Source: an uncultured Gammaproteobacteria bacterium (GTDB taxonomy: Bacteria > Patescibacteriota > Microgenomatia > CAZETR01 > Amesbacteraceae). From it: a stretch of 64,000 nt of DNA. Positions 1-64,000 of the stretch are shown here, piece by piece. The number at the start of each line of letters is the position of its first letter. The stretch's first letter is position 1. The translations under genes were made by a program, and so were the position numbers. The stretch is taken from NCBI GenBank assembly GCA_964502885.1, contig CAZCXU010000001.1, positions 93,352 to 157,351 on the forward strand, written 5' to 3'. Below the pieces are notes generated by a model. It searched no databases and was not told the DNA's origin. It saw nothing but the letters and a program-made list of their open reading frames with translations.

Positions 1-636
1 GCTGATGCTATCAACGGGACATTAGTTGCCCCTGGAGAAATTTTTTCGTTTAACAAAACGGTTGGGGAAATTTCAGGTGATACCGGGTATAAACAGGCAT
101 ACATAATTAAGGAGGGAAAAACAATTTTAGGAGACGGAGGTGGAGTATGCCAGGTATCGAGCACTTTATTTCGAGCCGCCTTGAATACCGGACTTCCAAT
201 TGAAGAGCGCACCGCACACGCCTACAGGGTTCACTATTATGAGGAGAAATACCAGCCTGGATTTGATGCAACGGTATTTCAGCCTGCTCCGGATTTCAAA
301 TTTAGAAACGATACGTCGAGACACATTCTTATCCAGACAGTGTTTGATGAAAAAGCAAAATATCTGGCTATTGAAATTTATGGGACAAGCGACGGAAGAA
401 AAGCTGAGGTGTCAAAATCGCGAATTTGGGAAGTTACCCCTCCGCCACCTGACCTATACCAGGACGACCCCACCCTGCCACTAGGAAAGATTGTACAAGT
501 CGAGCATTCGGCATGGGGAGCAAAAGTAGCCTTTGATTGGAAAGTGACCCGCGGAGATGAAGTACTACAACAACGTACGTTTTACTCAAATTACAAAAAT
601 TGGCAGGCTGTGTATCTTCGGGGAACAAAAATATAA
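1..636 (+). CDS. VanW family protein, C-terminal portion (5' end lies outside the window)
   Basis: Frame 1 is open from base 1, and track ORF 181..636 is its tail. The translation ADAINGTLVAPGEIFSFNKTVGEISGDTGYKQAYIIKEGKTILGDGGGVCQVSSTLFRAALNTGLPIEERTAHAYRVHYY carries the VanW core signature (GGGVCQ.S.T.F.A ... ER..H). Confidence 0.8.
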   Translation, partial: ADAINGTLVAPGEIFSFNKTVGEISGDTGYKQAYIIKEGKTILGDGGGVCQVSSTLFRAALNTGLPIEERTAHAYRVHYYEEKYQPGFDATVFQPAPDFKFRNDTSRHILIQTVFDEKAKYLAIEIYGTSDGRKAEVSKSRIWEVTPPPPDLYQDDPTLPLGKIVQVEHSAWGAKVAFDWKVTRGDEVLQQRTFYSNYKNWQAVYLRGTKI

Positions 637-641
637 GATCC

Positions 642-1415
642 TTACGGTTGAAAAACTGATTCGGGAAGAATCGTTACATGCTTGACTTCAGGAAACTGCA
701 AGGCGGATTGTTCTAGACGAGTGCGGTGACTCATCTGAAGACAGGAGCCTCCAGAAGTTAAGCCGGGAATTTCTGAAATGACCAGTACCAATTCACCGTT
801 ACGCAAACTGAGCTCTTTGATGGTAAGGCGGGGATCGATTTCGGATAACTGGCGAGAAAGAGTTTCTCTGATCGGAGTTTTTGACAAACCAAGTTGAACA
901 GGACGAGGAGTTACGACATTGCACAGCTCATCTGAGACGTTTTCCTGACGATCAAAAAGATAAGCAGTACCTACCGCTCGCGCGGAAAACTCTACCGGCA
1001 GCTCGTACGATTTCATATTTTCGGCAAGACCACTGGGGTTATCGTTTTGAAACACTAAGAAACCAGACCCGCTAGAGACAGGTAGACCGTAGGATTGAGT
1101 AAACAGAAGCAACTCGTCTTCGCTGGAGGTTGGGGCAGGCACGGGGATACTTCGCGATAGAAGGATCTCCCTGCCTGAACTGAGAACCTGAACCTGAAAT
1201 TGGCCCTCAAATGTCCAGGATTTGGGGACATAGCCCTTTATCATCAGCACTCCGGTCAGAACAGAGGATGGTTTAGGAAGAAGCAACTGAAAAGCGGGCA
1301 TAGTCTCTGATACTGGCGACATGCGCATTCTGGATTCAGGGAGATTGGTGTAAAACAAAAAAGCGATTATTGTACCAACACCAAGCAAAATACCGATTTT
1401 GAGAAGCGCGCTCAT
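642..1415 (-). CDS. Membrane-anchored protein with Gmad2-like Ig and GerMN-like regions
   Basis: 257-aa ORF with an N-terminal hydrophobic anchor (LLKIGILLGVGTIIAFLFY). The middle segment MIKGYVPKSWTFEGQFQVQVLSSGREILL resembles Gmad2 Ig-like domains. The C-terminal segment (SGGSCLQMSHRTRLEQSALQFPEVKHVTILPESVFQP) resembles GerMN domains. The function call is by eye only. Confidence 0.55.
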   Translation of the reverse strand: MSALLKIGILLGVGTIIAFLFYTNLPESRMRMSPVSETMPAFQLLLPKPSSVLTGVLMIKGYVPKSWTFEGQFQVQVLSSGREILLSRSIPVPAPTSSEDELLLFTQSYGLPVSSGSGFLVFQNDNPSGLAENMKSYELPVEFSARAVGTAYLFDRQENVSDELCNVVTPRPVQLGLSKTPIRETLSRQLSEIDPRLTIKELSLRNGELVLVISEIPGLTSGGSCLQMSHRTRLEQSALQFPEVKHVTILPESVFQP

Positions 1416-1429
1416 CGGCTAAAGTATAA

Positions 1430-2485
1430 TTGGCGGGAATGAAACTAGTCAAAGAGACCCAACAGATTATTCCAGAGGCTGTCTCGGTTCTAAATAAAGG
1501 AGGATTGGTAATCTTCCCATGCGAGACGGTGTATGGTGTGGCGGCTGATGCCAGCAACGAGGCGGCAGTGAGAAGACTTAATGCGTACAAACAACGCCCA
1601 ACAGGAAAACCATATGCGATTATGGTTTCGGATATGGCCATGGCGCAACAATATGTAGAAATTAACCAGACTGCCAGAAACTTATATAAAAAGTTTTTAC
1701 CTGGACCGTTAACAATAGTGTCAAAAGGAAAACACAAAGTTGCCTCCGGAGTTGAGTCAGAAAACGGATCCTTGGGAGTGAGAATTCCAGATTACGATTT
1801 TTTACTAAGATTGATTACTTCATTTGGCAAGCCGATAGTCGCAACATCTGCAAACGCCAGTTACAAGAAACGACCTTATAAGCTGGATGATGTTTTTGAA
1901 AATATTTCCCAGGACCAAAAACAACTGATTGATTTGGCTATCGATGCAGGGGAGTTGCCACACAATGAACCGTCTACCGTAGTGGATACGACTTTGGACG
2001 ATGCAACAATACTTCGACAAGGAGAGATCAGATTTTCAGAGGAAAACAGAGTAATAAGCCGAAGCGAAGAGAACACCCAGAATATTGGCAAGGAATTGTG
2101 GCAGAAGTACGAACACTTTTTGCATCAGCGAGCAATCGTATTTGCCCTTTCAGGAGAAATGGGGGCGGGAAAAACGCAACTCACAAAAGGGATAGCCAAA
2201 GCGATGGGAATTACTGACACAGTTGTCTCCCCCACTTTTAGTCTGGAAATCGAATATGACAACTTGGTTCACATAGATGCCTGGAGAATTGAGAACGAGA
2301 AAGAAGTTGAACAAATGGGTTATGTAAAGCGAATTTCGGAAAAGAGCGTCATAGTGATCGAGTGGGCCGAAAAAATCGGAAACTTAATTCGCAGATATGA
2401 TGATGATGCGATTGTGGTTTGGATAAAGATCAAATATGGATTCAGCGAGAATGAACGAATTATCTCCTGGGGGGTTGAGGCTTAA
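1430..2485 (+). CDS. Fusion protein: threonylcarbamoyl-AMP synthase (TsaC/YrdC domain) + t6A ATPase TsaE
   Basis: The N-terminal half has the YrdC/Sua5 motifs LNKGGLVIFPCETVYGVAADASNEAAVRRLNAYKQRPTGKPYAIMV ... ATSANASYKK ... PSTVVD. The C-terminal roughly 130 aa has the TsaE signature SGEMGAGKTQLTKGIAKAMGI..VVSPTFSLEIEY..VHIDAWRI. It lies directly upstream of tsaD. Confidence 0.8.
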   Translation: MAGMKLVKETQQIIPEAVSVLNKGGLVIFPCETVYGVAADASNEAAVRRLNAYKQRPTGKPYAIMVSDMAMAQQYVEINQTARNLYKKFLPGPLTIVSKGKHKVASGVESENGSLGVRIPDYDFLLRLITSFGKPIVATSANASYKKRPYKLDDVFENISQDQKQLIDLAIDAGELPHNEPSTVVDTTLDDATILRQGEIRFSEENRVISRSEENTQNIGKELWQKYEHFLHQRAIVFALSGEMGAGKTQLTKGIAKAMGITDTVVSPTFSLEIEYDNLVHIDAWRIENEKEVEQMGYVKRISEKSVIVIEWAEKIGNLIRRYDDDAIVVWIKIKYGFSENERIISWGVEA

Positions 2486-2486
2486 G

Positions 2487-3539
2487 ATGAAAACGGCTGA
2501 ACTAATATTGGCTATTGATACATCGTGTGATGAAACAGCTGTATCTGTAACATGTGGCACAAATGTACTTGCAAACATAGTCTGGTCTCAGGCGCAGCAA
2601 CACGCGGAATTTGGCGGAGTGATGCCATCGCTGGCGAAACGGATGCACGCAGAGCGCATCACTGAAGTAACACAAAAAGCTCTGGGCCGGGCAGGTATAG
2701 ACAAAAGAGAAATTGACTGTGTGGCGGTCACTACTGGGCCGGGCCTGGCCATTGCGCTGGAGGTAGGAATTCTGGCCGCAAAAACCATTTCTAATGAACT
2801 CGGAATACCCTTACTGGCGATAAATCACATAGAAGGACATCTATTGAGCAACCTGGCTGTGCCACGCAATAAACCCGCAACCTCTTTTGAATTTCCAGCA
2901 TTAGGACTGGTCATTTCCGGGGGACACACAGAATTAGTACATATTAGGAAATTTGGGCAATATCAAATTCTTGCCCAAACGCAAGATGACGCACTAGGAG
3001 AGGCGCTCGACAAAGCAGCCCGAATGTTGGGATTGGGATATCCGGGTGGAGCTGTTTTGGAAAAGATGGCAAAGTTTGGAGATCCAAAGGCTTATTCCCT
3101 GCCATTACCTATGGCGAGGCAGAGAAATTTTGAGGCGTTTAGTTATTCCGGACTAAAAACAGCTTTTTTCAGGTTAACCAATGAAATCGGAACTAAGAGC
3201 TCAACGAGACAACAAACATACAACCTGGCGGCTACTTTTCAAAATCGCGCCTTTCAGCACCTTGAAAAAGTTTGTAGCGCTCAAATAGAAAGACTTGGCA
3301 ATGAAAAGCCAAAATACTTGTGGGTCGGTGGAGGGGTGGCAGCAAATGCTTTACTGCGCAAAAGACTTAGAAGAATGGCAGAAGACTTTGGACTAAAGAC
3401 CAGATTCCCCTATTCAAAAAAACTGATCGGCGATAATGCGGCAATGATAGGTGTTGCCGCTTATTTACGCCGCACTGCTGGCATTGATGACAATATTATC
3501 CAACCAGACAGACGACCGAGATGGACGATTGGAAGCTAA
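2487..3539 (+). CDS. tsaD: tRNA N6-adenosine threonylcarbamoyltransferase TsaD
   Basis: Starts MKTAELILAIDTSCDETAVSV and contains HIEGHL, SGGHTEL and GYPGG, the classic Kae1/TsaD motifs. I chose the ATG at 2487, 2 nt after the upstream stop, rather than the track start at 2436. Confidence 0.92.
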   Translation: MKTAELILAIDTSCDETAVSVTCGTNVLANIVWSQAQQHAEFGGVMPSLAKRMHAERITEVTQKALGRAGIDKREIDCVAVTTGPGLAIALEVGILAAKTISNELGIPLLAINHIEGHLLSNLAVPRNKPATSFEFPALGLVISGGHTELVHIRKFGQYQILAQTQDDALGEALDKAARMLGLGYPGGAVLEKMAKFGDPKAYSLPLPMARQRNFEAFSYSGLKTAFFRLTNEIGTKSSTRQQTYNLAATFQNRAFQHLEKVCSAQIERLGNEKPKYLWVGGGVAANALLRKRLRRMAEDFGLKTRFPYSKKLIGDNAAMIGVAAYLRRTAGIDDNIIQPDRRPRWTIGS

Positions 3540-3550
3540 GGCTCTATAAT
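3522..3550 (+). promoter_or_regulatory. Candidate sigma70-type promoter for the valS leader
   Basis: A perfect -10 TATAAT lies at 3545..3550. A 17-nt spacer precedes it, with a -35-like TGGACG at 3522..3527. The predicted start is near 3557. Confidence 0.4.
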
Positions 3551-3556
3551 GATGGC

Positions 3557-3707
3557 AGTATTGACAATTGAGCGGACCAGTCACCCGCGAGTCACGCCGA
3601 AGAACAGGGTCAACAATGTCTCTAAGTAGAACGGCACAACGAGAAGTAAATAAGGTGGTACCACGAGATCCCGCTCGTCCTTATAATGTTGAGGAAGCGG
3701 GTTTTTT
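3557..3707 (+). promoter_or_regulatory. T-box riboswitch leader (transcription attenuation type) controlling valS
   Basis: The T-box core AAATAAGGTGGTACCACGAG at 3648..3667 matches 12/14 positions of the AGGGUGGNACCGCG consensus, and its UGGU bulge is complementary to an ACCA acceptor end. It is followed by a terminator hairpin, CCCGCT..(loop)..AGCGGG plus TTTTTT, at 3670..3707. The alternative pairing ACGAG (3663-3667) with CTCGT (3674-3678) would form the antiterminator. GUC (Val) triplets occur in the putative Stem I (3561..3613, TTGAC...GTCAA). It sits directly upstream of a valyl-tRNA synthetase gene. Confidence 0.7.
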
Positions 3708-3714
3708 GTGAAAT

Positions 3715-5961
3715 ATGGACAAAGCATACGACCACAAAAAATATGAGGACCAAATCTATGAGATGTGGGAGACTAGTGGGGCATTTAAACCTGCAGCAAC
3801 CGGAACTCCATATACAGTTCTAATGCCCCCACCAAACGCAAATGCATCCCTGCACGCCGGCCATGCGATGTATACCATTGATGACATTGTTACCAGGTGG
3901 AAAAGAATGCAGGGCTACTCGACGGTGTGGATTCCAGGAATGGATCATGCAGGGTTTGAGACGCAGTTTGTTTATGAAAAGAACCTGGCTAAAGAAGGTA
4001 AATCGAGATTGAATTTTGACCGGAAAACCCTATATAACAACATCTTCCAGTTTGTAAAAAACAATTCGGGTTTGATATACAAACAGTTTCGGAAACTAGG
4101 GTTATCCGCTGATTGGGACCGCAGCGTATTTACTCTAGACAGACGTGTAGTCGAACGGGTTTATGAAACTTTTAGACGGATGGAAAGAGAGGGTAAGGTT
4201 TACAGGGACAACTACATGGTGAACTATTGCACACACTGCGGAACTTCCCTGTCTGAACTCGAAGTTGATCACGAGGAAAGAGTGGATCCGCTGTACTACT
4301 TAAGGTACGGCCCTTTTGTGTTGGCCACAGTAAGGCCGGAAACAAAGTTTGGAGATACAGCTGTGGCGGTTCATCCGGGCGACAACAGGTATACAAGTCT
4401 GGTAGGTAAGGAGATTGAAGTGGATGGGTTGATTGGAAAATTCAAGGTGAAAGTGATTGCAGATGAAGCTGTTGATCGGGAGTTTGGAACAGGAGCAGTA
4501 AAAGTAACCCCAGCACATGACCCGACTGATTTTGAGATGGGGAAACGTCACAATCTGGAAATAAAACAGGTAATTGGTCTTGATGGGCGATTAAACGAAA
4601 AGTCTGGTAAATATGCGGGTTTGAAAGTAGCTGAGGCGAGAAAGGCTGTTGTTGCGGATTTGCAGAGTGCTGGCTTACTGGAAAAAGTTGATGAGAATTA
4701 CAAACACGCGGTATCCATTTGCTACAAGTGTAAAAGAACGCTCGAACCCACAATCATCCCTAACTGGTTTGTACGCATAAACGATTTGAAAAAACCAGTT
4801 ATTGAAGCAGTAAATCGTGATGAGGTGAGGTTTTTTCCTAAGAAATTTAAGAGATTAATGTTGGACTGGTTAAAGAGAATGCACGACTGGCCCATCAGCC
4901 GGCAAATTGTCTGGGGAATTCGGATTCCGGTGTGGTATGAGTTGGATTTTCAAAAAGAAAATATTTGGGCGGGATGGCTGGATAAAGAGGGAAAGTTTCA
5001 ACAATCATCTGTTAGTCATGCTCTGAAACAGGGCACTCCCCTATCGGAAATTGTGGACGGGCTGCAATGGATCAGAACCAGCACAGGAGAGTCGGCCCCC
5101 AGATATGTGGTTTCAGAGGAGAAACCCGCGGACGGAAAAATATATTTGCCGGAGACAGACACCTTTGACACCTGGTTTTCCTCCAGCCAATGGCCACTAG
5201 TAACCCTGGATGAACATGAGTTTGCCACAAGATTCCCTTCCGATTTCATGGGCACATTGGAGGATATACTCCCCTTTTGGATTTCACGAATGATTTTGTT
5301 TGGAGAATATGTGAAACAAGGTGTTCCATTTAAACAGGTGTACTTGTGGTCAAAAGTGACTGATAGCAAGGGGCAAAAAATGAGCAAAAGCAAAGGAAAT
5401 GTGGTCAATCCGGTTGATTTTATTGATAAATACGGAGCTGATGCGGTAAGAATGGCTCTTGTTTTTGGTGTCGCTCCAGGGAGCTCAATCCCCTTTTCCG
5501 AAGGCAAAATTAGGGGCATGCGTAATTTTGCTAATAAACTTTGGAATGTGGCACGGTTTGTCTTTACGACTATTCAGGATACTGCTCAAGGAGAAGCAAT
5601 TTCCAACGAAGTACAAGAATCTTTGAATAGCCGTCTGGAGACAATTAGACAAAAGTCGGAGCTGGTTCAAAAAAAGGTCTCATTAAGTTTAGAGCACCTA
5701 CGTTTCAATGATGCTGCAGAATATATCTATGAATACGCCTGGCACGAATTCGCTGACAAAGATTTGGAATTTATAAAGACAAGAATTAATTCTGGAGCAC
5801 GAGTAAATGGCAGGTCAAAAAAGGATCTTACGGCTGCATTAATCAATATTCTGACAAGTGTTCACCCGTTAATGCCGTTTGTTTCAGAGGCAATCTGGCA
5901 GGAGGGTATCAGACAAAATCTATCAGGATTTACAGGAATGCTAATAAGAAAAGTCTGGTAG
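3715..5961 (+). CDS. valS: Valine--tRNA ligase (short form, 748 aa)
   Basis: Contains the HIGH-type motif PPPNANASLHAGHAM, the KMSKS motif (KMSKSKGN), and the class Ia editing and anticodon-binding regions (TWFSSSQWP, ISRQIVWG). There is no long C-terminal coiled coil. Confidence 0.95.
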   Translation: MDKAYDHKKYEDQIYEMWETSGAFKPAATGTPYTVLMPPPNANASLHAGHAMYTIDDIVTRWKRMQGYSTVWIPGMDHAGFETQFVYEKNLAKEGKSRLNFDRKTLYNNIFQFVKNNSGLIYKQFRKLGLSADWDRSVFTLDRRVVERVYETFRRMEREGKVYRDNYMVNYCTHCGTSLSELEVDHEERVDPLYYLRYGPFVLATVRPETKFGDTAVAVHPGDNRYTSLVGKEIEVDGLIGKFKVKVIADEAVDREFGTGAVKVTPAHDPTDFEMGKRHNLEIKQVIGLDGRLNEKSGKYAGLKVAEARKAVVADLQSAGLLEKVDENYKHAVSICYKCKRTLEPTIIPNWFVRINDLKKPVIEAVNRDEVRFFPKKFKRLMLDWLKRMHDWPISRQIVWGIRIPVWYELDFQKENIWAGWLDKEGKFQQSSVSHALKQGTPLSEIVDGLQWIRTSTGESAPRYVVSEEKPADGKIYLPETDTFDTWFSSSQWPLVTLDEHEFATRFPSDFMGTLEDILPFWISRMILFGEYVKQGVPFKQVYLWSKVTDSKGQKMSKSKGNVVNPVDFIDKYGADAVRMALVFGVAPGSSIPFSEGKIRGMRNFANKLWNVARFVFTTIQDTAQGEAISNEVQESLNSRLETIRQKSELVQKKVSLSLEHLRFNDAAEYIYEYAWHEFADKDLEFIKTRINSGARVNGRSKKDLTAALINILTSVHPLMPFVSEAIWQEGIRQNLSGFTGMLIRKVW

Positions 5962-5988
5962 GGAAGAAGGCTGATTTGGAGAGGATTA

Positions 5989-6666
5989 TTATTCCGGTTT
6001 TTCGGCTTCTTTCGTTTGTTCGGTGTTCTTTTCGGGGGCTCCATCTTCGATGGGGGCAACTTCTCCCTCGGCAGGTGTCACGGACGGAACAATCTCTTCT
6101 TTGGCTAAGGCTTCGATCTGCACTATGGTGTTTTCCGGACTTGTCACAATCTTCAAGCGTGTAGTGTCGAGACTGAGGTCTCCTACAGTAATATGAGAGC
6201 CTACCTCAGCAAGACTGGAAACATCGACTTGAATATTCTCAGGCATATCCGCAGGTAAGGCTTCGATCTCTACTTCATGCAGTTGCTGAACCATAATTCC
6301 CAACTTGTCTTTTTCTGCCAAAGACTCCCCCACGAGGACAATCTGAACAGGGGCAGTAACCTTTTGCTTAAGATCTACCTGATGAAATGCAACATGAAGG
6401 ACATCCGAAGTCACAGGGTCTCGTGACACCTGACTTACAAAAACAGGTCTGGGATCTTTTTCGGAATCAATATGCAAATAAGCCAAACTTGACTCCCCCA
6501 CTTTGGCATAAAAAGCGGCAAACTCCTTAGTGTTTACCTGGATGTCCAAGCTGGTTATTTTGTTCCCAAAAACATTAGCTGGAACTGTACCACCTAAACG
6601 AAGACGTTTTACTTTTCGACCGACAAGTTCCCTTTTTTGGCAATTAAGATAGTGTTTTTCGGCCAT
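5989..6666 (-). CDS. rplY: 50S ribosomal protein L25 / general stress protein Ctc
   Basis: The N-terminus is L25-like (ELVGRKVKRLRLGGTVPANVFG ... PRPVFVSQVSRDPVT..VLHVAFHQV). The C-terminal tail is acidic, as in the long Ctc form. Confidence 0.85.
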   Translation of the reverse strand: MAEKHYLNCQKRELVGRKVKRLRLGGTVPANVFGNKITSLDIQVNTKEFAAFYAKVGESSLAYLHIDSEKDPRPVFVSQVSRDPVTSDVLHVAFHQVDLKQKVTAPVQIVLVGESLAEKDKLGIMVQQLHEVEIEALPADMPENIQVDVSSLAEVGSHITVGDLSLDTTRLKIVTSPENTIVQIEALAKEEIVPSVTPAEGEVAPIEDGAPEKNTEQTKEAEKPE

Positions 6667-6670
6667 ATAC

Positions 6671-8806
6671 TCAGTTATTCAAGATGAAATCAATGCTAAG
6701 CCTTAGTGGCTTTGAGCTCTGCGTATTATAACTGAGCTCGCCTGCTCTAGCAACTACAGGCGGATAATAGGTTGTCGAGTGCCAACTTGGAGGAAAATTT
6801 ATCGTGGAAGTCAAACGAGAAGTTGATCCTGGCTGATTTAGGAAATGAAGGAGGTAAGTAAATCTGGCAGAAACAGAACTTTTTTCCTCAAATTGAAGTT
6901 GGAACTCTGTGATTGCGTCAAGTTTTGGAATCTTAAACCCAAGCAGACTGATTCCTGACTGAAAATCTGGCTGGGAAACACTAATTGGCCAGGCAACTGA
7001 CCCTGTGAATGATTTTTTAATACTAATATTTTTTGATACTAACACCCAGAAGTACTCATCTCCCAATGCCTTGGACAGGCGGAAGTTGAGGGAGTGGGTA
7101 ATCCCCCCACCGGGCAACAGTACAGTTTCCAAATGATAGTTTGGCGCCATTACTTCAGAAGATGTGGATGTAACTGATGGATAAATTACCGAACTAGCAC
7201 AAGGAAGATGAGAGGTGCAAATTGGCATCGCGACTCCCCCACTCCAATTTATGTGTTGTAAAAGTGTGTCGCTGACGGATTGGTAGGAAATCAGGATGTG
7301 CCGGTTTTCTACCTGTCTGAATAAATAAACCAGGTCTGACATAGTGTCGGGTGTTCCAGTATTTAAATTTGTAAGTTTCTGCCAATCCCCCTCAGACAAA
7401 GAGAATACAAGGTCGGGGGACCAATTTTGAGATTTCTCAACAAACCAGGCGGCATACCTGGCTGAGAGATGAAAATCCGGTGAGTAATTATGATTGGAAA
7501 AATTCCAGATGTTTTTTTCGTAGATATCCTGAAATCCAGCTGGGCTTTGAATCAGGCCATCGATAGACTCAGCTATTTGTTGGGGAGTTTTTTCACTTAT
7601 GACTGAAATGCGGCCAGACATGATTTGCAGTAATTTCAACGACTTTACGATTCCCCCATCTGATGACATGCTGGGGTTTTCTTTTATAAGAGCTAAGACA
7701 TTAATCGGCCGAGATCCGTCAATAATTTGTTGATACGAATTTCCAAGATACACCAACTTACCTATATACGAGAGTATCTCTTTTGTAGTTATTTTGACTG
7801 ACTGCAGACTGGAACTGCTTGAATTGAGCGATGAAACTGTCGAAAGTTTTTCCTGAAAATCTGCAAATGCTGTACGAGCATGTAGTAACTGGCTCATAAG
7901 TGTCTGAGAATTGAATGATTGATTAGTAGCAGCTTGATTGACTTCTCTGATTGACAAATAGGATTGGCTTAATAGGTCAGACAGGTTTTGCGCTAGCGAC
8001 AATGGGAGTGGGTAGTTAAACATCATAGAGAAAAACGGGGAAAGGCCTGACGCTTTTATTAAAGGCCATGATGTTTTTTGGGCCACCGCAGACAACTTGA
8101 GAGCAGATCCAAAATCTGTTTTTGCATAATCGCTCAATGCGAAACCCAAAACAACCTGAAGTGACACTGTGTAGACAAGCAATAGCAATACGAAAACAAC
8201 AAACGACCGAATTATTATTTTTGACCAAGAAATAAATATGTTATGTCTGCGAGGTTTTTCATAAAGTCTTTTTACGAGTACCGGTGATGCCTTAGATGGG
8301 GCAGGAAGTTGTGTCAGGTTGTGCAAATTCTTTTTCAACAATAGCAGCAAAGAGTCCGGAAGTGGATTGTCTGCCGGCACCGGCACCACTTCAAACCGCA
8401 ACGGATACCTGCGGGCAAACTGAGCTACAAACTGAATCGCTGTCTGGACCATATGAGTGGTGGTGCTTTCAACTACCAAAATCAATTTGGCGTTTTGAGA
8501 AACAGCTCCAACGAGTAGGTGATGCAAATATGAAGTGCAGTATATTGACTGATTCAATGAGGGAGGACCAAACCCAACAAAATGATAGATGCACGAGAGG
8601 TGCAGGGGTGTCTGATTTGGAGATGTGCTGCCGATTTCACTGTGAACCTGAATTGTCTGAAGACAGGAAAATTGTACTGCAAGGTTTTTTGAAAGTTGAG
8701 TGACCTCACCAGATATGAGGACTGAATAACGGTTTGTAACTTCATTTGCAACTAATAAATTCTTATGCATTTGTTTATTTATAGCGGGCCATGAAGCGAG
8801 GTGCAA
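6671..8806 (-). CDS. DUF4012-like membrane protein
   Basis: 711-aa ORF with a single TM helix (IIIRSFVVFVLLLLVYTVSLQVVLGFAL) after a cytoplasmic N-region, followed by a long helical region. The segment INVLALIKENPSMSSDGGIVKSLKLLQIMSGR parallels the LLQNNYELRPTGGFMGSFAKVEF core of the clear DUF4012 protein at 57846..59279. The true start may lie downstream of 8806. Confidence 0.55.
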   Translation of the reverse strand: MHLASWPAINKQMHKNLLVANEVTNRYSVLISGEVTQLSKNLAVQFSCLQTIQVHSEIGSTSPNQTPLHLSCIYHFVGFGPPSLNQSIYCTSYLHHLLVGAVSQNAKLILVVESTTTHMVQTAIQFVAQFARRYPLRFEVVPVPADNPLPDSLLLLLKKNLHNLTQLPAPSKASPVLVKRLYEKPRRHNIFISWSKIIIRSFVVFVLLLLVYTVSLQVVLGFALSDYAKTDFGSALKLSAVAQKTSWPLIKASGLSPFFSMMFNYPLPLSLAQNLSDLLSQSYLSIREVNQAATNQSFNSQTLMSQLLHARTAFADFQEKLSTVSSLNSSSSSLQSVKITTKEILSYIGKLVYLGNSYQQIIDGSRPINVLALIKENPSMSSDGGIVKSLKLLQIMSGRISVISEKTPQQIAESIDGLIQSPAGFQDIYEKNIWNFSNHNYSPDFHLSARYAAWFVEKSQNWSPDLVFSLSEGDWQKLTNLNTGTPDTMSDLVYLFRQVENRHILISYQSVSDTLLQHINWSGGVAMPICTSHLPCASSVIYPSVTSTSSEVMAPNYHLETVLLPGGGITHSLNFRLSKALGDEYFWVLVSKNISIKKSFTGSVAWPISVSQPDFQSGISLLGFKIPKLDAITEFQLQFEEKSSVSARFTYLLHFLNQPGSTSRLTSTINFPPSWHSTTYYPPVVARAGELSYNTQSSKPLRLSIDFILNN

Positions 8807-8839
8807 CAGATATGCGGGAAAATGCTAGTTAACAATATC

Positions 8840-8915
8840 TGTGTACTTACACATAATTTATACCTGATACTTACAGTATTTCGAGGCTAAACTTTTCTTG
8901 TTAATGTAAGTACAT
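8840..8915. promoter_or_regulatory. Three operator-like palindromes sharing a TACTTAC core
   Basis: The sites are TGTGTACTTACACA (8840..8853), ATACTTACAGTAT (8867..8879) and ATGTAAGTACAT (8904..8915). Each is an inverted repeat. All lie in the intergenic region upstream of the DUF4012-like gene and downstream of rnhA. Confidence 0.25.
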
Positions 8916-8972
8916 CAAAAACATGAAAATTCCCGCAAGTTTAATTCGAACTTACCAAATCATTTTGTCAAT

Positions 8973-9404
8973 CTAATTCGCGTCTAAACATCGGTTTACC
9001 AAAGCATCCGGGGCGAAATTCTGTTCACGGGGAATATGGTTAAAACTGACCTGAACATGATGTCTTGTAGAAAGGGAATTCAGCTGGCTTTTGACTTGGG
9101 ACGCTAGTTGCTGCAATGAATGATCTTTGATGCGATAAACCCCATTTAATTGGTTAACTATCAATTGCGAATCCAAATAAATTGAAATGTGTGAAACAGG
9201 ATTTCCCGGTAGAGCAGTGGCCAACCAAGACAGAGCAAGGAGTACGCCGCGATACTCGGCTTGATTGTTGGTAGTTGTACCCAAATATTGATAGTCACTG
9301 AAAATGACTTTTCCGGAGATGTTGGCGGCAACAAAAGCACAGGCTGATGGGCCAGGGTTCCCTCTGGATCCACCATCACAATTTATGGCGATGTGTCCAT
9401 TCAT
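8973..9404 (-). CDS. rnhA: Ribonuclease H (type 1 fold)
   Basis: INCDGGSRGNPGPSACAFV ... NNQAEYRGVLLAL ... IYLDSQLIVNQ ... PREQNFAPDALV places the DEDD catalytic-residue pattern typical of RNase HI family proteins. Confidence 0.85.
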   Translation of the reverse strand: MNGHIAINCDGGSRGNPGPSACAFVAANISGKVIFSDYQYLGTTTNNQAEYRGVLLALSWLATALPGNPVSHISIYLDSQLIVNQLNGVYRIKDHSLQQLASQVKSQLNSLSTRHHVQVSFNHIPREQNFAPDALVNRCLDAN

Positions 9405-9508
9405 AGATTTTTCGGCGATCGTACAGTCTCGCTGTGTTTTTTCTGTCGAGATAATATTTTTGATTTTATATTAAAGAGTCAATATATACTGGTCGAAATG
9501 TTATTTTG

Positions 9509-10735
9509 TTATCGGTTAGCTGTTTTAATAGTTTCCTGCTGTTTTGAACCCACGACAGATAAGCCTGTCAGAATCATAATTAAAAGAAAATTTTGATGTG
9601 AGGTTAACCAATAGTGATCAAAAAATCCACTAAAAAGGATGAATGTCCAAGAAAAAAGGTGGTTGACAGATAAATTGTGCATCAGCTTCGCGATGCCCCA
9701 GCATAAAGTGACTATCACCACCAGAAATGGAATAACCCCCAATTCAGTGATTAGCAGTAGATAAGTGTTGTGTATAGGCTGCGAGGACACAGCGTAAATA
9801 TTTGGGAAGGAATTGATTGACACATAGACGTAAGCCCCCAGTCCAGTCCCCCAAACAGGATATTTATTTATCAGGTTTTGCCAAATAGGAAGCTGATTTA
9901 GGCGACCAGATAATGATAGCGGGCGAAGCTGAATCCAAACTTGAACAATAAGACCCAAAACAATCATGCAGACAAAAAGCAATTTGGGACGATGTGTGCA
10001 TGTTAACAAACAAAACGATAATAATGCCGCCACCACCGTACCAAATGACCCAGTCAAAAAAATCGCCAACAGACCCAGCAGAATAACAAAATGAGTAAAC
10101 CCTTTTTTTTGAACCGAATGTGTGTGTTTAGGAAAAAGTAACATCAAGCAGACAGCCAAAAAGCCGGCCAGGGCGTTTGGATGGGGAAATGTGGCGTAAG
10201 ATCGAAGATGTGTACCAAAGTACGGGAGTGTATGTTTGGCGACTGCTGAGGAGGATAATGACAAAGGTCGTTCTCCCAGATAATAGAGAAGTCCACCCAC
10301 TTCACCAGACAAGTAGAACTGAGAGACTGACAATAAAGATAACCAAAGTACTGTAAAGGGCAAGATGCGGAAAAATACTTTTGAAAAATAATCCGCAGAA
10401 AGCACATAGGAATATATAAAGCATAAATACAGGAAAAATATTGTTACCTTGTACAGAGATAACAGAGGCACTCTTGATGTGTTTAATACAAATAGCAGGA
10501 TAGCGATGAACAGTAAAACCACGACTCGAAATCTTTGACGGAAAAAAGTGGGATTACGAGGTAGTCGAATTAAGAGAATTAGCATAACCAAAAGATCGAC
10601 AAAGTAGATAGCAGGCGAGAGATAATCTACCGGAAGGCCGAATGGATGCGAAAAATTTGGCCATAAGTGATAAGCCAACTGAGAAGGAAAAATCAGAACA
10701 AAAAGACCAAACAGAAATCGCTCTAGTTTATACAT
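9509..10735 (-). CDS. O-antigen ligase / Wzy_C-like polytopic membrane protein
   Basis: 408 aa with more than 10 hydrophobic helices. It contains the Wzy_C-like loop GTGLGAYVYV...SQPIHNTYLLLITELGVIPFLVVI. Confidence 0.7.
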   Translation of the reverse strand: MYKLERFLFGLFVLIFPSQLAYHLWPNFSHPFGLPVDYLSPAIYFVDLLVMLILLIRLPRNPTFFRQRFRVVVLLFIAILLFVLNTSRVPLLSLYKVTIFFLYLCFIYSYVLSADYFSKVFFRILPFTVLWLSLLSVSQFYLSGEVGGLLYYLGERPLSLSSSAVAKHTLPYFGTHLRSYATFPHPNALAGFLAVCLMLLFPKHTHSVQKKGFTHFVILLGLLAIFLTGSFGTVVAALLSFCLLTCTHRPKLLFVCMIVLGLIVQVWIQLRPLSLSGRLNQLPIWQNLINKYPVWGTGLGAYVYVSINSFPNIYAVSSQPIHNTYLLLITELGVIPFLVVIVTLCWGIAKLMHNLSVNHLFSWTFILFSGFFDHYWLTSHQNFLLIMILTGLSVVGSKQQETIKTANR

Positions 10736-10742
10736 GAATAGG

Positions 10743-10800
10743 CCGATTATATAGTCATGTCAAAACAGAATGACTACATATCTTACACAAAACGAAAATT
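10743..10800 (-). terminator. Two hairpins downstream of jag (possible operon terminators, no clear U tract)
   Basis: The first pairs TAGTCAT (10743..10749) with ATGACTA (10761..10767). The second pairs ACAAAAC (10778..10784) with GTTTTGT (10794..10800). Confidence 0.3.
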
Positions 10801-10838
10801 TTGTTTTGTGGTCGCTATAGTCTGAGAGGAAAAAACCA

Positions 10839-11300
10839 CTAAGCCTTGGCTGAAACGATGACACTACGGCTTCGACCAGTACCCTGAGAAGATGTGTCTA
10901 CGCGCGGGTGGTTGGCTAAATACAAATGGACAATGCGGCGCTCAGAAGCGGGCATGGGAGGCAAAGAGTGAGGTTGTCCGGTGGCAATAACCCGAGACAC
11001 TGCAGTATCGGCGAGGGAGTGGAGAGTAAACTGGCGGCGTTCACGATAGTCATTAACATTGACAGAAAGATTAAACCATTGCGAGTATTTGGCATGAAGA
11101 TGTTGGTTGAGAATCAACTGCATCGCACCAAGATTTTCTCCATGATAACCAATAAGAAGAGAAGGATTTTCGGTTTGAAGAAGAATCTGATAGGTGTCTG
11201 TTTCCTTGTCGTAATTCACTGTAGCGGTGACGTCAATAGAAAAGCCAAGATGTGCAAGAAGCTCCTGGGCTTGGGCCAAAACATTCGATGTGTGATCCAT
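10839..11300 (-). CDS. jag: Jag/KhpB-like RNA-binding protein (KH + R3H domains)
   Basis: The C-terminal R3H-like segment is PMPASERRIVHLYLANHPRVDTSSQGTGRSRSVIV. It sits immediately after yidC, as in the canonical origin-proximal operon. Confidence 0.8.
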   Translation of the reverse strand: MDHTSNVLAQAQELLAHLGFSIDVTATVNYDKETDTYQILLQTENPSLLIGYHGENLGAMQLILNQHLHAKYSQWFNLSVNVNDYRERRQFTLHSLADTAVSRVIATGQPHSLPPMPASERRIVHLYLANHPRVDTSSQGTGRSRSVIVSAKA

Positions 11301-11301
11301 T

Positions 11302-12126
11302 TTAGTCGGCTGATTTTAGCAAATTAAATCGTTTTAGCCAAGGTTTGAGCCCGCCCAATCCCGTGATAGAGTATTGCTGCATTGCTCCGGTCAGGGAAAA
11401 AACAAACCAATAAATTACCAGCCCAGCCTGAAATTGATACCCTACTACGAGGGTCATAAGCGGGAAAAGATAGACCATCTGGCGCTGTGCCTCTACTATT
11501 GCATCGTCGGACGACTCAGGTGTGCCATCGGCAATTTTTTTTGCTTTGGCGACTACAGGGGAAAGCATTAGGGAACTGATCAGTTGAGTGACTGCAGACA
11601 GAAAGAGAAACAGTCCAGGAATCGGGAGGGGGACGCCAGGTATATGAAAGACGTCGGCCCTGGTAAGATCCATATATAAGAAATCAGTAGTAAGCTTAAA
11701 ATCAGAGGGGAGTTGATTGAAGGAATACAACTTATCACCGATTTCTGTCGCAATTTTTGAGGGATCTGCTTTGAGCACGATATTAAATACTGAGAAGAGA
11801 GCAATGAGTATGAGTATCTGAATTATCTGAGGCAAGCAACCTGAAGCTGGATTAAGTCCGTGTTCTTTGAAAAGTTGGGCTTGAGCCAGCATAAGCCCTT
11901 GTTTGTCGTTTTTGTACTTTTCCTTGAGTTTGGTAATTTCGGGGGCCAATTCCTGAGTTTTTTTAGTTACTTTGAGTCCTGGTAAAACTAACGGGGTCAT
12001 CACTATGCGGAGAGCGATTGTAAGCAAAATTATTGCTACACCCAAATTTCCGGTCAGTTGAAGGAAAAAAAATAAGGCGTTGAGCAACGGCTGTGTGAGT
12101 AAAGCGTCCCAAAGAGGTGCAAACAT
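11302..12126 (-). CDS. yidC: Membrane protein insertase YidC (short Gram-positive-type form)
   Basis: VAIILLTIALRIVMTPLVLPGLKVTKKTQELAPEITKLKEKYKNDKQGL...HGLNPASGCLPQIIQILILIALF is the typical YidC/Oxa1 core. It sits in the operon with yidD, rnpA and rpmH. Confidence 0.92.
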   Translation of the reverse strand: MFAPLWDALLTQPLLNALFFFLQLTGNLGVAIILLTIALRIVMTPLVLPGLKVTKKTQELAPEITKLKEKYKNDKQGLMLAQAQLFKEHGLNPASGCLPQIIQILILIALFSVFNIVLKADPSKIATEIGDKLYSFNQLPSDFKLTTDFLYMDLTRADVFHIPGVPLPIPGLFLFLSAVTQLISSLMLSPVVAKAKKIADGTPESSDDAIVEAQRQMVYLFPLMTLVVGYQFQAGLVIYWFVFSLTGAMQQYSITGLGGLKPWLKRFNLLKSAD

Positions 12127-12131
12127 AGTGA

Positions 12132-12338
12132 TTATGGAAGGGGGTCAAATCCGCCAGGGTGCCATGGATGGCAGCGAATAATTCTAAGAACACCCAACCA
12201 AACTCCGTGAAGGATACCATATTTTTCTATGGCTTGATAGGCGTAGCGAGAACAGGTCGGCTGAAATCGACAACCTAACCCTTTATGTGATAGGTATTTC
12301 TGGTAAAAGACTATGGATGAGAGCAGTAATTTGCGCAT
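12132..12338 (-). CDS. yidD: Membrane protein insertion efficiency factor YidD
   Basis: [60 protein letters not shown] is a near-textbook YidD sequence. Confidence 0.92.
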
Positions 12339-12624
12339 GGGACAACCTGAGACAGGCTGGTTTGGGATAAATAATAATATCTAAGCCTTGATCTGGAATT
12401 ATTTCTGCAATCTCATGATATAAAATCCGACGAAGGCGATTTCTTTGAACAGCTTTTCTGGCAAGCTTTGCCGAGGTGACAACGCTATAACGATTTTGAT
12501 CTCCTGAATTCAGACCAGTCCTTTTGCTTATCAATAAACTTATCGATGGGAATGAAAGATTTCTCCCTGACGACTTGACCTGCAAAAAACTCTTACGGGA
12601 AAGTCTATAAATTCGAGGAGGCAT
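12283..12624 (-). CDS. rnpA: Ribonuclease P protein component
   Basis: A 113-aa basic protein located between rpmH and yidD. The segment [20 protein letters not shown] is the RNR-like motif of RnpA. Its 3' end overlaps the yidD start by 56 nt. Confidence 0.8.
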
Positions 12625-12633
12625 GCAAAGTCT

Positions 12634-12768
12634 TTAAGCTGTTAGGCGGCGGCGGCCAACTGCGCGACGGCGCTTAAGAACGTTGCGGCCAGTTCGGCTG
12701 CTCATACGACTACGAAATCCGTGCTTTCGGGCACGCTTGATCTTTTTCGGCTGAAAGGTGTGTTTCAT
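12634..12768 (-). CDS. rpmH: 50S ribosomal protein L34 (below the ORF-track size cutoff)
   Basis: The reverse-strand ORF reads ATG(12768)...TAA(12634) and translates to [44 protein letters not shown] (44 aa). This is a canonical L34 sequence in the canonical position upstream of rnpA. Confidence 0.92.
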
Positions 12769-12916
12769 TGCCATAACGTGGCTATTATATCATTCCAGAA
12801 TCTGGTTATGTCAAAATAGAATAGCCAGATATTTTATATAAAAAATCTGGAATTTGTGTTTGTGCTCGCTATGGTTCTTGACGGATTGTGGATAACTGGT
12901 ATAAGAGTGGCAGTGT

Positions 12917-14275
12917 ATGGATAAGGAAAAAACCTGGACAAGTGTACTCGCGTCCCTAAAAACTGAAGTGTCTGAGGGAATTTTTAACACCTATCTGAAA
13001 AATACTCACATTGTAGACATCCAGGAAAATGATCAACGAACAATTTTTGAAATAGGATGCAACTCCACATTTATAAGAAACACATTAGACCTTCGCTATC
13101 ACGGACAAATTGCTAGGGAATTATCCAGAGTAACAGGCAAAACAGCAGAGGTGGTAATTAAAGTTGCGGAAAAGAAAATTGAACTTGATGAAAAAGGAAC
13201 TCTTTTTGAGACACCCAAGGCCACCGTTTTTTCTGATGCATGGAGAAAGGCCAACCTGAAAGCTGACTTTACCTTTGAAAATTATGCTGTGTCCGGAAGC
13301 AACCAGATGGCGTATGCGGCCGCACAGGCCGTGGCGAAAAAATTGGGAGAAACATACAATCCATTGTTTATATACGGTGGGGTGGGGGTGGGGAAAACAC
13401 ATTTAATGCAAGCGATAGGTCACGAAGCCTTGCGAAATTCAAATGGACAGGTATTGTTTTGTTCCGGAGAGGAATTTACGAATGACCTAGTCGAAGCTAT
13501 TAGATTTAAAACTACGGATAAAGTTAGATCAAAGTATCGCAAAGTAAAACTTCTCATGATTGATGATGTGCAATTTATTGCCGGAAAACCCACAGTGCAG
13601 GAAGAATTTTTCCATACGTTTAACGCTATACAGCGCGACGGGGGTCAGGTCGTTATGACATCAGATAAGCCCCCCGGAGAAATTGCCAAGCTAGAGGAAA
13701 GGCTGAGAAGCCGGTTTGGGGCTGGCTTAATTGTCGACGTAGGGCCGGCAGACTTTGAATTGAGATCTGCAATTGTTCTAATTAAAGCCAAACAAAGAAA
13801 CATGGAAATCTCAATGGAAACAGCTCAAACGATTGCGGCAAATGTTACCGGAGTGCGAGAACTACAGGGGGCATTAATTAAACTGGAAACAGAAGAGCGA
13901 ATTCGGGGAAAAAAATTAGACATGGAGGAAATTTTGAAACTTTTGAATGTTCAAAACGAAGAAGCTATTAAATCCAGATTTATTACTCCAACTGAAGTCA
14001 TAAACCAGATCGGAAATTATTACGGAGTGGGCGTGCAACAACTTAAGGGTGAGAAAAGAACCAAGACGATTGTTTGGCCACGACAAATATTAATGTTTAT
14101 ATTACGCCACGATCTTAAACTACCATTGGAAGAAGTTGGAAGGCTGCTGGGAGGAAGAGACCACACCACAGTATTGCACGCCACAGACAAAGTCCGAGGG
14201 GAATTGGACCAGAACCATAAATTTGCAGCCGAAATGGCGGATGTTAAAAGAAAAATCTTTGGTGGTGGAGCATAA
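12917..14275 (+). CDS. dnaA: Chromosomal replication initiator protein DnaA
   Basis: Contains the AAA+ Walker A GGVGVGKTHLMQA, Walker B LLMIDDVQF, and the C-terminal DNA-binding domain (WPRQILMFILRHDLKLPLEEVGRLLGGRDHTTVLHA). Confidence 0.97.
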   Translation: MDKEKTWTSVLASLKTEVSEGIFNTYLKNTHIVDIQENDQRTIFEIGCNSTFIRNTLDLRYHGQIARELSRVTGKTAEVVIKVAEKKIELDEKGTLFETPKATVFSDAWRKANLKADFTFENYAVSGSNQMAYAAAQAVAKKLGETYNPLFIYGGVGVGKTHLMQAIGHEALRNSNGQVLFCSGEEFTNDLVEAIRFKTTDKVRSKYRKVKLLMIDDVQFIAGKPTVQEEFFHTFNAIQRDGGQVVMTSDKPPGEIAKLEERLRSRFGAGLIVDVGPADFELRSAIVLIKAKQRNMEISMETAQTIAANVTGVRELQGALIKLETEERIRGKKLDMEEILKLLNVQNEEAIKSRFITPTEVINQIGNYYGVGVQQLKGEKRTKTIVWPRQILMFILRHDLKLPLEEVGRLLGGRDHTTVLHATDKVRGELDQNHKFAAEMADVKRKIFGGGA

Positions 14276-14528
14276 CGACATGAACAATTTGTGGACAAAG
14301 TGTGTGCGGGCAGGGGATGGGAGGAAAAAACTTGTGAATAAACACAATAAGTTGTTCACACCTAGTGGATTTTTTTTAATTTATCCACAATAATGTGCAC
14401 AAGTTTACATAGTAGGTTTTACACAAGAAATTAACCCGAAAGTTGAGTGCGATAATGCAAAATAATCAACTTATCCACAATACCTACTACTGAGACGACT
14501 ATTTTAGATATAAAAATATCGATACCGA
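14276..14528. other. Probable oriC (DnaA-box cluster plus AT-rich unwinding region)
   Basis: Perfect TTATCCACA boxes lie at 14381..14389 and 14471..14479. One-mismatch boxes are TGTGGACAA (14290..14298, reverse) and TGTGAATAA (14333..14341, reverse). Two-mismatch boxes lie at 14352..14360 and 14394..14402. An AT-rich stretch ATTTTAGATATAAAAATATCGATA lies at about 14501..14525. A further perfect box (TGTGGATAA, reverse) at 12887..12895 sits upstream of dnaA. Confidence 0.7.
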
Positions 14529-15647
14529 ATGAAAACAACAGTTTTACAAAGTGATCTGGCAAAATGTTTGGGAACAGTCAGCAGAGTGATACCCAGCAGA
14601 GGGCAGTTGCCTGTGTTGGCAAATGTGCTATTGGAGGCACGCAAAGATGGATTGACCCTAGTAGCAACAAATCTGGAACTTGGAATTCGTGTAATGGTGG
14701 GGGGAAAGATTGAGGAGGAGGGTGACATAACTATTCCGGCGAAAAACTTAACTGAATTTGTATCATCGTTGCCTGCAGGGAGCGTTGATCTATCGACTGA
14801 TGGGGAGAAGATGCTTATTAAGGGCGGAAAGCTATCTGCGACCTTTACAGGGATTTCAGCGATGGAATTTCCGGTGGTACCAAAGATCGAAAGTGTACAA
14901 GGTGGACGAATAGTAAAGATTAAAAGGGCGATGATGGAAAAAGTTGCAAAACAAGTTGCTTTTGCTGCAGCTACAGATGAGAGTAGGCCAGTTTTGACAG
15001 GTGTGGTTTTTATGAGTGAGGGAAATATATTGAAAATTACGGCAAGTGATGGATTTCGATTGAGCAGGAGATTTATTGAGATGGAAAGGGGGTTATGGTT
15101 ATCGGATAAAAGGTTGATTCTTCCGGCAAGAACACTATTGGAGATGTCAAGAATTGCAGCAGAGGGTAAAAAGGAAGAGATTGAGATGGCTGAAATAGCT
15201 GAGAATAACCAGGTTATTATGGCTTACGATGGAATTCAGCTTACATCGCGGATACTGGAGGGTAATTTTCCTGATGTAGAAAAGATTATTCCCGTGGATA
15301 CCAGAACAAAGATTACTCTTGATAGGCAGGAAATGCTGCGGGCGGTTAAGGCAGTGGGGATATTTGCAAGGGACAGTTCGAATATTATCAGGCTTAGAAT
15401 TCAAGATGGCGGGATGATGGTGGAGGCAAGCGCTACTCAGACAGGAGAGAGCACTGTTGAATTGGAAGGGGAGAAGACTGGAGACGATGGACAGATTGCT
15501 TTCAATTACCGGTTTGTGTTGGACTTTTTGAATAGTGTGGATAGTGAGAGAGTTACCTTTGGAATGAATGACAGCCTGGCCTCAGGGTTGTTTGGAATTG
15601 ATGGTGACAATGAATTGCTGCACTTGATAATGCCGGTAAGAGTCTAA
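14529..15647 (+). CDS. dnaN: DNA polymerase III subunit beta (sliding clamp)
   Basis: 372 aa, beginning MKTTVLQSDLAKCLGTVSRVIPSRGQLPVLANVLLEA and ending LMPVRV. The position after dnaA and the three-domain length are typical. Confidence 0.95.
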   Translation: MKTTVLQSDLAKCLGTVSRVIPSRGQLPVLANVLLEARKDGLTLVATNLELGIRVMVGGKIEEEGDITIPAKNLTEFVSSLPAGSVDLSTDGEKMLIKGGKLSATFTGISAMEFPVVPKIESVQGGRIVKIKRAMMEKVAKQVAFAAATDESRPVLTGVVFMSEGNILKITASDGFRLSRRFIEMERGLWLSDKRLILPARTLLEMSRIAAEGKKEEIEMAEIAENNQVIMAYDGIQLTSRILEGNFPDVEKIIPVDTRTKITLDRQEMLRAVKAVGIFARDSSNIIRLRIQDGGMMVEASATQTGESTVELEGEKTGDDGQIAFNYRFVLDFLNSVDSERVTFGMNDSLASGLFGIDGDNELLHLIMPVRV

Positions 15648-16150
15648 TGCTCTCTCTCTGAACTATTTATGACGTCCCCTATTGGTGGTGATTGGGCTGG
15701 GGTAAAAGTCATAATAAAAGGTTCCTGAATATTGGGCACACGAAGATTAATCGTGTATTTCTGGTTCAGTTTCCAAGGTTGATTGGGCGTAAAATAAATT
15801 GTCATTCTATTTTTATGAATAATCTTTTTGAATGAAATTCCAGAATTTGAGACGATGATTAATTTGTCTATTTCTGAAAGAGTCAGAGGGCGGTTGAATG
15901 CGTAATATATGGCTGTAGTAGATCCTGCAATGGCGGGTTTGTTGGTTACCGGAGAGGTGTAAGTAAGTTTAAGTGGTATGTTTGGATCGATTGTGGGTGA
16001 AATAGTCGCTTGTGGCGGAGTAACTTGCACATTATTCGGAAGGAGGGAATTGTTGGTGGCAGGCTGAGAATCAGCAAAAAAAGAAGCAATACCAAGAACA
16101 ATGATTATGGTTACTAATGTAGTGATAATTTTTTTGATTTTGGAATTCAT
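15644..16150 (-). CDS. Hypothetical membrane-anchored exoprotein (possible Ig-like fold)
   Basis: 168 aa with an N-terminal TM (IITTLVTIIIVLGIASFF), a P/T-rich linker and a beta-rich C-terminal region. It is the last gene of the minus-strand T4SS-like gene string. Its stop overlaps the dnaN stop by 4 nt (convergent). Confidence 0.55.
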   Translation of the reverse strand: MNSKIKKIITTLVTIIIVLGIASFFADSQPATNNSLLPNNVQVTPPQATISPTIDPNIPLKLTYTSPVTNKPAIAGSTTAIYYAFNRPLTLSEIDKLIIVSNSGISFKKIIHKNRMTIYFTPNQPWKLNQKYTINLRVPNIQEPFIMTFTPAQSPPIGDVINSSEREH

Positions 16151-16161
16151 ATTGTAATATT

Positions 16162-17028
16162 TTAACCACCGCAGAAATAATTTTCAGGACGAACCCAAAC
16201 TCCGTCTATCTGTGCCTCTAGGTGAAGGTGTGTATTGTTTCCCTGATCAAATAGTGCGGTAACAACTGTACCAGATATGGCATCTGTAGCGTAGGAAGAT
16301 GGCACCATAACATGAGTAAGTACTAAGTGGACAGATGTTGTGCCAGACGTTGTGTCGCAGTAGATGGTATTTCCGACTGAACCATTGGCGAATCCGTAAC
16401 GACATGACCAATTTACACTGACACCGTTTACTTGTGGAAGGACCACTCTGGTATCAGAGGAGAATACGTCAGCTGCAAAACCATATTCTGAGCACGAAGC
16501 TCCTCCCCCGGGCTGGTTACAGCGATTTCCATCAGGTGGGGTGGAGGTCCGACAACCGGACCCTTGTGGTATAGAGTAACAACTACCTCCGTATACGTCT
16601 TCCCAGTAATAAGAACTACCGTGTCCTCCCGAGCGATTGTGTTCCTGTGTGGGATTGTAAGAACCAAGAGATATGACTCCTCCAGGGATAGGGCAACTGC
16701 TGGGGTCAGCAAAACCTCCTCCGGGATCAAAAACTCCACCACCTCCAAAGCCGAATCCAAAACGAGAAACCGGAGTTACGAATCCTGAGCTGTTAATTAC
16801 TATTACAGCCATTAGGATGAAGCCAAAAAATATCGCCGTTGCCAACAATGCGATGAAAGCTGTTCCCAGTAGAGTGACTGCGTCGGCAATAAGGTGTTTT
16901 TTGAAATCTGTACCAAATGTTAGAAGTTTGCCGTAAGAAAAGCTTGATATTTTGGTGATATTAATGCTAAAAGCTGATCGAAGGCGACCAATGAGAGGAT
17001 TTATGGGGCCAATAGATAAACTAGCCAT
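16162..17028 (-). CDS. Membrane-anchored, Cys-rich M23/LytM-like peptidase candidate
   Basis: Has a TM helix (LLGTAFIALLATAIFFGFILMAVIVI), a Gly-rich spacer and nine Cys residues. The C-terminus VLTHVMVP...NNTHLHLEAQIDGVWVRPENYF resembles the M23 HxH motif region, and GGHGSSYYWED is a possible HxxxD motif. Confidence 0.5.
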   Translation of the reverse strand: MASLSIGPINPLIGRLRSAFSINITKISSFSYGKLLTFGTDFKKHLIADAVTLLGTAFIALLATAIFFGFILMAVIVINSSGFVTPVSRFGFGFGGGGVFDPGGGFADPSSCPIPGGVISLGSYNPTQEHNRSGGHGSSYYWEDVYGGSCYSIPQGSGCRTSTPPDGNRCNQPGGGASCSEYGFAADVFSSDTRVVLPQVNGVSVNWSCRYGFANGSVGNTIYCDTTSGTTSVHLVLTHVMVPSSYATDAISGTVVTALFDQGNNTHLHLEAQIDGVWVRPENYFCGG

Positions 17029-17033
17029 TATTC

Positions 17034-17321
17034 TTAATGATGATTAATTTCTTCAAGTAATATGAGCGGAAGTTTGAGCAAATGATCCTTTTCTTCCTGA
17101 TAAGGGTCGGAGAAATGTTCATCTGTAGAGTGTGTTTCCACTTCGCGGCGAAGCTCTTCTGTGCTTTTGTGGAGGACCTGCCCAGCCCATTGCCAAAGCG
17201 GGTCAGCGTCTGTTTTGAACTGATCAAAATTATGACAGGAATTACAGATTTCAATTACGGCGTTTTCCAGACTGCTGACGACAGATGGATTTATGTAGTC
17301 AGGGTAGGCAAAAGTGTTCAT
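17034..17321 (-). CDS. Small acidic cytoplasmic hypothetical protein, translationally coupled to the VirB4-like gene
   Basis: 95 aa with no hydrophobic segment. Its start overlaps the VirB4-like stop by 4 nt. Confidence 0.5.
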   Translation of the reverse strand: MNTFAYPDYINPSVVSSLENAVIEICNSCHNFDQFKTDADPLWQWAGQVLHKSTEELRREVETHSTDEHFSDPYQEEKDHLLKLPLILLEEINHH

Positions 17322-19183
17322 TTTGATTCAGGAACCAGTATTGGTTTGGTTTGAGTTTCAGCTTGTTTTTGAGCTAATATTTCGGAGGGTTTGGTGGTAA
17401 TTAGCTTGTGTTCGTCCGGGGATGCTACAAAGCGAACAGCTACGTGATTGTTTCCTGCAAAAAACAGACCTTCTCCAACGTTTGCTGACAGGAGAAGGTG
17501 TTTTTCTCCCTCGGAGAGATAGAAGACCTGGGAAATTTTGTCGACTCCCGCTGGTGATTGTTTCATGAGTATTTGTAGGGAAGAACTGGTGACGATGGCT
17601 TTGCCGTAATCAGTGTTCAAAAAGTCTTCTACGTCCTGAGTAATAGTGGTAAGACCGAGAAAATACTTACGAGCGCGTTTGGCGACGCTGTAGAGGAAAC
17701 TGGCTGAGTCGGGATAACGCATGAGATACCAGGCCTCGTCTACCACAAGAATGCGTTTCTTGAGGTCGCGGCGCATTTTTGTCCAGATATAGTCAAGAAT
17801 GAGAAAGATAGCAATGGGCTTGAGAGAATCTTCGAGATCGCGGACAGAAAAAACTGTAAATTGATTTTTTAGTTGAATATTTGATGGCTGATCGACTATT
17901 CCGGTAAAACTTCCCTTTACAAATCGTTCTAGGCGATCAGCAAGAGATAGGGCTATGGGTTCTTCCATGCCAATGAAAGCTTTGTAAAGATCTTCCATTA
18001 GCGGGGGAGTATTTTTTTGTGTAGCGGGATCAGGGGTGATACCTTTCATACGATAAGCGAGATTGAGGGCGCGATCGAGAAGTGCGTCTTCTGTGGGGCT
18101 AAGGTTTCCCATGATGACTTTGAACATGGAATGCAGCGATTGAATTTTGAGATTAAGCTCGTTTTCATCTGAATTTTGGGTAAGAAGGGAAAGATCAAAG
18201 GGGTTGATGCGATTTTGAGAATTGTAGGAGAAATTGATGTAGTCGCCTCCTACGGCATCACAGAGGGCTTTGTATTCGTTTTCAGGATCTATAACGATTA
18301 TTTCTGTACCAAACATCATGGAACGAACCAGTTCAAGTTTAATGGTGTAAGACTTTCCCGCACCGGATTTGGCGAATACTACTGAGTTGGCGTTTTCCAG
18401 AGAGAAGCGATCAAAAATGACCAAACTGCCGTTGTGCTGATTTATTCCATAGAGGATGCCGTCATTGCTGGTGAGCTCTGATGAGGTGAAAGGGAAGGTG
18501 GTGGCCAGAGAGGTGGTGTCCATGTTTCTGGTGACCATAAGATGGTCGATACAGGTGGGGAGGGTGGTTTTGAAACCTTCAGCCTGCTGGAGGAGTGTGG
18601 GTGTAGAGGCCACTAGAAGAGATGAAAGGGAGCTAGTGACCTGTTTACTGGCAGTTTCAAGTTCGGAGGGGGAATCGGCGGGAATGGTGACATAGAGAGA
18701 GAATTGAAAGAAGCGTTCGATGCCTTTGACGAGTTGATCCTGAAGAGCCAGAGCGTCTTCGAGTTTGGCTTGGGTTACAGGATCGACAACGCGGCCGCGT
18801 TGGGCGTCAGTGTTTAGCTCGGCTTCCATTTCGGCAATCTTTCGACGCAGATCGTCGAGCGTGGACTTGCTTTCTACAGGATAGATGAACATGGAAATAT
18901 TTAGTGAATGGTCAAAATTAATGATGGGACTAAGCCAGTTGCTGGAGACGAAGCGGCGGTTTATTGAGGTGAAGTAGGTGCGGAAATATGTGTCGTTGAT
19001 TTTTAATGAATTGAAATCGATGGTAATGTTTTGTGGGGCGATGATATCCTTGACTGTTTTGGCCTGGGATAATTCTTTTTGGGGGAGAGCCATATTTGTG
19101 TCTGGGACGTTACCGGAGACCTGAGTTGCAGGAGTGGCAGTTTTTTTGACGGGGGTAAGGTTAGGGAGTTTTGGTAGCTTCAT
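17318..19183 (-). CDS. VirB4/TrbE/PrgJ-type type IV secretion ATPase
   Basis: Contains Walker A VVFAKSGAGKSYTIKLE and Walker B KRILVVDEAWYLM. The N-terminal domain has the usual APQNITIDFNSLKINDTYFRTYF...YP pattern of Gram-positive VirB4 homologs. The C-terminal segment is GLTTITQDVEDF...LQILMKQ. Confidence 0.85.
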   Translation of the reverse strand: MKLPKLPNLTPVKKTATPATQVSGNVPDTNMALPQKELSQAKTVKDIIAPQNITIDFNSLKINDTYFRTYFTSINRRFVSSNWLSPIINFDHSLNISMFIYPVESKSTLDDLRRKIAEMEAELNTDAQRGRVVDPVTQAKLEDALALQDQLVKGIERFFQFSLYVTIPADSPSELETASKQVTSSLSSLLVASTPTLLQQAEGFKTTLPTCIDHLMVTRNMDTTSLATTFPFTSSELTSNDGILYGINQHNGSLVIFDRFSLENANSVVFAKSGAGKSYTIKLELVRSMMFGTEIIVIDPENEYKALCDAVGGDYINFSYNSQNRINPFDLSLLTQNSDENELNLKIQSLHSMFKVIMGNLSPTEDALLDRALNLAYRMKGITPDPATQKNTPPLMEDLYKAFIGMEEPIALSLADRLERFVKGSFTGIVDQPSNIQLKNQFTVFSVRDLEDSLKPIAIFLILDYIWTKMRRDLKKRILVVDEAWYLMRYPDSASFLYSVAKRARKYFLGLTTITQDVEDFLNTDYGKAIVTSSSLQILMKQSPAGVDKISQVFYLSEGEKHLLLSANVGEGLFFAGNNHVAVRFVASPDEHKLITTKPSEILAQKQAETQTKPILVPESK

Positions 19184-19832
19184 TTTTGACTGATGGAACG
19201 GGAACTTTTGGTAAGGTAACGTTTGTTCCCATTACATCCTGATTATAGGAATTAAAAAATAACTGTAATAGTTCATTTGAGGTTATTTGGCGCCCTTTAA
19301 GACCTATGCGAGCGAGAAGTCGCAACAAATGATCTCTTTTGGGAACAAGGTTTGTAATGGCCCGATCAACTATATAGTCTTTGGGGAGAGTGGTATTTGC
19401 TGACTTACCTCCCAGAACTTTCAGCGAAGAACCAACACCTAATTCAAGTGAACTAAATGGCAAAGATATGTAGAATTTTTTATCCAACACATTTCCCTGA
19501 CGAACGATGGCTTTGACGAAGTCGCGATATTTAGTAAGCTGTTCCTTGAGCTTTGATGTGGTGATTTGGGCAAGGTGAGTGTCCAGTTTTTCGATATAAC
19601 TGGAAATATCTTTTCGTTTGCTGATGAGAACGATTTGGATGGAAAAAGTGAGTGAGTTTAGAAGCTGTGCGTAGGCATAAATGGTGGCGTCCTGCTCTCT
19701 TTCTGAAAGAAGACCAAAGTTGACGGCGCTAATTTCCATGACCATACAGGCCGAGCCGTCTTTGAGAATGACGATGTCGTTTTGAATATCTTCAATGTCC
19801 AGATGATCTTGTGTGCGGGGGGGGATAGTCAT
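19161..19832 (-). CDS. Hypothetical protein resembling a stand-alone VirB4 N-terminal domain
   Basis: I chose the start at ATG 19832 (MTIPPRTQDHLDIEDIQNDIVILKDGSACMVMEISAVNFGLLSEREQDATIYAYAQLLNSL), 8 nt after the upstream stop. The pattern (TQD.L.I..I.d.iv.lkDGs....eisa.NF.L.se.Eqd) is typical of the extreme N-terminus of Gram-positive VirB4-like ATPases. No P-loop is present. Confidence 0.55.
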   Translation of the reverse strand: MTIPPRTQDHLDIEDIQNDIVILKDGSACMVMEISAVNFGLLSEREQDATIYAYAQLLNSLTFSIQIVLISKRKDISSYIEKLDTHLAQITTSKLKEQLTKYRDFVKAIVRQGNVLDKKFYISLPFSSLELGVGSSLKVLGGKSANTTLPKDYIVDRAITNLVPKRDHLLRLLARIGLKGRQITSNELLQLFFNSYNQDVMGTNVTLPKVPVPSVKNEATKTP

Positions 19833-19839
19833 ACTTTTT

Positions 19840-20931
19840 TTAGGTTTTTCCGTGAATAATAACAGGGCTAATAATACTGCCTTTGGCTTGAATAGAAACC
19901 GGGTCAAAAGTTAAACCTTCCTTTTCGGCGATGACGTTGTAAGTTCCGGCTGGCAAGGGAATGGCAATTTGGAACTGACCGAGACGATTGGTTCTTAGGG
20001 CCCGTGCAGGAATACCTGTCTTGGTATCAATAATCTCTACAGTTGTTTGTGCTAACGGCTGGGAAGCTGCATCTACAACCATGCCGGTGAGAATATTCGG
20101 ACTGGCAGGATTGGGAAGCTGAGTGGTGACTGTAGCAGATGGGGCTGAAGGAATATTTACAGGTTTGGGAAGCGGGGGAGTGTTAGCAACAACAGCTGAA
20201 ACACCAGAGGAGGTGAGAATTGGTGAGGTAGGAGTGGTGGGTGTAGCTAAAACTGTTTGTGGTGACGCTTCGGCGTGGGGTGTGCCTGCCGATGAGAAAG
20301 AGGTTGAGATGGTTGGAGTTGAGGTGGAATTTTTAACTGGAGATGTAAAGACTGGTTGGGCGCGTGCAGGGGAAGTGGGGATAGGTGCAGAAGAAGGGGC
20401 AGATGTAGGGATAATGGGGGGAACAGTTGAATTAGGAGCGGGTGTGGGAACAATGGAGGAAATGGCTGAGTTAGGAGTAGTTGATGGAGGTAGAGTTTTT
20501 GCGGTGGACATCTGCGGTTCAATTTTTATGGCAGCAGGAATTGGTGCCGGAACGGTGGTGACTGGTTGAGGTGTAGGTGGCGACGGTGGAGCGGCTGTTG
20601 CAGTGGGTGTGATTGGTGGGGGTGGGGCAAGGCTCGCAACGATTTCGTCAGAGATCCAGACATACTCAGTGGGAGAATAGATGGCTTTAAAAAAAGCGAC
20701 GAGCCAAGTGGTAAAGGGTCGATTGTTGATAGGGATAAAGGCCATGAGTGCACCCGTGGTGATGGAAATAAAAACCAGCGGGTATTTGATTATGGGGATT
20801 AATTGGAGACGGAAAATGAGCACCCCCACAACAATGCCTCCTGCCAGCTGGAGAAATTGCTTGAGGGTCATATCGCCCACGAGACGGAACTCGTAGGAGG
20901 AAATATTTTGCGGGACAGGGTGGTTATCCAT
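19840..20931 (-). CDS. PrgI/VirB3-like membrane protein fused to a long P/T/S/A-rich linker and a C-terminal CarboxypepD_reg-like beta-sandwich
   Basis: The N-terminus VPQNISSYEFRLVGDMTLKQFLQLAGGIVVGVLIF plus a second TM helix matches the PrgI family pattern. Residues about 100-290 are low-complexity P/T/S/A. The C-terminus is TGMVVDAASQPLAQTTVEIIDTKTGIPARALRTNRLGQFQIAIPLPAGTYNVIAEKEGLTFDPV. Confidence 0.65.
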   Translation of the reverse strand: MDNHPVPQNISSYEFRLVGDMTLKQFLQLAGGIVVGVLIFRLQLIPIIKYPLVFISITTGALMAFIPINNRPFTTWLVAFFKAIYSPTEYVWISDEIVASLAPPPPITPTATAAPPSPPTPQPVTTVPAPIPAAIKIEPQMSTAKTLPPSTTPNSAISSIVPTPAPNSTVPPIIPTSAPSSAPIPTSPARAQPVFTSPVKNSTSTPTISTSFSSAGTPHAEASPQTVLATPTTPTSPILTSSGVSAVVANTPPLPKPVNIPSAPSATVTTQLPNPASPNILTGMVVDAASQPLAQTTVEIIDTKTGIPARALRTNRLGQFQIAIPLPAGTYNVIAEKEGLTFDPVSIQAKGSIISPVIIHGKT

Positions 20932-21005
20932 AAGCTGGTTTACATTTATCCTACCGCGTGAAAGAGAGTTTGCAAGCTAATGTTTTCACATACTAGAATA
21001 GAGTC

Positions 21006-21128
21006 ATGGTTGAGCAGGGAAACTTCAAAGATAAGGTTGCTTTTGTGTTTGGTGGTGCAATCCTTGGATTGATGGGATTGGTGGCTATAATCTTGAAGAT
21101 TGTGGGGAGGATTTGTGGCTGTTTCTGA
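21006..21128 (+). CDS. Possible 40-aa single-TM micro-protein (below the track cutoff)
   Basis: ATG 21006 to TGA 21126-21128 encodes MVEQGNFKDKVAFVFGGAILGLMGLVAIILKIVGRICGCF. It lies in the divergent intergenic region between the PrgI-like gene and the 926-aa orphan. Nothing supports it beyond the ORF and its TM character. Confidence 0.25.
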   Translation: MVEQGNFKDKVAFVFGGAILGLMGLVAIILKIVGRICGCF

Positions 21129-21166
21129 ATCTATCCTATAGTTGATAATTCGTGGTAAAATGAGAG

Positions 21167-21175
21167 TGTTATACT
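21167..21175 (+). promoter_or_regulatory. Extended -10 element TGTTATACT ending 6 nt before the ATG of the 926-aa gene (leaderless geometry)
   Basis: TGTTATACT lies at 21167..21175 and the ATG at 21182. The identical 9-mer occurs upstream of pilin paralog 10 (reverse strand, 30349..30357). Confidence 0.35.
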
Positions 21176-21181
21176 AATTTC

Positions 21182-23962
21182 ATGGACGATATGAGCAGCG
21201 AATCTAGACGGTCTGGTAGACTTGATTTTGACTCTGGCTTGGACGCTTCCCAAGTTAACAGAAGTGGGGATGTTGTAGGCCGAAATGTTCAAGAGTGGGG
21301 AGGGCGGGGGAGGCAGGTTGATGCGGAAGATGATAATTTAGAAATTTTCAAAAAAAAGTTGGAAGAAGCGGAGAACTTTTCTAGTATTCAGACTTATGTA
21401 GTGGGATATTTGGAGAGAGCTGAACAGAGAAACATCGTCGAGAGAAACGCAGCTTTGGAATTAATTCTGGAGAGGTCGAGATCATTTAAGGAGGTGGACT
21501 TAGGAATTCAAAGAGCTTTAAAAATCTCTCTAAAGGAGGAAAGGTTTGAAGAGTTGAAACAACTGAAAGACGAACAAGCAGCGTTGATGGTGGTGGCTGA
21601 TTCTTTAGATATGTTTGAAGGGGTAAGGCAGGTGGCTAGAGCAGGCCAGGGGGATTATTTACGAGGGAAGAGAGACGCGGATGAAATCTTTTCTGGAGCT
21701 GTGGGGCCTAATGTGTCAAATATAAGGGGTTCAGAGAAATTGCAAGGAATGGTGGACAGATACCAAGCCACAGCTGTAGGGGTGTGGGAATGGGCAAAAA
21801 GTGTGGCAAAGGGCGCGGATTATGAAGGTCGAACAAAAGAAGGTTTAGAGGCGTTGGGATGGGGAACTATCCCGTTTAGAGAAACATTGAACTTGGCAAG
21901 GGTTATAACGGAAGAAACTGTTTCTCCACCGGAAACTCCCCCCAGAGTTGGTCCATCTGGTGGTGACCCATCTCGAGGACCAGAAAGTGAGATTTTTGCT
22001 GAAAGGGCAAGGAGAGCAGAAGAGTTGTTGATAGCAACGGGATTAAGTAACAATGGTTTGCCAACATCAATTGCTGAGTTGGATGCTATTGAACAAGGGG
22101 CTCCATACATCGAAAAAACAGGCAGACCTTTGTATGGTGGAATTTTGCACAACCTGCTTAATAAATACATGACAGTTTCGGTGACTGAGGGAGAGAAAAG
22201 ATTGGGGTTGGCTAGTAAGGTGGAGGCTAATTTTACTTCTGATGAGTTGCTACTAATTAACGACAGAGATGTGAGGTTTTGGGTTCAAGTGTTTGCCTTT
22301 GGGTTTGGGTTGGGGTCTCGAACGAAAATTAATTCACATTTAAATGAGAATCAGGGTGGTTTTGTGAAGAATGCTTCAGGAGAAGCTCCCATGCAGGGGA
22401 GAAGTGTGGGTGAAATGTTAAATGCAATTGCAGGTAGGGATGTTGAGAATGATGAAAGAATGTGGGGAGAATATCGTATGGAGGCGGGGCGACGGGTGGC
22501 TCCCTCTAAGGATAATACATGGAATAAAGCTTTTGGAAATGTGCAGTATGGTGAATGGGAGGTTTTGCAGGTGGCGATGATGAGAGCAATAGTGTTGCGA
22601 GGGAATCCAGAGATTTCTTCGGATGAACTCGACACAATAATTCGTACTAATAAAAATTTACGTATGGGTTTAGCTGGGGCGAGGATGTATGCAATGGCGA
22701 CACATATGGGAGATCAGTTTGCAGTCGAATCTAAACACTTTTTAGCAACGGCGGCATATTTTGAGTTCCATTTTCAAGCAGCAGCCGTGGATAGATTGGC
22801 AAAATTATCATTACCACACAGGTTTAGGAGTTATATGAATTTAAACTCAGACTTATTTAAGGACTCGCAGGGAAACTGGAGTGATGAAACACTTATGCAT
22901 CGCAGATTATTTGCCCCTGATGTAATGCGATCAGTTATATGTTCTCCTGCTGTGTTTTCGCGAGGAGTACAAGGACCTAATCCGGAAGAATCAAGATATG
23001 AACCACAGGAGACAATCTTAGACTTGGCCATAAGGGGCATAGAAGTTCGACAAGATGCGTTGCAAACAGGGGTAACTCCTACCCGTATTTATAGTTTTGG
23101 AGTAAATGCGGCCGAAAAAATATTTAATTTGGCTTTTGGGGGTGGGACTCCCCCCGAAGGGCCGGATGTAAAGTTTGACAGAGATAAGGGATGGGCGTGG
23201 AATATGGGGCAGGAAATTCTGGCTACAGCGCGGGATTTGGGTTGGATTATGGAATATGAAAATACCATTAAACAAGAAGGGGTGAGTATGACTCCAGCTG
23301 AAGCGTCTCGACGAAGAAGAGCGATAGAACATAATATTCAGAGGTTGGGTATCACTAGGTTTATGGCTGGGTTGGGAATGAGAATAGAAAGAGGCGAAGT
23401 GCACAATTTAACCGATTTGGCGGCTTGGGCGGTGGGGATGGTGCTTGATAGAAGCGCCAAGTTTGTACATCAGATGAATTTGCCGGACGGAAGTGTCAAG
23501 CAGTTGGAGTTTCGCTGGGTATCCAAGGAGGACTCAGAATGGGTTGTAGAACATGGGTTGAATAAAAGAGATGAGAAGTGGGTGGATACGAGAAGCCCTT
23601 GGTCTTATGTTTATGAGTTAGTAACCAGGAGAGCACCTAATCGTAGAGGTGAGTGGGAAACTAAGCAGGGTGGAGAAGATGATTTATTGATTCAGGTATT
23701 GGTAGATAAGGCAGGAGGGGATGCTTCGGAAGCGGCTATGCACAGAAGAGACCAACTGAATCATCGGGTTAGAAAGTGGCGTTGGGGAGTAGGTGACTAC
23801 TTCTTGGGGTGTGGAGGGACTGCTACTAAAGAGGATGTGAGGCTTCGGGAGAGCTTTGAAGAAAAAATTGCGGGTGGTAGGGATATGCCCAAAATAGACA
23901 GGTTAACTCCATATCAAAAGGTGTACAACACATTGGACTTTTCTGATTACGGTAAAAGCTAA
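21182..23962 (+). CDS. Large orphan protein (926 aa) with no recognisable domain, signal peptide or TM helix
   Basis: The ORF is long and uninterrupted, with a coiled-coil-like N-region (EIFKKKLEEAENF...EERFEELKQLKDEQAAL). It is the only plus-strand gene inside the minus-strand T4SS-like gene string. No motif I recognise is present. Confidence 0.7.
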   Translation: MDDMSSESRRSGRLDFDSGLDASQVNRSGDVVGRNVQEWGGRGRQVDAEDDNLEIFKKKLEEAENFSSIQTYVVGYLERAEQRNIVERNAALELILERSRSFKEVDLGIQRALKISLKEERFEELKQLKDEQAALMVVADSLDMFEGVRQVARAGQGDYLRGKRDADEIFSGAVGPNVSNIRGSEKLQGMVDRYQATAVGVWEWAKSVAKGADYEGRTKEGLEALGWGTIPFRETLNLARVITEETVSPPETPPRVGPSGGDPSRGPESEIFAERARRAEELLIATGLSNNGLPTSIAELDAIEQGAPYIEKTGRPLYGGILHNLLNKYMTVSVTEGEKRLGLASKVEANFTSDELLLINDRDVRFWVQVFAFGFGLGSRTKINSHLNENQGGFVKNASGEAPMQGRSVGEMLNAIAGRDVENDERMWGEYRMEAGRRVAPSKDNTWNKAFGNVQYGEWEVLQVAMMRAIVLRGNPEISSDELDTIIRTNKNLRMGLAGARMYAMATHMGDQFAVESKHFLATAAYFEFHFQAAAVDRLAKLSLPHRFRSYMNLNSDLFKDSQGNWSDETLMHRRLFAPDVMRSVICSPAVFSRGVQGPNPEESRYEPQETILDLAIRGIEVRQDALQTGVTPTRIYSFGVNAAEKIFNLAFGGGTPPEGPDVKFDRDKGWAWNMGQEILATARDLGWIMEYENTIKQEGVSMTPAEASRRRRAIEHNIQRLGITRFMAGLGMRIERGEVHNLTDLAAWAVGMVLDRSAKFVHQMNLPDGSVKQLEFRWVSKEDSEWVVEHGLNKRDEKWVDTRSPWSYVYELVTRRAPNRRGEWETKQGGEDDLLIQVLVDKAGGDASEAAMHRRDQLNHRVRKWRWGVGDYFLGCGGTATKEDVRLRESFEEKIAGGRDMPKIDRLTPYQKVYNTLDFSDYGKS

Positions 23963-24020
23963 TTAAAAAAGTGGTCTGGTGGATGGTTTATTCGGATAAG
24001 TTGTTTATAGAATGCGTAGC

Positions 24021-25751
24021 TTAGGATGTACCACCTGCGGGAGGGACAGGTCTTCGAATGTTGGCTTCTTTGGCTTTGGAGACTTGCTGACCAGCCGAAG
24101 TCAATTGTCCCATGGTGTCTTTGGCCATCTTTTCAACAAAGTCAGAAGGATCTACAGACTTACAGAACATGTTCTTAACCATGGTTGCTATGTTGGGGGC
24201 GAATGACATGGCCCCTACGAAAACTGCATATTGGACGAAAATATTACTGGGCATGTCAAATAAGGGAAAGTTGGCTTGGTTGTTAAAAAAGAAGCCTATG
24301 TCTCCGGCGAATCCTGGGACGGGAGTGCGAGTGTCAAACCCTGCATTAATTAGAATTGCTAAGAGAGCATATGTCACAAAAATTGAGGCATTGCCGATGA
24401 GACAAAGAAGCCATTTTTTAAATCCACCAAAATCAGATTTCTTCGATGGGATAATATCGAAAATAATTATTAGCGGGCCGGCGACAACCAGAAGATTAAA
24501 AGTAATAAAGGCGACCACAAATTGACCAATAATTCTGGCCCAGACGTAAATTGACCAAAGGAAGAAACCAAGAATGAAACCAGCTATGAGAACAACCACT
24601 CCTCCAGAAGCAAGATTAAGCAGTGCAGCTAGAACTATAGTGAGAATTATCAGTACTATGGAAACAACTATCCAAAAGGCAAGGAAATGCCAGACAAAAT
24701 CAAAACCGCCTCCAGCTAAGGTGGACATAGCAAGCGGCAAGTCAGTTATAATTGTCATGCCGATAGCTGTTTGGGCAAAATAAAGCATGCCAATAATTGC
24801 GGAAATGGCTAAGTACATCAGGTCAATTACGAAGCCGGCAATGGCGTATGAAAAGAGAACCAACACAATAGATATGGCAATGCGGGGAATAACCATTTGA
24901 ATTGTTACCGAGACTTGCGGAGATATTTTTGAACGGAACATAACCATAAAACCAGCAATGATGATAATCAGGGTGGTAATTAATAGTGCGATGTTTCGAG
25001 TGGCGATCCAAAATGCTCGGGTAGGAGAGTCTGTCGTTCCGGTACCACCCAAGCCAAGTCTTTCGTAACCACTTCCTTGCGCAAACGTGTCCGAGACAAT
25101 GTTGAGTTTTGAAGCAAGTTGTTTAGTTTCAGACCAGGCTGAGGGGAGGGTGTCAATTTGTGATGAGATATAGTAGGTAAGCTTGAGTACTCCAATATAA
25201 CTTTGACCTATGAATCCATATTTATTAACAAATGCCAGATCAGAAGAAGAAAAATTTTGAGTGACGAGCATGCTGCGGGCAAGATCTATCGCTGTGAGTA
25301 AATCAGTGATGTTTTGCAAAAGGGCTGCTGGATCAGGAGAAGATATAACTGAGGGAAATAACATCGAAGAGAGAGAGTTGAGGATCCAGTTTACTTGAGC
25401 GTAGGTGTAGCGCTCACCAAAAATTTCGTCGGGATTTGTATTGTCGAAAACTTTTTGCTGGAACTCCTGAATTGAAGGATTGTACCAAGGGTGTGGTGTT
25501 ACTTCGGCGAAGAACAAACGGGAGATTTCGTAGATGAGATAGGAGCAACGTGCTGCATCACCGAAAGGGTTGGGGGAAATGGCTTGACAGGCAGCATCTG
25601 CCTGAGCGCACAGCGGCTCGGCGGGATCACAGGTCGGTTGGGCAAGAACCGGTGATGGTGTGATAAATACTGTTAACCCTATGAATAGAAACGAAAGGGT
25701 AAAAAGGTATTTTTTAATCAGCATTGAAAGATGTTTTGTCATGGAAGACAT
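24021..25751 (-). CDS. VirB6/TrbL-like polytopic membrane protein candidate
   Basis: 576 aa with a signal/anchor (LFTLSFLFIGLTVFITPSPVLAQP) and a roughly 230-aa extracytoplasmic region carrying 4 Cys. At least 6 long hydrophobic helices follow (for example ALLITTLIIIIAGFMVMF, IAISIVLVLFSYAIAGFVIDLMYLAISAIIGMLYF, WHFLAFWIVVSIVLIILTIVLAALL), ending in a hydrophilic tail. The call rests on topology and neighbourhood, not on a sequence motif. Confidence 0.5.
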   Translation of the reverse strand: MSSMTKHLSMLIKKYLFTLSFLFIGLTVFITPSPVLAQPTCDPAEPLCAQADAACQAISPNPFGDAARCSYLIYEISRLFFAEVTPHPWYNPSIQEFQQKVFDNTNPDEIFGERYTYAQVNWILNSLSSMLFPSVISSPDPAALLQNITDLLTAIDLARSMLVTQNFSSSDLAFVNKYGFIGQSYIGVLKLTYYISSQIDTLPSAWSETKQLASKLNIVSDTFAQGSGYERLGLGGTGTTDSPTRAFWIATRNIALLITTLIIIIAGFMVMFRSKISPQVSVTIQMVIPRIAISIVLVLFSYAIAGFVIDLMYLAISAIIGMLYFAQTAIGMTIITDLPLAMSTLAGGGFDFVWHFLAFWIVVSIVLIILTIVLAALLNLASGGVVVLIAGFILGFFLWSIYVWARIIGQFVVAFITFNLLVVAGPLIIIFDIIPSKKSDFGGFKKWLLCLIGNASIFVTYALLAILINAGFDTRTPVPGFAGDIGFFFNNQANFPLFDMPSNIFVQYAVFVGAMSFAPNIATMVKNMFCKSVDPSDFVEKMAKDTMGQLTSAGQQVSKAKEANIRRPVPPAGGTS

Positions 25752-25797
25752 TTTTACTTTAGAATAAATAGATCAAACATGCAATAACAGTGGTTGG

Positions 25798-28700
25798 TTA
25801 GGGAAAGGGAAACGGGCAGCTGGGAGCAATCCATTCCCATTTGCCTTGAAGGCCAGGATTTGCGGCGGTACCGTCTCCCAACGCATATAGATCGGATTCG
25901 GCGGTGGGAATGCAGGAGTCACCCACCAGGTATATGGCAGAGAATACCCGTACTCCTCCGTAAGTATTTATTTCAGATGCGCAACGGGATCTGATGGCAT
26001 TTACGGTAAGGAGGTGACCGGTGATTTGCTGATCGAAGTTGTTTGGTGTGTTGTATTGACCGACGTGAACGCCAAAATCTTCTACTGGAGTGTTGGCTTC
26101 GTAATTGCTGGCGTCCGATTCGTTTAACCAAATCAATAGTGAAAGTCCAGGATTTACGCCGGCGGCGTCTGCGCGTGTGACGACGTCGTTGTAGCAAAGT
26201 TCTGCGAAAGTGCCATCCGGAAAATTGGTCCAGCGCCTGGCGATGTCTATGTAGTTAGTGCGATCTACACAGGGTGTGTTGGTTTCGGGAAGATTGGTGT
26301 TGCAGTTTATGCCGCCCGGTGAGTCTATAGGGCTGACTGATCCTACAAAGCCTTTTGGTCGGAGGGCGCGTTGGAGATTGAGGTTTTCACGGGTGGGGAC
26401 ACCAAGAATGTGATCGGCAAGGCTGCCGACCTTGGGAAAATAAAAAGCTCCCCCAGAAGTGCGCAAACCTCCTCCGATACCACCAGAGGCTACATTACGT
26501 CCTGCCGTGACACGGGGATTGATCAAATTTTGCACCTGGCCGTTGTAGGCTGCACTAGTTCCTGCCGGTATGGATACGTCTCTGTTGTTGGTGATGTCGT
26601 AATCGGTTTGTGTGATCTGCCAAATGCAGGAGTAGCCCTGGGATGCCATTGCCTGACAGGCTGTTTCGGTTAATTGGTTAGAACAAATTCCAAGATCTCG
26701 GGGTGAGGTGGTGGTGCAAGCTTCATATGTGCCAGTCAGGGGGAGTTTGGGCATCCAGCGACGAAGGACTGAGTTTGGGCCTGCCACAAGGATGTCATAG
26801 AGCTTTTCGATGTATGGTGTTTTTACAAAAGGATTAACCCGTGCAGCTGATCTCAGGTTGCGGGTTGGCCAGACAGGGCAGTGAGGAGGACGAGGGGCCA
26901 GTGCGGGAGCGGCACGAACAACACGCCACTCACAGTATGGTGACATTCCGGCGGCAGTACACCCAGTTTGGTCCAGGGCCGAACAAACAGAAGCATAACT
27001 ATCGTATCCAGATCTGCTGCGGCAGGCATATTCATCAGTGGGGGCACAACATATTTCGCCAGCATTACCACAATCCAGATCAATTATTTCCCGATTTTCG
27101 CCACATCCGTTTGGACCGGGCGCGCGGCAGTCGTATGTGGAGCTGGCATGGTAGCACTCGCTAATCCAAGGACAGCGTTGTCCGATTTGAATCGTGCAGC
27201 ATTCGCCCCCAGGAAGCTGGTCATTGCATTCATCTCCCTCCAGGGAACAGGGTCTATTGATGCAGTTGCCGGCACCGGCGGGACACGGGTTTGCGTCACA
27301 GCCAATTACGAGTCGGGGTGTGTAGCGGAAGAGCTGACGATATGTAAGATTTCCGTTTAGGACGTTTCCCAGCAGGCGATCTCCGGATGAAGTACGAGTT
27401 TCGGCTTCGTCGCAAGTAAAGTCTGATGGAACATATAACGCAGCGGGCGCAGGTCCGTCAATAATTTCCGTGTTGCGAATGACAGTTCCGCCACCAGAGC
27501 AGCCCCTGAGAATGGAGCCTGCAAAATATCTTTGGCAGAGAACAACTGTTTCGTCGGAGTGTCCTTCGGATGCTCCAAAACCCTGATGGCGGGCAACTCT
27601 TTGGGAAAACATATTGCTATTTTCAGAACTGAACAAGGGAGCGTGTGTGGCGGCAGGGGGTGTTGGCGTTGGAGTAGGTGTGGCCAGAACAACAGTTTGA
27701 CTTGAATAACTGGATCCGGCGAGACGAATACGAATGCTGCCGGGGAGACCGCGACTGACAAACCACTGGCTACTTCCGCCGTAGCGATAATATGAATGAG
27801 GCCATGTAGGTATGATGCCTTCGTAATAGCGTTGCACACTGACACTGGGGTCAACATAGTTACTGAGTGGACCGTAGTCTTGGTTTGTTGTCGGATCAAA
27901 AACATGGAATTGGTTCCAAAGCGCTTCACCCATACCTGGCAAACCGTAATAAACATCTATCAGGTTGTAAGCTGGCAAGTAAAAAGCCCGGAGATAGTCT
28001 GCCGGATTTGTTGATAAAACAGGAGTGGGGATTGGGGGCGGGGGGGGAGGGGCGGTGGGAGGAACAATTACCGGATATGGCTGATGCAAAGCTTGGACGA
28101 GACTTGATAAAGGAACAGCTGATTTCATGTGCGGGAAATAAAGCCGTGAATCAAAGCGGCCTGAAATAAGGGTGGGAAAACTGAGGCCAATAGTGAGAAT
28201 TCGGCCATCGATGTCTACGGGTTGAGCTTCCGGAATAACACTTGCTGTAAACTCACTCACAGTGTCCTCAAGAGTTGAGTAATTGATGTATTTATGTGTC
28301 CAGGTTTCGGTATCGAAATTGCTGGCCACCCAACTAAGGCGGCGACGCAGGGTGCTGCTGACGCAGGGTTCTGCGAGGTCGAGACGTAAAGCTGCAGTGA
28401 TGTTTCCGATGCGACTCAGCAGGTTTCTGCCTAGGGAAAAAAGCATGTTTACATCATCAAGGTTGTTGGCTATCACAGTAAAACCGTAATTTAAAAGTAC
28501 ATTTCTAATTCCGATTGGGTTGAATTGATCGCCCGGAAGTAAGGCAATGTTGACAAGTGCGCCACCAAAATCCTGCATATTATTCATGCCAACTCGACGG
28601 ATGATATCGATCATTCTGACAACATCAAGGAAACTGCCAAATGAGTTTGTAAATATTGCTTCCAGAGCGTCTAAAACATAATCAAAGTCGATGTTCCGCT

Positions 28701-29460
28701 GACAGGAAACCAGATAGTTGTGGTACTGTGACCCTACGTTGTTGCTGGCAACGGTTTCCTTTATGTCATCACGGAAGTCTTTTGGATATAATTTGTTTAT
28801 TGGCCCTGAATAAGAGGTGATGCGTTTAGTGTCGGCCGGATCGAAACCGTTTAAGGGAAGTTTTTCTGACTGGAATACCGTACCATTCAGATACCAATTA
28901 AGATATTGGTTAACTTTGTAATCGTCGGGAATTGCAACTTCGGTCTGGCCGAAAATGGGGAGTTGGGAGTTGGTCGCATTGATAGCGACTGTCCAGCGAA
29001 CTCGTTTGACGTAGCAAATGTCTGTGGATCCTGACTCACAGAGATAGTCGTCAGAACGATCGCCGCCCTCCTGGGTTAGGGGGACACTGATGGGGTTGGC
29101 CGGGAGGACTGAAAGACCACACATGTCAATAACGTCTGAGACCTCATCGTAACCTGAGACATTTAGGGATTTGGCACAATGAAATGAGAGATAGACTTTA
29201 TTGGGATCGTCCGGGGCTTCGGGGACTTTTGCGGGAATGAGGACATCGCAAGGGTTTCCAGGATAGGGTCTTAGCGGATGAAATTCCGGATCGTTTCCGG
29301 TATTTGTGTGGCAAGGATAATTAAATGGAGCCGGCCAGGGGTTACGGGTAAAAAATCCGAGAGTGGGGGTCTGGGCGTGAATAAGATTTAGCCATGGAGT
29401 GATGGCAGAAAAGACTGCTACAACAGAGCTTACTACTAACAACTTAACGGTCGGTTTCAT
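25798..29460 (-). CDS. Giant secreted Cys-rich protein (1220 aa), possible surface/tip adhesin with a lysozyme-like C-terminal region
   Basis: The signal peptide is MKPTVKLLVVSSVVAVFSAITPWLNLIHAQ. Proline tracts are present (PPTAPPPPPPIPTP, ATPTPTPTPP). A dense Cys cluster is encoded at about 26920..27305 (CDANPCPAGAGNCINRPCSLEGDECNDQLPGGECCTIQIGQRCPWISECY...). The C-terminal segment AGVNPGLSLLIWLNESDASNY resembles the catalytic Glu-Ser region of SLT/lysozyme-like domains, but this is a weak call. Confidence 0.65.
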   Translation of the reverse strand: MKPTVKLLVVSSVVAVFSAITPWLNLIHAQTPTLGFFTRNPWPAPFNYPCHTNTGNDPEFHPLRPYPGNPCDVLIPAKVPEAPDDPNKVYLSFHCAKSLNVSGYDEVSDVIDMCGLSVLPANPISVPLTQEGGDRSDDYLCESGSTDICYVKRVRWTVAINATNSQLPIFGQTEVAIPDDYKVNQYLNWYLNGTVFQSEKLPLNGFDPADTKRITSYSGPINKLYPKDFRDDIKETVASNNVGSQYHNYLVSCQRNIDFDYVLDALEAIFTNSFGSFLDVVRMIDIIRRVGMNNMQDFGGALVNIALLPGDQFNPIGIRNVLLNYGFTVIANNLDDVNMLFSLGRNLLSRIGNITAALRLDLAEPCVSSTLRRRLSWVASNFDTETWTHKYINYSTLEDTVSEFTASVIPEAQPVDIDGRILTIGLSFPTLISGRFDSRLYFPHMKSAVPLSSLVQALHQPYPVIVPPTAPPPPPPIPTPVLSTNPADYLRAFYLPAYNLIDVYYGLPGMGEALWNQFHVFDPTTNQDYGPLSNYVDPSVSVQRYYEGIIPTWPHSYYRYGGSSQWFVSRGLPGSIRIRLAGSSYSSQTVVLATPTPTPTPPAATHAPLFSSENSNMFSQRVARHQGFGASEGHSDETVVLCQRYFAGSILRGCSGGGTVIRNTEIIDGPAPAALYVPSDFTCDEAETRTSSGDRLLGNVLNGNLTYRQLFRYTPRLVIGCDANPCPAGAGNCINRPCSLEGDECNDQLPGGECCTIQIGQRCPWISECYHASSTYDCRAPGPNGCGENREIIDLDCGNAGEICCAPTDEYACRSRSGYDSYASVCSALDQTGCTAAGMSPYCEWRVVRAAPALAPRPPHCPVWPTRNLRSAARVNPFVKTPYIEKLYDILVAGPNSVLRRWMPKLPLTGTYEACTTTSPRDLGICSNQLTETACQAMASQGYSCIWQITQTDYDITNNRDVSIPAGTSAAYNGQVQNLINPRVTAGRNVASGGIGGGLRTSGGAFYFPKVGSLADHILGVPTRENLNLQRALRPKGFVGSVSPIDSPGGINCNTNLPETNTPCVDRTNYIDIARRWTNFPDGTFAELCYNDVVTRADAAGVNPGLSLLIWLNESDASNYEANTPVEDFGVHVGQYNTPNNFDQQITGHLLTVNAIRSRCASEINTYGGVRVFSAIYLVGDSCIPTAESDLYALGDGTAANPGLQGKWEWIAPSCPFPFP

Positions 29461-29484
29461 GGGCTACACTATTCTAGCAAATCT

Positions 29485-29880
29485 TTAGGAGCAGCCGATG
29501 CCTCTGGCTATACAGATATCAAATATTCCCAAATTGATACCGAGGAAAGTGCCAATAAGGTTGACTATTACGAATGCTGACAAGGTGATTATTAATCCTG
29601 CAAGAGAAAAGATAATTGTATTTCTTGCTTGTTCGGTTTGGGCTTTGTCTGCTCCTGCAGCTAGATACTTGTATCCACCAATAACCAGAAATCCTAAAGA
29701 AATGAAAACAAAAAGGCTGATGATTGCGGTAATCGCAGCGGCTATTACTCTATTTAGGTTCTGGAGCATTGCGGGCGGAGTAGGGTTTGCAATTGTTGTT
29801 TGAGCTTGAGCGACAGTAGGCCATGCTAATACGAATACAGATGCGGCCAACGTGATCAGTGAGCGAATTGTTGTGTACAT
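29485..29880 (-). CDS. T4SS pilin-like paralog 11 (VirB2/TrbC-type), divergent, with Sec signal peptide
   Basis: The signal peptide ends AWPTVAQAQ. The core is ISLFVFISLGFLVIGGYKYLAAGADKAQTEQARNTIIFSLAGLIITLSAFVIVNLI, i.e. two TM helices around a charged loop. The C-terminus ends CIARGIGCS. Confidence 0.7.
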   Translation of the reverse strand: MYTTIRSLITLAASVFVLAWPTVAQAQTTIANPTPPAMLQNLNRVIAAAITAIISLFVFISLGFLVIGGYKYLAAGADKAQTEQARNTIIFSLAGLIITLSAFVIVNLIGTFLGINLGIFDICIARGIGCS

Positions 29881-29896
29881 CTGTTTTTAATATAGG

Positions 29897-29936
29897 GCAA
29901 AAAAACAACCCCGGCAAGGGCCCGGGGTTGTTTTGG
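29897..29936 (-). terminator. Strong rho-independent terminator after pilin paralog 10
   Basis: An 11-bp perfect stem pairs AACAACCCCGG (29904..29914) with CCGGGGTTGTT (29922..29932) around a 7-nt loop. On the minus strand the hairpin is followed by a T7 run (complement of A 29899..29905). Confidence 0.75.
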
Positions 29937-29960
29937 CCATTTCTGGCCGGTTCCAAAAAC

Positions 29961-30323
29961 TTATGAACCAATCGTTGCGAGATTGAATTCGATAAGGTTG
30001 ACGTTGAAGAGAACACGCAGAATGTACAGTAAGGCGTAAGCAGAGAAGACGATTGCCAAACCGATTAAGGCGGCAGTGATCTTCTTGCGAGCTTTTTCGG
30101 TACCTTCTTTGTCTCCACCAGCGAGAATCCATTGTAAACCACCCCAAAGTAGGATGATAAAGGAAGCTACGCCAGCGATACCCAACATAAGATTCAAGAT
30201 GGTTCTCAAGAAATCTGATGGGGTATAGTTCTTCAAAGTGTCGAAACGTGTATCGACGTTAGCCACGCTACCGACATCCGAGTCTGGAATAGGAAGAGCA
30301 AGTTGTGCAAGTAGTCTCATCAT
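29961..30323 (-). CDS. T4SS pilin-like paralog 10 (candidate major pilin)
   Basis: Starts at ATG 30323, 5 nt after the SD-like GGTGAG. The core is IAGVASFIILLWGGLQWILAGGDKEGTEKARKKITAALIGLAIVFSAYALLYILRVLFNVNLIEF. It is flanked by its own candidate promoter and by the terminator at 29897..29936. Confidence 0.8.
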   Translation of the reverse strand: MMRLLAQLALPIPDSDVGSVANVDTRFDTLKNYTPSDFLRTILNLMLGIAGVASFIILLWGGLQWILAGGDKEGTEKARKKITAALIGLAIVFSAYALLYILRVLFNVNLIEFNLATIGS

Positions 30324-30348
30324 CAAATCTCACCGCCTTTCAGTGGAA

Positions 30349-30357
30349 AGTATAACA
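30349..30357 (-). promoter_or_regulatory. Extended -10 element (TGTTATACT on the minus strand) upstream of pilin paralog 10
   Basis: The plus-strand AGTATAACA at 30349..30357 is the reverse complement of TGTTATACT. It lies in the only sizeable gap (53 nt) within the pilin array. Confidence 0.35.
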
Positions 30358-30379
30358 TAAAATCAGTGCCGGAGGCTAA

Positions 30380-30754
30380 TTAGAGGGGTGTGATAGTGTA
30401 CTCAATGAGATTGACGTTGAAGAGGGTACGGATGATATACAGAATCGCATAGGATGAAAATACGATAGCCAATCCTATGAGAGCATAGCTGATTTTGCGG
30501 CGAGCTTTCTCGACTGCGTCTTTGTCGGATCCAGCGGTAATCCATTGAAACCCACCTATTAGGAGGAATAAGAATGCGGCAACACCTGACAGGCCCAGGA
30601 GGGCAAGAATCGACGTGCGGATATAGCTGGCGGGCTGAATATTGTAGGTGTTAGCAAAAGGAGAGTTGGGGTCGCGTAGATCTATTAATTGCTGGGCATC
30701 AATAGAAGGAGGAAAGAGAAGCAAGCTTGCCAGGAGAGCGAGAATCAGTTTCAT
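30380..30754 (-). CDS. T4SS pilin-like paralog 9, with Sec signal peptide
   Basis: The signal peptide is MKLILALLASLLLFPPSIDAQ. The core is LSGVAAFLFLLIGGFQWITAGSDKDAVEKARRKISYALIGLAIVFSSYAILYIIRTLFNVNLIEY. Confidence 0.8.
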   Translation of the reverse strand: MKLILALLASLLLFPPSIDAQQLIDLRDPNSPFANTYNIQPASYIRTSILALLGLSGVAAFLFLLIGGFQWITAGSDKDAVEKARRKISYALIGLAIVFSSYAILYIIRTLFNVNLIEYTITPL

Positions 30755-30782
30755 GTGAGTTCGAGTTTATAAGAAAGGGTTG

Positions 30783-31454
30783 TCAGTTACAAGGGATGCA
30801 GGTAATCAGGCCACATCCAGTCGTGCCGAGCGGAGTCCAAGAGCCGTTTGATTCGCATCGGAAACATGGACCATTTATGACAGATGTTGATCCTAACGTG
30901 CCTGCCGGAATGCATCTTCCAGTTGCAGATCCGCCACAGGCACACATGCCGGATGGTGGGGTGATGTCGCAGCCGGGATCTGTGGGGTTAGTACAAGGAA
31001 TCCCTGAATCCCAGGGATCACTACCAGGAGCAGGTGGGTTGGGGTCGTTGATCTGAGAGGAAATTTCCCCGATATGTCCGAGGTTGAATTGAATTAAATT
31101 GATGTTAAAGAGGGTGCGGAGAGCAAAAAGGAAACTGTAGGCTGAAAAAACAATTACCAGTCCAATTAAAGCCTGAACAACCTTTCTGCGGGCTTTTTCA
31201 ATTGCGTCTTTATCACCACCAGCCAGTATCCACTGAATACCGCCGATAAGCAGGAATATAAAAGAAAAAACTCCTGCCAGTTGGAGGAGAAGGTTTAGAA
31301 GTGTGGTCAATATCATTGATGGGGTGAGGCTGCGAATTGTCGTAAAATCCGGATCGACGTTTTGTTCTATGCCAATGTAGTCTTGTGCTTTTGCGGTTGC
31401 AGGCATTAAGAACATAGAAATAACTGTGGAGATGTGAACCAGGTGGTTTCGCAT
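30783..31454 (-). CDS. T4SS pilin-like paralog 8 with signal peptide and a C-terminal 12-Cys extension
   Basis: The signal peptide ends PATAKAQ. The core is LAGVFSFIFLLIGGIQWILAGGDKDAIEKARRKVVQALIGLVIVFSAYSFLFALRTLFNINLIQF. A roughly 90-aa tail follows: PCTNPTDPGCDITPPSGMCACGGSATGRCIPAG...CFRCESNGSWTPLGTTGCGLITCIPCN. Confidence 0.8.
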   Translation of the reverse strand: MRNHLVHISTVISMFLMPATAKAQDYIGIEQNVDPDFTTIRSLTPSMILTTLLNLLLQLAGVFSFIFLLIGGIQWILAGGDKDAIEKARRKVVQALIGLVIVFSAYSFLFALRTLFNINLIQFNLGHIGEISSQINDPNPPAPGSDPWDSGIPCTNPTDPGCDITPPSGMCACGGSATGRCIPAGTLGSTSVINGPCFRCESNGSWTPLGTTGCGLITCIPCN

Positions 31455-31460
31455 GGGTAA

Positions 31461-31802
31461 TTAGAGGTTTCTTAAGGTGAATCCAATCGGATTTACATTA
31501 AATAGGACACGCAATATATAAAGAATGGCGTAGGAAGAAAAGACGATAACTAAACCTATCAGCGCGTTGATGATTTTACGGCGGGCTTTGTCGATACCAT
31601 CTTTGTCGCCACCGGCAGTAATCCACTGAACTCCACCCCAGAGCAGATAAATAAAGAAGCCAACACCAGCAAGACCCAAGAGAAGACTGATGGCTGTAGC
31701 GACATAAGCGGAGGGTTTGAGGTTTGTAATGTAGTCGTAGTTGCTGTCACCAGAATTGACAGTGATGGGAACAAATTGAGCCAATAGGTGTTGGTTGATC
31801 AT
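31461..31802 (-). CDS. T4SS pilin-like paralog 7
   Basis: The N-terminus is MINQHLLAQ. The core is LAGVGFFIYLLWGGVQWITAGGDKDGIDKARRKIINALIGLVIVFSSYAILYILRVLFNVNPIGF. Confidence 0.8.
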   Translation of the reverse strand: MINQHLLAQFVPITVNSGDSNYDYITNLKPSAYVATAISLLLGLAGVGFFIYLLWGGVQWITAGGDKDGIDKARRKIINALIGLVIVFSSYAILYILRVLFNVNPIGFTLRNL

Positions 31803-32131
31803 AGTTCAGGAACGTTGAGGGAGAGAATCGAGACGCCAAATAACACTTCGATTATCCAAATGATTACGAATGAAGAAAGAAGTATGGCAATTCCAATAAG
31901 GGCATTACGAATACGGTGTGTGGCTTTCTGGACGCCTTCCTTATCTCCGCCGGCGGTGATATAGGCAAAACCACCCATTAACAAGTTGACGAAAAAATAA
32001 ATTCCACTTAATCCCATGACGGCATTTAAGACGTTTCTTAGTAGCAACTGGACCATGCTGTCAGCCTCGTTGACGTTGATATTTCCGATTTGACTGTTGA
32101 CCGCAGGGTTGACGATGGTAAACAGATACAT
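31799..32131 (-). CDS. T4SS pilin-like paralog 6
   Basis: The core is LSGIYFFVNLLMGGFAYITAGGDKEGVQKATHRIRNALIGIAILLSSFVIIWIIEVLF. It overlaps the next gene by 4 nt (ATGA). Confidence 0.75.
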   Translation of the reverse strand: MYLFTIVNPAVNSQIGNINVNEADSMVQLLLRNVLNAVMGLSGIYFFVNLLMGGFAYITAGGDKEGVQKATHRIRNALIGIAILLSSFVIIWIIEVLFGVSILSLNVPEL

Positions 32132-32134
32132 ATT

Positions 32135-32518
32135 TTAAGGTGAAGCAACAATTAACTGCAATCCGAGACGAAAGATGTCCAATCCCAGGAATCGGCCAAT
32201 GATTCCAATTAGTCCGTATGATCCAACAACTATGAACATACCCAATATGGAAGTGGAAAGACGTTTTTTGCTTACCTCCACGGTATTTTTATCGCCACCG
32301 GCACCAATCCACTGCATTCCGGAAAGGACTATTTGATAGATGAACCAAAGTGACGCGACTATAGTGAGTAAACCGAGGATAGAAGAAACAAATTTTTCCA
32401 ACATATCTCCGGGCCCTCCACCTGTGCCAGTCATAAAAAGTCCTGAATGTCCAAATGTACCCAGAGGTCCGACACCGTCAATGTTTCCCAAGTTGACTTG
32501 AGCTAAAAGGTTTCTCAT
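32135..32518 (-). CDS. T4SS pilin-like paralog 5
   Basis: I chose the start at ATG 32518 (MRNLLAQVNLGN...), which gives a 4-nt ATGA overlap with the upstream stop. The core is VASLWFIYQIVLSGMQWIGAGGDKNTVEVSKKRLSTSILGMFIVVGSYGLIGIIGRFL. Confidence 0.75.
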   Translation of the reverse strand: MRNLLAQVNLGNIDGVGPLGTFGHSGLFMTGTGGGPGDMLEKFVSSILGLLTIVASLWFIYQIVLSGMQWIGAGGDKNTVEVSKKRLSTSILGMFIVVGSYGLIGIIGRFLGLDIFRLGLQLIVASP

Positions 32519-32874
32519 GGGGTGAATATCCGTGGTGAAATAAGCGTGTTCCATCCATTAATACCATACAGGAAGAGGCCGATGACGCTGGCGATGACTA
32601 ATGATCCGGTGACTATGGCTAGTCCCAGAAAGGATTGCCAAATGCGCTCGTGGGCTTTTTGGACCATTTTGGGGTCGCCATTTGCGCTTAAGTATCCATA
32701 CCCTGCCAAAATTAGATTGATCAATGTGTATATACCAGCCAGGATTATGGAGAGTCGGATGAGGCTGCTAAGAATTAAGATAAGACCTTCGCCCTGAGTG
32801 CCAGCTGCGAGTCTGGGATTGTTGTATCCGGATGTCCCAAATGGATTGTCGATAGTGCCGAATGCTCCTAACAT
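32515..32874 (-). CDS. T4SS pilin-like paralog 4 (divergent)
   Basis: The core is LAGIYTLINLILAGYGYLSANGDPKMVQKAHERIWQSFLGLAIVTGSLVIASVIGLFL. Confidence 0.7.
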   Translation of the reverse strand: MLGAFGTIDNPFGTSGYNNPRLAAGTQGEGLILILSSLIRLSIILAGIYTLINLILAGYGYLSANGDPKMVQKAHERIWQSFLGLAIVTGSLVIASVIGLFLYGINGWNTLISPRIFTP

Positions 32875-32880
32875 AGTTTT

Positions 32881-33231
32881 TTAGACGAATGGCGGGTCAA
32901 TTAAGTTTACACCTGTAATGGTAGATATAATCTGAAGTATAAAATAAGCACTAATGACTAGCAATAAGCCCAGAACTCCATAAGTGACGGAATTTTTTCC
33001 TTGCTGAACACGTTGTGGAGGGTTGATTTGTCCGCCAAAGATAATTAGTAAGTAACCTCCGTGGATGATGAGATAAATGAAATAAAGACTGGCGATTGCC
33101 ATGGCATTGAGGAGTAAGAGAGAGACAATATCGCCCAATTGACCACGGAAAGGGGAGGTGGCCCCAACGTTGGGATGGTTGACGAAAAACTTGTCTTGCA
33201 AGTTTACTGGCGGGTTAAGAAGCTGAAACAT
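32881..33231 (-). CDS. T4SS pilin-like paralog 3 (divergent)
   Basis: The core is IASLYFIYLIIHGGYLLIIFGGQINPPQRVQQGKNSVTYGVLGLLLVISAYFILQIISTITGVNLI. Confidence 0.7.
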   Translation of the reverse strand: MFQLLNPPVNLQDKFFVNHPNVGATSPFRGQLGDIVSLLLLNAMAIASLYFIYLIIHGGYLLIIFGGQINPPQRVQQGKNSVTYGVLGLLLVISAYFILQIISTITGVNLIDPPFV

Positions 33232-33234
33232 TTT

Positions 33235-33540
33235 TTAGATTAAGTTGGTGCGGGTAATAGTTTGAATTATTTGCAAAATAAAGAAGGCACTAACTACAGT
33301 AAGGAGGCCAAGAAGCGCGTTGGTGATCTGTCTTTTTATCTGCATGAGTTTGGCTTCGTCGCCCAGGCTTCCCATATATGCGAATCCCGCTGTAATCAGA
33401 TGGTAAAGAAAATAGAGTCCGGCTCCGGCCATGGCAAAGAGAATAGTGCGAGAGGCGATTGTTGAGGGTAGTGTGGCACTGGTCGAGAATCGGCCGGAGG
33501 TGTGGATGAAATCGGGAATCTGAGCTAAATGTGAGTTCAT
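33235..33540 (-). CDS. T4SS pilin-like paralog 2 (divergent)
   Basis: The N-terminus is MNSHLAQ. The core is GAGLYFLYHLITAGFAYMGSLGDEAKLMQIKRQITNALLGLLTVVSAFFILQIIQTITRTNLI. Its start overlaps the upstream stop by 1 nt (TAATG). Confidence 0.7.
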   Translation of the reverse strand: MNSHLAQIPDFIHTSGRFSTSATLPSTIASRTILFAMAGAGLYFLYHLITAGFAYMGSLGDEAKLMQIKRQITNALLGLLTVVSAFFILQIIQTITRTNLI

Positions 33541-41392: not shown

Positions 41393-42560
41393 CGGGTTGG
41401 GTGACAAAAGCCTTGAGGAATGCCAGGGCGAATGGATCTGGCTCCTGAGGGATTGCTCCTTCTGGCAATTGCGGAACAGTGCTTGGTGGTAGCTCGGGAC
41501 GGGGTATGGGGGCTGTCAGTTCCGGAGTGGGGGTAGTGGGGGGTGGTCCGAGCTCGGATGAATTTGATTGAGCAGTTGTAGTGGGGTTGTTTTCGGACTT
41601 GGGATTGTCTGTGGTTGTTGTGGTGGTGGGTTTGGCTTCAGCAGCTGGCGTAGCGGGGGAAGATGCTTCGGATGGTAGAGCCGGAATGTTTGGGATGGTG
41701 ACTTTTAGCCCCAAATCTTCGATGGCTTTCTGGATGCTTTTTGCCCGAAGAATAGTACCAGCTATTTGGGCATATTCTGCACCATTTTGCATTGAGGAAG
41801 CTGAACCTGAGAAGTCTCCTGCAGCGGCGCGGCCTATTGAAGAGATAATTCCAAGTAAAGCAATGAGTAAGAGCATGAGGGCGTAGGCCTCGGCGGATTT
41901 GTAATTTGATTCTGGATCCTTGTTTTTTATGATGTCAGTAAGTGCGCGTACAACCTGATTTTCAGGGGCGGTGCTGTTTTCGGTGATGATGATCACTTGC
42001 TCGGCTACTGCAGGGAGTGCGGCAGCTGCTAATTGGTCCGGGGTGGTTGCTGGGTTATGGTAAATCTCGGTGAGTGAAGAGAGACCGGCGGTAACCGCAT
42101 TGTCCATCTGTGCTTCCGGTATGATGTTAACCACCGACTGGGCCGCAGAATACTCCGCAGGTTTTGGTTTTTTGGCGAGAGAATCATAAGCATTGTTGAT
42201 GATTTTCATGGCCTCTAAAGCTGCTGGGTCGTTATTTGTGTCCGGATGCCAGCGGCGGGCAGCATCGAAAAAGGCTGAGCGTATCTGATCCGTGGTGGCA
42301 TTTTTTGGAAGACCAAGAATCTCATACGGATCTTGGCCATTCAGGTTTATTTCTGGCTTATTGGGTTTTTGAGCTTGTTCCTGGTTGGCGCGAGGTTGAG
42401 ATTCCGGAGTTGGTGCACGTTGTTCTTTTGGTGTAGTTGGATTTTGATTAATAGTGGAAGATTCGATAGGAGGGGTAAGATTTGAAATAGGGGGGGCTTC
42501 AGTGCCGCTGGCAATTTTATTGAGGACATCGGCAATGGCAGGAGGGGGAAACTCACTCAT
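41358..42560 (-). CDS. J-domain (DnaJ-like) protein with a TM segment and P/T-rich tail
   Basis: The J domain is DPYEILGLPKNATTDQIRSAFFDAARRWHPDTNNDPAALEAMKIINNAYDSL, with the HPD motif. A hydrophobic helix (AYALMLLLIALLGIISSIG) follows. There is no zinc-finger or DnaJ C-terminal domain. Confidence 0.75.
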   Translation of the reverse strand: MSEFPPPAIADVLNKIASGTEAPPISNLTPPIESSTINQNPTTPKEQRAPTPESQPRANQEQAQKPNKPEINLNGQDPYEILGLPKNATTDQIRSAFFDAARRWHPDTNNDPAALEAMKIINNAYDSLAKKPKPAEYSAAQSVVNIIPEAQMDNAVTAGLSSLTEIYHNPATTPDQLAAAALPAVAEQVIIITENSTAPENQVVRALTDIIKNKDPESNYKSAEAYALMLLLIALLGIISSIGRAAAGDFSGSASSMQNGAEYAQIAGTILRAKSIQKAIEDLGLKVTIPNIPALPSEASSPATPAAEAKPTTTTTTDNPKSENNPTTTAQSNSSELGPPPTTPTPELTAPIPRPELPPSTVPQLPEGAIPQEPDPFALAFLKAFVTQPVNAPVQVPKSV

Positions 42561-42624
42561 TTATTGATACTAAGTCTAGCATTATTTGGTTTTTGGGGCA
42601 TGATCTGAGAAAATGTGTGGGCTT

Positions 42625-42709
42625 GGAGGATATCCCGAACGGCTGAGGGAATGGTTTGCTAAACCATGAAGGCGCAAGTCTTCGGTGGGTTCGACTCCCA
42701 CATCCTCCG
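42625..42709 (+). tRNA. tRNA-Ser (anticodon GCU)
   Basis: The cloverleaf has acceptor GGAGGAT/ATCCTCC, anticodon stem ATGGT/ACCAT with loop TTGCTAA, a long variable arm GAAGGCGCAAGTCTTC, and T-arm GTGGG-TTCGACT-CCCAC. The discriminator is G and CCA is not encoded. Confidence 0.9.
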
Positions 42710-42712
42710 CAA

Positions 42713-42928
42713 ATGAGATTATTAAATAAGAAATCATTATTACTAATATTGCTGGGTGGGATTTTTTACTTGTCATTTTATGTGTTTGGTTTGCTACATC
42801 GTATTGGGTTTCCTATTACACATCCCATTTATGCAGATTGTATTGGACACAAAAGGGTGTTTGAAGATTCAAGGGGTATAAGAAGAGTCGCGTGCTATGG
42901 ATTTATATACAACATCTGGCTTGAGTAA
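42713..42928 (+). CDS. Possible 71-aa single-TM protein
   Basis: The ATG at 42713 lies 4 nt after the tRNA. The product is MRLLNKKSLLLILLGGIFYLSFYVFGLLHRIGF... Nothing supports it beyond the ORF and its TM character. Confidence 0.25.
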   Translation: MRLLNKKSLLLILLGGIFYLSFYVFGLLHRIGFPITHPIYADCIGHKRVFEDSRGIRRVACYGFIYNIWLE

Positions 42929-42974
42929 AGGGTTTTTTAGTTGTATTACAATTTGTTGTTTTTGGGGATGTGGG

Positions 42975-43035
42975 CGGAAGGGGCGAATATTGAACTTCGT
43001 TCAAGAATCTCGCAAGACAGCGGAAGGGGCGAGAT
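42975..43035 (-). repeat. Two partial echoes of the 3' end of tRNA-Ser(UGA)
   Basis: CGGAAGGGGCGAGAT at 43021..43035 is identical to the 15 nt at the tRNA 3' end (43096..43110). CGGAAGGGGCGA at 42975..42986 is a 12-nt copy followed by a degenerate T-arm-like hairpin (TTGAAC-TTC-GTTCAA). Confidence 0.8.
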
Positions 43036-43095
43036 GGTGTGCGGTGCTTCGCATCCTCCGTTATCTCGCACTCTTTCTTCGCAGCGGAGCTGCTG

Positions 43096-43182
43096 CGGAA
43101 GGGGCGAGATTCGAACTCGCGAGGGTGTTGCCACCCTAGAGGTTTTCAAGACCTCCGCACTCGACCACTATGCGACCCTTCC
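43096..43182 (-). tRNA. tRNA-Ser (anticodon UGA)
   Basis: The minus strand reads GGAAGGGTCGCATAGTGGTCGAGTGCGGAGGTCTTGAAAACCTCTAGGGTGGCAACACCCTCGCGAGTTCGAATCTCGCCCCTTCCG. The anticodon loop is CTTGAAA, the variable arm is long, and CCA is not encoded. Confidence 0.9.
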
Positions 43183-43216
43183 TAGTGCAAATTAGCCTCC
43201 AAAATTATACCATTCA

Positions 43217-43741
43217 GTGTGCTATATTAGATTTATGGTTGAGGAAAATGTTGTGGAGCAGGAAAAAGTTTTGTTGACTTGGGAGGCAGAGAGTCGACCC
43301 TACAATCCAATTGATGAACAGACGAGGCCGGTAGTGCTCGTGTTGGCGGTGCTAGTAGGAATAGTGCTGCTTTTCACCGGCGAGACTATGATAATGATAG
43401 TGTTGGGATCATTAGCTTTTTTGTATGTGGTCTGGAATAAAAACCCGCCGGAAAAGATGGAGTTTACGATTACAAATAAGGGAATAAGAGCTTTTGATAG
43501 GGTGTATATGTGGTGGGAATTCGGGAGGTGGTGGATTGAAGAGAAGCAGAGCGGCAAAGTTCTGATATTGGAGATGATTTCCGGGTTAGTGGGTAGATTG
43601 TACTTGCCTTTGGAGGAGAGAAAGTCTGAAGATGTTAAAAAAGTAATGTCGAAGTATCTGGTATTTGATCAGCCACAAGATACGGCTGCTGACAAACTAG
43701 CAAGGTGGGTGGGGGAGAAGTTTCCTTTGAGAAATAGTTAG
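43217..43741 (+). CDS. Hypothetical two-TM membrane protein
   Basis: 174-aa ORF (alternative start MVEENVV at 43235). The hydrophobic hairpin is PVVLVLAVLVGIVLLFTGETMIMIVLGSLAFLYVVW. Confidence 0.5.
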   Translation: MCYIRFMVEENVVEQEKVLLTWEAESRPYNPIDEQTRPVVLVLAVLVGIVLLFTGETMIMIVLGSLAFLYVVWNKNPPEKMEFTITNKGIRAFDRVYMWWEFGRWWIEEKQSGKVLILEMISGLVGRLYLPLEERKSEDVKKVMSKYLVFDQPQDTAADKLARWVGEKFPLRNS

Positions 43742-43797
43742 TGATCCTAAGTGACAAGGTGGAAGAGGTAGCGCTGATTGTGGGTGTGGGGGTTGTG

Positions 43798-46476
43798 TCA
43801 ATTGACAACAGATGACACATCAACGACGTAAAAGCCTTTCTCGTTTGGTTCAATATTGCCATATAAGGTAATGGGTTGTCCGGAACCATTATTTTTAGTG
43901 GCGGTAATTTTTACTCCAGAGGTTGTTTTTTCTGCTAATAGGTTGTAATTTCTGTCGCCGTTTTTAGAATAGCTGACATATATACTTGATTTGGTCTTGG
44001 TGTTGAAAAAAACGTAAGCATACATTTTGGACACTGCGGGGTTGGAATCGCCAATGATCAGTATTTCTCCTTCTTTCAAAAAGACCGGATAATCCAAACT
44101 TCCCGAGGAGGATGCAATTGGAACATATTGATAGCTTCTATCTCCTTCAAGATATTTGACACCCTTTGTACGGGGGTTGGAGATCAACGGAAGCCAGTTT
44201 CCTTCAGGAAAGTAGACATTCAGACTGTCTGCGTTTTTAACGAATACCGGCCTGACTAACAAAGCCTTGCCAAACATATATTCATTTTTGGGCTGGGAGG
44301 GACTTGTCATTTCACTGTACTGAGCATTAGCTTTGGGATCGTTTGGATAATCAAACACGAGAGGTCTCATTAAGTGAGAGGTTTTCTCTTCGTAGCCCAG
44401 AGAAGCGTAATCAAATGCATAACGTTGGAGGCGCTGTCTCATTTGCATATTCCAAATAACGATATTTTGTAAGTGTGTATCCGGACCAGTGTCGTTTGAC
44501 AGACTGCCAGTTCTAAGCCGCCAGTAGCCAGGGGAAAACATGGTGACGGGAAACCAGGTTGCCAGTTGGTGTTGTCTGACAAAATGGACTTTTTCGTTTT
44601 CGTCATAGTAGTTTGATATCTGGCCGTTGTCATACTTTCCGACAATACCCCAATTTGTTTGCAGGGGAATACCTGATAGGACAGTGTTGATTGCCATGTC
44701 TGTGCAGTACTTGAATTTATAGATATTGGTACTGACGGACGAATAATTCGGATCTGGATAGTGAGGGGCCCAATAGTCTGTCGAGGTGCAAAGATTGTAA
44801 AATGCATCAGTCTGCGAGAACCAGTTGTTTGGAGTAAAGATTAAAAAGTTTGAACCGTATTGTTGATAATAAGTTTCGAATGGGAGTTTGAAAGCGTCAT
44901 CCCTGTCGTTTTTCAGCTTGCTCCTATCAAATATTGGAGTAGGAGTCGGGGTCGGTTTTGCTGAGAGGTGGGCGATATATCCTTTGTTGTCTGAAACGCG
45001 CATATCATCGTATTTAAATCCGCCAAACGTTTTGTTTGGATCTGTCGATCCGTATGCGCTTTTTAGCAGGGACGTCCATTTTGTTACCACGTCCACATCA
45101 AATACGTTTAATTGATAGTGGTATTTTTGCTTGGTCGTCTGGTTGTAGGTGAAGGTATCACCGTTATAGTAAACAGCTGGAGTTTGAGGAGAGTTCGAAA
45201 CGGTCAACAGAGTCTTGTCTATGGGCATACCGAATTTTGAGGAAACCACGGAAATGTTTGAGTTGTTTATGTCTCCCGGTTGTATCTGCGGTCTCATCCC
45301 CAGAATTGGGATTATCCCTTTGCTTCGAATTTTTGAGAATACATCAGCCAGTCCTGATGGGAATCTGGTTGTATTTTGAGCAAAGGCATCTGTTGCGGCT
45401 GTAAGCATTCTTTCGTCTCCACCGAGCCTGCAACCCACTGAAGCGCTATCGCTAATTCCTTTCCACCACCCTGATCCCAAAGTAAGAGTTGAGAGCTTAA
45501 TATTTTTCGAAGAGTAAAGGTTGACTATGCTGTTGCTGGCGTCGATAACAGTGGAGGCTGTTGGAGCGCATCCAAGTTCCTGGAACGTTTCCCAATTGTT
45601 GCCAAACGTCGCGTACTTCGGTTTTACGTTTAAAAAATTATTTCTGTCTAGATAGGCGAAGTATTTTGAGTAGGCATCCGCAAAAGAGGTCCCCTTTATG
45701 ATTACCAGTGGAGCAGATGACCCCTCCGGATAGAGGTGGTGTTTTTTAAATACTAAGCAAGTTTTGCCTTGTGGGCAATTAAACGCCTCACTGGGATTTT
45801 TGTTTACATTGCGTGTCAGCCTTAACATTTTCACTTCTGGTTGGACGTAAAAGATTATGAGAGACGCACTTGGGATGCTAATAATAGGTGTTCGCCCCCT
45901 GATAGCGTCGCCGTTCCATAGTTCCATTGTTTGGGATTGATTGTTGGAAAGACGGTTGGTTATTTCGTGTCCAAAGCCAAAGTTGGTATCAAGGAAGTCG
46001 TCTAGCTCGGCTTTATTTGATTTGAAAGGTGTTACGCCAAGACCAAATATTTTTGCAGTTGTGCCGCTAATGTGGATTTCGTATCTATCCACTTCACATC
46101 CTGTGGAGCCTAACACACAACTGGAGGAGCCGTTTCTGACGATAAAGCTATTGTTTGCTCCCTTTTCTATTGTGGCGGGGGCTTTTAACTCATAGACGCC
46201 GTTATCGATTTTATTAACAATTGTGTTGGGGGGAGGAGTAATGACCGTTTGGGTGTCGAGTTGGGCCTGGTAAATGGTGGAATTACCGGTTATGGCCGCT
46301 TTGGTTTGGGAGTTTGTTTGGTTTTTTATTGAGACAATTGTCGCAACAAATAAAGCACAGAGACCAACCAGCGATACCAGTGAAGCGAACAGAAACTTTT
46401 TCCTGGTTTGTTTGGGGGGAGTTGAGATTGGTTGTGTTTCCTGAAATATTTCTGGTGGGTTTTCGCTTTGATCCAT
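43798..46476 (-). CDS. Glycoside hydrolase family 31-like protein, membrane-anchored
   Basis: Has an N-terminal TM (FLFASLVSLVGLCALFVATIVSI). The C-terminal region RQRLQRYAFDYASLGYEEKTSHLMRPLVFDYPNDPKA...EYMFGKALLVRPVFVKNADSLNVYFPEGNWLPL follows the GH31 pattern (R..L.PY.Y......G.P..RPL...yP.D.....qymlG..lLV.PV.......vYlP.G.W). FGGFKYDDMRV is a catalytic-region candidate. Confidence 0.7.
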   Translation of the reverse strand: MDQSENPPEIFQETQPISTPPKQTRKKFLFASLVSLVGLCALFVATIVSIKNQTNSQTKAAITGNSTIYQAQLDTQTVITPPPNTIVNKIDNGVYELKAPATIEKGANNSFIVRNGSSSCVLGSTGCEVDRYEIHISGTTAKIFGLGVTPFKSNKAELDDFLDTNFGFGHEITNRLSNNQSQTMELWNGDAIRGRTPIISIPSASLIIFYVQPEVKMLRLTRNVNKNPSEAFNCPQGKTCLVFKKHHLYPEGSSAPLVIIKGTSFADAYSKYFAYLDRNNFLNVKPKYATFGNNWETFQELGCAPTASTVIDASNSIVNLYSSKNIKLSTLTLGSGWWKGISDSASVGCRLGGDERMLTAATDAFAQNTTRFPSGLADVFSKIRSKGIIPILGMRPQIQPGDINNSNISVVSSKFGMPIDKTLLTVSNSPQTPAVYYNGDTFTYNQTTKQKYHYQLNVFDVDVVTKWTSLLKSAYGSTDPNKTFGGFKYDDMRVSDNKGYIAHLSAKPTPTPTPIFDRSKLKNDRDDAFKLPFETYYQQYGSNFLIFTPNNWFSQTDAFYNLCTSTDYWAPHYPDPNYSSVSTNIYKFKYCTDMAINTVLSGIPLQTNWGIVGKYDNGQISNYYDENEKVHFVRQHQLATWFPVTMFSPGYWRLRTGSLSNDTGPDTHLQNIVIWNMQMRQRLQRYAFDYASLGYEEKTSHLMRPLVFDYPNDPKANAQYSEMTSPSQPKNEYMFGKALLVRPVFVKNADSLNVYFPEGNWLPLISNPRTKGVKYLEGDRSYQYVPIASSSGSLDYPVFLKEGEILIIGDSNPAVSKMYAYVFFNTKTKSSIYVSYSKNGDRNYNLLAEKTTSGVKITATKNNGSGQPITLYGNIEPNEKGFYVVDVSSVVN

Positions 46477-46587
46477 TTCTTACTTCGGTAAGCTTAGGCG
46501 TTGTTAATTTATATGTCAACCTTCCGCATTATTTGGACAGTAGAGAGTGGCGTATACAATTTGTATTCTAGTTTTGGAGATTGTTTG

Positions 46588-46659
46588 TGCCCTCAGTAGG
46601 AATTGAACCTACATCAACAGTTCCGGAAACTGCTACTCTATCCGTTGAGCTATGAGGGC
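46588..46659 (-). tRNA. tRNA-Arg (anticodon CCG)
   Basis: The minus strand reads GCCCTCATAGCTCAACGGATAGAGTAGCAGTTTCCGGAACTGTTGATGTAGGTTCAATTCCTACTGAGGGCA. The anticodon loop is TTCCGGA. Confidence 0.9.
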
Positions 46660-46686
46660 CTTTTTGACGGATTACGTTTGATTTTA

Positions 46687-47886
46687 TCAGCATAATCTAT
46701 CGTAAATCTCTTCGAGAGCATCTGTCATGGAGTCAGTGGTATATTTCTGAGCGTCTTTTGCTGCCTGTTGGCCGATGCGTCTTTGTAGTGAGGTGTCGGA
46801 CATGAGTTTTTCAAGAAGGCCGGCAAGGGCTTCGGGGTTTTGTGGATCAACCAGAAATCCGTTGTAGTTGTCTTTGATGTATTCTGTGGGACCTCCGGTG
46901 TTTGAAGAGATTACTACTTTTCCTGTGGCCATCGCTTCCAAATACATGAGGCCGAATGTCTCGTAGAGGGATGGAACACAAACAATGTCGCTGCCAGCGT
47001 AATATTCTGGCATATCGTCGGGATCAATCGTGTCAATAAAACTGACGTTGGATTTGACACCTGTTTTAGAGAGTTGCGTGTCCAGTGAACTTTTTGCGGC
47101 GGCAACCACTTCGTTTCCGTAGACTTCATTGAAAATACTCACAAACTGATAATTGGTGATACCCTTTGTTGCCAAATGTCCGAGGGCATCAAACACTAAT
47201 CGGAGGTTTTTTTGTTTGTTCAGGTTTCCCGTGGTGAGACTGAACAGGCGAGCAGGGCTAAACAGAATGGTTTGATCAGGCAGAGTACGAAATTTTTGCA
47301 TAACGGGTGAAGGAAGAGCCGATGAAAACTTTTTTACATCTATACCGTTATAAACTGTGGAGATCTTTTTCGCATTTGTGCCCAATTTCAACCATTCGTT
47401 TTTTACGAAATTACTGACACAAATCAAGTGATTCCAAGGGAGATCGCGGAGCGGTTTGGTGATTTCAGGATCTTTTAACTGGGCGTTGTGGGCGTGTTCG
47501 ACAATGGGGAGCGAAAACCCTAGTAGATGAGAGAAAATTGTGAGGATATTATCGACACCAATAGATTTGTCTGCAGAGCCGGATGGGTACGAGCCATTGT
47601 GAAAGTGAATCAGGTCCGGTTTAAGCTGGCTGATGATCTTTGAGAGATCGGCACAAGCAGTTGGCTTATCAATGGGATTTCGTGAGTCAATATATTTTCT
47701 ACGAAACACCCTAATGCCAAAAATGTATTTCTCGTTTTCTGCCGCATCGCTAAGGACGGAGGTAAGAACCGAAACATGATGTCCCCGTCTGACCAATTCT
47801 CTGGCTTGGTTAAGAAGAATGGTTTCAGCGCCTCCGACTTTTGGGTAGAACAACCAACCAACAAAAAGGATCCTTTTAGGATTCAT
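46687..47886 (-). CDS. Glycosyltransferase family 4 (GT-B fold)
   Basis: The N-terminus is FYPKVGGAETILLNQARELVRRGHHVSVLT. The C-terminal segment is VPSLYETFGLMYLEAMATGKVVISSNTGGPTEYI (EX7E-type motif). Confidence 0.85.
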   Translation of the reverse strand: MNPKRILFVGWLFYPKVGGAETILLNQARELVRRGHHVSVLTSVLSDAAENEKYIFGIRVFRRKYIDSRNPIDKPTACADLSKIISQLKPDLIHFHNGSYPSGSADKSIGVDNILTIFSHLLGFSLPIVEHAHNAQLKDPEITKPLRDLPWNHLICVSNFVKNEWLKLGTNAKKISTVYNGIDVKKFSSALPSPVMQKFRTLPDQTILFSPARLFSLTTGNLNKQKNLRLVFDALGHLATKGITNYQFVSIFNEVYGNEVVAAAKSSLDTQLSKTGVKSNVSFIDTIDPDDMPEYYAGSDIVCVPSLYETFGLMYLEAMATGKVVISSNTGGPTEYIKDNYNGFLVDPQNPEALAGLLEKLMSDTSLQRRIGQQAAKDAQKYTTDSMTDALEEIYDRLC

Positions 47887-48448
47887 AATGAAGATCGAGT
47901 TCTATTAAATCATTGTGAGAGAAATCCGGACGCGGCGAATTACCAATTTTTTCGGCTATCAAACGATTAAACATTGCATGACCCACCAATAAAACATTTT
48001 GATTTTTAATTTTTTTCAAAAATTCTTTGAGCTGGTTAATACGACTGATGAGCGTTTGAATATTTTCTCCGCCGGTGAAGCTCCAATCGTCAGAAATCAA
48101 TGATTGGGAGCGGGAATAGTCTTTGGGGAAGGAGTTGGCTGCCGCTGATGGGGTAAGGCCGCTAAGAACTCCAAAATCCACTTCGTTTAGCAAGGAAGTT
48201 TGTTCGATGGGAACACTTTTTTTGTATATTTTTTCCTGCTGGCGCTGAATGATTAATGCGGTGGCCAAACTCCTTTTTAATGTACTGCTGATTATTGTGT
48301 CGAGTTCGATAAACTCGGTAATTTTTTGGGCAAAAACTCTTAAACCCGCGATGCCGGTCGGATGTAATTCGGTATCTAACCTACTACCCGCAAAGACTCC
48401 GTTTAAATTGTGAGTAGATTTTCCATGACGGATCAGGAGAAATGACAT
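47876..48448 (-). CDS. Histidine phosphatase family protein (phosphoglycerate-mutase-like)
   Basis: I chose the start at ATG 48448 (MSFLLIRHGKSTHNLNGVFAG, RHG motif), which overlaps the upstream stop by 1 nt (TAATG). A later LVGHAMFNR segment supplies the second His. Confidence 0.8.
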   Translation of the reverse strand: MSFLLIRHGKSTHNLNGVFAGSRLDTELHPTGIAGLRVFAQKITEFIELDTIISSTLKRSLATALIIQRQQEKIYKKSVPIEQTSLLNEVDFGVLSGLTPSAAANSFPKDYSRSQSLISDDWSFTGGENIQTLISRINQLKEFLKKIKNQNVLLVGHAMFNRLIAEKIGNSPRPDFSHNDLIELDLHYES

Positions 48449-49806
48449 TATTCGATTATAGCCAGTAATTCTGCCAGTATTTGGATGGTTTTGTCGGCAG
48501 ATTCTCGAAGTTCCGGCACAGTTGGCCTGTACGCAATACTTAATCCACATCGGGAGAAAATGGGAAGAATTTTGTTGTTTCCTGCTACGAAAATGGTTTC
48601 TGACGCCTTTACTTTTTGTGACTTTATAGCGGTGTCGAAAGCGCTTAGGAAAGATTCCGTGAGATTTCTTTTTAACCACTTTTGCGACTTGCGGCTAATA
48701 GCTCCCGTAAATTTGCCTTGTTTTGTCTCCAATATGACACTGTTCACATAGTGGGCGCCAATCTGTTTGGCAACCGCTTCGGCAATGGGAGAAAAGTTTG
48801 AAGTGATTATGCCGATGCGATATTTGCGTTTGATAAGCGCTCTTGCCACTTCTCTGGCATAACGAATTAGTTGCAGGTCCCTGGTAAGTTCTCTGACTTT
48901 GGAAACCTCGATATCCCTGAACAGGAGCGCGTTTTTTTTCAAGTATTCATCACCAGAGATTTTTTCGGAAATATATAGCTCGTGGTTATTGACAATGTCG
49001 TTGTGAATACCTAACTTGATGAGAAGTTTGCTGAGTGATGGTAGTCTGAGTAGGGTGTTGTCGAGTGTGAAGATAACCAGCTTGTATTTGTGGCGAATGA
49101 GTCCGGCACGGGAAATCATAGTTTCCAAAACTTGTCGACTCATTTCCTTTACTGTCTCGGCTGAATTGGCACGATTTACCAGATGACCAATGTCTACTTC
49201 TACAATGCGTTGCCCGGACTCTATCGCGTCAAAAAGTAGGCCAATGTCAACCCCGTATCGATCTGAGAATTCAGCTGTTTGCAGAAAGCTCTTTTTTGCG
49301 CATATCTGACCACTGATGGGTTGATTGAAATAAATACTTGGAAAAAGTATTTCCATCATGGGTTTGACCGCAAACTCAGTGACCCGACCTCTTTTTCTGC
49401 TAAATGATCCCCGTGACATATCAACTTCGTCTTTGAGAACAGGTTCGACGATTTTGTAGATTTTTTGACTGGTGATGTTGCCAAGATCTGCGTCCAGAAA
49501 AAGAACGACTTCATTTTTTGCTCTTTTTACACCAGCCAGCAAAGCTTTCCCTTTGCCGCGATTTTTTTCCAGTCTGTGGTAGATAAATCTGGGATCGGTC
49601 TGAAACTGCTTTACTGAATTTATTGTATCGTCGGTACTGCCGTCATCAACAAAGATAAGTTCGTCCAGGTAGGGAACTTTTAACAATTCATTGAGAACAT
49701 GGATGAACAGGGGGTTTTCGTTATAGGATGGGACTACCGCAGTAAATTTTGTGTAGATGAGCTGGCTGTCTGTGGTATTTTCTGGTTGGAGCGCTTCATT
49801 TGACAT
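48448..49806 (-). CDS. Fusion: glucosyl/mannosyl-3-phosphoglycerate synthase-like glycosyltransferase (GT81/GT2-like) + HAD-like domain
   Basis: The N-terminal half has VVPSYNENP...FVDDGSTDDT...FLDADL and RGRVTEFAVKPMMEILFPSIYFNQPISGQICAKKSFL...DRYGVDIGLLFDAIESG. These follow the GpgS/MpgS pattern (GGRVTEL..RPLL...P.L...QPL.GE.A..R......YGVE..LL.D). The C-terminal half is HAD-like (KLVIFTLDNTLLRL...GIITSNFSP...FVAGNNKILPIF). Confidence 0.7.
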   Translation of the reverse strand: MSNEALQPENTTDSQLIYTKFTAVVPSYNENPLFIHVLNELLKVPYLDELIFVDDGSTDDTINSVKQFQTDPRFIYHRLEKNRGKGKALLAGVKRAKNEVVLFLDADLGNITSQKIYKIVEPVLKDEVDMSRGSFSRKRGRVTEFAVKPMMEILFPSIYFNQPISGQICAKKSFLQTAEFSDRYGVDIGLLFDAIESGQRIVEVDIGHLVNRANSAETVKEMSRQVLETMISRAGLIRHKYKLVIFTLDNTLLRLPSLSKLLIKLGIHNDIVNNHELYISEKISGDEYLKKNALLFRDIEVSKVRELTRDLQLIRYAREVARALIKRKYRIGIITSNFSPIAEAVAKQIGAHYVNSVILETKQGKFTGAISRKSQKWLKRNLTESFLSAFDTAIKSQKVKASETIFVAGNNKILPIFSRCGLSIAYRPTVPELRESADKTIQILAELLAIIE

Positions 49807-49949
49807 TGTGGCTAATTATAACAGTGATTTAATTGCATCACTTTTATGGAGTGATGACTAAATGTCTTTTGCTCTATGGGGTGTCCAAGTGCGAAGAATT
49901 TATGATTCTTCAAGTTTTGCGAATGAAGGTTTGTGCTGTGCGGGTACTG

Positions 49950-50037
49950 CGGAGAGGGTGGGATTTGAACCCACGAGGAGGTTTTGCCCCCTACAGCTTT
50001 TCGAGAGCTGCGCCTTCGACCACTCGGCCACCTCTCC
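49950..50037 (-). tRNA. tRNA-Ser (anticodon CGA)
   Basis: The minus strand reads GGAGAGGTGGCCGAGTGGTCGAAGGCGCAGCTCTCGAAAAGCTGTAGGGGGCAAAACCTCCTCGTGGGTTCAAATCCCACCCTCTCCG. The anticodon loop is CTCGAAA and the variable arm is long. Confidence 0.9.
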
Positions 50038-50096
50038 TGACGTATTGTTCCTTCGACTCCGCTCAGGACTGCGACTTTTTGACTAATCAAAAGTCT

Positions 50097-50171
50097 TGGT
50101 GCACCCGACAGGAATCGAACCTGTATCAACAGTTCCGCAAACTGTCACTCTATCCGTTGAGCTACGGGTGC
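50097..50171 (-). tRNA. tRNA-Arg (anticodon GCG), CCA encoded
   Basis: The minus strand reads GCACCCGTAGCTCAACGGATAGAGTGACAGTTTGCGGAACTGTTGATACAGGTTCGATTCCTGTCGGGTGCACCA. The anticodon stem is ACAGT/ACTGT and the loop is TTGCGGA. Confidence 0.88.
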
Positions 50172-50224
50172 AGATTTTGTAACGTAGAGTGAATTTTATC
50201 ATTTCCATAAGTTAAAATTGGCAG

Positions 50225-51724
50225 ATGGGCAAAAAAGTAGTCTTTGGGTTGGGTTTATGGGTGGCGGTGTGGGCAAGCTTTTGGTTTATGGGGTGGAAGC
50301 TAATTGACCCTGATTTTGGCTGGCACTTACAGATTGGAAGAAAGTTTTTAGCGGGAGAAATGGTAAAAACTGATCCTTTTTCATATACCATGCCGAGCTT
50401 TCCGTGGATTGATCATGGGAGGGTAACTGATATGGCGATTGCATTTCTGTACGACGGGTGGGGAATGGGAGTCACGGCGGCGGTGTTTGCAGGGATTGGT
50501 ACGGCTGCGTTGATACTGATTATTCCTGTGGGTTTGTGGGTGTGGAGTGTGGTGCCGCTACTGTTTGGCTGGGGAGTATTGGTGATGCGGTCGGGAGTGC
50601 GGCCGCAGATGGAAGATTGGCTGTTTGTGGCGATTATTTGGCGTGCTGTTGAGGCCGGCAGGTGGAAGTTTTTAAGGTGGTTTTTGCCTGTTCTGTTTGT
50701 CATCTGGGTAAATGTTCACGGGGGCTTTTTGTTGGGGTTAATTATTGTGTGTGCGGGAGTGGCGGGTAAGTGGTGGAAAAAACGAAGAATTGTGATATCT
50801 GATGTGATCGTGTGGATACTTTGTCTGTTGGGGACGGGGATAAATTATTATGGATTCAGAATTTGGGAGGAGATTTGGTTGACGGTTTCGGATACGCATT
50901 TGCGGGGCTCGATTGTGGAGTGGCAACCATTTGTGACTCGGGTAGAACTGGGGTTGTGGTTGCTTGGCGGAATGGTGTTTTTTGCTGGTAAAAAGTTTTT
51001 ACGCAATTTATCTGCGAGCAGGTTATTAATTGTTGCAGCGGTGACGGCTGCCGGTTTATCTTCATTACGGCACGCGCCATTTCTAGTCATGATTCTGGTG
51101 ACTTTGGGGGCAGAAATATTTAAAAATTTTTATGATGAGATTAAGTCTGATAAAGAAAAGGTAAAAAGAGCGAAGGTTTTTTATGGTGTGCTTCTAGGAT
51201 TGGGACTAATAATATTTGCAATGGAGGGGGGGGTGACTTTGTGGAAAGCCGGGCGCGGCAGACTTCTAAATTATCCTGATGGAGCAATTGAATATCTAAG
51301 GAAAAGTGAGATTTCAGGAAGACTTTTTTCCACTTATTCGTGGGGAGGATATTTGATATGGAAGCTGCCGGAGCAGAAAGTGTTTGTGGATGGAAGAATG
51401 CCGAGTTGGAGGTGGAAAGCTCCGGAAGGAGAAAGCGATTGGGCTTTTGTGGACCATGAAAAAATTCAATCAGGGGAAAAAAGAATGGAGTTGTTTGATA
51501 AATATAATATCAAGACCGTGTTGTGGGCGAAGCCGGCAGAGAAAAAGGGGATTACTGCTTGGTGGCAGAAAATGTGGGGAGGGCGATCGCAGGTTGGATT
51601 TGATGAAGCGTTGAAAAGCGAAGGATGGAAAGTGGTGTATGAGGATGCTATATCGGTGGTATTAACCTATCCAGTACCAGTTGACAAAAAAGAGAGAAAC
51701 GAGACAGAGTCCCAGAGCGGATAA
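50225..51724 (+). CDS. Polytopic membrane protein, possible GT-C-type glycosyltransferase
   Basis: 499 aa with at least 10 hydrophobic helices in the N-terminal 340 aa and a soluble C-terminal domain. It lies in a neighbourhood of glycosyltransferases. Confidence 0.5.
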   Translation: MGKKVVFGLGLWVAVWASFWFMGWKLIDPDFGWHLQIGRKFLAGEMVKTDPFSYTMPSFPWIDHGRVTDMAIAFLYDGWGMGVTAAVFAGIGTAALILIIPVGLWVWSVVPLLFGWGVLVMRSGVRPQMEDWLFVAIIWRAVEAGRWKFLRWFLPVLFVIWVNVHGGFLLGLIIVCAGVAGKWWKKRRIVISDVIVWILCLLGTGINYYGFRIWEEIWLTVSDTHLRGSIVEWQPFVTRVELGLWLLGGMVFFAGKKFLRNLSASRLLIVAAVTAAGLSSLRHAPFLVMILVTLGAEIFKNFYDEIKSDKEKVKRAKVFYGVLLGLGLIIFAMEGGVTLWKAGRGRLLNYPDGAIEYLRKSEISGRLFSTYSWGGYLIWKLPEQKVFVDGRMPSWRWKAPEGESDWAFVDHEKIQSGEKRMELFDKYNIKTVLWAKPAEKKGITAWWQKMWGGRSQVGFDEALKSEGWKVVYEDAISVVLTYPVPVDKKERNETESQSG

Positions 51725-52852
51725 AATAAAAAGGGGGAGGAAAGTTCGAAGAGAAGAAGTTTTTGTGGCAAGAAATATAAATAAGGGAAAGGAGACGCTT
51801 TGAAAGCGGGTAAATGCGGCCAGATCGCGAACTAACAAGGGGGTAAGAAAGATCGATAAGGATACGCCCCAAAGAACAAGGGGAAGGGTTTTACGGCTAA
51901 GATATAACAAGATGATCACAAAAAAAGCAACGAGGTTGTCAAGCTGGGAAGCGTGAACAGTATGGAAAGGTAGGTCTATTGTTTTCATAAGTAGTATGAG
52001 GTTGAGAATGGGGGCGGGAAGAACCATCGGACTGTACCAAACTGATTGGATGGCGAAGAAATAGATGGGATTATGTGCGGTTAAGTAATTGAATACCATC
52101 CAAACCAACATGGGTAGGCCGATGATTGTCGGATATACAACAGCCGTAAGCGGTTTAATTTTGGTTTCGACTATGGATTTAATCAGAATGAACAGGAAGA
52201 TGAAATTGACCAGAACAACTGTTCCTTTGGTTACATTTATCAGACCCAGCAGGATGGACGCGGGGAGGAACTTCTTTTGTAATAGGAAGTAGCTAAACCA
52301 GACAAGGAACAGCATTAGCAATGATTCCGCGTAATATGAGCGGAAAAAAATGGAAAAAGGGAAGACAAAAAGCAGCCAGGAAGCGCGTATGGCTATTTGT
52401 GGATTGTATAGCCTTGAAATTACAATCATTAAACTGAGAAAATTGCATACAAGAAGGATTTGAGTGAGGATAAAGGCGGCGAGTAACGAGTCTTTGAAAA
52501 TGACTTTGGTGAGCCAGCCTAGTAGTGGAAATGCAGGGAAAAAGGCATACGAAGGATTTTGCATAAGACTTTTGTCGTTGAGTGATTGCTCTGTGGGAGA
52601 AAACGAGTATCCAGAATCAATAATTTTTAAATACCATTGGGCGTCAAACTGGGCCATTCCGTGAAGAAGGTTGAAACCTTTTCCTGTGATGCGGGGATCT
52701 GTGAAGTAGTGGTGGGCATCATTGTGGTATGAAAAGCGGTTGAGGGGGATGAATGTGTGGAAAGTGCCGATAAAAAAGTAAAGAAGTGTATTGAATAGCA
52801 TAAATAACAAAGTGTGGCGAATCAGTATGTGTGGGGTTGGGGGGCCAGCCAT
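51662..52852 (-). CDS. Mannosyltransferase (PIG-V/PMT_2-like) GT-C membrane protein
   Basis: Contains the first-loop motif FDAQWYLKIIDSGYS, typical of the PIG-V-like family, and about 10 TM helices. Confidence 0.6.
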   Translation of the reverse strand: MAGPPTPHILIRHTLLFMLFNTLLYFFIGTFHTFIPLNRFSYHNDAHHYFTDPRITGKGFNLLHGMAQFDAQWYLKIIDSGYSFSPTEQSLNDKSLMQNPSYAFFPAFPLLGWLTKVIFKDSLLAAFILTQILLVCNFLSLMIVISRLYNPQIAIRASWLLFVFPFSIFFRSYYAESLLMLFLVWFSYFLLQKKFLPASILLGLINVTKGTVVLVNFIFLFILIKSIVETKIKPLTAVVYPTIIGLPMLVWMVFNYLTAHNPIYFFAIQSVWYSPMVLPAPILNLILLMKTIDLPFHTVHASQLDNLVAFFVIILLYLSRKTLPLVLWGVSLSIFLTPLLVRDLAAFTRFQSVSFPLFIFLATKTSSLRTFLPLFILSALGLCLVSLFFVNWYWIG

Positions 52853-52885
52853 GATAAAATTCTACAGCAGTGTGGAGTTGGTTTT

Positions 52886-52981
52886 GGAGAGGTCGCATAC
52901 AGGAGCCTCTATCTTCAACCTCGCGGTTGAAGTTTCTCCTGTATTACTTCCTCTCCTCGTTTCACTTGGAGAGGTCGCATA
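52886..52981 (+). repeat. Two upstream echoes of the 5' end of tRNA-Ser(GGA), the first forming a 71-nt tRNA-sized rod-like hairpin
   Basis: GGAGAGGTCGCATA occurs at 52886..52899 and 52968..52981 as well as at the tRNA 5' end (53101..53114). The first copy also shares the upstream TGGTTTT. Segment 52886..52956 closes with GGAGAGG/CCTCTCC, the same pairing as the tRNA acceptor stem. It contains the nested stems ATACAGGAG/CTCCTGTAT and CTTCAACC/GGTTGAAG. Confidence 0.8.
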
Positions 52982-53100
52982 TCAAACTTGCAGTTTGATA
53001 TAGCTTGCCGTGCTTTGTCAAAAATTGTAAAAATTTTTGAGTCGCAGGGCGCACTATAGCAAGCTATTTGACCTTATTTGTAATAAAATTTACTGGTTTT

Positions 53101-53190
53101 GGAGAGGTCGCATAGTGGTCTAGTGCGCACGCTTGGAAAGCGTGTGTCGCCGAAAGGTGACCGCGAGTTCAAATCTCGCCCTCTCCGCCA
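53101..53190 (+). tRNA. tRNA-Ser (anticodon GGA), CCA encoded
   Basis: The sequence is GGAGAGGTCGCATAGTGGTCTAGTGCGCACGCTTGGAAAGCGTGTGTCGCCGAAAGGTGACCGCGAGTTCAAATCTCGCCCTCTCCGCCA. The anticodon stem is CACGC/GCGTG with loop TTGGAAA, and the variable arm is long. Confidence 0.9.
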
Positions 53191-53461
53191 ATTCGGATTC
53201 GAAAAAAGCTTTTTTAACTCCACTGCTGGTTTGTATTTATGGTGACCGTCGCGTCGAACGCGACTAACGCGCCTCGTCCCGTTAAGCGGGACGCGTGGAA
53301 TCACGAACAAATCTTGCCCTCTTTGGCCAATTCGGATTCGAAAAGAGCTTTTTTAACTCCACTGCTGGTTTGTATTTATGGTGACCGTCGCGTCGAACGC
53401 GACTAACGCGCCTCGTCCCGTTAAGCGGGACGCGTGGAATCACGAACAAATCTTGCCCTCC
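53188..53461 (+). repeat. Tandem direct duplication (2 x 139 bp) beginning in the CCA end of tRNA-Ser(GGA)
   Basis: Unit 1 is 53188..53326 and unit 2 is 53327..about 53461. They differ by a single substitution over about 133 nt (GAAAAAAGC versus GAAAAGAGC). Each unit ends with a degenerate copy of the tRNA 3' end (AAATCTTGCCCTC versus AAATCTCGCCCTC in the tRNA). Each unit contains the palindrome AAAAAAGCTTTTTT (unit 1), hairpin GTCGCGT-CGA-ACGCGAC and hairpin CGTCCCG-TTAAG-CGGGACG. Confidence 0.9.
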
Positions 53462-53470
53462 TTTTAAATC

Positions 53471-53899
53471 ATGTCTGAAGTAAAATTGGAGCATATGCGA
53501 ACAAATGTGAGGGTGGGGGCGATAATTGAGAGGGATGGAAAAATGCTTCTTATTCACCGTTGGAAAAACGGAGATGAATATTGGGTATTGGTTGGTGGTG
53601 GGGTAGAAGAGGGAGAAGATTTGGTTGAGGCGTTGAAACGGGAAGTATTGGAAGAGACCTCTTTGCGGTTGAAGAACTGGGAAGTTGAGATAGAACATGA
53701 AGCAATGGGGATGATGCATAAAATTTTCCGTTGTGTTACTGAAGAAGGGGAGCCTGTATTGGGTGGTCCTGAAAAAGAGGCAGATTCTGATGAAAATAGA
53801 TATGTACTGGAGTGGGTAGATTTTTCTACTATTGCTGAGATTGAGGATATTTACCCGAGAGTCACAAGAGAACTAGCCAGGAAACGCATCGCAAAGTGA
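53471..53899 (+). CDS. NUDIX hydrolase
   Basis: The Nudix box is GGGVEEGEDLVEALKREVLEETSL (GX5EX7REUXEEXGU pattern). Confidence 0.88.
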   Translation: MSEVKLEHMRTNVRVGAIIERDGKMLLIHRWKNGDEYWVLVGGGVEEGEDLVEALKREVLEETSLRLKNWEVEIEHEAMGMMHKIFRCVTEEGEPVLGGPEKEADSDENRYVLEWVDFSTIAEIEDIYPRVTRELARKRIAK

Positions 53900-53925
53900 G
53901 GGGATTGGCCGTAAAATGCATTGAA

Positions 53926-55194
53926 ATGAAGCTACTGACAATTATTGTGCCGGTATTTAATGAGGTTTCCACTCTAGGTGAAGTGAGGAGAAGATTGAAT
54001 GATTTGGTATTGCCTTTTAGTGTAAAAAAACAGATTGTTTGGGTGGATGATAAATCAGCTGATGGAAGCAGGGAAATGCTTTTGAAATGGAAGAAGGAAA
54101 AAAACCGGAAAGAATCTTTTGTGTTTCATCGGAAGAATTCAGGTAAGGGAGCTGCTGTGCAGAGCGGGCTTTTGGAGGCGGTCGGGGATTATGTGGTGAT
54201 ACAGGATGCTGATTTGGAATATCATCCACTTGATATAAAAAAACTGGTAAGTTTAGCAATCAGGAAGAATCTGCTGGCGGTGTATGGGAGCAGGGATAGG
54301 GAGATTAAGAACAAGTATCTCTATCCACATTACTATTGGGGATCACGTTTTTTGTGTTTTTTGATGCGAGTTTTCCATGGCCAGAAACTGACGGATCCGG
54401 AGACTTGCTACAAGCTGATTCATAAAGATGTGCTTAAGTTTATCGGGGTCGAAGAGAAGGGTTTTGGAATGGAGATTGAAATTTCGGCAAAATTGGCCAG
54501 ACTGCGATTGGATATTGGTGAGGTGGGCATTGGATATACACCAAGAAGTTTTTCTCAGGGTAAAAAAATTCGGGCAAAAGACGGGTTGATTGCTATGGGG
54601 CTGATACTGAAGTACTGGCTGTCGGATTTGCATTATGGGTGGTTTGACAGGATTTTGCGAAAATGGCGCAGGGATGCGATTTTTAACGAGTTGAATATTG
54701 ACGAAACTGATGTGGTGATGGATGTGGGCTGTGGAAGGCAGGCTGACTTGGGTTGGAAAATGAGTGGGCAAATAAAACAATATGTGGGAGTGGATATGTC
54801 GGTACCGGAAGTTCGGATCGGCAACATATCTTTACTGAAACGGAATTTAGAAATGGCATTTGTTGTGCCGGATAAAATGCGACCCACGAAGCTGGTTGGG
54901 ATGGCAATTTTGGAGCACCTGAAACATCCGGAAAGTTTCTTAAAAAACTGCCACAAATTATTAAAGCCCGGGGGAATTTTGGCTCTAACCACTCCAGCGC
55001 CACCATTGGCCGATTTAGTTTTGAGAATACTTTCGTGGGTGAAGCTAATTGATGGAGGAGAGATAGACGATCATAAAAAATATTTCGGAATGAGAGAATT
55101 GGAAGAGAAGTTGAAAAGTGCCGGTTTTGAACTGATCAGAAAGAAAAAATTCATAGTGATTTTTAACAACATGGTAATGGCTAGGAAAATATGA
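53926..55194 (+). CDS. Fusion: family 2 glycosyltransferase + class I SAM-dependent methyltransferase
   Basis: The start is MKLLTIIVPVFNE (the track ORF begins at 53896). The GT2 motifs are VWVDDKSADGS and VVIQDADLEY. The C-terminal MTase motifs are VVMDVGCGRQAD and LKPGGILALTTP. Confidence 0.8.
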   Translation: MKLLTIIVPVFNEVSTLGEVRRRLNDLVLPFSVKKQIVWVDDKSADGSREMLLKWKKEKNRKESFVFHRKNSGKGAAVQSGLLEAVGDYVVIQDADLEYHPLDIKKLVSLAIRKNLLAVYGSRDREIKNKYLYPHYYWGSRFLCFLMRVFHGQKLTDPETCYKLIHKDVLKFIGVEEKGFGMEIEISAKLARLRLDIGEVGIGYTPRSFSQGKKIRAKDGLIAMGLILKYWLSDLHYGWFDRILRKWRRDAIFNELNIDETDVVMDVGCGRQADLGWKMSGQIKQYVGVDMSVPEVRIGNISLLKRNLEMAFVVPDKMRPTKLVGMAILEHLKHPESFLKNCHKLLKPGGILALTTPAPPLADLVLRILSWVKLIDGGEIDDHKKYFGMRELEEKLKSAGFELIRKKKFIVIFNNMVMARKI

Positions 55195-56297
55195 AGATGC
55201 TTGTATTGGTGGCGGTGGTGATATGGTCCTTGGTGTTTGTGTATTTTGGTTATTCGGGGATGGTAACGCAGCCGAATGAGGGAGATAGTCTGGCATATCA
55301 TTTGCCGATTGCGCAGATGATTGGTGCGGGTAGCTGGATGGATAGGAGCAACTTTTTGAAACCATTTTATTTTTATCCTGCCATGGGGGAGACGTTTCTT
55401 TCGGGAATAATGAAAGTTGGGTTGCCGGCGAATTGGTTTAACTGGTTGGGGTGGATAATGTGGTCGGGAATTGTCTATGGATTGTTGAGGATGGCCGGAT
55501 TGGGACGGTCTGAAAGTGTGATAGGAGCTGTGGGGGTGGTGATGTGGCCATCTGTGGTGCGACTTATTCCCAATCAGACTGTGGATATATGGATGGGGGT
55601 GTGGTGGGCTGCTGCTGCAAGACAATTGCTTTTACGGGGTAGAAGCTCGCTTTGGGCTGGGATTTTTTTGGGGATTTTGAGCGGGACGAAAGTTTCCGGG
55701 TTGCTGTTTTCTGTTGTGTTGTGGCTTGTGCTCAGCAGGAGCTGTGATAGAAAATTATGGGCAGCTTGGGTGGTAGTGGGAGGTTTCTGGTATATACGCA
55801 ATCTATTACTAACCGGCAATCCGATTTATCCTGCTAGTGTGTTTGGGTTTGTCGGTGATCCCAATTTTCATCTAATGGATTGGTCAGTGGCAAAGACACT
55901 GAGCAGTTTTGCGGGATGGCGATTGTGGAGTAGTGCGTTGATGTCAGAATATCTGGGATGGATGGGTTTGCTTGTGCTGCCCCTGTGGTTGCGGAACAAG
56001 TGGACGCTACTTGGACTTTTGAATTTGGGTGTTTATTTGTTGCTGCCATCGTGGCCGCAAAACATTGTGTCGGATTTGCGATACGCATTTGTGGTGTTTC
56101 TACCGCTGACCGTGGCAATGTGGAAAGAGGTAAAGAAAAGGCGATTAGAAGTGTGGATGGGGCTAATGACGATTTGTATGGCAGTGATGGAATTGACTCA
56201 GCTGGATTTCCGGCCGAAGTTGTTTGTGGTTGGTCTGGCAATTTCGGGATGGGTGCTTTACCGAAGGAGGGTAGATGTGGAAAAGTTTTTGGCATAA
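55191..56297 (+). CDS. Polytopic membrane protein, GT-C (ArnT/PMT-like) candidate
   Basis: 368 aa with about 10 TM helices and an acidic first loop (NEGDSLAYHLPIA). It overlaps the upstream gene by 4 nt. Confidence 0.5.
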   Translation: MKMLVLVAVVIWSLVFVYFGYSGMVTQPNEGDSLAYHLPIAQMIGAGSWMDRSNFLKPFYFYPAMGETFLSGIMKVGLPANWFNWLGWIMWSGIVYGLLRMAGLGRSESVIGAVGVVMWPSVVRLIPNQTVDIWMGVWWAAAARQLLLRGRSSLWAGIFLGILSGTKVSGLLFSVVLWLVLSRSCDRKLWAAWVVVGGFWYIRNLLLTGNPIYPASVFGFVGDPNFHLMDWSVAKTLSSFAGWRLWSSALMSEYLGWMGLLVLPLWLRNKWTLLGLLNLGVYLLLPSWPQNIVSDLRYAFVVFLPLTVAMWKEVKKRRLEVWMGLMTICMAVMELTQLDFRPKLFVVGLAISGWVLYRRRVDVEKFLA

Positions 56298-57816
56298 TTG
56301 TGGGCCGATGCTACTGGTGGTGGTGTGTGCTTTGTGGAGCGTGAGGGCCTTCCTGAATTGCCTGGACTGTTTTGCAAACTTTGGCCAGGACGGGTACCTG
56401 ATTGGGTGGATTTTGGACCAGGCAGGTAAAAATCTCTACGGGTTACATTTGGGTGGGTGGCAGCAAATATTTGGGGGTAACATATTTTATCCGGAAACCC
56501 AGGTTTTGCTCTATTCAGACTTATTTATTGTAACTAGTTTGTTGACGTATTACTGGGGTCGATTGGTGAACAATCCGATGATTTTGACAGGACTGGCGAT
56601 TGTGGGGGGGCAAGTATTGGTGATGGGGATATCGTATATATGGTGGAAAAAAATGTGTGGTAAAAAATGGATTGCGGCGTTGGCTGCAATAGCTTTCGGA
56701 CTGTCACAGGTTCGAATGCATTACCAAGTGCATTTGCAAATGTGGAATATGCAGTATTGGTTGCTGGGATGTTATTTGATATGGATGTGGGGACAGAACA
56801 AGCATCGAAATATGTGGTTGATAGCGGGTTTGAGTCTAATTGGTCTTCAAGCATGGGAGAGTGTATTGCCGGTATATTTTGCGATGTTGATGGTCGGGGT
56901 AATGTTGTGGAGTGGAGAAGTGAGAAAACATTGGAAAACTGTTTTTGTCGGTATTGTTGTGATGGGGGTTATCGCGATGATTCCGCTGTTTGGATATTGG
57001 CAGGTGAGCAATACTTATAATTTCCAAAGAACAATAAGAGATGCCGCTGCGGGGGGAATGTCGATTGATGATTTATGGGGAAAGTTTTTTAGTCCTGGGT
57101 TACTTATACTGGCTTTGATTACTGGTGTTTCCGGATGGAAAATGAGAGGAACTATTGGGAAGCTAAAGGAAATGAAATGGTTGGTGGTGGTGAGTGCGAT
57201 AAGTTTATTGTTGGCGATGGGGCCGGTGTTGAAGTGGGGCGGAAAGACGGTGAAGTTTAATGGGTGGGCGATTCCTCTACCGTATGCTGCCACATATTAT
57301 GTGGTACCGGGGATGGAAGCGTTTCGAACCCCTTCGCGCTGGATTTGGGTCGCCGTCTGGAGCGGGACGGCATTGGGGACGATAATTTTGGCAAATGTAA
57401 AAAATAAGCGATATATTTATTTGCTTATGTTGTTATCCTTATTTTTAGGTTCGAGTATTAATAGTGTTCGACGGTTTCCAATGAGAAAGGACGTTCCGGA
57501 AGTGTATAAATGGTTAACGGGCCAACCTGATGGTGTCGTGGTGAATTATCCGATGATAGTAGGAGAAGATGCGGCTGTGGAGATGAGCTACAGTATTTAT
57601 CACAAAAAGACATTGGTGGAAGGTTTCTCGGGGTTTGCGCCCCCACAGATTTTGTTGATTAGGAATGAAGTGAATGAGGCTTCTGACAGCGGGAAACTAT
57701 TGGAGATTTCAAAAAGGGTTGGGGCAACATATCTGATTACAAACAAACGGGAAATAAATAACGATGTAAATAAGATAGTCTATGAAGATGATATGAACAG
57801 AGTTTATAAGCTGTAG
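56275..57816 (+). CDS. Polytopic membrane protein, GT-C-like candidate with soluble C-terminal domain
   Basis: 513 aa with many TM helices in the first 400 aa. It sits in an operon with the preceding membrane proteins. Confidence 0.5.
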   Translation: MWKSFWHNCGPMLLVVVCALWSVRAFLNCLDCFANFGQDGYLIGWILDQAGKNLYGLHLGGWQQIFGGNIFYPETQVLLYSDLFIVTSLLTYYWGRLVNNPMILTGLAIVGGQVLVMGISYIWWKKMCGKKWIAALAAIAFGLSQVRMHYQVHLQMWNMQYWLLGCYLIWMWGQNKHRNMWLIAGLSLIGLQAWESVLPVYFAMLMVGVMLWSGEVRKHWKTVFVGIVVMGVIAMIPLFGYWQVSNTYNFQRTIRDAAAGGMSIDDLWGKFFSPGLLILALITGVSGWKMRGTIGKLKEMKWLVVVSAISLLLAMGPVLKWGGKTVKFNGWAIPLPYAATYYVVPGMEAFRTPSRWIWVAVWSGTALGTIILANVKNKRYIYLLMLLSLFLGSSINSVRRFPMRKDVPEVYKWLTGQPDGVVVNYPMIVGEDAAVEMSYSIYHKKTLVEGFSGFAPPQILLIRNEVNEASDSGKLLEISKRVGATYLITNKREINNDVNKIVYEDDMNRVYKL

Positions 57817-57845
57817 TCGTCGCAAATACGCTATACAATAATTGT

Positions 57846-59279
57846 ATGAAGCAAACAGTAAAACTGTGGTTTGTGTGGATGGTTGGGGCGGTCATGGTCT
57901 TTGCGGTAACAATGGGCGGGTGCGGATTGGTCGGATACCGATTAATGAGGGCGATATATGACGATCGGCGAGATTCGTTCGCAAAGTATTACCAGGGAAC
58001 CGCCTGGTGCGGAAAAGGGCTGCCATTTTTTGAGCATCTTAAAAAAATATTTGATGGAAAGTATGTAGTATTGCTGCAAAACAATTATGAATTGAGGCCT
58101 ACCGGGGGATTTATGGGAAGCTTTGCAAAAGTGGAATTTCGTGAGGGGGGATTGAAAAATATTTCGGTACAAGATATTTATGAGTTGGATGGAAAACTGC
58201 CCGGACATGTGGAACCTCCGTATCCGGTTCAGGAGGCGTTTGGGCAGGGATGGTGGAAGCTTCGTGATGCCAATTGGGACACTGATTTTGCGACAACGGC
58301 GGCGACTGTGTCCTGGTTTATGGAGCAGGGGGGCGAGAAAGAGATTGACGGAGTAATAGGGATAAATTTGTTTTTGCTAGAAAGGATATTGGCAGCTGTG
58401 GGGGGAGTGGAGGTTACGAGTTATGGTGAGAGGGTTACTGACAAAAACTTATATTCGTTGGCGCAAAAATATGCTGAGACACGCACGCAAGGGAACAAGA
58501 CTGACAAGCGGGGGTTTTTGGGGGCATTGGGGACAGCTCTTTTGGAGAAGCTGAGAGCAGTAGGACTACGAGAGTGGTTGTCTGTGGGGTCTGTGTTGTG
58601 GGGGGAACTGAATCAGCGACAAGTGTTGGTGTGGATGAAAGATGCGGCAATACAAAAAGATGTAGAAAGAATGAGGTGGAGCGGTGGTTTGTCTGAGGGG
58701 TGGGGAGGGGCAGGAGATTATGTATATATAGTAGACAGTAATTTGGGGGCAAATAAATCGGATTGCTGCATCAAAAGAAAACTTATACAGGAGGTGGATA
58801 AGAATGGTGATGGTGTAACAGTGAAGCTGAAACTGGAATGGAAAAATGAAAATGATTTTGAGGTTCCCAAACCGCCAATTTTCTGGGGAGGTAATTACTT
58901 GTCATATACGCGAATAGTGCTACCTAAAGAAGCGGTGAAATTGGTGGATGTCACTGTCGGAGCTGAGAAATTGCGACGAGGAGACGAGAAAGATTTTTTG
59001 GTGAAAACATCATTGCGTAGAGGAATTTCCAAGGAGATATATAAAGTTTCTGAGAGACAGGGTTTTGTGGAAGTCGGTTTTTGGGTAATGGTAAAGGCAC
59101 AACAATTGCAGACTGCCGAAGTGGTATTTGAAAGTGGTAGAAGTCCACGGAGACAATATGAAACGTTTGTGAGAAGACAGCCGGGAATAACTGGTTTTGA
59201 CTATTTGTTGAAGATGGGGGAGAAGGTGCGGGTGGTCACGTATATAGACAAAGATAGTCAATTTAAGGTATTGTGGTAG
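57846..59279 (+). CDS. DUF4012 domain-containing protein
   Basis: Has an N-terminal TM. The hallmark VVLLQNNYELRPTGGFMGSFAKVEF and the downstream DANWDTDF and GVIGINL segments are typical of DUF4012. Confidence 0.8.
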   Translation: MKQTVKLWFVWMVGAVMVFAVTMGGCGLVGYRLMRAIYDDRRDSFAKYYQGTAWCGKGLPFFEHLKKIFDGKYVVLLQNNYELRPTGGFMGSFAKVEFREGGLKNISVQDIYELDGKLPGHVEPPYPVQEAFGQGWWKLRDANWDTDFATTAATVSWFMEQGGEKEIDGVIGINLFLLERILAAVGGVEVTSYGERVTDKNLYSLAQKYAETRTQGNKTDKRGFLGALGTALLEKLRAVGLREWLSVGSVLWGELNQRQVLVWMKDAAIQKDVERMRWSGGLSEGWGGAGDYVYIVDSNLGANKSDCCIKRKLIQEVDKNGDGVTVKLKLEWKNENDFEVPKPPIFWGGNYLSYTRIVLPKEAVKLVDVTVGAEKLRRGDEKDFLVKTSLRRGISKEIYKVSERQGFVEVGFWVMVKAQQLQTAEVVFESGRSPRRQYETFVRRQPGITGFDYLLKMGEKVRVVTYIDKDSQFKVLW

Positions 59280-59281
59280 TA

Positions 59282-64000: not shown

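What the first reader, a model, noticed from the sequence alone, without database searches (positions are those of the whole stretch)
29897..30379. Pilin paralog 10 is insulated by its own promoter-like element and a strong terminator, making it the candidate major pilin
The only sizeable gap in the array (30324..30379) contains an extended -10 element (TGTTATACT on the coding strand) and a good SD (GGTGAG, 5 nt before ATG 30323). The gene is followed by the strongest intrinsic terminator I can see in the window, an 11-bp GC-rich stem plus a T7 run at 29897..29936. A monocistronic, terminator-capped pilin gene embedded in an operon is the arrangement expected for a highly expressed major subunit. 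Partial read-through could feed the downstream genes (paralog 11, the giant protein and the VirB6-like protein).
Basis: inference. Interest (0 to 1): 0.5.

Follow-up and report, generated by a model that had tools for sequence, protein, structure and literature searches.

The report
Specially expressed pilin gene in array
In a Candidatus Amesbacteria-like genome, one of eleven tandem VirB2-like pilin genes has its own promoter, the locus's only ribosome-binding site and a strong terminator, and this pattern in related genomes makes it the best candidate for the main pilus subunit.

Summary
Paralog 10 (29961-30323, minus strand) is preceded by the extended -10 box TGTTATACT (30357-30349) and a long Shine-Dalgarno sequence, AAAGGCGGTGA (30340-30330). 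It is followed by a 13-bp perfect hairpin plus T7 (29934-29899), the best terminator candidate in the window.

Relatives support function. In about 70 non-redundant loci from Candidatus Amesbacteria and other Microgenomatia, the ortholog is nearly always the penultimate pilin. A strong hairpin follows 41/70 orthologs but only 9/376 other pilin ORFs, and 7 of 10 stem pairs show compensatory changes. A strong Shine-Dalgarno sequence precedes 89% of orthologs and 0-15% of the other classes. A -10 box precedes 16/17 close orthologs. Paralog 10 is also the most conserved paralog.

Three points need correcting:
- The 56-nt gap is not the only one; gaps of 28, 80, 24 and 46 nt also exist.
- Nothing insulates the gene on its 5' side.
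- Paralog 9, paralog 11, the giant gene and probably the VirB6-like gene have their own -10 boxes 4-10 nt before their start codons, the leaderless layout common in this window. Read-through is therefore not needed.

"Major pilin" remains a well-supported inference with no expression data. Arrays of this kind are already published; this expression pattern was not in the papers I read.

The parts
30324..30379 (-). Intergenic gap of 56 nt between paralog 9 and paralog 10. It carries the promoter and the ribosome-binding site.
   Evidence: No significant RNA structure (z = +0.67), so there is no upstream terminator.
30349..30357 (-). Extended -10 promoter element TGTTATACT (TGn + TATACT). The predicted transcription start is near 30341-30344, which is an inference.
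   Evidence: The identical 9-mer lies 6 nt before ORF 21182. Motifs of this type precede tRNAs, tmRNA and gene starts. A -10 box at this position occurs in 16/17 close orthologous loci, 14 of them with TGn.
30330..30340 (-). Shine-Dalgarno sequence AAAGGCGGTGA, ending 6 nt before ATG 30323.
   Evidence: -13.3 kcal/mol; every other gene of the locus is -5.3 or weaker. (strongest at any first start codon in the window). (ortholog median -17.1, 89% at -10 or stronger; other pilin classes 0-15%).
29961..30323 (-). Paralog 10, 120 aa. It is a T4SS_pilin (VirB2-like) protein of the short form, without a signal peptide.
   Evidence: PF18895 42.2 bits against a cutoff of 26.6. (two-helix hairpin, residues 35-68 and 72-105). 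(orthologs 62-85% identical). (most conserved paralog).
29935..29948 (-). Small GNRA-looped hairpin GGCCA-GAAA-TGGCC just upstream of the terminator.
   Evidence: A small hairpin at the same place is seen in several orthologous loci. Its function is unknown.
29899..29934 (-). Intrinsic terminator. The 13-bp stem pairs 29934-29922 with 29914-29902 around a 7-nt loop. T7 runs 29905-29899 and overlaps the stem's last four bases.
   Evidence: Conservation (41/70 against 9/376). Covariation (7/10 pairs compensatory, 0/500 shuffles). 36 distinct stems.
29889..29917 (-). Promoter-like element for paralog 11. The -10 box TATATT (29894-29889) lies 8 nt before ATG 29880. A possible -35 box, TTGCCG (29917-29912), sits in the terminator loop and 3' arm.
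   Evidence: TTGCCG, 17-nt spacer, TATATT; by eye, a TATAnT box follows the T-run in most of the orthologous loci printed. By my reading, the spacing is 17 nt in 4 of the 6 loci with the CTTGCCGGG loop. One search shows this leaderless layout is common in the window.
29485..29880 (-). Paralog 11, 131 aa, with a signal peptide and no Shine-Dalgarno sequence. It is the first gene of the downstream unit.
29471..29479 (-). Extended -10 box TGCTAGAAT, 10 nt before the ATG of the 1220-aa giant gene.
   Evidence: Conserved as TGCTAnAAT in orthologous loci.
30763..30768 (-). The -10-like box TAAACT, 9 nt before the ATG of paralog 9. Coordinates are derived from the sequence.
   Evidence: TAAACT, d = 9. 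Conserved as (T/G)(A/C)TAAACT before paralog 9 orthologs.
34062..34070 (-). Extended -10 box TGCTAAACT, 6 nt before the GTG of paralog 1. This is the promoter of the array.
   Evidence: The same motif occurs in 9 of the 12 other loci where the first array gene was captured.

Best explanation
Paralog 10 is the one VirB2-like subunit of this Patescibacterial T4SS-like locus that is built for much higher expression than its ten neighbours. Three elements point to that.
- A sigma-70 extended -10 promoter (TGTTATACT) should start a short leadered mRNA. Its 5' UTR would be about 20 nt and consists almost entirely of a near-perfect Shine-Dalgarno sequence.
- Every other gene of the locus lacks a Shine-Dalgarno sequence. 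Those genes are either leaderless, with a -10 box 4-10 nt before the start codon, or tightly packed behind the gene upstream.
- A strong intrinsic terminator right after the stop codon should end both the paralog 10 transcript and any transcript arriving from paralogs 1-9.

Transcription then appears to restart at a -10 box just after the T-run for paralog 11. It appears to restart again before the giant gene and probably before the VirB6-like gene.

The most likely meaning is a major/minor division of labour. Paralog 10 would be the bulk structural subunit, and the other ten paralogs would be low-copy accessory pilins.

Shown here: the sequence elements, their conservation and covariation, the uniqueness of the Shine-Dalgarno sequence, and the protein conservation. 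Inferred: the transcription start, actual termination, relative abundance, and the existence of a filament.
For: - The elements are present, and the terminator ranks first in the window.
- Synteny: the ortholog is the penultimate pilin, followed by paralog 11, the giant gene and a polytopic membrane protein.
- Terminator: a hairpin of -18 kcal/mol or stronger follows 41/70 orthologs and 9/376 other pilin ORFs (Fisher p = 3e-30). Among orthologs at least 62% identical it follows 20/21. There are 36 different stems. 96% of cells are paired, 7/10 pairs show compensatory changes, and 0/500 shuffles match.
- Shine-Dalgarno: -13.3 kcal/mol against -5.3 or weaker for the other 12 genes of the cluster. 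Only 6 of 62 ORFs in the window reach -8. The ortholog median is -17.1 with 89% at -10 or stronger; the other classes reach that in 0-15%.
- Promoter: a -10 box lies 4-14 nt upstream of the Shine-Dalgarno sequence in 16/17 close orthologs, 14 with TGn, against backgrounds of 3.5% and 0.4%. The same motif type precedes tRNAs, tmRNA and leaderless genes in the window. An rpoD gene with region 3 is in the window.
- Protein: in 12 of the 13 most complete arrays, paralog 10 has the highest identity to its window counterpart (63-79%, others 33-68%); the thirteenth (L018) is a tie at 55%.
Against: - There are no transcript, 5'-end, 3'-end or protein abundance data.
- No pilus has been demonstrated for any Patescibacterial T4SS. 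The 2025 review calls it a possibility (PMC12857230).
- The copy in this window lacks the signal peptide that most orthologs carry, which is unusual for a VirB2-type pilin.
- The terminator is absent from about 40% of the more distant orthologous loci, where paralogs 10 and 11 abut. In some loci the hairpin has no clear U-tract.
- Related loci are not phylogenetically independent, so the p-values are overstated.
- High conservation and strong translation would also fit an abundant non-filament role.
Confidence: 0.6

Rival explanations
1. The hairpin is mainly an operon boundary. It separates the pilin array (paralogs 1-10) from a separately regulated downstream module: paralog 11, the giant surface protein and the VirB6-like protein. 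Paralog 10 just happens to be the last gene before the boundary and need not be the most abundant subunit.
For: - The downstream genes have their own conserved -10 boxes.
- No terminator lies upstream of paralog 10, so the hairpin ends all array transcription.
- A strain variant shares the paralog 10 module exactly but diverges straight after the TATATT box. That suggests the boundary is also a recombination joint.
Against: This does not explain why paralog 10 alone has a promoter of its own plus a near-perfect Shine-Dalgarno sequence in about 89% of orthologs. That includes lineages that have no terminator at all. It also does not explain why paralog 10 is the most conserved paralog. The idea is compatible with the best explanation rather than exclusive of it.
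Confidence: 0.2
2. The stem-loop acts mainly as a 3' stabiliser or processing endpoint rather than as a terminator. It would protect a processed paralog 10 mRNA from 3' exonucleases, while RNA polymerase largely reads through.
For: - Several related loci keep a strong hairpin but have a weak U-tract or none (L015, L018, L019, L030).
- A second small hairpin often precedes it.
Against: - In the window and in most close relatives the stem is followed at once by T5-T8 and preceded by an A-tract. That is the canonical intrinsic-terminator form.
- 17 of 21 close orthologs have a T-rich tail.
- A -10 box directly downstream suggests transcription has to restart.
Confidence: 0.1
3. Paralog 10 is a conditionally expressed pilin, for example specific to a life-cycle stage or to host contact. 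Its private promoter would exist for regulation, not for bulk output.
For: - A separate promoter allows independent control.
- In the Saccharibacterium TM7x, expression of T4SS genes and the neighbouring 'effector' genes changes between infection phases (PMC10768705).
Against: - I saw no obvious operator-like repeat in the 56-nt gap, which has no significant predicted RNA structure. I ran no dedicated search for a regulator site.
- The promoter is a plain extended -10 box like those before tRNA and tmRNA genes.
- The strong Shine-Dalgarno sequence and the highest conservation point to abundance.
Confidence: 0.08
4. The promoter-like box, the Shine-Dalgarno sequence and the hairpin are chance matches with no function.
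For: - Consensus scans of 24000-38000 find no more promoter-like or terminator-like sites than shuffles do.
- The raw count of the extended -10 motif in the window is at chance level.
Against: The position, conservation and covariation of all three elements across dozens of diverged loci, and the strongly non-random placement of the motif in the window.
Confidence: 0.02

Closest known systems
VirB2-like pilin arrays of Patescibacterial T4SS loci (Quinonero-Coronel et al. 2025, PMC12102498; essential pilin array of Southlakia epibionticum, Wang et al. 2023, PMC10633639)
   Same: - A tandem array of PF18895/PF04956-type pilins next to genes for VirB4, TrsD and PrgI/VirB3-like proteins and close to dnaA.
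- Eleven genes, the published maximum for such arrays (2-11).
- The arrays are reported as especially abundant in Microgenomatia.
- Low identity between paralogs.
   Different: The papers I read describe the arrays as variable paralogs and suggest host-range versatility. They do not report promoters, terminators or a distinguished subunit: 'promoter' and 'terminator' each occur 0 times in PMC12102498. Here the array is an ordered set of orthologous positions conserved between genomes. One position is singled out by a promoter, a Shine-Dalgarno sequence, a terminator and higher conservation.
Major-subunit genes capped by an intra-operon terminator or stem-loop in other pilus systems, such as E. 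coli papA in the pap operon and type IV pilin pilA genes
   Same: A small structural-subunit gene is followed directly by a strong stem-loop, with accessory and minor-subunit genes around it. The logic is to set the stoichiometry between the bulk subunit and the minor components.
   Different: These are different protein families and assembly machines (chaperone-usher and type IV pili, not VirB2). Here the accessory pilins lie mostly upstream, the downstream genes restart from leaderless promoters, and translation may matter as much as transcription, because paralog 10 has the only Shine-Dalgarno sequence.
VirB2 / TrbC / TraA conjugative pilins of Gram-negative T4SS (PF04956)
   Same: A small protein with two hydrophobic helices joined by a short basic loop (GGDKEGTEKARKK), as in the model. 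It is encoded in a locus with a VirB4 ATPase.
   Different: - PF04956 scores below its cutoff (25.4 against 27.9).
- No solved pilin is detectable by sequence or by Foldseek.
- The host is thought to be a monoderm.
- This copy has no signal peptide.
- Classical T4SS operons carry one virB2 gene and no internal terminator, as far as I know.
Tandem virB2 paralogs of Bartonella and Anaplasma (as cited in PMC12102498)
   Same: Several VirB2-like genes in tandem within a T4SS locus.
   Different: Those arrays are interpreted as antigenic or host-range variation among interchangeable copies. Here the positions are ancient, ordered and non-equivalent.
Leaderless transcription units with a -10 box a few nucleotides before the start codon, as described for Actinobacteria such as Mycobacterium (Cortes et al. 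2013, seen only as a reference in PMC12641261)
   Same: 15 of 59 ORFs in the window have a TAnA[ACT]T box ending 4-13 nt before the first start codon, against 2.5% at random positions. Shine-Dalgarno sequences are rare.
   Different: This is inferred from sequence only. I found no transcription-start mapping for this lineage. Paralog 10 is the exception: it is leadered and has a Shine-Dalgarno sequence.

Membership tests
T4SS_pilin / VirB2-TrbC pilin family | Profile match above the curated threshold | tested here: met
   PF18895 scores 42.2 bits against a cutoff of 26.6. PF04956 TrbC scores 25.4 against 27.9, below its cutoff. NCBIfam Mbov_0395 pilin-like scores 24.3 against 40, also below cutoff.
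T4SS_pilin / VirB2-TrbC pilin family | Two hydrophobic helices forming a hairpin with a short charged connecting loop | tested here: met
   The AlphaFold2 model has helices at 35-68 and 72-105, with pLDDT 86-90 over residues 41-100. The loop motif GGDKEGTEKARKK is invariant or nearly invariant across orthologs.
T4SS_pilin / VirB2-TrbC pilin family | Structural similarity to solved conjugative pilins | tested here: inconclusive
   Foldseek against the PDB gives only generic helical hairpins, with the best E-value at 1.2 and no pilin among the 50 matches listed. A profile search of PDB sequences finds nothing significant.
T4SS_pilin / VirB2-TrbC pilin family | N-terminal signal peptide that is removed on maturation | tested here: not met
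   The window's copy starts MMRLLAQ, and an in-frame TGA lies 6 nt upstream. Most close orthologs (about 140 aa) do carry a signal peptide that ends in the same AQ motif.
T4SS_pilin / VirB2-TrbC pilin family | Encoded with core T4SS components (VirB4, VirB3/PrgI, VirB6) | tested here: met
   A VirB4-type ATPase lies at 17318-19183, a PrgI family protein at 19840-20931, and a TrsD-like ORF at 19161-19907. The 576-aa 'VirB6-like' protein has no HMM hit, so that label is unverified.
T4SS_pilin / VirB2-TrbC pilin family | Polymerises into an extracellular filament | not testable with these tools
   No filament has been shown for any Patescibacterial T4SS (PMC12857230).
Intrinsic (Rho-independent) terminator | Stable G+C-rich stem-loop followed immediately by a U-tract, placed downstream of a stop codon | tested here: met
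   A 13-bp perfect stem is followed by T7, starting 27 nt after the stop codon. It ranks first in the window.
Intrinsic (Rho-independent) terminator | Structure conserved through compensatory changes in orthologous positions | tested here: met
   96% of cells paired, 7/10 pairs with changes on both sides, 0/500 shuffles as good; 41/70 against 9/376, and 36 distinct stems.
Intrinsic (Rho-independent) terminator | Actually stops RNA polymerase | not testable with these tools
   This needs Term-seq or an in vitro or reporter termination assay.
Sigma-70 extended -10 promoter | TGn followed by a TATAAT-like hexamer, suitably placed upstream of the gene | tested here: met
   TG-T-TATACT matches the hexamer at 5/6 and ends 8 nt before the Shine-Dalgarno sequence and 25 nt before the ATG. 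It is conserved in 16/17 close orthologs, 14 with TGn.
Sigma-70 extended -10 promoter | The same motif marks other transcription starts in this genome, and a sigma factor with region 3 is present | tested here: met
   12 of 19 motif matches lie just upstream of gene, tRNA or tmRNA starts. An rpoD gene with regions 1.1 to 4 lies at 62361-63470.
Sigma-70 extended -10 promoter | A -35 hexamer at 16-18 nt | tested here: not met
   The tool's scan reports no two-hexamer site here. By my own reading, the best candidate is TTAGCC, a 3/6 match with a 19-nt spacer. Extended -10 promoters do not require a -35 box (established knowledge).
Sigma-70 extended -10 promoter | A mapped transcription start | not testable with these tools
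   This needs 5'-end sequencing.
Major pilin (bulk filament subunit) | Much higher abundance than the other pilins, and the main component of the filament | not testable with these tools
   Only indirect evidence exists: the unique Shine-Dalgarno sequence, the gene's own promoter and terminator, and the highest conservation.

The most novel reading that the evidence does not exclude
The T4SS-like machine of Microgenomatia, and perhaps of Patescibacteria in general, may build a VirB2-based filament or conduit on a major/minor plan. One abundant subunit, the paralog 10 ortholog, would be combined with about ten ordered, low-copy and non-interchangeable VirB2-like 'minor pilins', plus a giant surface protein. 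That resembles the organisation of type IV pili and T2SS pseudopili, and no VirB2-based system built this way came up in the papers I read. The recurrent signal-peptide-less forms of the abundant subunit would then imply Sec-independent insertion, for example by YidC alone.
Probability: 0.3. Interest if true: 0.7.

Novelty: new variant of a known kind. Interest (0 to 1): 0.5.

Why it matters
T4SS pilin arrays are widespread in Patescibacteria and are essential in the one species tested. What they build is unknown, and the 2025 review treats a pilus only as a possibility.

A single paralog marked out by conserved expression signals gives a concrete target. It is the subunit to look for in metaproteomes, to tag or deplete in cultivable relatives, to model as a homopolymer, and to match to densities in cryo-tomograms. 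It also recasts the arrays as ordered sets with one bulk member and many accessory members, rather than pools of interchangeable variants.

The analysis also suggests how promoters and translation starts are laid out in this lineage: extended -10 boxes, mostly leaderless or Shine-Dalgarno-less genes, and few terminators. That is useful for annotating these genomes.

Tried and rejected
Searches that gave nothing useful:
- A search for syntenic loci with the 1220-aa giant protein found no relatives. The pilin itself worked as the query.
- Rfam gave only a sub-threshold Leu_leader hit caused by the terminator shape, so this is not a known RNA family.
- A profile search of PDB sequences and a Foldseek search of the AlphaFold2 model were uninformative, because helical hairpins are generic.
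- Pfam and NCBIfam gave no hit for the giant protein or the 'VirB6-like' protein. The VirB6 label is therefore unverified.
- Literature searches found no expression or proteomic data that identify a dominant T4SS pilin in any Patescibacterium. They also found no transcription-start mapping for this lineage.

Analyses dropped or corrected:
- A codon-adaptation test was not run, because the window holds no ribosomal-protein or EF-Tu genes to serve as a reference.
- My fixed-length hairpin finder missed several hairpins. The class labels were wrong and were corrected. The 'tail' column is wrong and was not used.

Ideas considered and rejected:
- The 56-nt gap is not a decayed signal-peptide coding region. 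Loci with long-form orthologs have gaps of 38-57 nt that hold the same promoter and Shine-Dalgarno sequence, so the gap exists regardless of form.
- The hairpin is not a dispersed repeat.
- The hairpin is not a terminator for a convergent gene. The called genes from 24021 to 34055 are all on the minus strand.
Full report
**What is in the window**

On the minus strand, 34055 to 29485 holds eleven small ORFs. All of them hit Pfam PF18895 (T4SS_pilin), seven at or above the curated cutoff. They are followed by:
- a 1220-aa ORF with no family hit (29460-25798);

Nearby genes encode a PrgI/VirB3-family protein (19840-20931), a TrsD-like ORF (19161-19907) and a VirB4-type ATPase (17318-19183). dnaA and dnaN lie at 12917-15647. 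Titles of related genome records name Candidatus Amesbacteria and the Microgenomates group. This is therefore a Patescibacterial T4SS-like locus with a VirB2-like pilin array, a kind of locus already described (PMC12102498, PMC10633639).

**The observation**

Paralog 10 is 29961-30323.

Upstream of it:
- TGTTATACT lies at 30357-30349.
It is AAAGGCGGTGA at 30340-30330, which ends 6 nt before ATG 30323.
- An in-frame TGA lies inside the ribosome-binding site, so the ORF cannot start further upstream.

Downstream of it:
- A small GNRA hairpin lies at 29948-29935.
- A 13-nt perfect inverted repeat follows (29934-29922 paired with 29914-29902, 7-nt loop), together with T7 at 29905-29899.
- The folded region has z = -3.5, and 0 of 200 shuffles fold as well.
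- In my scan of every T-run in the window it ranks first of 171 candidates.
- It is single copy.

The 56-nt gap is not the only gap: the gap after the gene is 80 nt, and there are gaps of 28, 24 and 46 nt.

**Is it more than chance?**

Consensus scans alone say nothing. Promoter-like and terminator-like hits in 24000-38000 are no more frequent than in shuffles. The 19 matches to TGNTANAMT in the window are close to the 16.4 expected.

Placement is decisive:
- 12 of those 19 matches lie within 40 nt upstream of a gene, tRNA or tmRNA start on the same strand, where 1.65% is expected (p = 2e-17).
- The hits include the tmRNA, three tRNAs, paralog 1, the giant gene and ORF 21182. The last carries the identical 9-mer TGTTATACT 6 nt before its ATG.
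- An rpoD gene with region 3 is in the window.
- 15 of 59 ORFs have a -10 box ending 4-13 nt before their first start codon, against 2.5% at random positions (p = 1.5e-11).
- Only 6 of 62 ORFs have a Shine-Dalgarno duplex of -8 kcal/mol or stronger.

By sequence, then, genes in this window mostly use extended -10 promoters, many transcription units appear leaderless, and Shine-Dalgarno sequences are rare.

**Related loci**

The giant protein found no relatives, but paralog 10 did. Its close homologs are 62-85% identical. With their contigs and two collection scans I held about 100 loci, of which about 70 are non-redundant.

The array is an ordered set. Positions 1 to 11 each have their own ortholog, in the same order, in genome after genome. 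The paralog 10 ortholog is nearly always the penultimate pilin. Three features single it out.

1. Terminator.
   - A hairpin of -18 kcal/mol or stronger lies within 95 nt of the stop codon in 41/70 orthologs and 9/376 other pilin ORFs (Fisher p = 3e-30).
   - Among orthologs at least 62% identical the figure is 20/21, and 17 of those 21 have a T-rich tail.
   - The stems differ between lineages, with 36 distinct hairpins.
   - On an alignment of 13 of them, 96% of cells pair, 7 of 10 pairs carry changes on both sides, and no shuffle or slid register comes close.
   - In more distant loci paralogs 10 and 11 abut and no hairpin is present. A few loci keep the hairpin but lack a clear U-tract.
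2. Shine-Dalgarno sequence.
   - In the window, paralog 10 has -13.3 kcal/mol. The other 12 genes of the cluster are -5.3 or weaker, and most are near -1.
   - Across loci the ortholog median is -17.1 kcal/mol, with 89% at -10 or stronger. Every other pilin class has a median between -1 and -6, with 0-15% at -10 or stronger.
   - This holds even in lineages without the terminator.
3. Promoter.
   - A -10 hexamer ends 4-14 nt upstream of the Shine-Dalgarno sequence in 16/17 close orthologs, 14 with the TGn extension. The backgrounds are 3.5% and 0.4%.
   - The same is true of 19/42 more distant orthologs.
   - The flanking bases have diverged.

Paralog 10 is also the best conserved protein of the array. 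In 12 of the 13 most complete arrays it has the highest identity to its window counterpart (63-79%, against 33-68% for the others). The thirteenth, L018, is a tie at 55%.

These loci are related to one another, so the p-values overstate independence. The diversity of stems and flanks argues against simple inheritance.

- The 56-nt gap has no significant structure (z = +0.67), and there is no terminator before paralog 10. Transcripts that start upstream should therefore read into paralog 10. The gene is capped at its 3' end only.
- Paralog 10 is not the only gene with a promoter-like box. Conserved -10 boxes lie 4-10 nt before the start codons of four or five other genes:
  - paralog 1: TGCTAAACT at 34070-34062;
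  - paralog 9: TAAACT;
  - paralog 11: TATATT at 29894-29889;
  - the giant gene: TGCTAGAAT at 29479-29471;
  - probably the 576-aa gene: CTAAAGT.
- Downstream genes therefore need not depend on read-through.
- In four of the six close loci with the CTTGCCGGG loop, the loop and 3' arm read TTGCCG exactly 17 nt from that TATAnT box (my reading of the sequences printed). A -35 element may be embedded in the terminator, but this is an inference.

**Mechanism proposed**

- Shown: the elements, their positions, their conservation and covariation, and the uniqueness of the Shine-Dalgarno sequence.
- Inferred:
  - Transcription starts near 30341-30344, giving a 5' UTR of about 20 nt that is essentially the Shine-Dalgarno sequence.
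  - Translation initiation is efficient, in contrast with the ten neighbours, which are leaderless or closely packed behind the gene upstream.
  - Transcription terminates at 29899-29905.
  - Transcription restarts for paralog 11.

The outcome would be one abundant VirB2-like protein and ten scarce ones, which is the pattern expected of a major subunit with minor or accessory subunits. I put 0.6 on this combined reading. I put about 0.8 on the narrower claim that paralog 10 is a separately and more strongly expressed unit.

**The protein**

PF18895 is met (42.2 bits against 26.6). PF04956 is just below its cutoff. The AlphaFold2 model is a two-helix hairpin with a conserved basic loop. Comparison with solved pilins was uninformative.

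The window's copy lacks a signal peptide. Homologs fall into a long class (about 140 aa, with a signal peptide ending in AQ) and a short class (about 120 aa, starting M..LLAQ). Short forms often have long forms as their nearest relatives. This is unusual for a VirB2-type pilin and is a caveat for the filament reading.

**Comparison with what is known, and novelty**

Arrays of 2-11 VirB2-like genes in Patescibacteria are published. They are described as variable paralogs that may broaden host range (PMC12102498). The array is essential in Southlakia (PMC10633639), and a pilus is only speculated (PMC12857230).

None of the papers I read mentions promoters, terminators, Shine-Dalgarno usage or a distinguished subunit. 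The regulatory logic itself is familiar from other pili, where a bulk-subunit gene is capped by a stem-loop (papA, pilA). That comparison rests on my own knowledge and I did not check it.

I therefore rate this a new variant of a known kind and of moderate interest. It gives a testable candidate for an open question, but in uncultivated organisms and without expression data.

Noticed in passing
window, whole; examples at 21167-21175(+), 42573-42581(-), 49815-49823(-), 11313-11321(-), 40652-40660(-), 43204-43212(-), 46681-46689(-), 50193-50201(-): Genes in this window appear to use extended -10 boxes (TGnTAnA[AC]T) as their main promoter signal. The boxes lie 6-12 nt before start codons, which implies leaderless mRNAs, and also before tRNA and tmRNA genes. 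Shine-Dalgarno sequences are rare: 6 of 62 ORFs reach -8 kcal/mol.
   Followed up: partly
window 29889-29917 (-): A -10 box, TATATT, lies 8 nt before the ATG of paralog 11, directly after the terminator's T-run. A -35-like TTGCCG sits inside the terminator loop and 3' arm at 17-nt spacing. This looks like a compact terminator-promoter junction, and it is conserved in several relatives.
   Followed up: partly
window 29961-30323 (-); proteins P0001-P0120: The conserved pilin exists in a long form (about 140 aa, with a signal peptide) and a short form (about 120 aa, starting M..LLAQ, without one). Short forms are often nearest to long forms, which suggests repeated loss or gain of the signal peptide. 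By eye, paralogs 2-7 of the window also lack signal peptides, while paralogs 1, 8, 9 and 11 have them. Some short forms in databases may be gene-call truncations.
   Followed up: partly
L001:415-590 and L002:629-804, compared with window 29881-29960: Two short contigs (SRR22184561 and SRR22184562) carry an identical paralog 10 with the same promoter and terminator. They diverge from the window immediately after the TATATT box. Paralog 11 there seems to start at a GTG 7 nt after the box and has a different signal peptide. This looks like strain-level replacement of the downstream module at the terminator-promoter joint.
   Followed up: partly
window 29485-34055 (-) and loci L003-L030: The eleven pilin positions are ordered orthologous slots conserved across genomes, not recent duplicates. 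Paralogs 7-10 form a subfamily (47-62% identity), while the rest share 21-47%. Copy number in that subfamily varies: L010 and L013 have three paralog-7-like genes. Paralog 1 and paralog 8 carry extra Cys-rich segments.
   Followed up: partly
window 12917-15647 (+) next to 16162-34055 (-): dnaA and dnaN lie directly beside the T4SS-like locus. This matches the published remark that Patescibacterial T4SS genes often lie near the replication origin. yidC (11302-12126) is also close by.
   Followed up: no
window 17424-17505: A strong palindrome (stem ACCTTCTCC / GGAGAAGGT) has T-runs on both strands. It lies inside the 3' part of the VirB4-type ORF (17318-19183) and ranks third and fourth in the terminator scan. 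Its purpose is unknown.
   Followed up: no
window 19161-19907 (-) and 17318-19183 (-): A 248-aa ORF resembles the N-terminal part of mycoplasma-type VirB4 and TrsD, both below cutoff. It sits just upstream of the VirB4 ATPase ORF and overlaps it by 23 nt. This is the split TrsD + VirB4 arrangement described for Patescibacteria.
   Followed up: no
window 3662-3707 (+): The second-best terminator-like hairpin in the window (-16.7 kcal/mol, T6) lies in the gap between ORF 2436-3539 and the class I (leucyl-type) tRNA synthetase gene at 3715-5961. Canonical terminators otherwise look scarce in the window.
   Followed up: no
window 29935-29948 (-): A small GNRA-looped hairpin (GGCCA GAAA TGGCC) lies between the stop codon and the terminator. 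A small hairpin of different sequence occupies the same place in several related loci.
   Followed up: no
window 34056-34080: Only 25 nt separate the divergent starts of paralog 1 (GTG 34055) and the SpoIID-domain gene (ATG 34081). The paralog 1 -10 box lies inside this gap, so the promoter of the SpoIID-domain gene must overlap coding sequence, or that gene starts later.
   Followed up: no

Follow-up and report, generated by a model that had tools for sequence, protein, structure and literature searches.

A candidate glycosyl-glycerate cassette in which a GpgS-type glycosyltransferase carries a degenerate HAD domain and is coupled to a histidine phosphatase

The window, that is, the whole DNA stretch of 64,000 nucleotides analysed here, comes from a bacterium with a small genome and carries a cassette of three overlapping genes on its minus strand (49806..46687). 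The first gene (49806..48448) is an open reading frame for a 452-aa protein in which a GT-A glycosyltransferase domain (49099..49758; aa 17-236) is fused to a pseudo-HAD domain (48451..49089; aa 240-452), the latter recognized by phmmer matches to phosphoserine phosphatase from M. jannaschii (MjPSP; 1F5S/1L7O), by fold match and by family columns. The second gene (48448..47876) encodes a histidine phosphatase of 190 aa (His_Phos_1; Pfam 97.5 bits), and the third (47886..46687) a GT4 glycosyltransferase of 399 aa (GT-B, retaining; Pfam and NCBIfam). The ATG of the phosphatase gene overlaps the TAA stop codon of the fusion gene in the string TAATG, which bears out the translational coupling proposed in the original prediction, and the GT4 gene overlaps the phosphatase gene by 11 nt.

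Two tRNA genes lie upstream of the cassette on the same strand, namely tRNA-Ser(CGA) at 49949-50037 and tRNA-Arg(GCG) at 50097-50171 (both ARAGORN and Rfam). Downstream, tRNA-Arg(CCG) (46587..46659, minus strand; ARAGORN, Rfam tRNA 67.2 bits) marks the boundary of the cassette; it had been overlooked previously. Beyond this tRNA gene is the fourth of the originally predicted reading frames, all of which are present on the minus strand. It encodes a GH31-like protein of 892 aa (46476..43798) whose N terminus carries a hydrophobic anchor. The one GH31 domain recognised in it is the C-terminal one, PF21365 (61.3 bits), and PDB matches are limited to the C-terminal third. The protein had been thought to complete the block; this view is abandoned because a tRNA gene intervenes, a counterpart is absent from every related locus, and only one homologue occurs among 5.8 billion proteins. 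The GH31-like gene, which encodes a very divergent, membrane-anchored protein, is a neighbour lying outside the conserved cassette. Other genes near the cassette include a GT2-methyltransferase fusion and genes for large multi-pass membrane proteins.

By profile and fold matches, the N-terminal domain of the 452-aa protein is a GpgS-type (GT81-like) glycosyltransferase. Pfam assigns Glycos_transf_2 (90.6 bits) along with weak HAD matches, and the NCBIfam GpgS model PRK13915 scores 131.6 bits, against no more than 53 bits for any other GT2 family. The best PDB matches, in both sequence and fold, are mycobacterial GpgS (M. tuberculosis, 77 bits) and R. xylanophilus MpgS (53.7 bits), and Foldseek aligns the N-domain of the AF2 model (pLDDT 87.2) with GpgS at a target TM of about 0.70. 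These searches agree with the original assignment and largely refute a generic GT2 or polyprenol-phosphate reading. Were the domain such a polyprenol-phosphate or glycolipid glycosyltransferase, the cassette might, together with the GH31-like and membrane proteins, build or trim a surface glycan. The neighbouring GT2-methyltransferase fusion and multi-pass proteins, the anchor of the GH31-like protein, and the presence of dolichol-phosphate mannose synthase among the weaker PDB matches (34 bits) would suit envelope glycosylation, but the GpgS matches are far stronger than any polyprenol-phosphate glycosyltransferase match, the AF2 model contains only two soluble domains (GT-A and HAD), and the GH31-like gene, lying behind a tRNA gene, is not syntenic. 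We consider envelope glycosylation very unlikely.

Residues of the GT domain were assigned by residue-by-residue alignment to M. tuberculosis GpgS, with roles taken from the literature (PMC2581804). The key residues are D105-A-D107 (DxD), K85, R141-V-T143-E, P163-I-S-G-Q167, Y184, D187, M222 and N211, of which several fall in the donor pocket, where K114, D134, E232, Y229, M269 and L209 of GpgS correspond to K85, D105, D187, Y184, M222 and I164. The strings RGRVTEF...KPMM...QPISGQ...YGVDIGLLFD and FTLDNTL, on which the original prediction was based, both occur in the translation. The RVTE motif (49375-49386, minus strand), in which T187 of GpgS binds the acceptor carboxylate (PMC2581804), is conserved in >90% of the family and is flanked by the conserved basic residues R139 and R141. 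The Ser that GpgS has in this loop is present in PISGQ, which makes glucose the probable hexose transferred. An observation missed earlier is that the GpgS metal ligand H258 is replaced by Asn (N211) in this protein, the position being His in >80% of close relatives.

The arginines R256 and R261 of GpgS are not conserved (L209 and N214 here), and the beta6-alpha6 loop, for which acceptor contact has been suggested in GpgS (PMC2581804), is ~15 residues shorter; the acceptor could therefore differ from that of GpgS. The GT domain also scores only half of the NCBIfam equivalog cut-off of 262 bits, and literature searches found no characterised member of the GT-HAD fusion family. These points are compatible with a different chemistry, in which a glycosyltransferase of the GpgS/MpgS fold would act on D-glycerate, lactate, 2-phosphoglycerate or a similar acceptor, the phosphatase and the GT4 would work on that other intermediate, and the product would not be a glycosyl-glycerate. 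We regard such a chemistry as improbable, given the conserved carboxylate-binding motif with its flanking R139 and R141, and an ancestral partner domain of the phosphoserine-phosphatase-like HAD type, which implies a phosphorylated C3-acid-like product. The acceptor (3-phosphoglycerate), the donor sugar and the final product of the cassette are thus all predictions.

The C-terminal domain keeps the HAD fold but lacks most of the catalytic set: the nucleophile, the two Asp residues of motif IV and, probably, the Lys of motif III. Foldseek matches it to MjPSP (target TM 0.79-0.83), and the NCBIfam SerB model gives 51.9 bits. In the HMMER alignment to MjPSP, T247 takes the place of the nucleophile D11 and D249 that of D13, so that motif I, FTLDNTL (49051..49071, minus strand), is TxDxT and not DxDxT. 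In motif II, S99 becomes T335; in motif III, K144 becomes T383, a position where the alignment is uncertain; and in motif IV, FVAGNNKIL (48565..48591, minus strand), GDGAND corresponds to AGNNKI, with D167 replaced by G410 and D171 by I414. The loss of motif IV had been overlooked. Thr in place of the nucleophilic Asp, as originally noticed, is confirmed in 83 of 100 close homologues, Asp being found in 2, and a corrected alignment that restores DxDxT is ruled out, since the HMMER register is the same as the earlier one. These losses characterise the lineage and do not stem from an error. With the nucleophile and both Mg2+-holding Asp residues of motif IV gone, the domain would be incapable of hydrolysing the product by the normal HAD mechanism. 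It is nevertheless maintained: D249 is kept in 95/100 close homologues, the motif II position aligned with S99 of MjPSP stays Ser/Thr, and in the pair with the least saturation the HAD domain has a dN/dS of 0.10 and the GT domain one of 0.055. This purifying selection suggests that it is probably a structural or ligand-binding module. The dead HAD evolves faster than intact HADs and is more diverged (50% vs 70% identity at matched GT divergence).

All catalytic residues of the histidine phosphatase (R7, H8, R59, E89 and H157) are present in alignment to H. thermophilus PspA and orthologues. NCBIfam matches to CobC-like (71 bits), PspA-like (59.6 bits) and Rv2228c-like models are all below cut-off, and the best solved relative is PspA, a phosphoserine phosphatase (47.7 bits), the enzyme type that the HAD domain resembles too. 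Phosphoserine and 3-phosphoglycerate are analogues, the former bearing a 2-amino group, and this shared resemblance speaks for the route proposed below. No PDB chain matching at E<=1e-3 is named glucosyl-3-phosphoglycerate phosphatase, and no specific kinship to characterised GpgP was detected with NCBIfam or PDB. For the GT4, the best PDB match is BshA (full length, 71 bits), followed by MshA; both of these closest characterised enzymes act on small anionic acceptors.

The arrangement was compared across 25 non-redundant close relatives (CPR bacteria) and 78 distant ones (Bacteroidota and others). In the CPR clade, the nucleophile is missing in 24/25 proteins and motif IV in 25/25, and His_Phos_1 lies <=1.5 kb downstream in 20 of the 25 loci, the phosphatase neighbour being missing from five. 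In the distant clade, the HAD is intact in 66/78 proteins and none of the 78 loci has an adjacent His_Phos_1, which substantiates the proposed pairing of phosphatase and dead HAD. A counter-example is Chitinophaga, in whose species the HAD nucleophile is gone (D to N) although no histidine phosphatase gene lies next to it. Basal archaeal members (L110 and L013) keep the motif I Asp, with L110 also retaining motif IV, and both partners are missing there. The trio also occurs in archaeal relatives without the HAD domain (L112, L116 and L117, in the order GpgS-like GT, GT4 and a small His_Phos_1), and the HAD is truncated in the archaeal sister group. GT4 orthologues are adjacent in related loci; a His_Phos_1-GT4 fusion directly follows the gene for a GT with a dead HAD in L095, and L111 has a GT4-His_Phos_1 fusion. 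These are two independent events that tie the phosphatase and the GT4 together, supporting the GT4 as a block member; they establish a functional link without showing the step order. The original view that such a pathway is unusual for reduced genomes is not upheld, because CPR bacteria widely carry the GT-HAD fusion (~100 clusters at 90% identity) and relatives occur in small archaea.

We propose, with a confidence somewhat better than even, that the translationally coupled cassette would make a glycosyl- or diglycosyl-glycerate via a phosphorylated intermediate, the phosphatase step having been taken by another enzyme family. In the first step, judging by homology, the GT81-like domain would form glycosyl-3-phosphoglycerate by placing the hexose of an NDP-sugar on the 2-OH of 3-phosphoglycerate. 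In the second, the fused phosphoserine-phosphatase-like HAD would leave this product unhydrolysed. In the third, as synteny, gene overlap and gene fusions suggest, the histidine phosphatase would dephosphorylate and the GT4 would add a second sugar. The GT4 may precede the phosphatase and glycosylate the still phosphorylated intermediate, in the manner of the GpgS-MggA-MggB pathway to mannosylglucosylglycerate, or it may follow the phosphatase, the order in which mycobacteria extend glucosylglycerate to diglucosylglycerate. We favour the former order only slightly; if true, it would explain the loss of an active fused phosphatase. The product could serve as a compatible solute or as a primer for a larger glycan.

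A possible but rather doubtful alternative has these three steps in common but assumes another step order and another role for the dead domain. By non-orthologous replacement, the histidine phosphatase would do the former job of the HAD, converting glycosyl-3-phosphoglycerate to glycosyl-glycerate; the redundant HAD would have decayed neutrally, surviving as a vestige only for GT folding or oligomerisation; and the GT4 would come last and extend the free glycosyl-glycerate, much as mycobacteria begin the synthesis of methylglucose lipopolysaccharide. Mycobacteria do pair GpgS with the histidine phosphatase GpgP (PMC3240985). The gene order of the window (fusion, phosphatase, GT4), the faster evolution of the dead HAD, its truncation in the archaeal sister group, as expected of a dispensable module, and the additional GT4, GT2, GT5 starch-synthase-like and GalT-like genes at Berkelbacteria-type loci, which fit glycan extension, are in line with replacement. 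However, clear purifying selection (dN/dS about 0.1) and the retained D249 and motif II Ser/Thr are at odds with neutral decay, L002 and the archaeal loci have the order GT, GT4, phosphatase, and the L111 fusion resembles synthase-phosphatase fusions, in which the phosphatase acts last.

Compared with known systems, the GT domain shares with GpgS (GT81; M. tuberculosis Rv1208) and R. xylanophilus MpgS the GT-A fold, the DxD, the K/D/acid donor network, the PxSGx loop with Ser, YGV(D/E)IGLL and the RVTE motif, but identity is only 28-30%, and, beyond the shortened loop and the lost R256, R261 and H258, a HAD domain is fused here. To our knowledge, no characterised GpgS has a HAD fusion, and literature searches for one found none. 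The HAD domain has the fold of HAD-IB phosphoserine phosphatases (MjPSP, SerB), and its SerB score lies below the 90-98 bits of intact Bacteroidota fusions. PDB 1L7P, listed with 1L7O, is a substrate-bound PSP complex, and the aligned 1L7O chain shows N in place of D11; this D11N mutant is inactive, so binding without catalysis would be plausible for the dead HAD as well. Mycobacterial GpgP (Rv2419c), a histidine-phosphatase-type glucosyl-3-phosphoglycerate phosphatase (PMC3240985), belongs to the same superfamily as the phosphatase here, has the RHG motif and plays the role proposed here, that of a non-HAD phosphatase serving GpgS. The present enzyme, lacking specific kinship, is translationally coupled to the synthase and sometimes GT4-fused, neither of which is described for the mycobacterial gene in the consulted part of that source.

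The three-step mannosylglucosylglycerate pathway of Petrotoga mobilis and Rhodopirellula baltica, in which MggA is a GT4 acting on glucosyl-3-phosphoglycerate (PMC3736172), follows the enzyme logic proposed here: a GpgS-type synthase, a GT4 on the phosphorylated intermediate, then a phosphatase. MggB is HAD-like; the cassette has a histidine phosphatase instead, and its synthase bears a dead HAD domain. Most sucrose-phosphate synthases (SPS) likewise combine an inactive phosphohydrolase domain with dephosphorylation by a separate phosphatase (SPP) (PMC6753628), and their SPP-like domain has been proposed to aid SPP binding and metabolite channelling (PMC4493782). SPS is a GT-B (GT4) enzyme whereas the GT domain here is GT-A, and the separate SPP is itself a HAD whereas the enzyme here comes from an unrelated superfamily. 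The cassette would thus be a variant of a known pathway type, with a dead fused phosphatase domain and an unrelated phosphatase gene immediately downstream.

The cassette consists of three minus-strand genes that encode, in order, a 452-aa GT-HAD fusion protein (49806..48448; Pfam Glycos_transf_2 plus weak HAD matches), a 190-aa histidine phosphatase (48448..47876; His_Phos_1, 97.5 bits) and a 399-aa GT4 glycosyltransferase (47886..46687; Glycos_transf_1, 123.6 bits, and Glyco_transf_4, 81.2 bits). A GH31-like gene follows, and all four ORFs are co-directional. The original prediction had proposed translational coupling of the fusion and phosphatase genes, and this is seen in the sequence: in the string TAATG, the ATG of the phosphatase gene overlaps the TAA of the fusion gene. 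The motif strings it cited were likewise all found in the translation. The GT4 gene in turn shares 11 nt with the phosphatase gene. Immediately upstream of the fusion gene lie tRNA-Ser(CGA) and tRNA-Arg(GCG). In a scan for promoters and terminators, sites were no more frequent than in shuffled sequence, and an Rfam search returned only tRNAs and tmRNA; it found no riboswitch ahead of the three genes.

The N-terminal (GT) domain of the fusion protein had been proposed to be of the GpgS/MpgS type, as opposed to a generic GT2 enzyme, and the profile scores bear this out. The best NCBIfam model is GpgS PRK13915, which matches at nearly full length with 131.6 bits, compared with 53 bits for the next GT2 family. 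Among solved structures, the closest sequences are the GpgS proteins of M. tuberculosis (Mtb) and M. hassiacum (71–77 bits), followed by R. xylanophilus MpgS (53.7 bits), whereas dolichol-phosphate mannose synthase reaches only 34 bits. In an AlphaFold2 model of the 452-aa protein, built from 27 homologues (mean pLDDT 87.2), the N-domain matches GpgS structures with a target TM of ~0.70 (Foldseek). A generic GT2 or polyprenol-phosphate transferase identity was ruled out by these profile and fold scores. However, 131.6 bits is half the NCBIfam GpgS equivalog cut-off of 262, and relatives with an intact HAD domain, at 158–175 bits on the same model, likewise fall under it.

Native Mtb GpgS numbering was rebuilt from a HMMER alignment, and residue roles were taken from the published structure (PMC2581804). 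The DxD motif for metal and nucleotide-sugar binding (D134-S-D136 in Mtb GpgS) corresponds to D105-A-D107 here. In the donor network, K114 corresponds to K85 and E232 to D187, an Asp that is also the state in MgS; in the donor pocket, Y229 and M269 correspond to Y184 and M222. The P-L-S-G-E loop, the Ser of which was proposed to exclude mannose (PMC2581804), reads P163-I-S-G-Q. The G-R-V-T187-E motif, whose main chain and Thr bind the acceptor carboxylate (PMC2581804), is present as G140-R-V-T143-E. These aligned positions (DxD, donor pocket, loop, RVTE) are more than 90% conserved in close homologues; the GT-A fold with DxD, the carboxylate motif and the donor pocket of the GT81/GpgS-MpgS group are all found. 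Three other residues differ: H258, the C-terminal metal ligand, is replaced by N211, and R256 and R261 by L209 and N214. More than 80% of close relatives keep the metal-ligand His that is Asn in the window protein, while the two Arg residues are not conserved among them; the beta6-alpha6 loop is ~15 residues shorter than in Mtb GpgS. On these alignments, the GT domain belongs to the GpgS/MpgS fold group with its carboxylate-binding machinery kept, as a non-orthologue by the curated criterion.

The C-terminal domain has a Rossmannoid HAD fold with a C1 cap, as in the HAD-IB group, and matches M. jannaschii phosphoserine phosphatase (MjPSP) with 54.9 bits (phmmer) and a target TM of 0.79–0.83 (Foldseek). 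Its catalytic residues are largely replaced. In the HMMER alignment, the nucleophile D11 of MjPSP falls on T247 and is lost, and D13 is kept as D249, so that motif I reads T247-L-D-N-T and lacks the nucleophilic first Asp of DxDxT. The motif II Ser/Thr is kept, with S99 represented by T335; most relatives have Ser at this position. Motif IV reads A-G410-N-N-K-I414, in which D167 and D171 are replaced by G410 and I414, and the GDxxxD acidic pair for Mg2+ is lost. The motif III Lys (K144) falls on T383 in a gapped segment where the family column shows no conserved Lys; it is probably lost as well, with an uncertain alignment. Over ~100 close homologues, the nucleophile column is Thr in 83/100; another 12 carry Asn, Ser or Ala there, and 2 have Asp.

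The substitution of Thr for the nucleophilic Asp had been predicted before any database comparison, and realignment to MjPSP by HMMER restores no DxDxT. A shifted motif I register, with D249 as the nucleophile, was considered and rejected, since HMMER places T247 on D11 and, in relatives whose HAD domain is intact, FDMDNT lines up with FTLDNT position by position. Because both the nucleophile and the Mg2+-binding acids are lost, the HAD domain is predicted to be catalytically dead; we refer to it as pseudo-HAD. The D11N mutant of PSP is inactive, and the chain of the substrate-bound PSP complex 1L7P, listed with 1L7O in the PDB, shows N at position 11 in our alignment. Given that complex, it is plausible that a HAD domain without its nucleophile can still bind ligand.

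The fusion has ~100 close cluster representatives, and those with names belong to Berkelbacteria, Roizmanbacteria, WS2, Patescibacteria and a few small archaea. The assignment to CPR rests on such homologue names, for example Berkelbacteria and, with 70% identity, Roizmanbacteria. For a wider comparison, 160 loci were collected from genome and metagenome collections, redundancy was removed at 95% identity, and at least 700 nt of downstream sequence was required. Loci that match the window protein with 300 bits or more form the close clade (n = 25), and the distant clade (n = 78) includes Chitinophagaceae, Ignavibacteria, Verrucomicrobia, Acidobacteria and others with ~28–31% identity over both domains. 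The nucleophile Asp is lost in 24/25 close-clade loci and 10/78 distant-clade loci. Motif IV, the state of which was counted by a pattern test, is lost in 25/25 of the close clade, and motifs I and IV are both intact in 66/78 of the distant clade. A His_Phos_1 gene lies within 1.5 kb downstream in 20/25 and 0/78 loci, respectively. By this comparison, HAD loss is a lineage trait that is linked to the neighbour genes.

Distant-clade members score 158–175 bits on the GpgS model and 90–98 bits on SerB. These fusions stand alone, and the next gene often looks, as judged by its sequence, like one for a universal stress protein. Such a gene was observed ~1.4 kb downstream of the fusion start in 30 Bacteroidota loci with intact HAD (L015–L080), and it would be consistent with an ancestral two-step enzyme that made a stress solute. 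In some Chitinophaga spp. the nucleophile has changed from D to N, an independent loss that comes without a phosphatase neighbour. The Chitinophaga loci with FNLDET and a weakened motif IV are L036, L043, L052, L056, L059, L060, L068 and L079; their carriers include cultured isolates, which can be grown and tested. A neighbour-joining tree of 106 GT domains, rooted on Mtb GpgS and only indicative as it carries no bootstrap support, groups the dead-HAD CPR set with the HAD-less archaeal set. In two basal archaeal loci (L110 and L013) the nucleophile position is still Asp, and both partner genes are missing.

Of the genes in and around the cassette, none but the fusion, phosphatase and GT4 genes has a counterpart in the related loci, and the arrangement of these three varies. 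Two loci have the partners joined in one ORF: in L095, the ORF that directly follows the GT-pseudo-HAD gene codes for a His_Phos_1-GT4 fusion (His_Phos_1 at 119.8 bits), and in L111, the ORF that follows a GpgS-like gene codes for a GT4-His_Phos_1 fusion (His_Phos_1 at 53.5 bits). The gene order in L002 is GT-pseudo-HAD, GT4, phosphatase. Three further loci (L112, L116 and L117) carry a GpgS-like GT with only a HAD remnant, then GT4, then a His_Phos_1 protein of 164–166 aa, which keeps the core catalytic residues and lacks the cap insert; L112 and L116 are flanked by archaeal-type GluRS and Mre11/Rad50. Taken together, these arrangements show that the fusion, the phosphatase and GT4 are functionally tied.

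The window phosphatase has a complete branch-1 catalytic core by sequence (R7-H8-G9, R59, E89 and H157). Its closest solved relative is PspA, a histidine-phosphatase-type phosphoserine phosphatase (47.7 bits), and none of the 43 PDB sequences matched at E<=1e-3 is named as a glucosyl-3-phosphoglycerate phosphatase. The top NCBIfam matches are CobC, an Rv2228c-type model and PspA, all under their cut-offs. The GT4 protein has the two Pfam domains of a GT-B enzyme, with Glyco_transf_4 as N-domain and Glycos_transf_1 as C-domain, and its closest solved relatives are BshA (full length, 71 bits) and then MshA. BshA and MshA glycosylate small anionic acceptors.

Side observations were made on the Berkelbacteria-type loci L004, L008, L009, L010 and L012 (~8–17 kb in locus coordinates). 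The fusion gene is preceded, within a few hundred bases, by a GalT-like nucleotidyltransferase gene of the HIT family, more GT4 and GT2 genes lie downstream, and L009 and L012 have an additional GT5 starch-synthase-like gene. These neighbours hint that the product may prime a glucan in these lineages.

Constraint on the pseudo-HAD domain was compared with that on intact HAD domains at matched GT divergence. At 70–80% GT identity, pseudo-HAD domains share 50% identity versus 70% for intact HAD, and at 80–90% the values are 67% versus 80%. Synonymous sites are saturated in most pairs, so that dN/dS is usable only for L082/L101 and partly for L086/L093; in L082/L101, the least saturated pair, it is 0.10 for pseudo-HAD versus 0.055 for the GT domain. 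Constraint on the pseudo-HAD domain is relaxed yet still strong, and the dead domain is retained and does not decay freely, in keeping with a role in structure or ligand binding. In some backgrounds the HAD domain is dispensable, as its truncation in the archaeal sister group shows.

The GH31-like gene (46476..43798, minus strand) had been thought to complete the block, and it drops out of the proposed pathway: tRNA-Arg(CCG) (46587..46659) intervenes between it and the GT4 gene, and it has no counterpart in any of the related loci. Its 892-aa product is nearly an orphan: a search of 5.8 billion proteins gave a single homologue, which is 1487 aa long and 59% identical. Pfam recognises only the GH31 C-terminal domain (PF21365), and a permissive search did not detect the catalytic domain. 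The segment GGFKYDDMR is conserved between the protein and its single homologue and is a possible nucleophile region; we take YDDM to be a poor match to the GH31 signature WxDMNE. The N-terminal hydrophobic anchor suggests that the protein sits outside the cytoplasm.

Several other features of the surroundings were recorded. Six tRNA genes are interspersed with protein genes within ~10.5 kb (42625–53190), namely four tRNA-Ser (GCT, TGA, CGA, GGA) and two tRNA-Arg (CCG, GCG), with two of the six ahead of the cassette and one behind it. For a tmRNA gene (40241–40639, minus strand; Rfam 94 bits), the tag peptide is predicted to be ARVEGFVAKVNPFNSIFSTQFAPRMLYA, a long one by tmRNA standards. At 41358–42560 (minus strand), a gene for a 400-aa Pro/Thr-rich protein with a J-domain-like segment (DPYEILGLP...WHPD) overlaps by ~35 nt the 3' end of a ComF-like gene on the opposite strand. 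On the plus strand, 53896–55194 encodes a 432-aa protein in which a GT2 glycosyltransferase is joined to a SAM-methyltransferase domain; together with several large multi-pass membrane proteins without a Pfam match nearby (50225–51724, 51662–52852 and 55191–57816), it may form an envelope glycosylation region. GC skew is positive in all 2-kb bins of 1–64000, with a maximum of 0.45, and falls to ~0.11–0.14 only over 44–50 kb, the part in which the minus strand encodes the cassette and the GH31-like protein; skew therefore seems to track the coding strand strongly.

A search of the available literature library found no paper on glucosylglycerate or GpgS in CPR bacteria, and none on GpgS-HAD or GpgS-phosphatase fusions or on Bacteroidetes GpgS fusions. 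What is new here is a combination: a GT81-like/SerB-like fusion superfamily; a HAD domain that is consistently dead across CPR bacteria, which recruited a histidine phosphatase and a GT4 and in some loci joined the two into one protein; and the HAD-less trio in small archaea. Few biosynthetic pathways can be recognised in CPR bacteria and DPANN archaea, most of which are uncultured, and a conserved, tightly coupled cassette from which a specific small molecule can be predicted is a concrete target in such uncultured small-genome organisms. With its HAD domain active, dead with a replacement adjoining, or truncated, the superfamily offers a clean case of non-orthologous displacement, and these states are useful for studying the origin and persistence of pseudoenzyme domains. 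The intact GpgS-like/SerB-like fusions of Bacteroidota such as Chitinophaga and Terrimonas appear uncharacterised. With their HAD-IB domain, they may add a third type of glycosyl-3-phosphoglycerate phosphatase to the HAD-like GpgP/MpgP and histidine-phosphatase types. The known HAD-like GpgP/MpgP group is of the IIB class.

The sequences show the domain identities, HAD catalytic loss, translational coupling, conserved synteny and two fusions, and the comparative pattern is clear; the chemistry that we infer is a three-enzyme route. The GT domain would make a glycosyl-3-phosphoglycerate, the histidine phosphatase would take off the phosphate, and GT4 would attach a second sugar. A phosphorylated C3-acid acceptor is favoured because the carboxylate-binding motif is conserved, because the ancestral fused partner is a phosphatase, and because the HAD domain and the nearest relative of its replacement are both phosphoserine-phosphatase-like, phosphoserine being the 2-amino analogue of 3-phosphoglycerate. 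Which of the last two steps comes first bears on how the HAD domain was lost: if the phosphatase precedes GT4, this would be a plain replacement with neutral decay of HAD, and if GT4 precedes the phosphatase, selection against an active fused phosphatase would be explained. Built on the latter order is a reading that we consider possible but rather unlikely, namely that the HAD domain was switched off to insert a second glycosylation before dephosphorylation, and that pseudo-HAD hands the intermediate to GT4. Pseudo-HAD would then still bind the glycosyl-3-phosphoglycerate from its own GT domain and would hold it or pass it to GT4, and the histidine phosphatase would act only on the diglycosylated phospho-intermediate. 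If this were true, the GT81-like/GT4/histidine phosphatase trio would be a module of CPR bacteria and DPANN-like archaea, through which ultra-small organisms gain a diglycosyl-glycerate as a solute or glycan primer.

Precedents exist in the literature. The mycobacterial GpgP is a histidine phosphatase (PMC3240985). In the MGG pathway, GpgS is followed by the GT4 enzyme MggA, which acts on the phosphorylated intermediate, and then by a phosphatase (PMC3736172). Most sucrose-phosphate synthases have an inactive phosphohydrolase domain with a separate phosphatase alongside (PMC6753628). Each component of the cassette has a known counterpart.

What the first reader, a model, noticed from the sequence alone, without database searches (positions are those of the whole stretch)
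52886..53114. 5'-end echoes of tRNA-Ser(GGA), including a 71-nt tRNA-sized hairpin that reuses its acceptor stem
The first 14 nt of the tRNA (GGAGAGGTCGCATA) occur twice more upstream. Copy A (52886..52956) ends in CCTCTCC, so it closes with the same 7-bp acceptor pairing as the real tRNA. Inside, it folds as a long nested rod (ATACAGGAG/CTCCTGTAT enclosing CTTCAACC/GGTTGAAG) instead of a cloverleaf. Copy B continues into the perfect hairpin ATATCAAACT-TGC-AGTTTGATAT. This could be a degenerate tRNA pseudogene or a tRNA-mimic small RNA. It could also be debris of recombination at the 5' side of the gene.
Basis: seen in the sequence. Interest (0 to 1): 0.5.

Follow-up and report, generated by a model that had tools for sequence, protein, structure and literature searches.

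The report
Leftover tRNA gene starts from nuclease cassettes
The two upstream copies of the start of the serine tRNA gene are real and most likely scars left when small nuclease-carrying mobile DNA cassettes inserted into this gene, a habit that relatives of this uncultured bacterium share and that I could not find described.

Summary
GGAGAGGTCGCATA occurs three times on the + strand. The copy at 52879 and the one at the tRNA share 21 nt. Copy A folds as the described 71-nt rod (z = -6.9), and copy B runs into a perfect 10-bp hairpin.

The echoes are neither tRNA pseudogenes nor chance. In 125 related tRNA-Ser(GGA) loci from Patescibacteria-like metagenomes, 5' gene pieces lie upstream in 17. 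3' pieces lie downstream in 12, and wrong-side controls give 2-3. The echoes break at loop-coding positions (about 14, or 34/35) and are followed by hairpins.

In nine loci an 80-95 aa GIY-YIG nuclease ORF fills the gap between echo and tRNA. One locus keeps an internally deleted ORF. One relative is an empty site, showing that the echo marks the resident tRNA start.

The window holds such an ORF beside its tmRNA gene. Its hairpin motif recurs only in the 139-nt repeats downstream of this tRNA.

Best reading (about 0.6): copies A and B are ORF-less relics of such cassettes. No ORF trace is left in the window. The copy A rod keeps its pairing in two distant relatives (8 of 17 pairs compensatory), so a structural role remains open. 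Mobility and cleavage are inferred, not shown.

The parts
52879..52899 (+). Echo A: 7 nt of tRNA leader plus tRNA-Ser(GGA) positions 1-14, identical to 53094-53114
   Evidence: (D2)
52897..52944 (+). Rod of copy A. Outer stem is 52897-52905 with 52936-52944. Inner stem is 52913-52920 with 52925-52932. The outer stem starts inside the echo, at ATA of tRNA positions 12-14.
   Evidence: z = -6.9. Pairing is kept in L005 and L003, with 8 of 17 pairs doubly compensated. The inner stem is flagged terminator-like with a weak T tail.
52950..52956 (+). CCTCTCC, which closes copy A with GGAGAGG (52886-52892). It is identical to the 3' acceptor strand of the tRNA. It is followed by TCGT..ACTT, as in the short fillings of L046 and L123.
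   Evidence: It is not significant on its own (p = 0.29).
52961..52981 (+). Echo B: tRNA positions 1-14 plus TT of the leader (17 of 21 to the reference repeat)
52979..53001 (+). Hairpin B1, ATATCAAACT-TGC-AGTTTGATAT, a perfect 10-bp stem that starts in ATA of the echo
   Evidence: (I13)
53002..53065 (+). Hairpin B2, a long imperfect hairpin AGCTTGC...GCAAGCT with an inner AAAAATT/AATTTTT stem. Together with B1 it gives a twin-hairpin layout.
   Evidence: fold of 52961-53100, z = -3.55
53084..53089 (+). -10-like hexamer TAAAAT, 11 nt before tRNA +1. This is the usual spacing in relatives and is an inferred promoter of the tRNA.
   Evidence: The consensus scan did not call it.
53101..53190 (+). 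tRNA-Ser(GGA), intact, with CCA encoded
   Evidence: 57.6 bits
53187..53463 (+). Two 139-nt tandem units. Each carries the hairpins GTCGCGTCGAACGCGAC (53248-53264, 53387-53403) and CGTCCCGTTAAGCGGGACG (53275-53293, 53414-53432). Each ends in a 3' echo of the tRNA (53308-53322, 53447-53461).
   Evidence: There is one unit only in a second assembly of the same species (L001). The hairpin motifs are shared with the GIY-YIG cassette at the tmRNA gene and with cassettes in relatives.
39882..40166 (-). 94-aa single-domain GIY-YIG (UPF0213-like) ORF, 75 nt downstream of the tmRNA gene on the same strand. It is a candidate source of nuclease in trans.
   Evidence: (PF01541, E = 2.8e-14)
40185..40241 (-). 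Two CGCGTCNNACGCG hairpins between the tmRNA 3' end and the GIY-YIG ORF. In 64 kb this motif occurs only here and in the 139-nt units.
   Evidence: expected 0.17; p = 0.014
42974..43035 (-). Two 3' echoes of tRNA-Ser(TGA) (gene at 43095-43182, minus strand), lying downstream of it: ATCTCGCCCCTTCCGC exact, and GTTCAATATTCGCCCCTTCCGCC

Best explanation
Copies A and B are ORF-less relics, or possibly non-autonomous members, of small mobile cassettes that target tRNA-type genes in this Patescibacteria-like lineage.

A full cassette has a structured hairpin module and an 80-95 aa single-domain GIY-YIG nuclease gene. It also carries a copy of the end of the tRNA gene it interrupts. It enters at a loop-coding position of the gene: about nt 14 in the D loop, 34/35 in the anticodon loop, or the T loop. 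Because it carries a copy of the gene end, an intact tRNA is rebuilt next to it. The resident gene end is left behind as an echo that abuts the hairpins.

Upstream-type cassettes leave a 5' echo and downstream-type cassettes leave a 3' echo. The ORF is later lost by internal deletion. The direct repeats then promote unequal crossing-over.

In this window, two successive upstream events left A (68-nt filling) and B (112-nt filling, which now holds the likely promoter). A downstream event left the 139-nt unit, which was recently duplicated.

Shown: the anatomy, its recurrence, its polarity, the ORF-bearing, ORF-decayed and empty forms in relatives, and a related ORF with shared hairpins in the window. 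Inferred: that the nuclease drives insertion (homing-like repair), the order of events, and that A and B now have no function beyond carrying spacer or promoter sequence.
For: 1. Recurrence and polarity. In 125 tRNA-Ser(GGA) loci, exact 10-mers of the 5' half recur within 500 nt upstream in 17, and 10-mers of the 3' half recur downstream in 12. Wrong-side controls give 2-3 and reverse-strand controls 0-5. Other tRNAs in the same loci give 3 of 90 upstream, against 14 of 95 for Ser(GGA).
2. Echoes track their own tRNA. GGAGGGG tRNAs have GGAGGGG echoes (L031, L075, L123), and a GGAAGGG tRNA has a GGAAGGG echo (L005).
3. Shared breakpoints. Echoes break at nt 13-14 in window A and B, L003, L005, L046 and L123 (ORF-less). 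They break at the same place in L025, L044, L071 and L116 (ORF-bearing), and at 16-19 or 34/35 in the others. Hairpins always start at the break.
4. A GIY-YIG ORF (PF01541, E = 1e-13 to 1e-16) fills the echo-tRNA gap in L025, L044, L068, L071, L073, L075, L094, L103 and L116. Of 17 such ORFs in 824 kb, 15 lie within 400 nt of a tRNA or tmRNA gene, all on its strand. They sit next to Gly(GCC), Arg(CCG), Ser(GCT) and tmRNA as well as Ser(GGA).
5. Empty versus occupied site. L082 has the same upstream gene end directly before its tRNA. In L044 that gene end precedes the echo, and the tRNA lies 321 nt further on.
6. Decay series. L019 keeps only the N- and C-terminal codons of the ORF (..SYKGGLQFNK*; p = 0.001 against L103).
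7. In L073 the 5' echo (GGAGAGG) and a 3' echo (CCCTCTCC) match each other, not the central tRNA (GGAAGGG/CCTTCC).
8. Within the window there is a GIY-YIG ORF next to the tmRNA gene. Its CGCGTCNNACGCG hairpin occurs elsewhere only in the 139-nt units. The cassette-type hairpin TCCCG..CGGGA occurs only in those units. tRNA-Ser(TGA) also has two 3' echoes.
9. The copy number of the 139-nt unit differs between two assemblies of the species.
Against: - No trace of an ORF survives between the echoes and the tRNA in the window (tblastn; DNA comparison).
- The window's 5' hairpins are AT-richer than the GC-rich twin hairpins of ORF-bearing cassettes and are not detectably homologous to them.
- No empty-site or ORF-bearing allele of this particular locus was found. 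The exact-protein look-ups found only a 1.4-kb contig or nothing.
- The copy A rod keeps its pairing through 8 double compensatory changes in L005 and L003. A dead scar would not be expected to do this.
- In most echo-bearing relatives the promoter-like -10 precedes the echo, but in the window it precedes the tRNA.
- An 80-95 aa GIY-YIG domain has no DNA-binding domain.
- The rebuilt tRNA would itself remain a target, so classical homing is not a clean fit.
- Mobility is inferred from comparative anatomy only.
Confidence: 0.6

Rival explanations
1. The echo-plus-hairpin modules are functional RNA or DNA structures kept by selection. One version is a leader element that sequesters the duplicated 5' strand so that it cannot mispair with the tRNA 3' acceptor strand. 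Another is a terminator or insulator between the divergent membrane-protein gene and the tRNA. A third is a mini-helix substrate or decoy for RNase P or CCA-adding enzyme.
For: - The copy A rod folds far better than shuffles (z = -6.9).
- Its two helices are 92% paired across window A, L005 and L003. 8 of 17 pairs show double compensatory changes, and slid controls give at most 2.
- In L003, L005, L033, L046, L075 and L123 a good -10 hexamer sits 9-12 nt before the echo, so there the echo is probably part of the pre-tRNA leader.
- The short fillings of window A, L046 and L123 close with an acceptor-like stem.
- The inner stem of A is flagged terminator-like.
Against: - Only about 12-14% of related loci have an echo, with variable number, distance (-49 to -338) and filling sequence.
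- ORF-bearing and ORF-decayed versions of the same anatomy exist.
- In this window the -10-like hexamer lies downstream of A and B.
- No Rfam family matches.
- The covariation rests on three sequences, and the structure was derived from one of them.
- Both strands fold, so the constraint could be at the DNA level.
Confidence: 0.15
2. The echoes arose by local duplication without any mobile element: replication slippage, unequal crossing-over, or a tandem tRNA gene copy that then lost its interior (a degenerate pseudogene).
For: - Unequal crossing-over is clearly active here, with one versus two 139-nt units in two assemblies.
- L085 has a 42-nt unit repeated about 3.5 times next to its cassette.
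- Copy A begins with nt 1-14 and ends with the 3' acceptor strand CCTCTCC, like a gutted tRNA. With free-length insertions allowed, similarity to the tRNA reaches p = 0.04.
Against: - Fillings A and B resemble neither each other nor the tRNA interior.
- The breakpoints fall on the same loop positions used by ORF-bearing cassettes.
- The strict polarity and the enrichment at Ser(GGA) are not expected from random slippage.
- The echoes are mostly 14 of 14 identical, while everything after them is unrelated.
Confidence: 0.15
3. The echoes are attachment-site remnants of integrase-driven genomic islands or prophages that once sat in the tRNA gene and were later deleted.
For: Direct repeats of tRNA gene ends are the classic signature of tRNA-targeted integration. 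3' echoes downstream of tRNAs are common in these loci (12 of 125 for Ser(GGA), 11 of 90 for other tRNAs).
Against: - By established knowledge, integrative elements almost always duplicate the 3' part. Here the 5' part is duplicated.
- No echo lies further than 338 nt from its tRNA in loci of up to 14 kb.
- The five ORFs flanking the tRNA between 50225 and 56297 have no recombinase domain.
- The gene found inside the repeats in relatives is a GIY-YIG nuclease, not an integrase.
Confidence: 0.07

Closest known systems
[quoted passage not shown]
   Same: A GIY-YIG nuclease gene sits among tRNA genes. SegB recognises a 27-bp site built around the conserved T-stem-loop motif of tRNA genes and cuts inside them. 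It spreads itself and neighbouring tRNA genes into genomes that lack it. The T-loop breakpoints of the downstream-type cassettes here resemble this.
   Different: SegB is a full-length enzyme of about 220 aa (687-bp clone) in a phage. The ORFs here are 80-95 aa catalytic domains only (UPF0213-like), in cellular genomes. They come with hairpin modules and with a partial duplication of the target tRNA gene. Cleavage was not tested here.
Homing-endonuclease ORFs in fungal mitochondria that carry a replacement end of the host gene and leave the resident end as a pseudogene fragment (the Allomyces atp6 case), together with GC-rich double-hairpin elements. This is from my own knowledge; those papers were not retrieved.
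   Same: The logic is the same. A GIY-YIG ORF inserts into a gene together with a copy of the gene's end. The gene stays intact and a displaced fragment remains as an echo. Short GC-rich double hairpins accompany these elements.
   Different: The targets there are protein-coding organelle genes, with the ORF fused in frame. The targets here are tRNA and tmRNA genes in bacteria, entered at loop-coding positions, on either the 5' or the 3' side.
tRNA-targeted integrative elements (att-site duplication of the tRNA 3' end)
   Same: The element restores the tRNA gene with its own copy of the gene end. The displaced end remains as a direct repeat.
   Different: Those elements use tyrosine or serine recombinases, are kilobases long and duplicate the 3' part. 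Here the inserts are 50-340 nt, the gene inside is a GIY-YIG nuclease, and 5' duplication is frequent.
Group I introns in Patescibacteria tRNA genes at position 35/36 (PMC13011429)
   Same: The same phylum-level setting, and the same kind of insertion point in the anticodon loop (34/35 or 35/36 in L019, L062, L083, L094 and L103).
   Different: Those are self-splicing ribozymes inside a single functional gene. Here the interrupted copy is a truncated fragment, the inserts are 30-nt hairpin pairs, and a separate intact tRNA lies next to it. No group I intron was called in the window.

Membership tests
tRNA gene or pseudogene (Rfam RF00005, ARAGORN) | Cloverleaf model match at or near the family threshold (29 bits) | tested here: not met
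   ARAGORN calls only 53101-53190 in this region. Rfam finds no tRNA hit on 52879-53100 even at E <= 10.
tRNA gene or pseudogene (Rfam RF00005, ARAGORN) | Sequence similarity to the parent tRNA along its length | tested here: not met
   Beyond nt 14, local alignment is no better than shuffles (A p = 0.29, B p = 0.39). With free insertions, A reaches p = 0.04 (through CCTCTCC only) and B p = 0.68.
Homing-endonuclease-type mobile cassette (free-standing GIY-YIG) | A nuclease ORF with intact GIY-YIG catalytic residues inside the insert | tested here: not met
   There is no ORF or remnant between 52900 and 53100. The feature is met at the same site in nine relatives and beside the tmRNA gene in the window.
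Homing-endonuclease-type mobile cassette (free-standing GIY-YIG) | Presence/absence polymorphism at an otherwise conserved site | tested here: inconclusive
   Met in relatives: L082 is empty while L044, L025 and L075 are occupied with a shared upstream gene. For the window's own locus no second allele covering the 5' side was found. The 3' unit number does differ.
Homing-endonuclease-type mobile cassette (free-standing GIY-YIG) | Site-specific cleavage of the cassette-free allele, with the cassette-bearing allele immune | not testable with these tools
   This needs enzyme assays. By inspection, the rebuilt tRNA is identical to a naive target in most loci, which argues against simple immunity.
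Homing-endonuclease-type mobile cassette (free-standing GIY-YIG) | A DNA-binding domain joined to the catalytic domain | tested here: not met
   The ORFs are 79-107 aa and Pfam matches only the catalytic domain. The best solved relatives are the 96-107 aa UPF0213 proteins 1ywl and 1zg2.
Integrase-type tRNA-targeted island (att repeats) | A recombinase gene between direct repeats of the tRNA 3' end | tested here: not met
   The five ORFs flanking the tRNA (50225-56297) have no recombinase domain. All echoes lie within 338 nt of their tRNA. The finding concerns the 5' end.
Dispersed palindromic repeat (REP- or MITE-like) | Many copies of the same unit in the genome | tested here: not met
   Fillings A and B have no second copy in the 64-kb window. 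Only 64 kb of the genome was available.
Intrinsic terminator | A GC-rich stem-loop followed by a run of T | tested here: inconclusive
   The inner stem of A (52913-52932) plus TTTCTCCTGT passes the simple scan. One such site is found and 1.2 are expected in shuffles.

The most novel reading that the evidence does not exclude
Copies A and B, the 139-nt units and the tmRNA-linked ORF may belong to an undescribed family of selfish cassettes in Patescibacteria. Such a cassette would pair a single-domain UPF0213-type GIY-YIG nuclease with a conserved hairpin module. It would enter tRNA and tmRNA genes at loop-coding positions and carry its own copy of the gene end, so the gene is rebuilt without splicing. 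The ORF-less hairpin-plus-echo units, such as copy A with its rod conserved in L003 and L005, would be non-autonomous members still moved in trans by a nuclease copy elsewhere in the genome.
Probability: 0.35. Interest if true: 0.75.

Novelty: new variant of a known kind. Interest (0 to 1): 0.6.

Why it matters
If the reading holds, tRNA and tmRNA genes of these reduced genomes are invaded again and again by very small nuclease cassettes. The cassettes avoid killing the gene by bringing a spare copy of its end rather than by splicing.

That would give a cellular, tRNA-targeted counterpart to phage SegB and to mitochondrial endonuclease ORFs. It would suggest a role for at least some members of the uncharacterised UPF0213 family. 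It would also explain tRNA gene fragments and odd hairpins that confuse annotation of uncultured-bacteria genomes.

For this window alone the consequence is modest. The echoes are probably scars, and the repeats make the locus prone to copy-number change.

Tried and rejected
- Exact-protein look-ups for the window's own genes gave only a 1.4-kb contig or nothing, so no second allele of the 5' side was obtained.
- I tested whether A or B are decayed full-length tRNA copies. I rejected this, with no interior similarity.
- I tested whether filling B or the whole 5' echo region retains GIY-YIG coding DNA or resembles the window's tmRNA-linked cassette. It does not.
- Rfam at permissive thresholds gave only noise hits: a miRNA, a snoRNA, a plastid UTR and sX4.
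- The promoter/terminator consensus scan gave no more sites than shuffles.
- A viral scan with the tRNA pattern found 2 contigs. The one I could read is a plain phage tRNA cluster without echoes.
- Five of the six literature searches looked for GIY-YIG or UPF0213 with tRNA, tmRNA or the Candidate Phyla Radiation and found no description of this arrangement. The sixth looked for the Allomyces precedent and did not retrieve it.
- I considered a T-box-like or primer-binding-site logic and dropped it. The echo copies the 5' strand through the D stem rather than complementing the tRNA 3' end (from the sequence).

Full report
**1. The observation**

The 14-mer GGAGAGGTCGCATA occurs exactly three times on the + strand, at 52886, 52968 and 53101. 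The last is the start of tRNA-Ser(GGA) at 53101-53190. Even with two mismatches allowed, the only further match in 64 kb is the start of tRNA-Ser(TGA). 0.33 matches are expected by chance.

The repeat is longer than reported. TGGTTTTGGAGAGGTCGCATA (21 nt, including 7 nt of leader) is identical at 52879 and 53094, and copy B matches 17 of 21.

MFE is -34.5 kcal/mol with z = -6.9. The opposite strand folds just as well, so this is a DNA palindrome as much as an RNA fold. Copy B runs into a perfect 10-bp hairpin and then a long imperfect one.

Neither copy is called as a tRNA by ARAGORN or by the Rfam model, even at E <= 10. Beyond nt 14, neither shows significant similarity to the tRNA.

**2.

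The 3' side mirrors the 5' side. Two 139-nt tandem units (99% identical) follow the tRNA, and each ends in an echo of its T arm and 3' acceptor strand. A second assembly of the same species (L001, from SRR12404947) has only one unit, so the copy number is polymorphic or recently changed.

Elsewhere in the window, tRNA-Ser(TGA) has two 3' echoes downstream of it. An intact-looking 94-aa GIY-YIG ORF lies 75 nt downstream of the tmRNA gene on the same strand.

**3. The organism**

The flanking genes are membrane glycosyltransferase-like proteins, a NUDIX hydrolase and a GT2-methyltransferase fusion. The nearest named homologues are from Candidatus Woesebacteria and Parcubacteria, at 42-54% identity. 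This is therefore a Patescibacteria-like (CPR) genome with no close sequenced relative.

**4. Relatives**

Four syntenic loci were reached through homologues of the GT2-methyltransferase gene. Two of them carry an echo.

- L003 has GGAGAGGTCGCATA at -79, followed by a hairpin.
- L005 has a tRNA that starts GGAAGGG, and it has GGAAGGGTTGCATG at -70, followed by a hairpin.

The echo therefore follows its own tRNA. The rods after the echo in window A, L005 and L003 align. Their 17 base pairs are 92% paired, with 8 pairs doubly compensated, while slid controls give at most 2. That is only three sequences, and the structure was taken from one of them.

A metagenome scan with the 5' half of the tRNA gave 120 further loci. 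In the 125 loci analysed (120 from the metagenome scan, four syntenic relatives and the window):

- Exact 10-mers of the 5' half recur within 500 nt upstream in 17.
- 10-mers of the 3' half recur downstream in 12.
- Wrong-side controls give 2-3 and reverse-strand controls 0-5.
- Other tRNAs in the same loci show 5' echoes in 3 of 90, against 14 of 95 for Ser(GGA).
- No echo lies further than 338 nt from its tRNA.

**5. What fills the gap**

In L025, L044, L068, L071, L073, L075, L094, L103 and L116, the space between echo and tRNA holds a 79-107 aa ORF that ends 3-30 nt before the tRNA. It is a GIY-YIG catalytic domain (Pfam E = 1e-13 to 1e-16). The catalytic Tyr, Tyr, Arg, His and Glu are conserved (His in at least 90% of the sequences, the others in all), and there is no second domain. 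The nearest solved structures are the UPF0213 proteins 1ywl and 1zg2.

Of 17 such ORFs in 824 kb of fetched sequence, 15 lie within 400 nt of a tRNA or tmRNA gene, all on its strand. Their neighbours include tRNA-Gly(GCC), Arg(CCG), Ser(GCT) and the window's tmRNA gene. The loci were chosen for tRNA-Ser(GGA), so only the four next to those other genes are free of ascertainment.

Where the ORF is downstream (L025 Gly, L038), a 3' echo follows it.

Echoes break at loop-coding positions: 11-19 (most often 13-14), or 34/35. One or two hairpins sit exactly at the break, often of the type TCCCGC-loop-GCGGGA. In many loci the tRNA sequence resumes after the hairpins (significance).

**6. Direction of events**

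- **Empty and occupied sites.** L082 is an empty site. The same upstream gene end that directly precedes its tRNA precedes the echo in L044, and the L044 tRNA lies 321 nt further on behind hairpins, ORF and a new leader. The echo is therefore the resident gene start.
- **Decay.** L019 retains only the first and last codons of the ORF (..SYKGGLQFNK*; p = 0.001 against L103). ORF-less forms therefore arise from ORF-bearing ones.
- **Nesting.** In L073 the 5' echo and a 3' echo match each other in the acceptor stem but not the central tRNA. An ORF-plus-tRNA insert is therefore nested in a broken resident gene.

**7. Links inside the window**

The motif CGCGTCNNACGCG occurs only between the tmRNA gene and its GIY-YIG ORF, and in the 139-nt units (0.17 expected). 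It sits at a similar distance from the RNA gene end in both places (p = 0.014).

The cassette-type hairpin TCCCG..CGGGA occurs only in the 139-nt units. In the loci it lies near tRNA genes in 14 of 22 cases.

The 3' units are thus tied to the cassette family by sequence. The 5' echoes are tied to it only by anatomy: the same breakpoint at nt 14, a hairpin starting inside the last 3 nt of the echo, and a twin-hairpin layout in B.

**8. Interpretation**

I conclude, at about 0.6, that A and B are ORF-less relics of upstream-type cassettes, and that the 139-nt unit is a relic of a downstream-type cassette later duplicated by unequal crossing-over between the tRNA 3' end and its echo.

The mechanism by which cassettes enter is inferred. 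The most economical model is a break in the tRNA gene repaired from a donor whose echo and rebuilt tRNA serve as the two homology arms.

**9. Points that do not fit cleanly**

- The rebuilt tRNA remains a perfect target.
- The nuclease has no DNA-binding domain.
- The copy A rod keeps its pairing across distant genomes.
- In the window the -10-like hexamer at the usual 11-nt spacing precedes the tRNA rather than an echo. In L003, L005, L033, L046, L075 and L123 it precedes the echo instead.

**10. Rivals**

- A selected structural RNA or DNA element: 0.15.
- Duplication without any mobile element: 0.15.
- Remnants of integrase att sites: 0.07.

**11. Comparison with known systems**

The closest experimentally studied case is T4 SegB, a GIY-YIG homing endonuclease in a tRNA gene cluster. 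It recognises the T-stem-loop motif of tRNA genes and spreads itself and neighbouring tRNA genes (PMC2330249).

The logic of bringing a spare end of the host gene is known to me from mitochondrial endonuclease ORFs (my own knowledge). Integrative elements use the same logic at tRNA 3' ends.

Group I introns at 35/36 in Patescibacteria tRNAs share the setting but not the anatomy (PMC13011429).

Five literature searches found no description of single-domain GIY-YIG ORFs with hairpins and tRNA echoes in bacteria. That covers a limited library and is not proof of novelty.

**12. Verdict**

The finding is real and non-random. It is best read as scars of a recurrent, probably undescribed kind of tRNA-targeted nuclease cassette. 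The window's own copies are likely inert. Interest is 0.6, and the novelty class is a new variant of a known kind.

Noticed in passing
window 39882-40166 (-), next to the tmRNA gene at 40241-40639 (-): An intact-looking 94-aa single-domain GIY-YIG (UPF0213-like) ORF starts 75 nt downstream of the tmRNA 3' end. Two CGCGTCNNACGCG hairpins lie in the spacer. After its stop comes a sequence resembling a tRNA-Ser 3' end (GATTCCGGCTTCGCCTTCCGCA), not a tmRNA echo.
   Followed up: partly
window 42974-43035 (-), downstream of tRNA-Ser(TGA) at 43095-43182 (-): There are two 3' echoes of tRNA-Ser(TGA): ATCTCGCCCCTTCCGC (exact, 59 nt downstream) and GTTCAATATTCGCCCCTTCCGCC. Short hairpin-containing fillings lie between them.
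   Followed up: partly
window 53187-53463 versus L001 1-214: The 139-nt unit downstream of tRNA-Ser(GGA) is present twice in the window but once in a Logan contig of the same species (SRR12404947). That contig also starts inside the tRNA D loop.
   Followed up: partly
window, whole: The + strand has a very strong GC skew (0.3-0.5 over 50-64 kb and 34-40 kb, against about 0.1 where genes are on the minus strand). This looks largely gene-strand linked.
   Followed up: no
window 40241-40639 (-): The tmRNA has an unusually long predicted tag peptide, ARVEGFVAKVNPFNSIFSTQFAPRMLYA.
   Followed up: no
L085, about 440-300 nt upstream of tRNA-Ser(GCT): A 42-nt unit containing CACCGCCAATTCGAAGAAAAAA is repeated about 3.5 times in tandem just before a GIY-YIG ORF. 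It resembles the sequence right after the window's tRNA-Ser(GGA) (CCGCCAATTCGGATTCGAAAAAAGC).
   Followed up: no
L008 3629-3716: ARAGORN calls a 'tRNA-Pyl' (anticodon CTA) in a Woesebacteria contig, between two tRNA-Arg genes. It may be a suppressor-type or miscalled tRNA.
   Followed up: no
L028, L029, L126 and L034, downstream of tRNA-Ser(GGA): Several 3'-side fillings contain GGATTCGAACC-type sequences. These are the reverse complement of a T arm, which suggests inverted tRNA fragments within the fillings.
   Followed up: no
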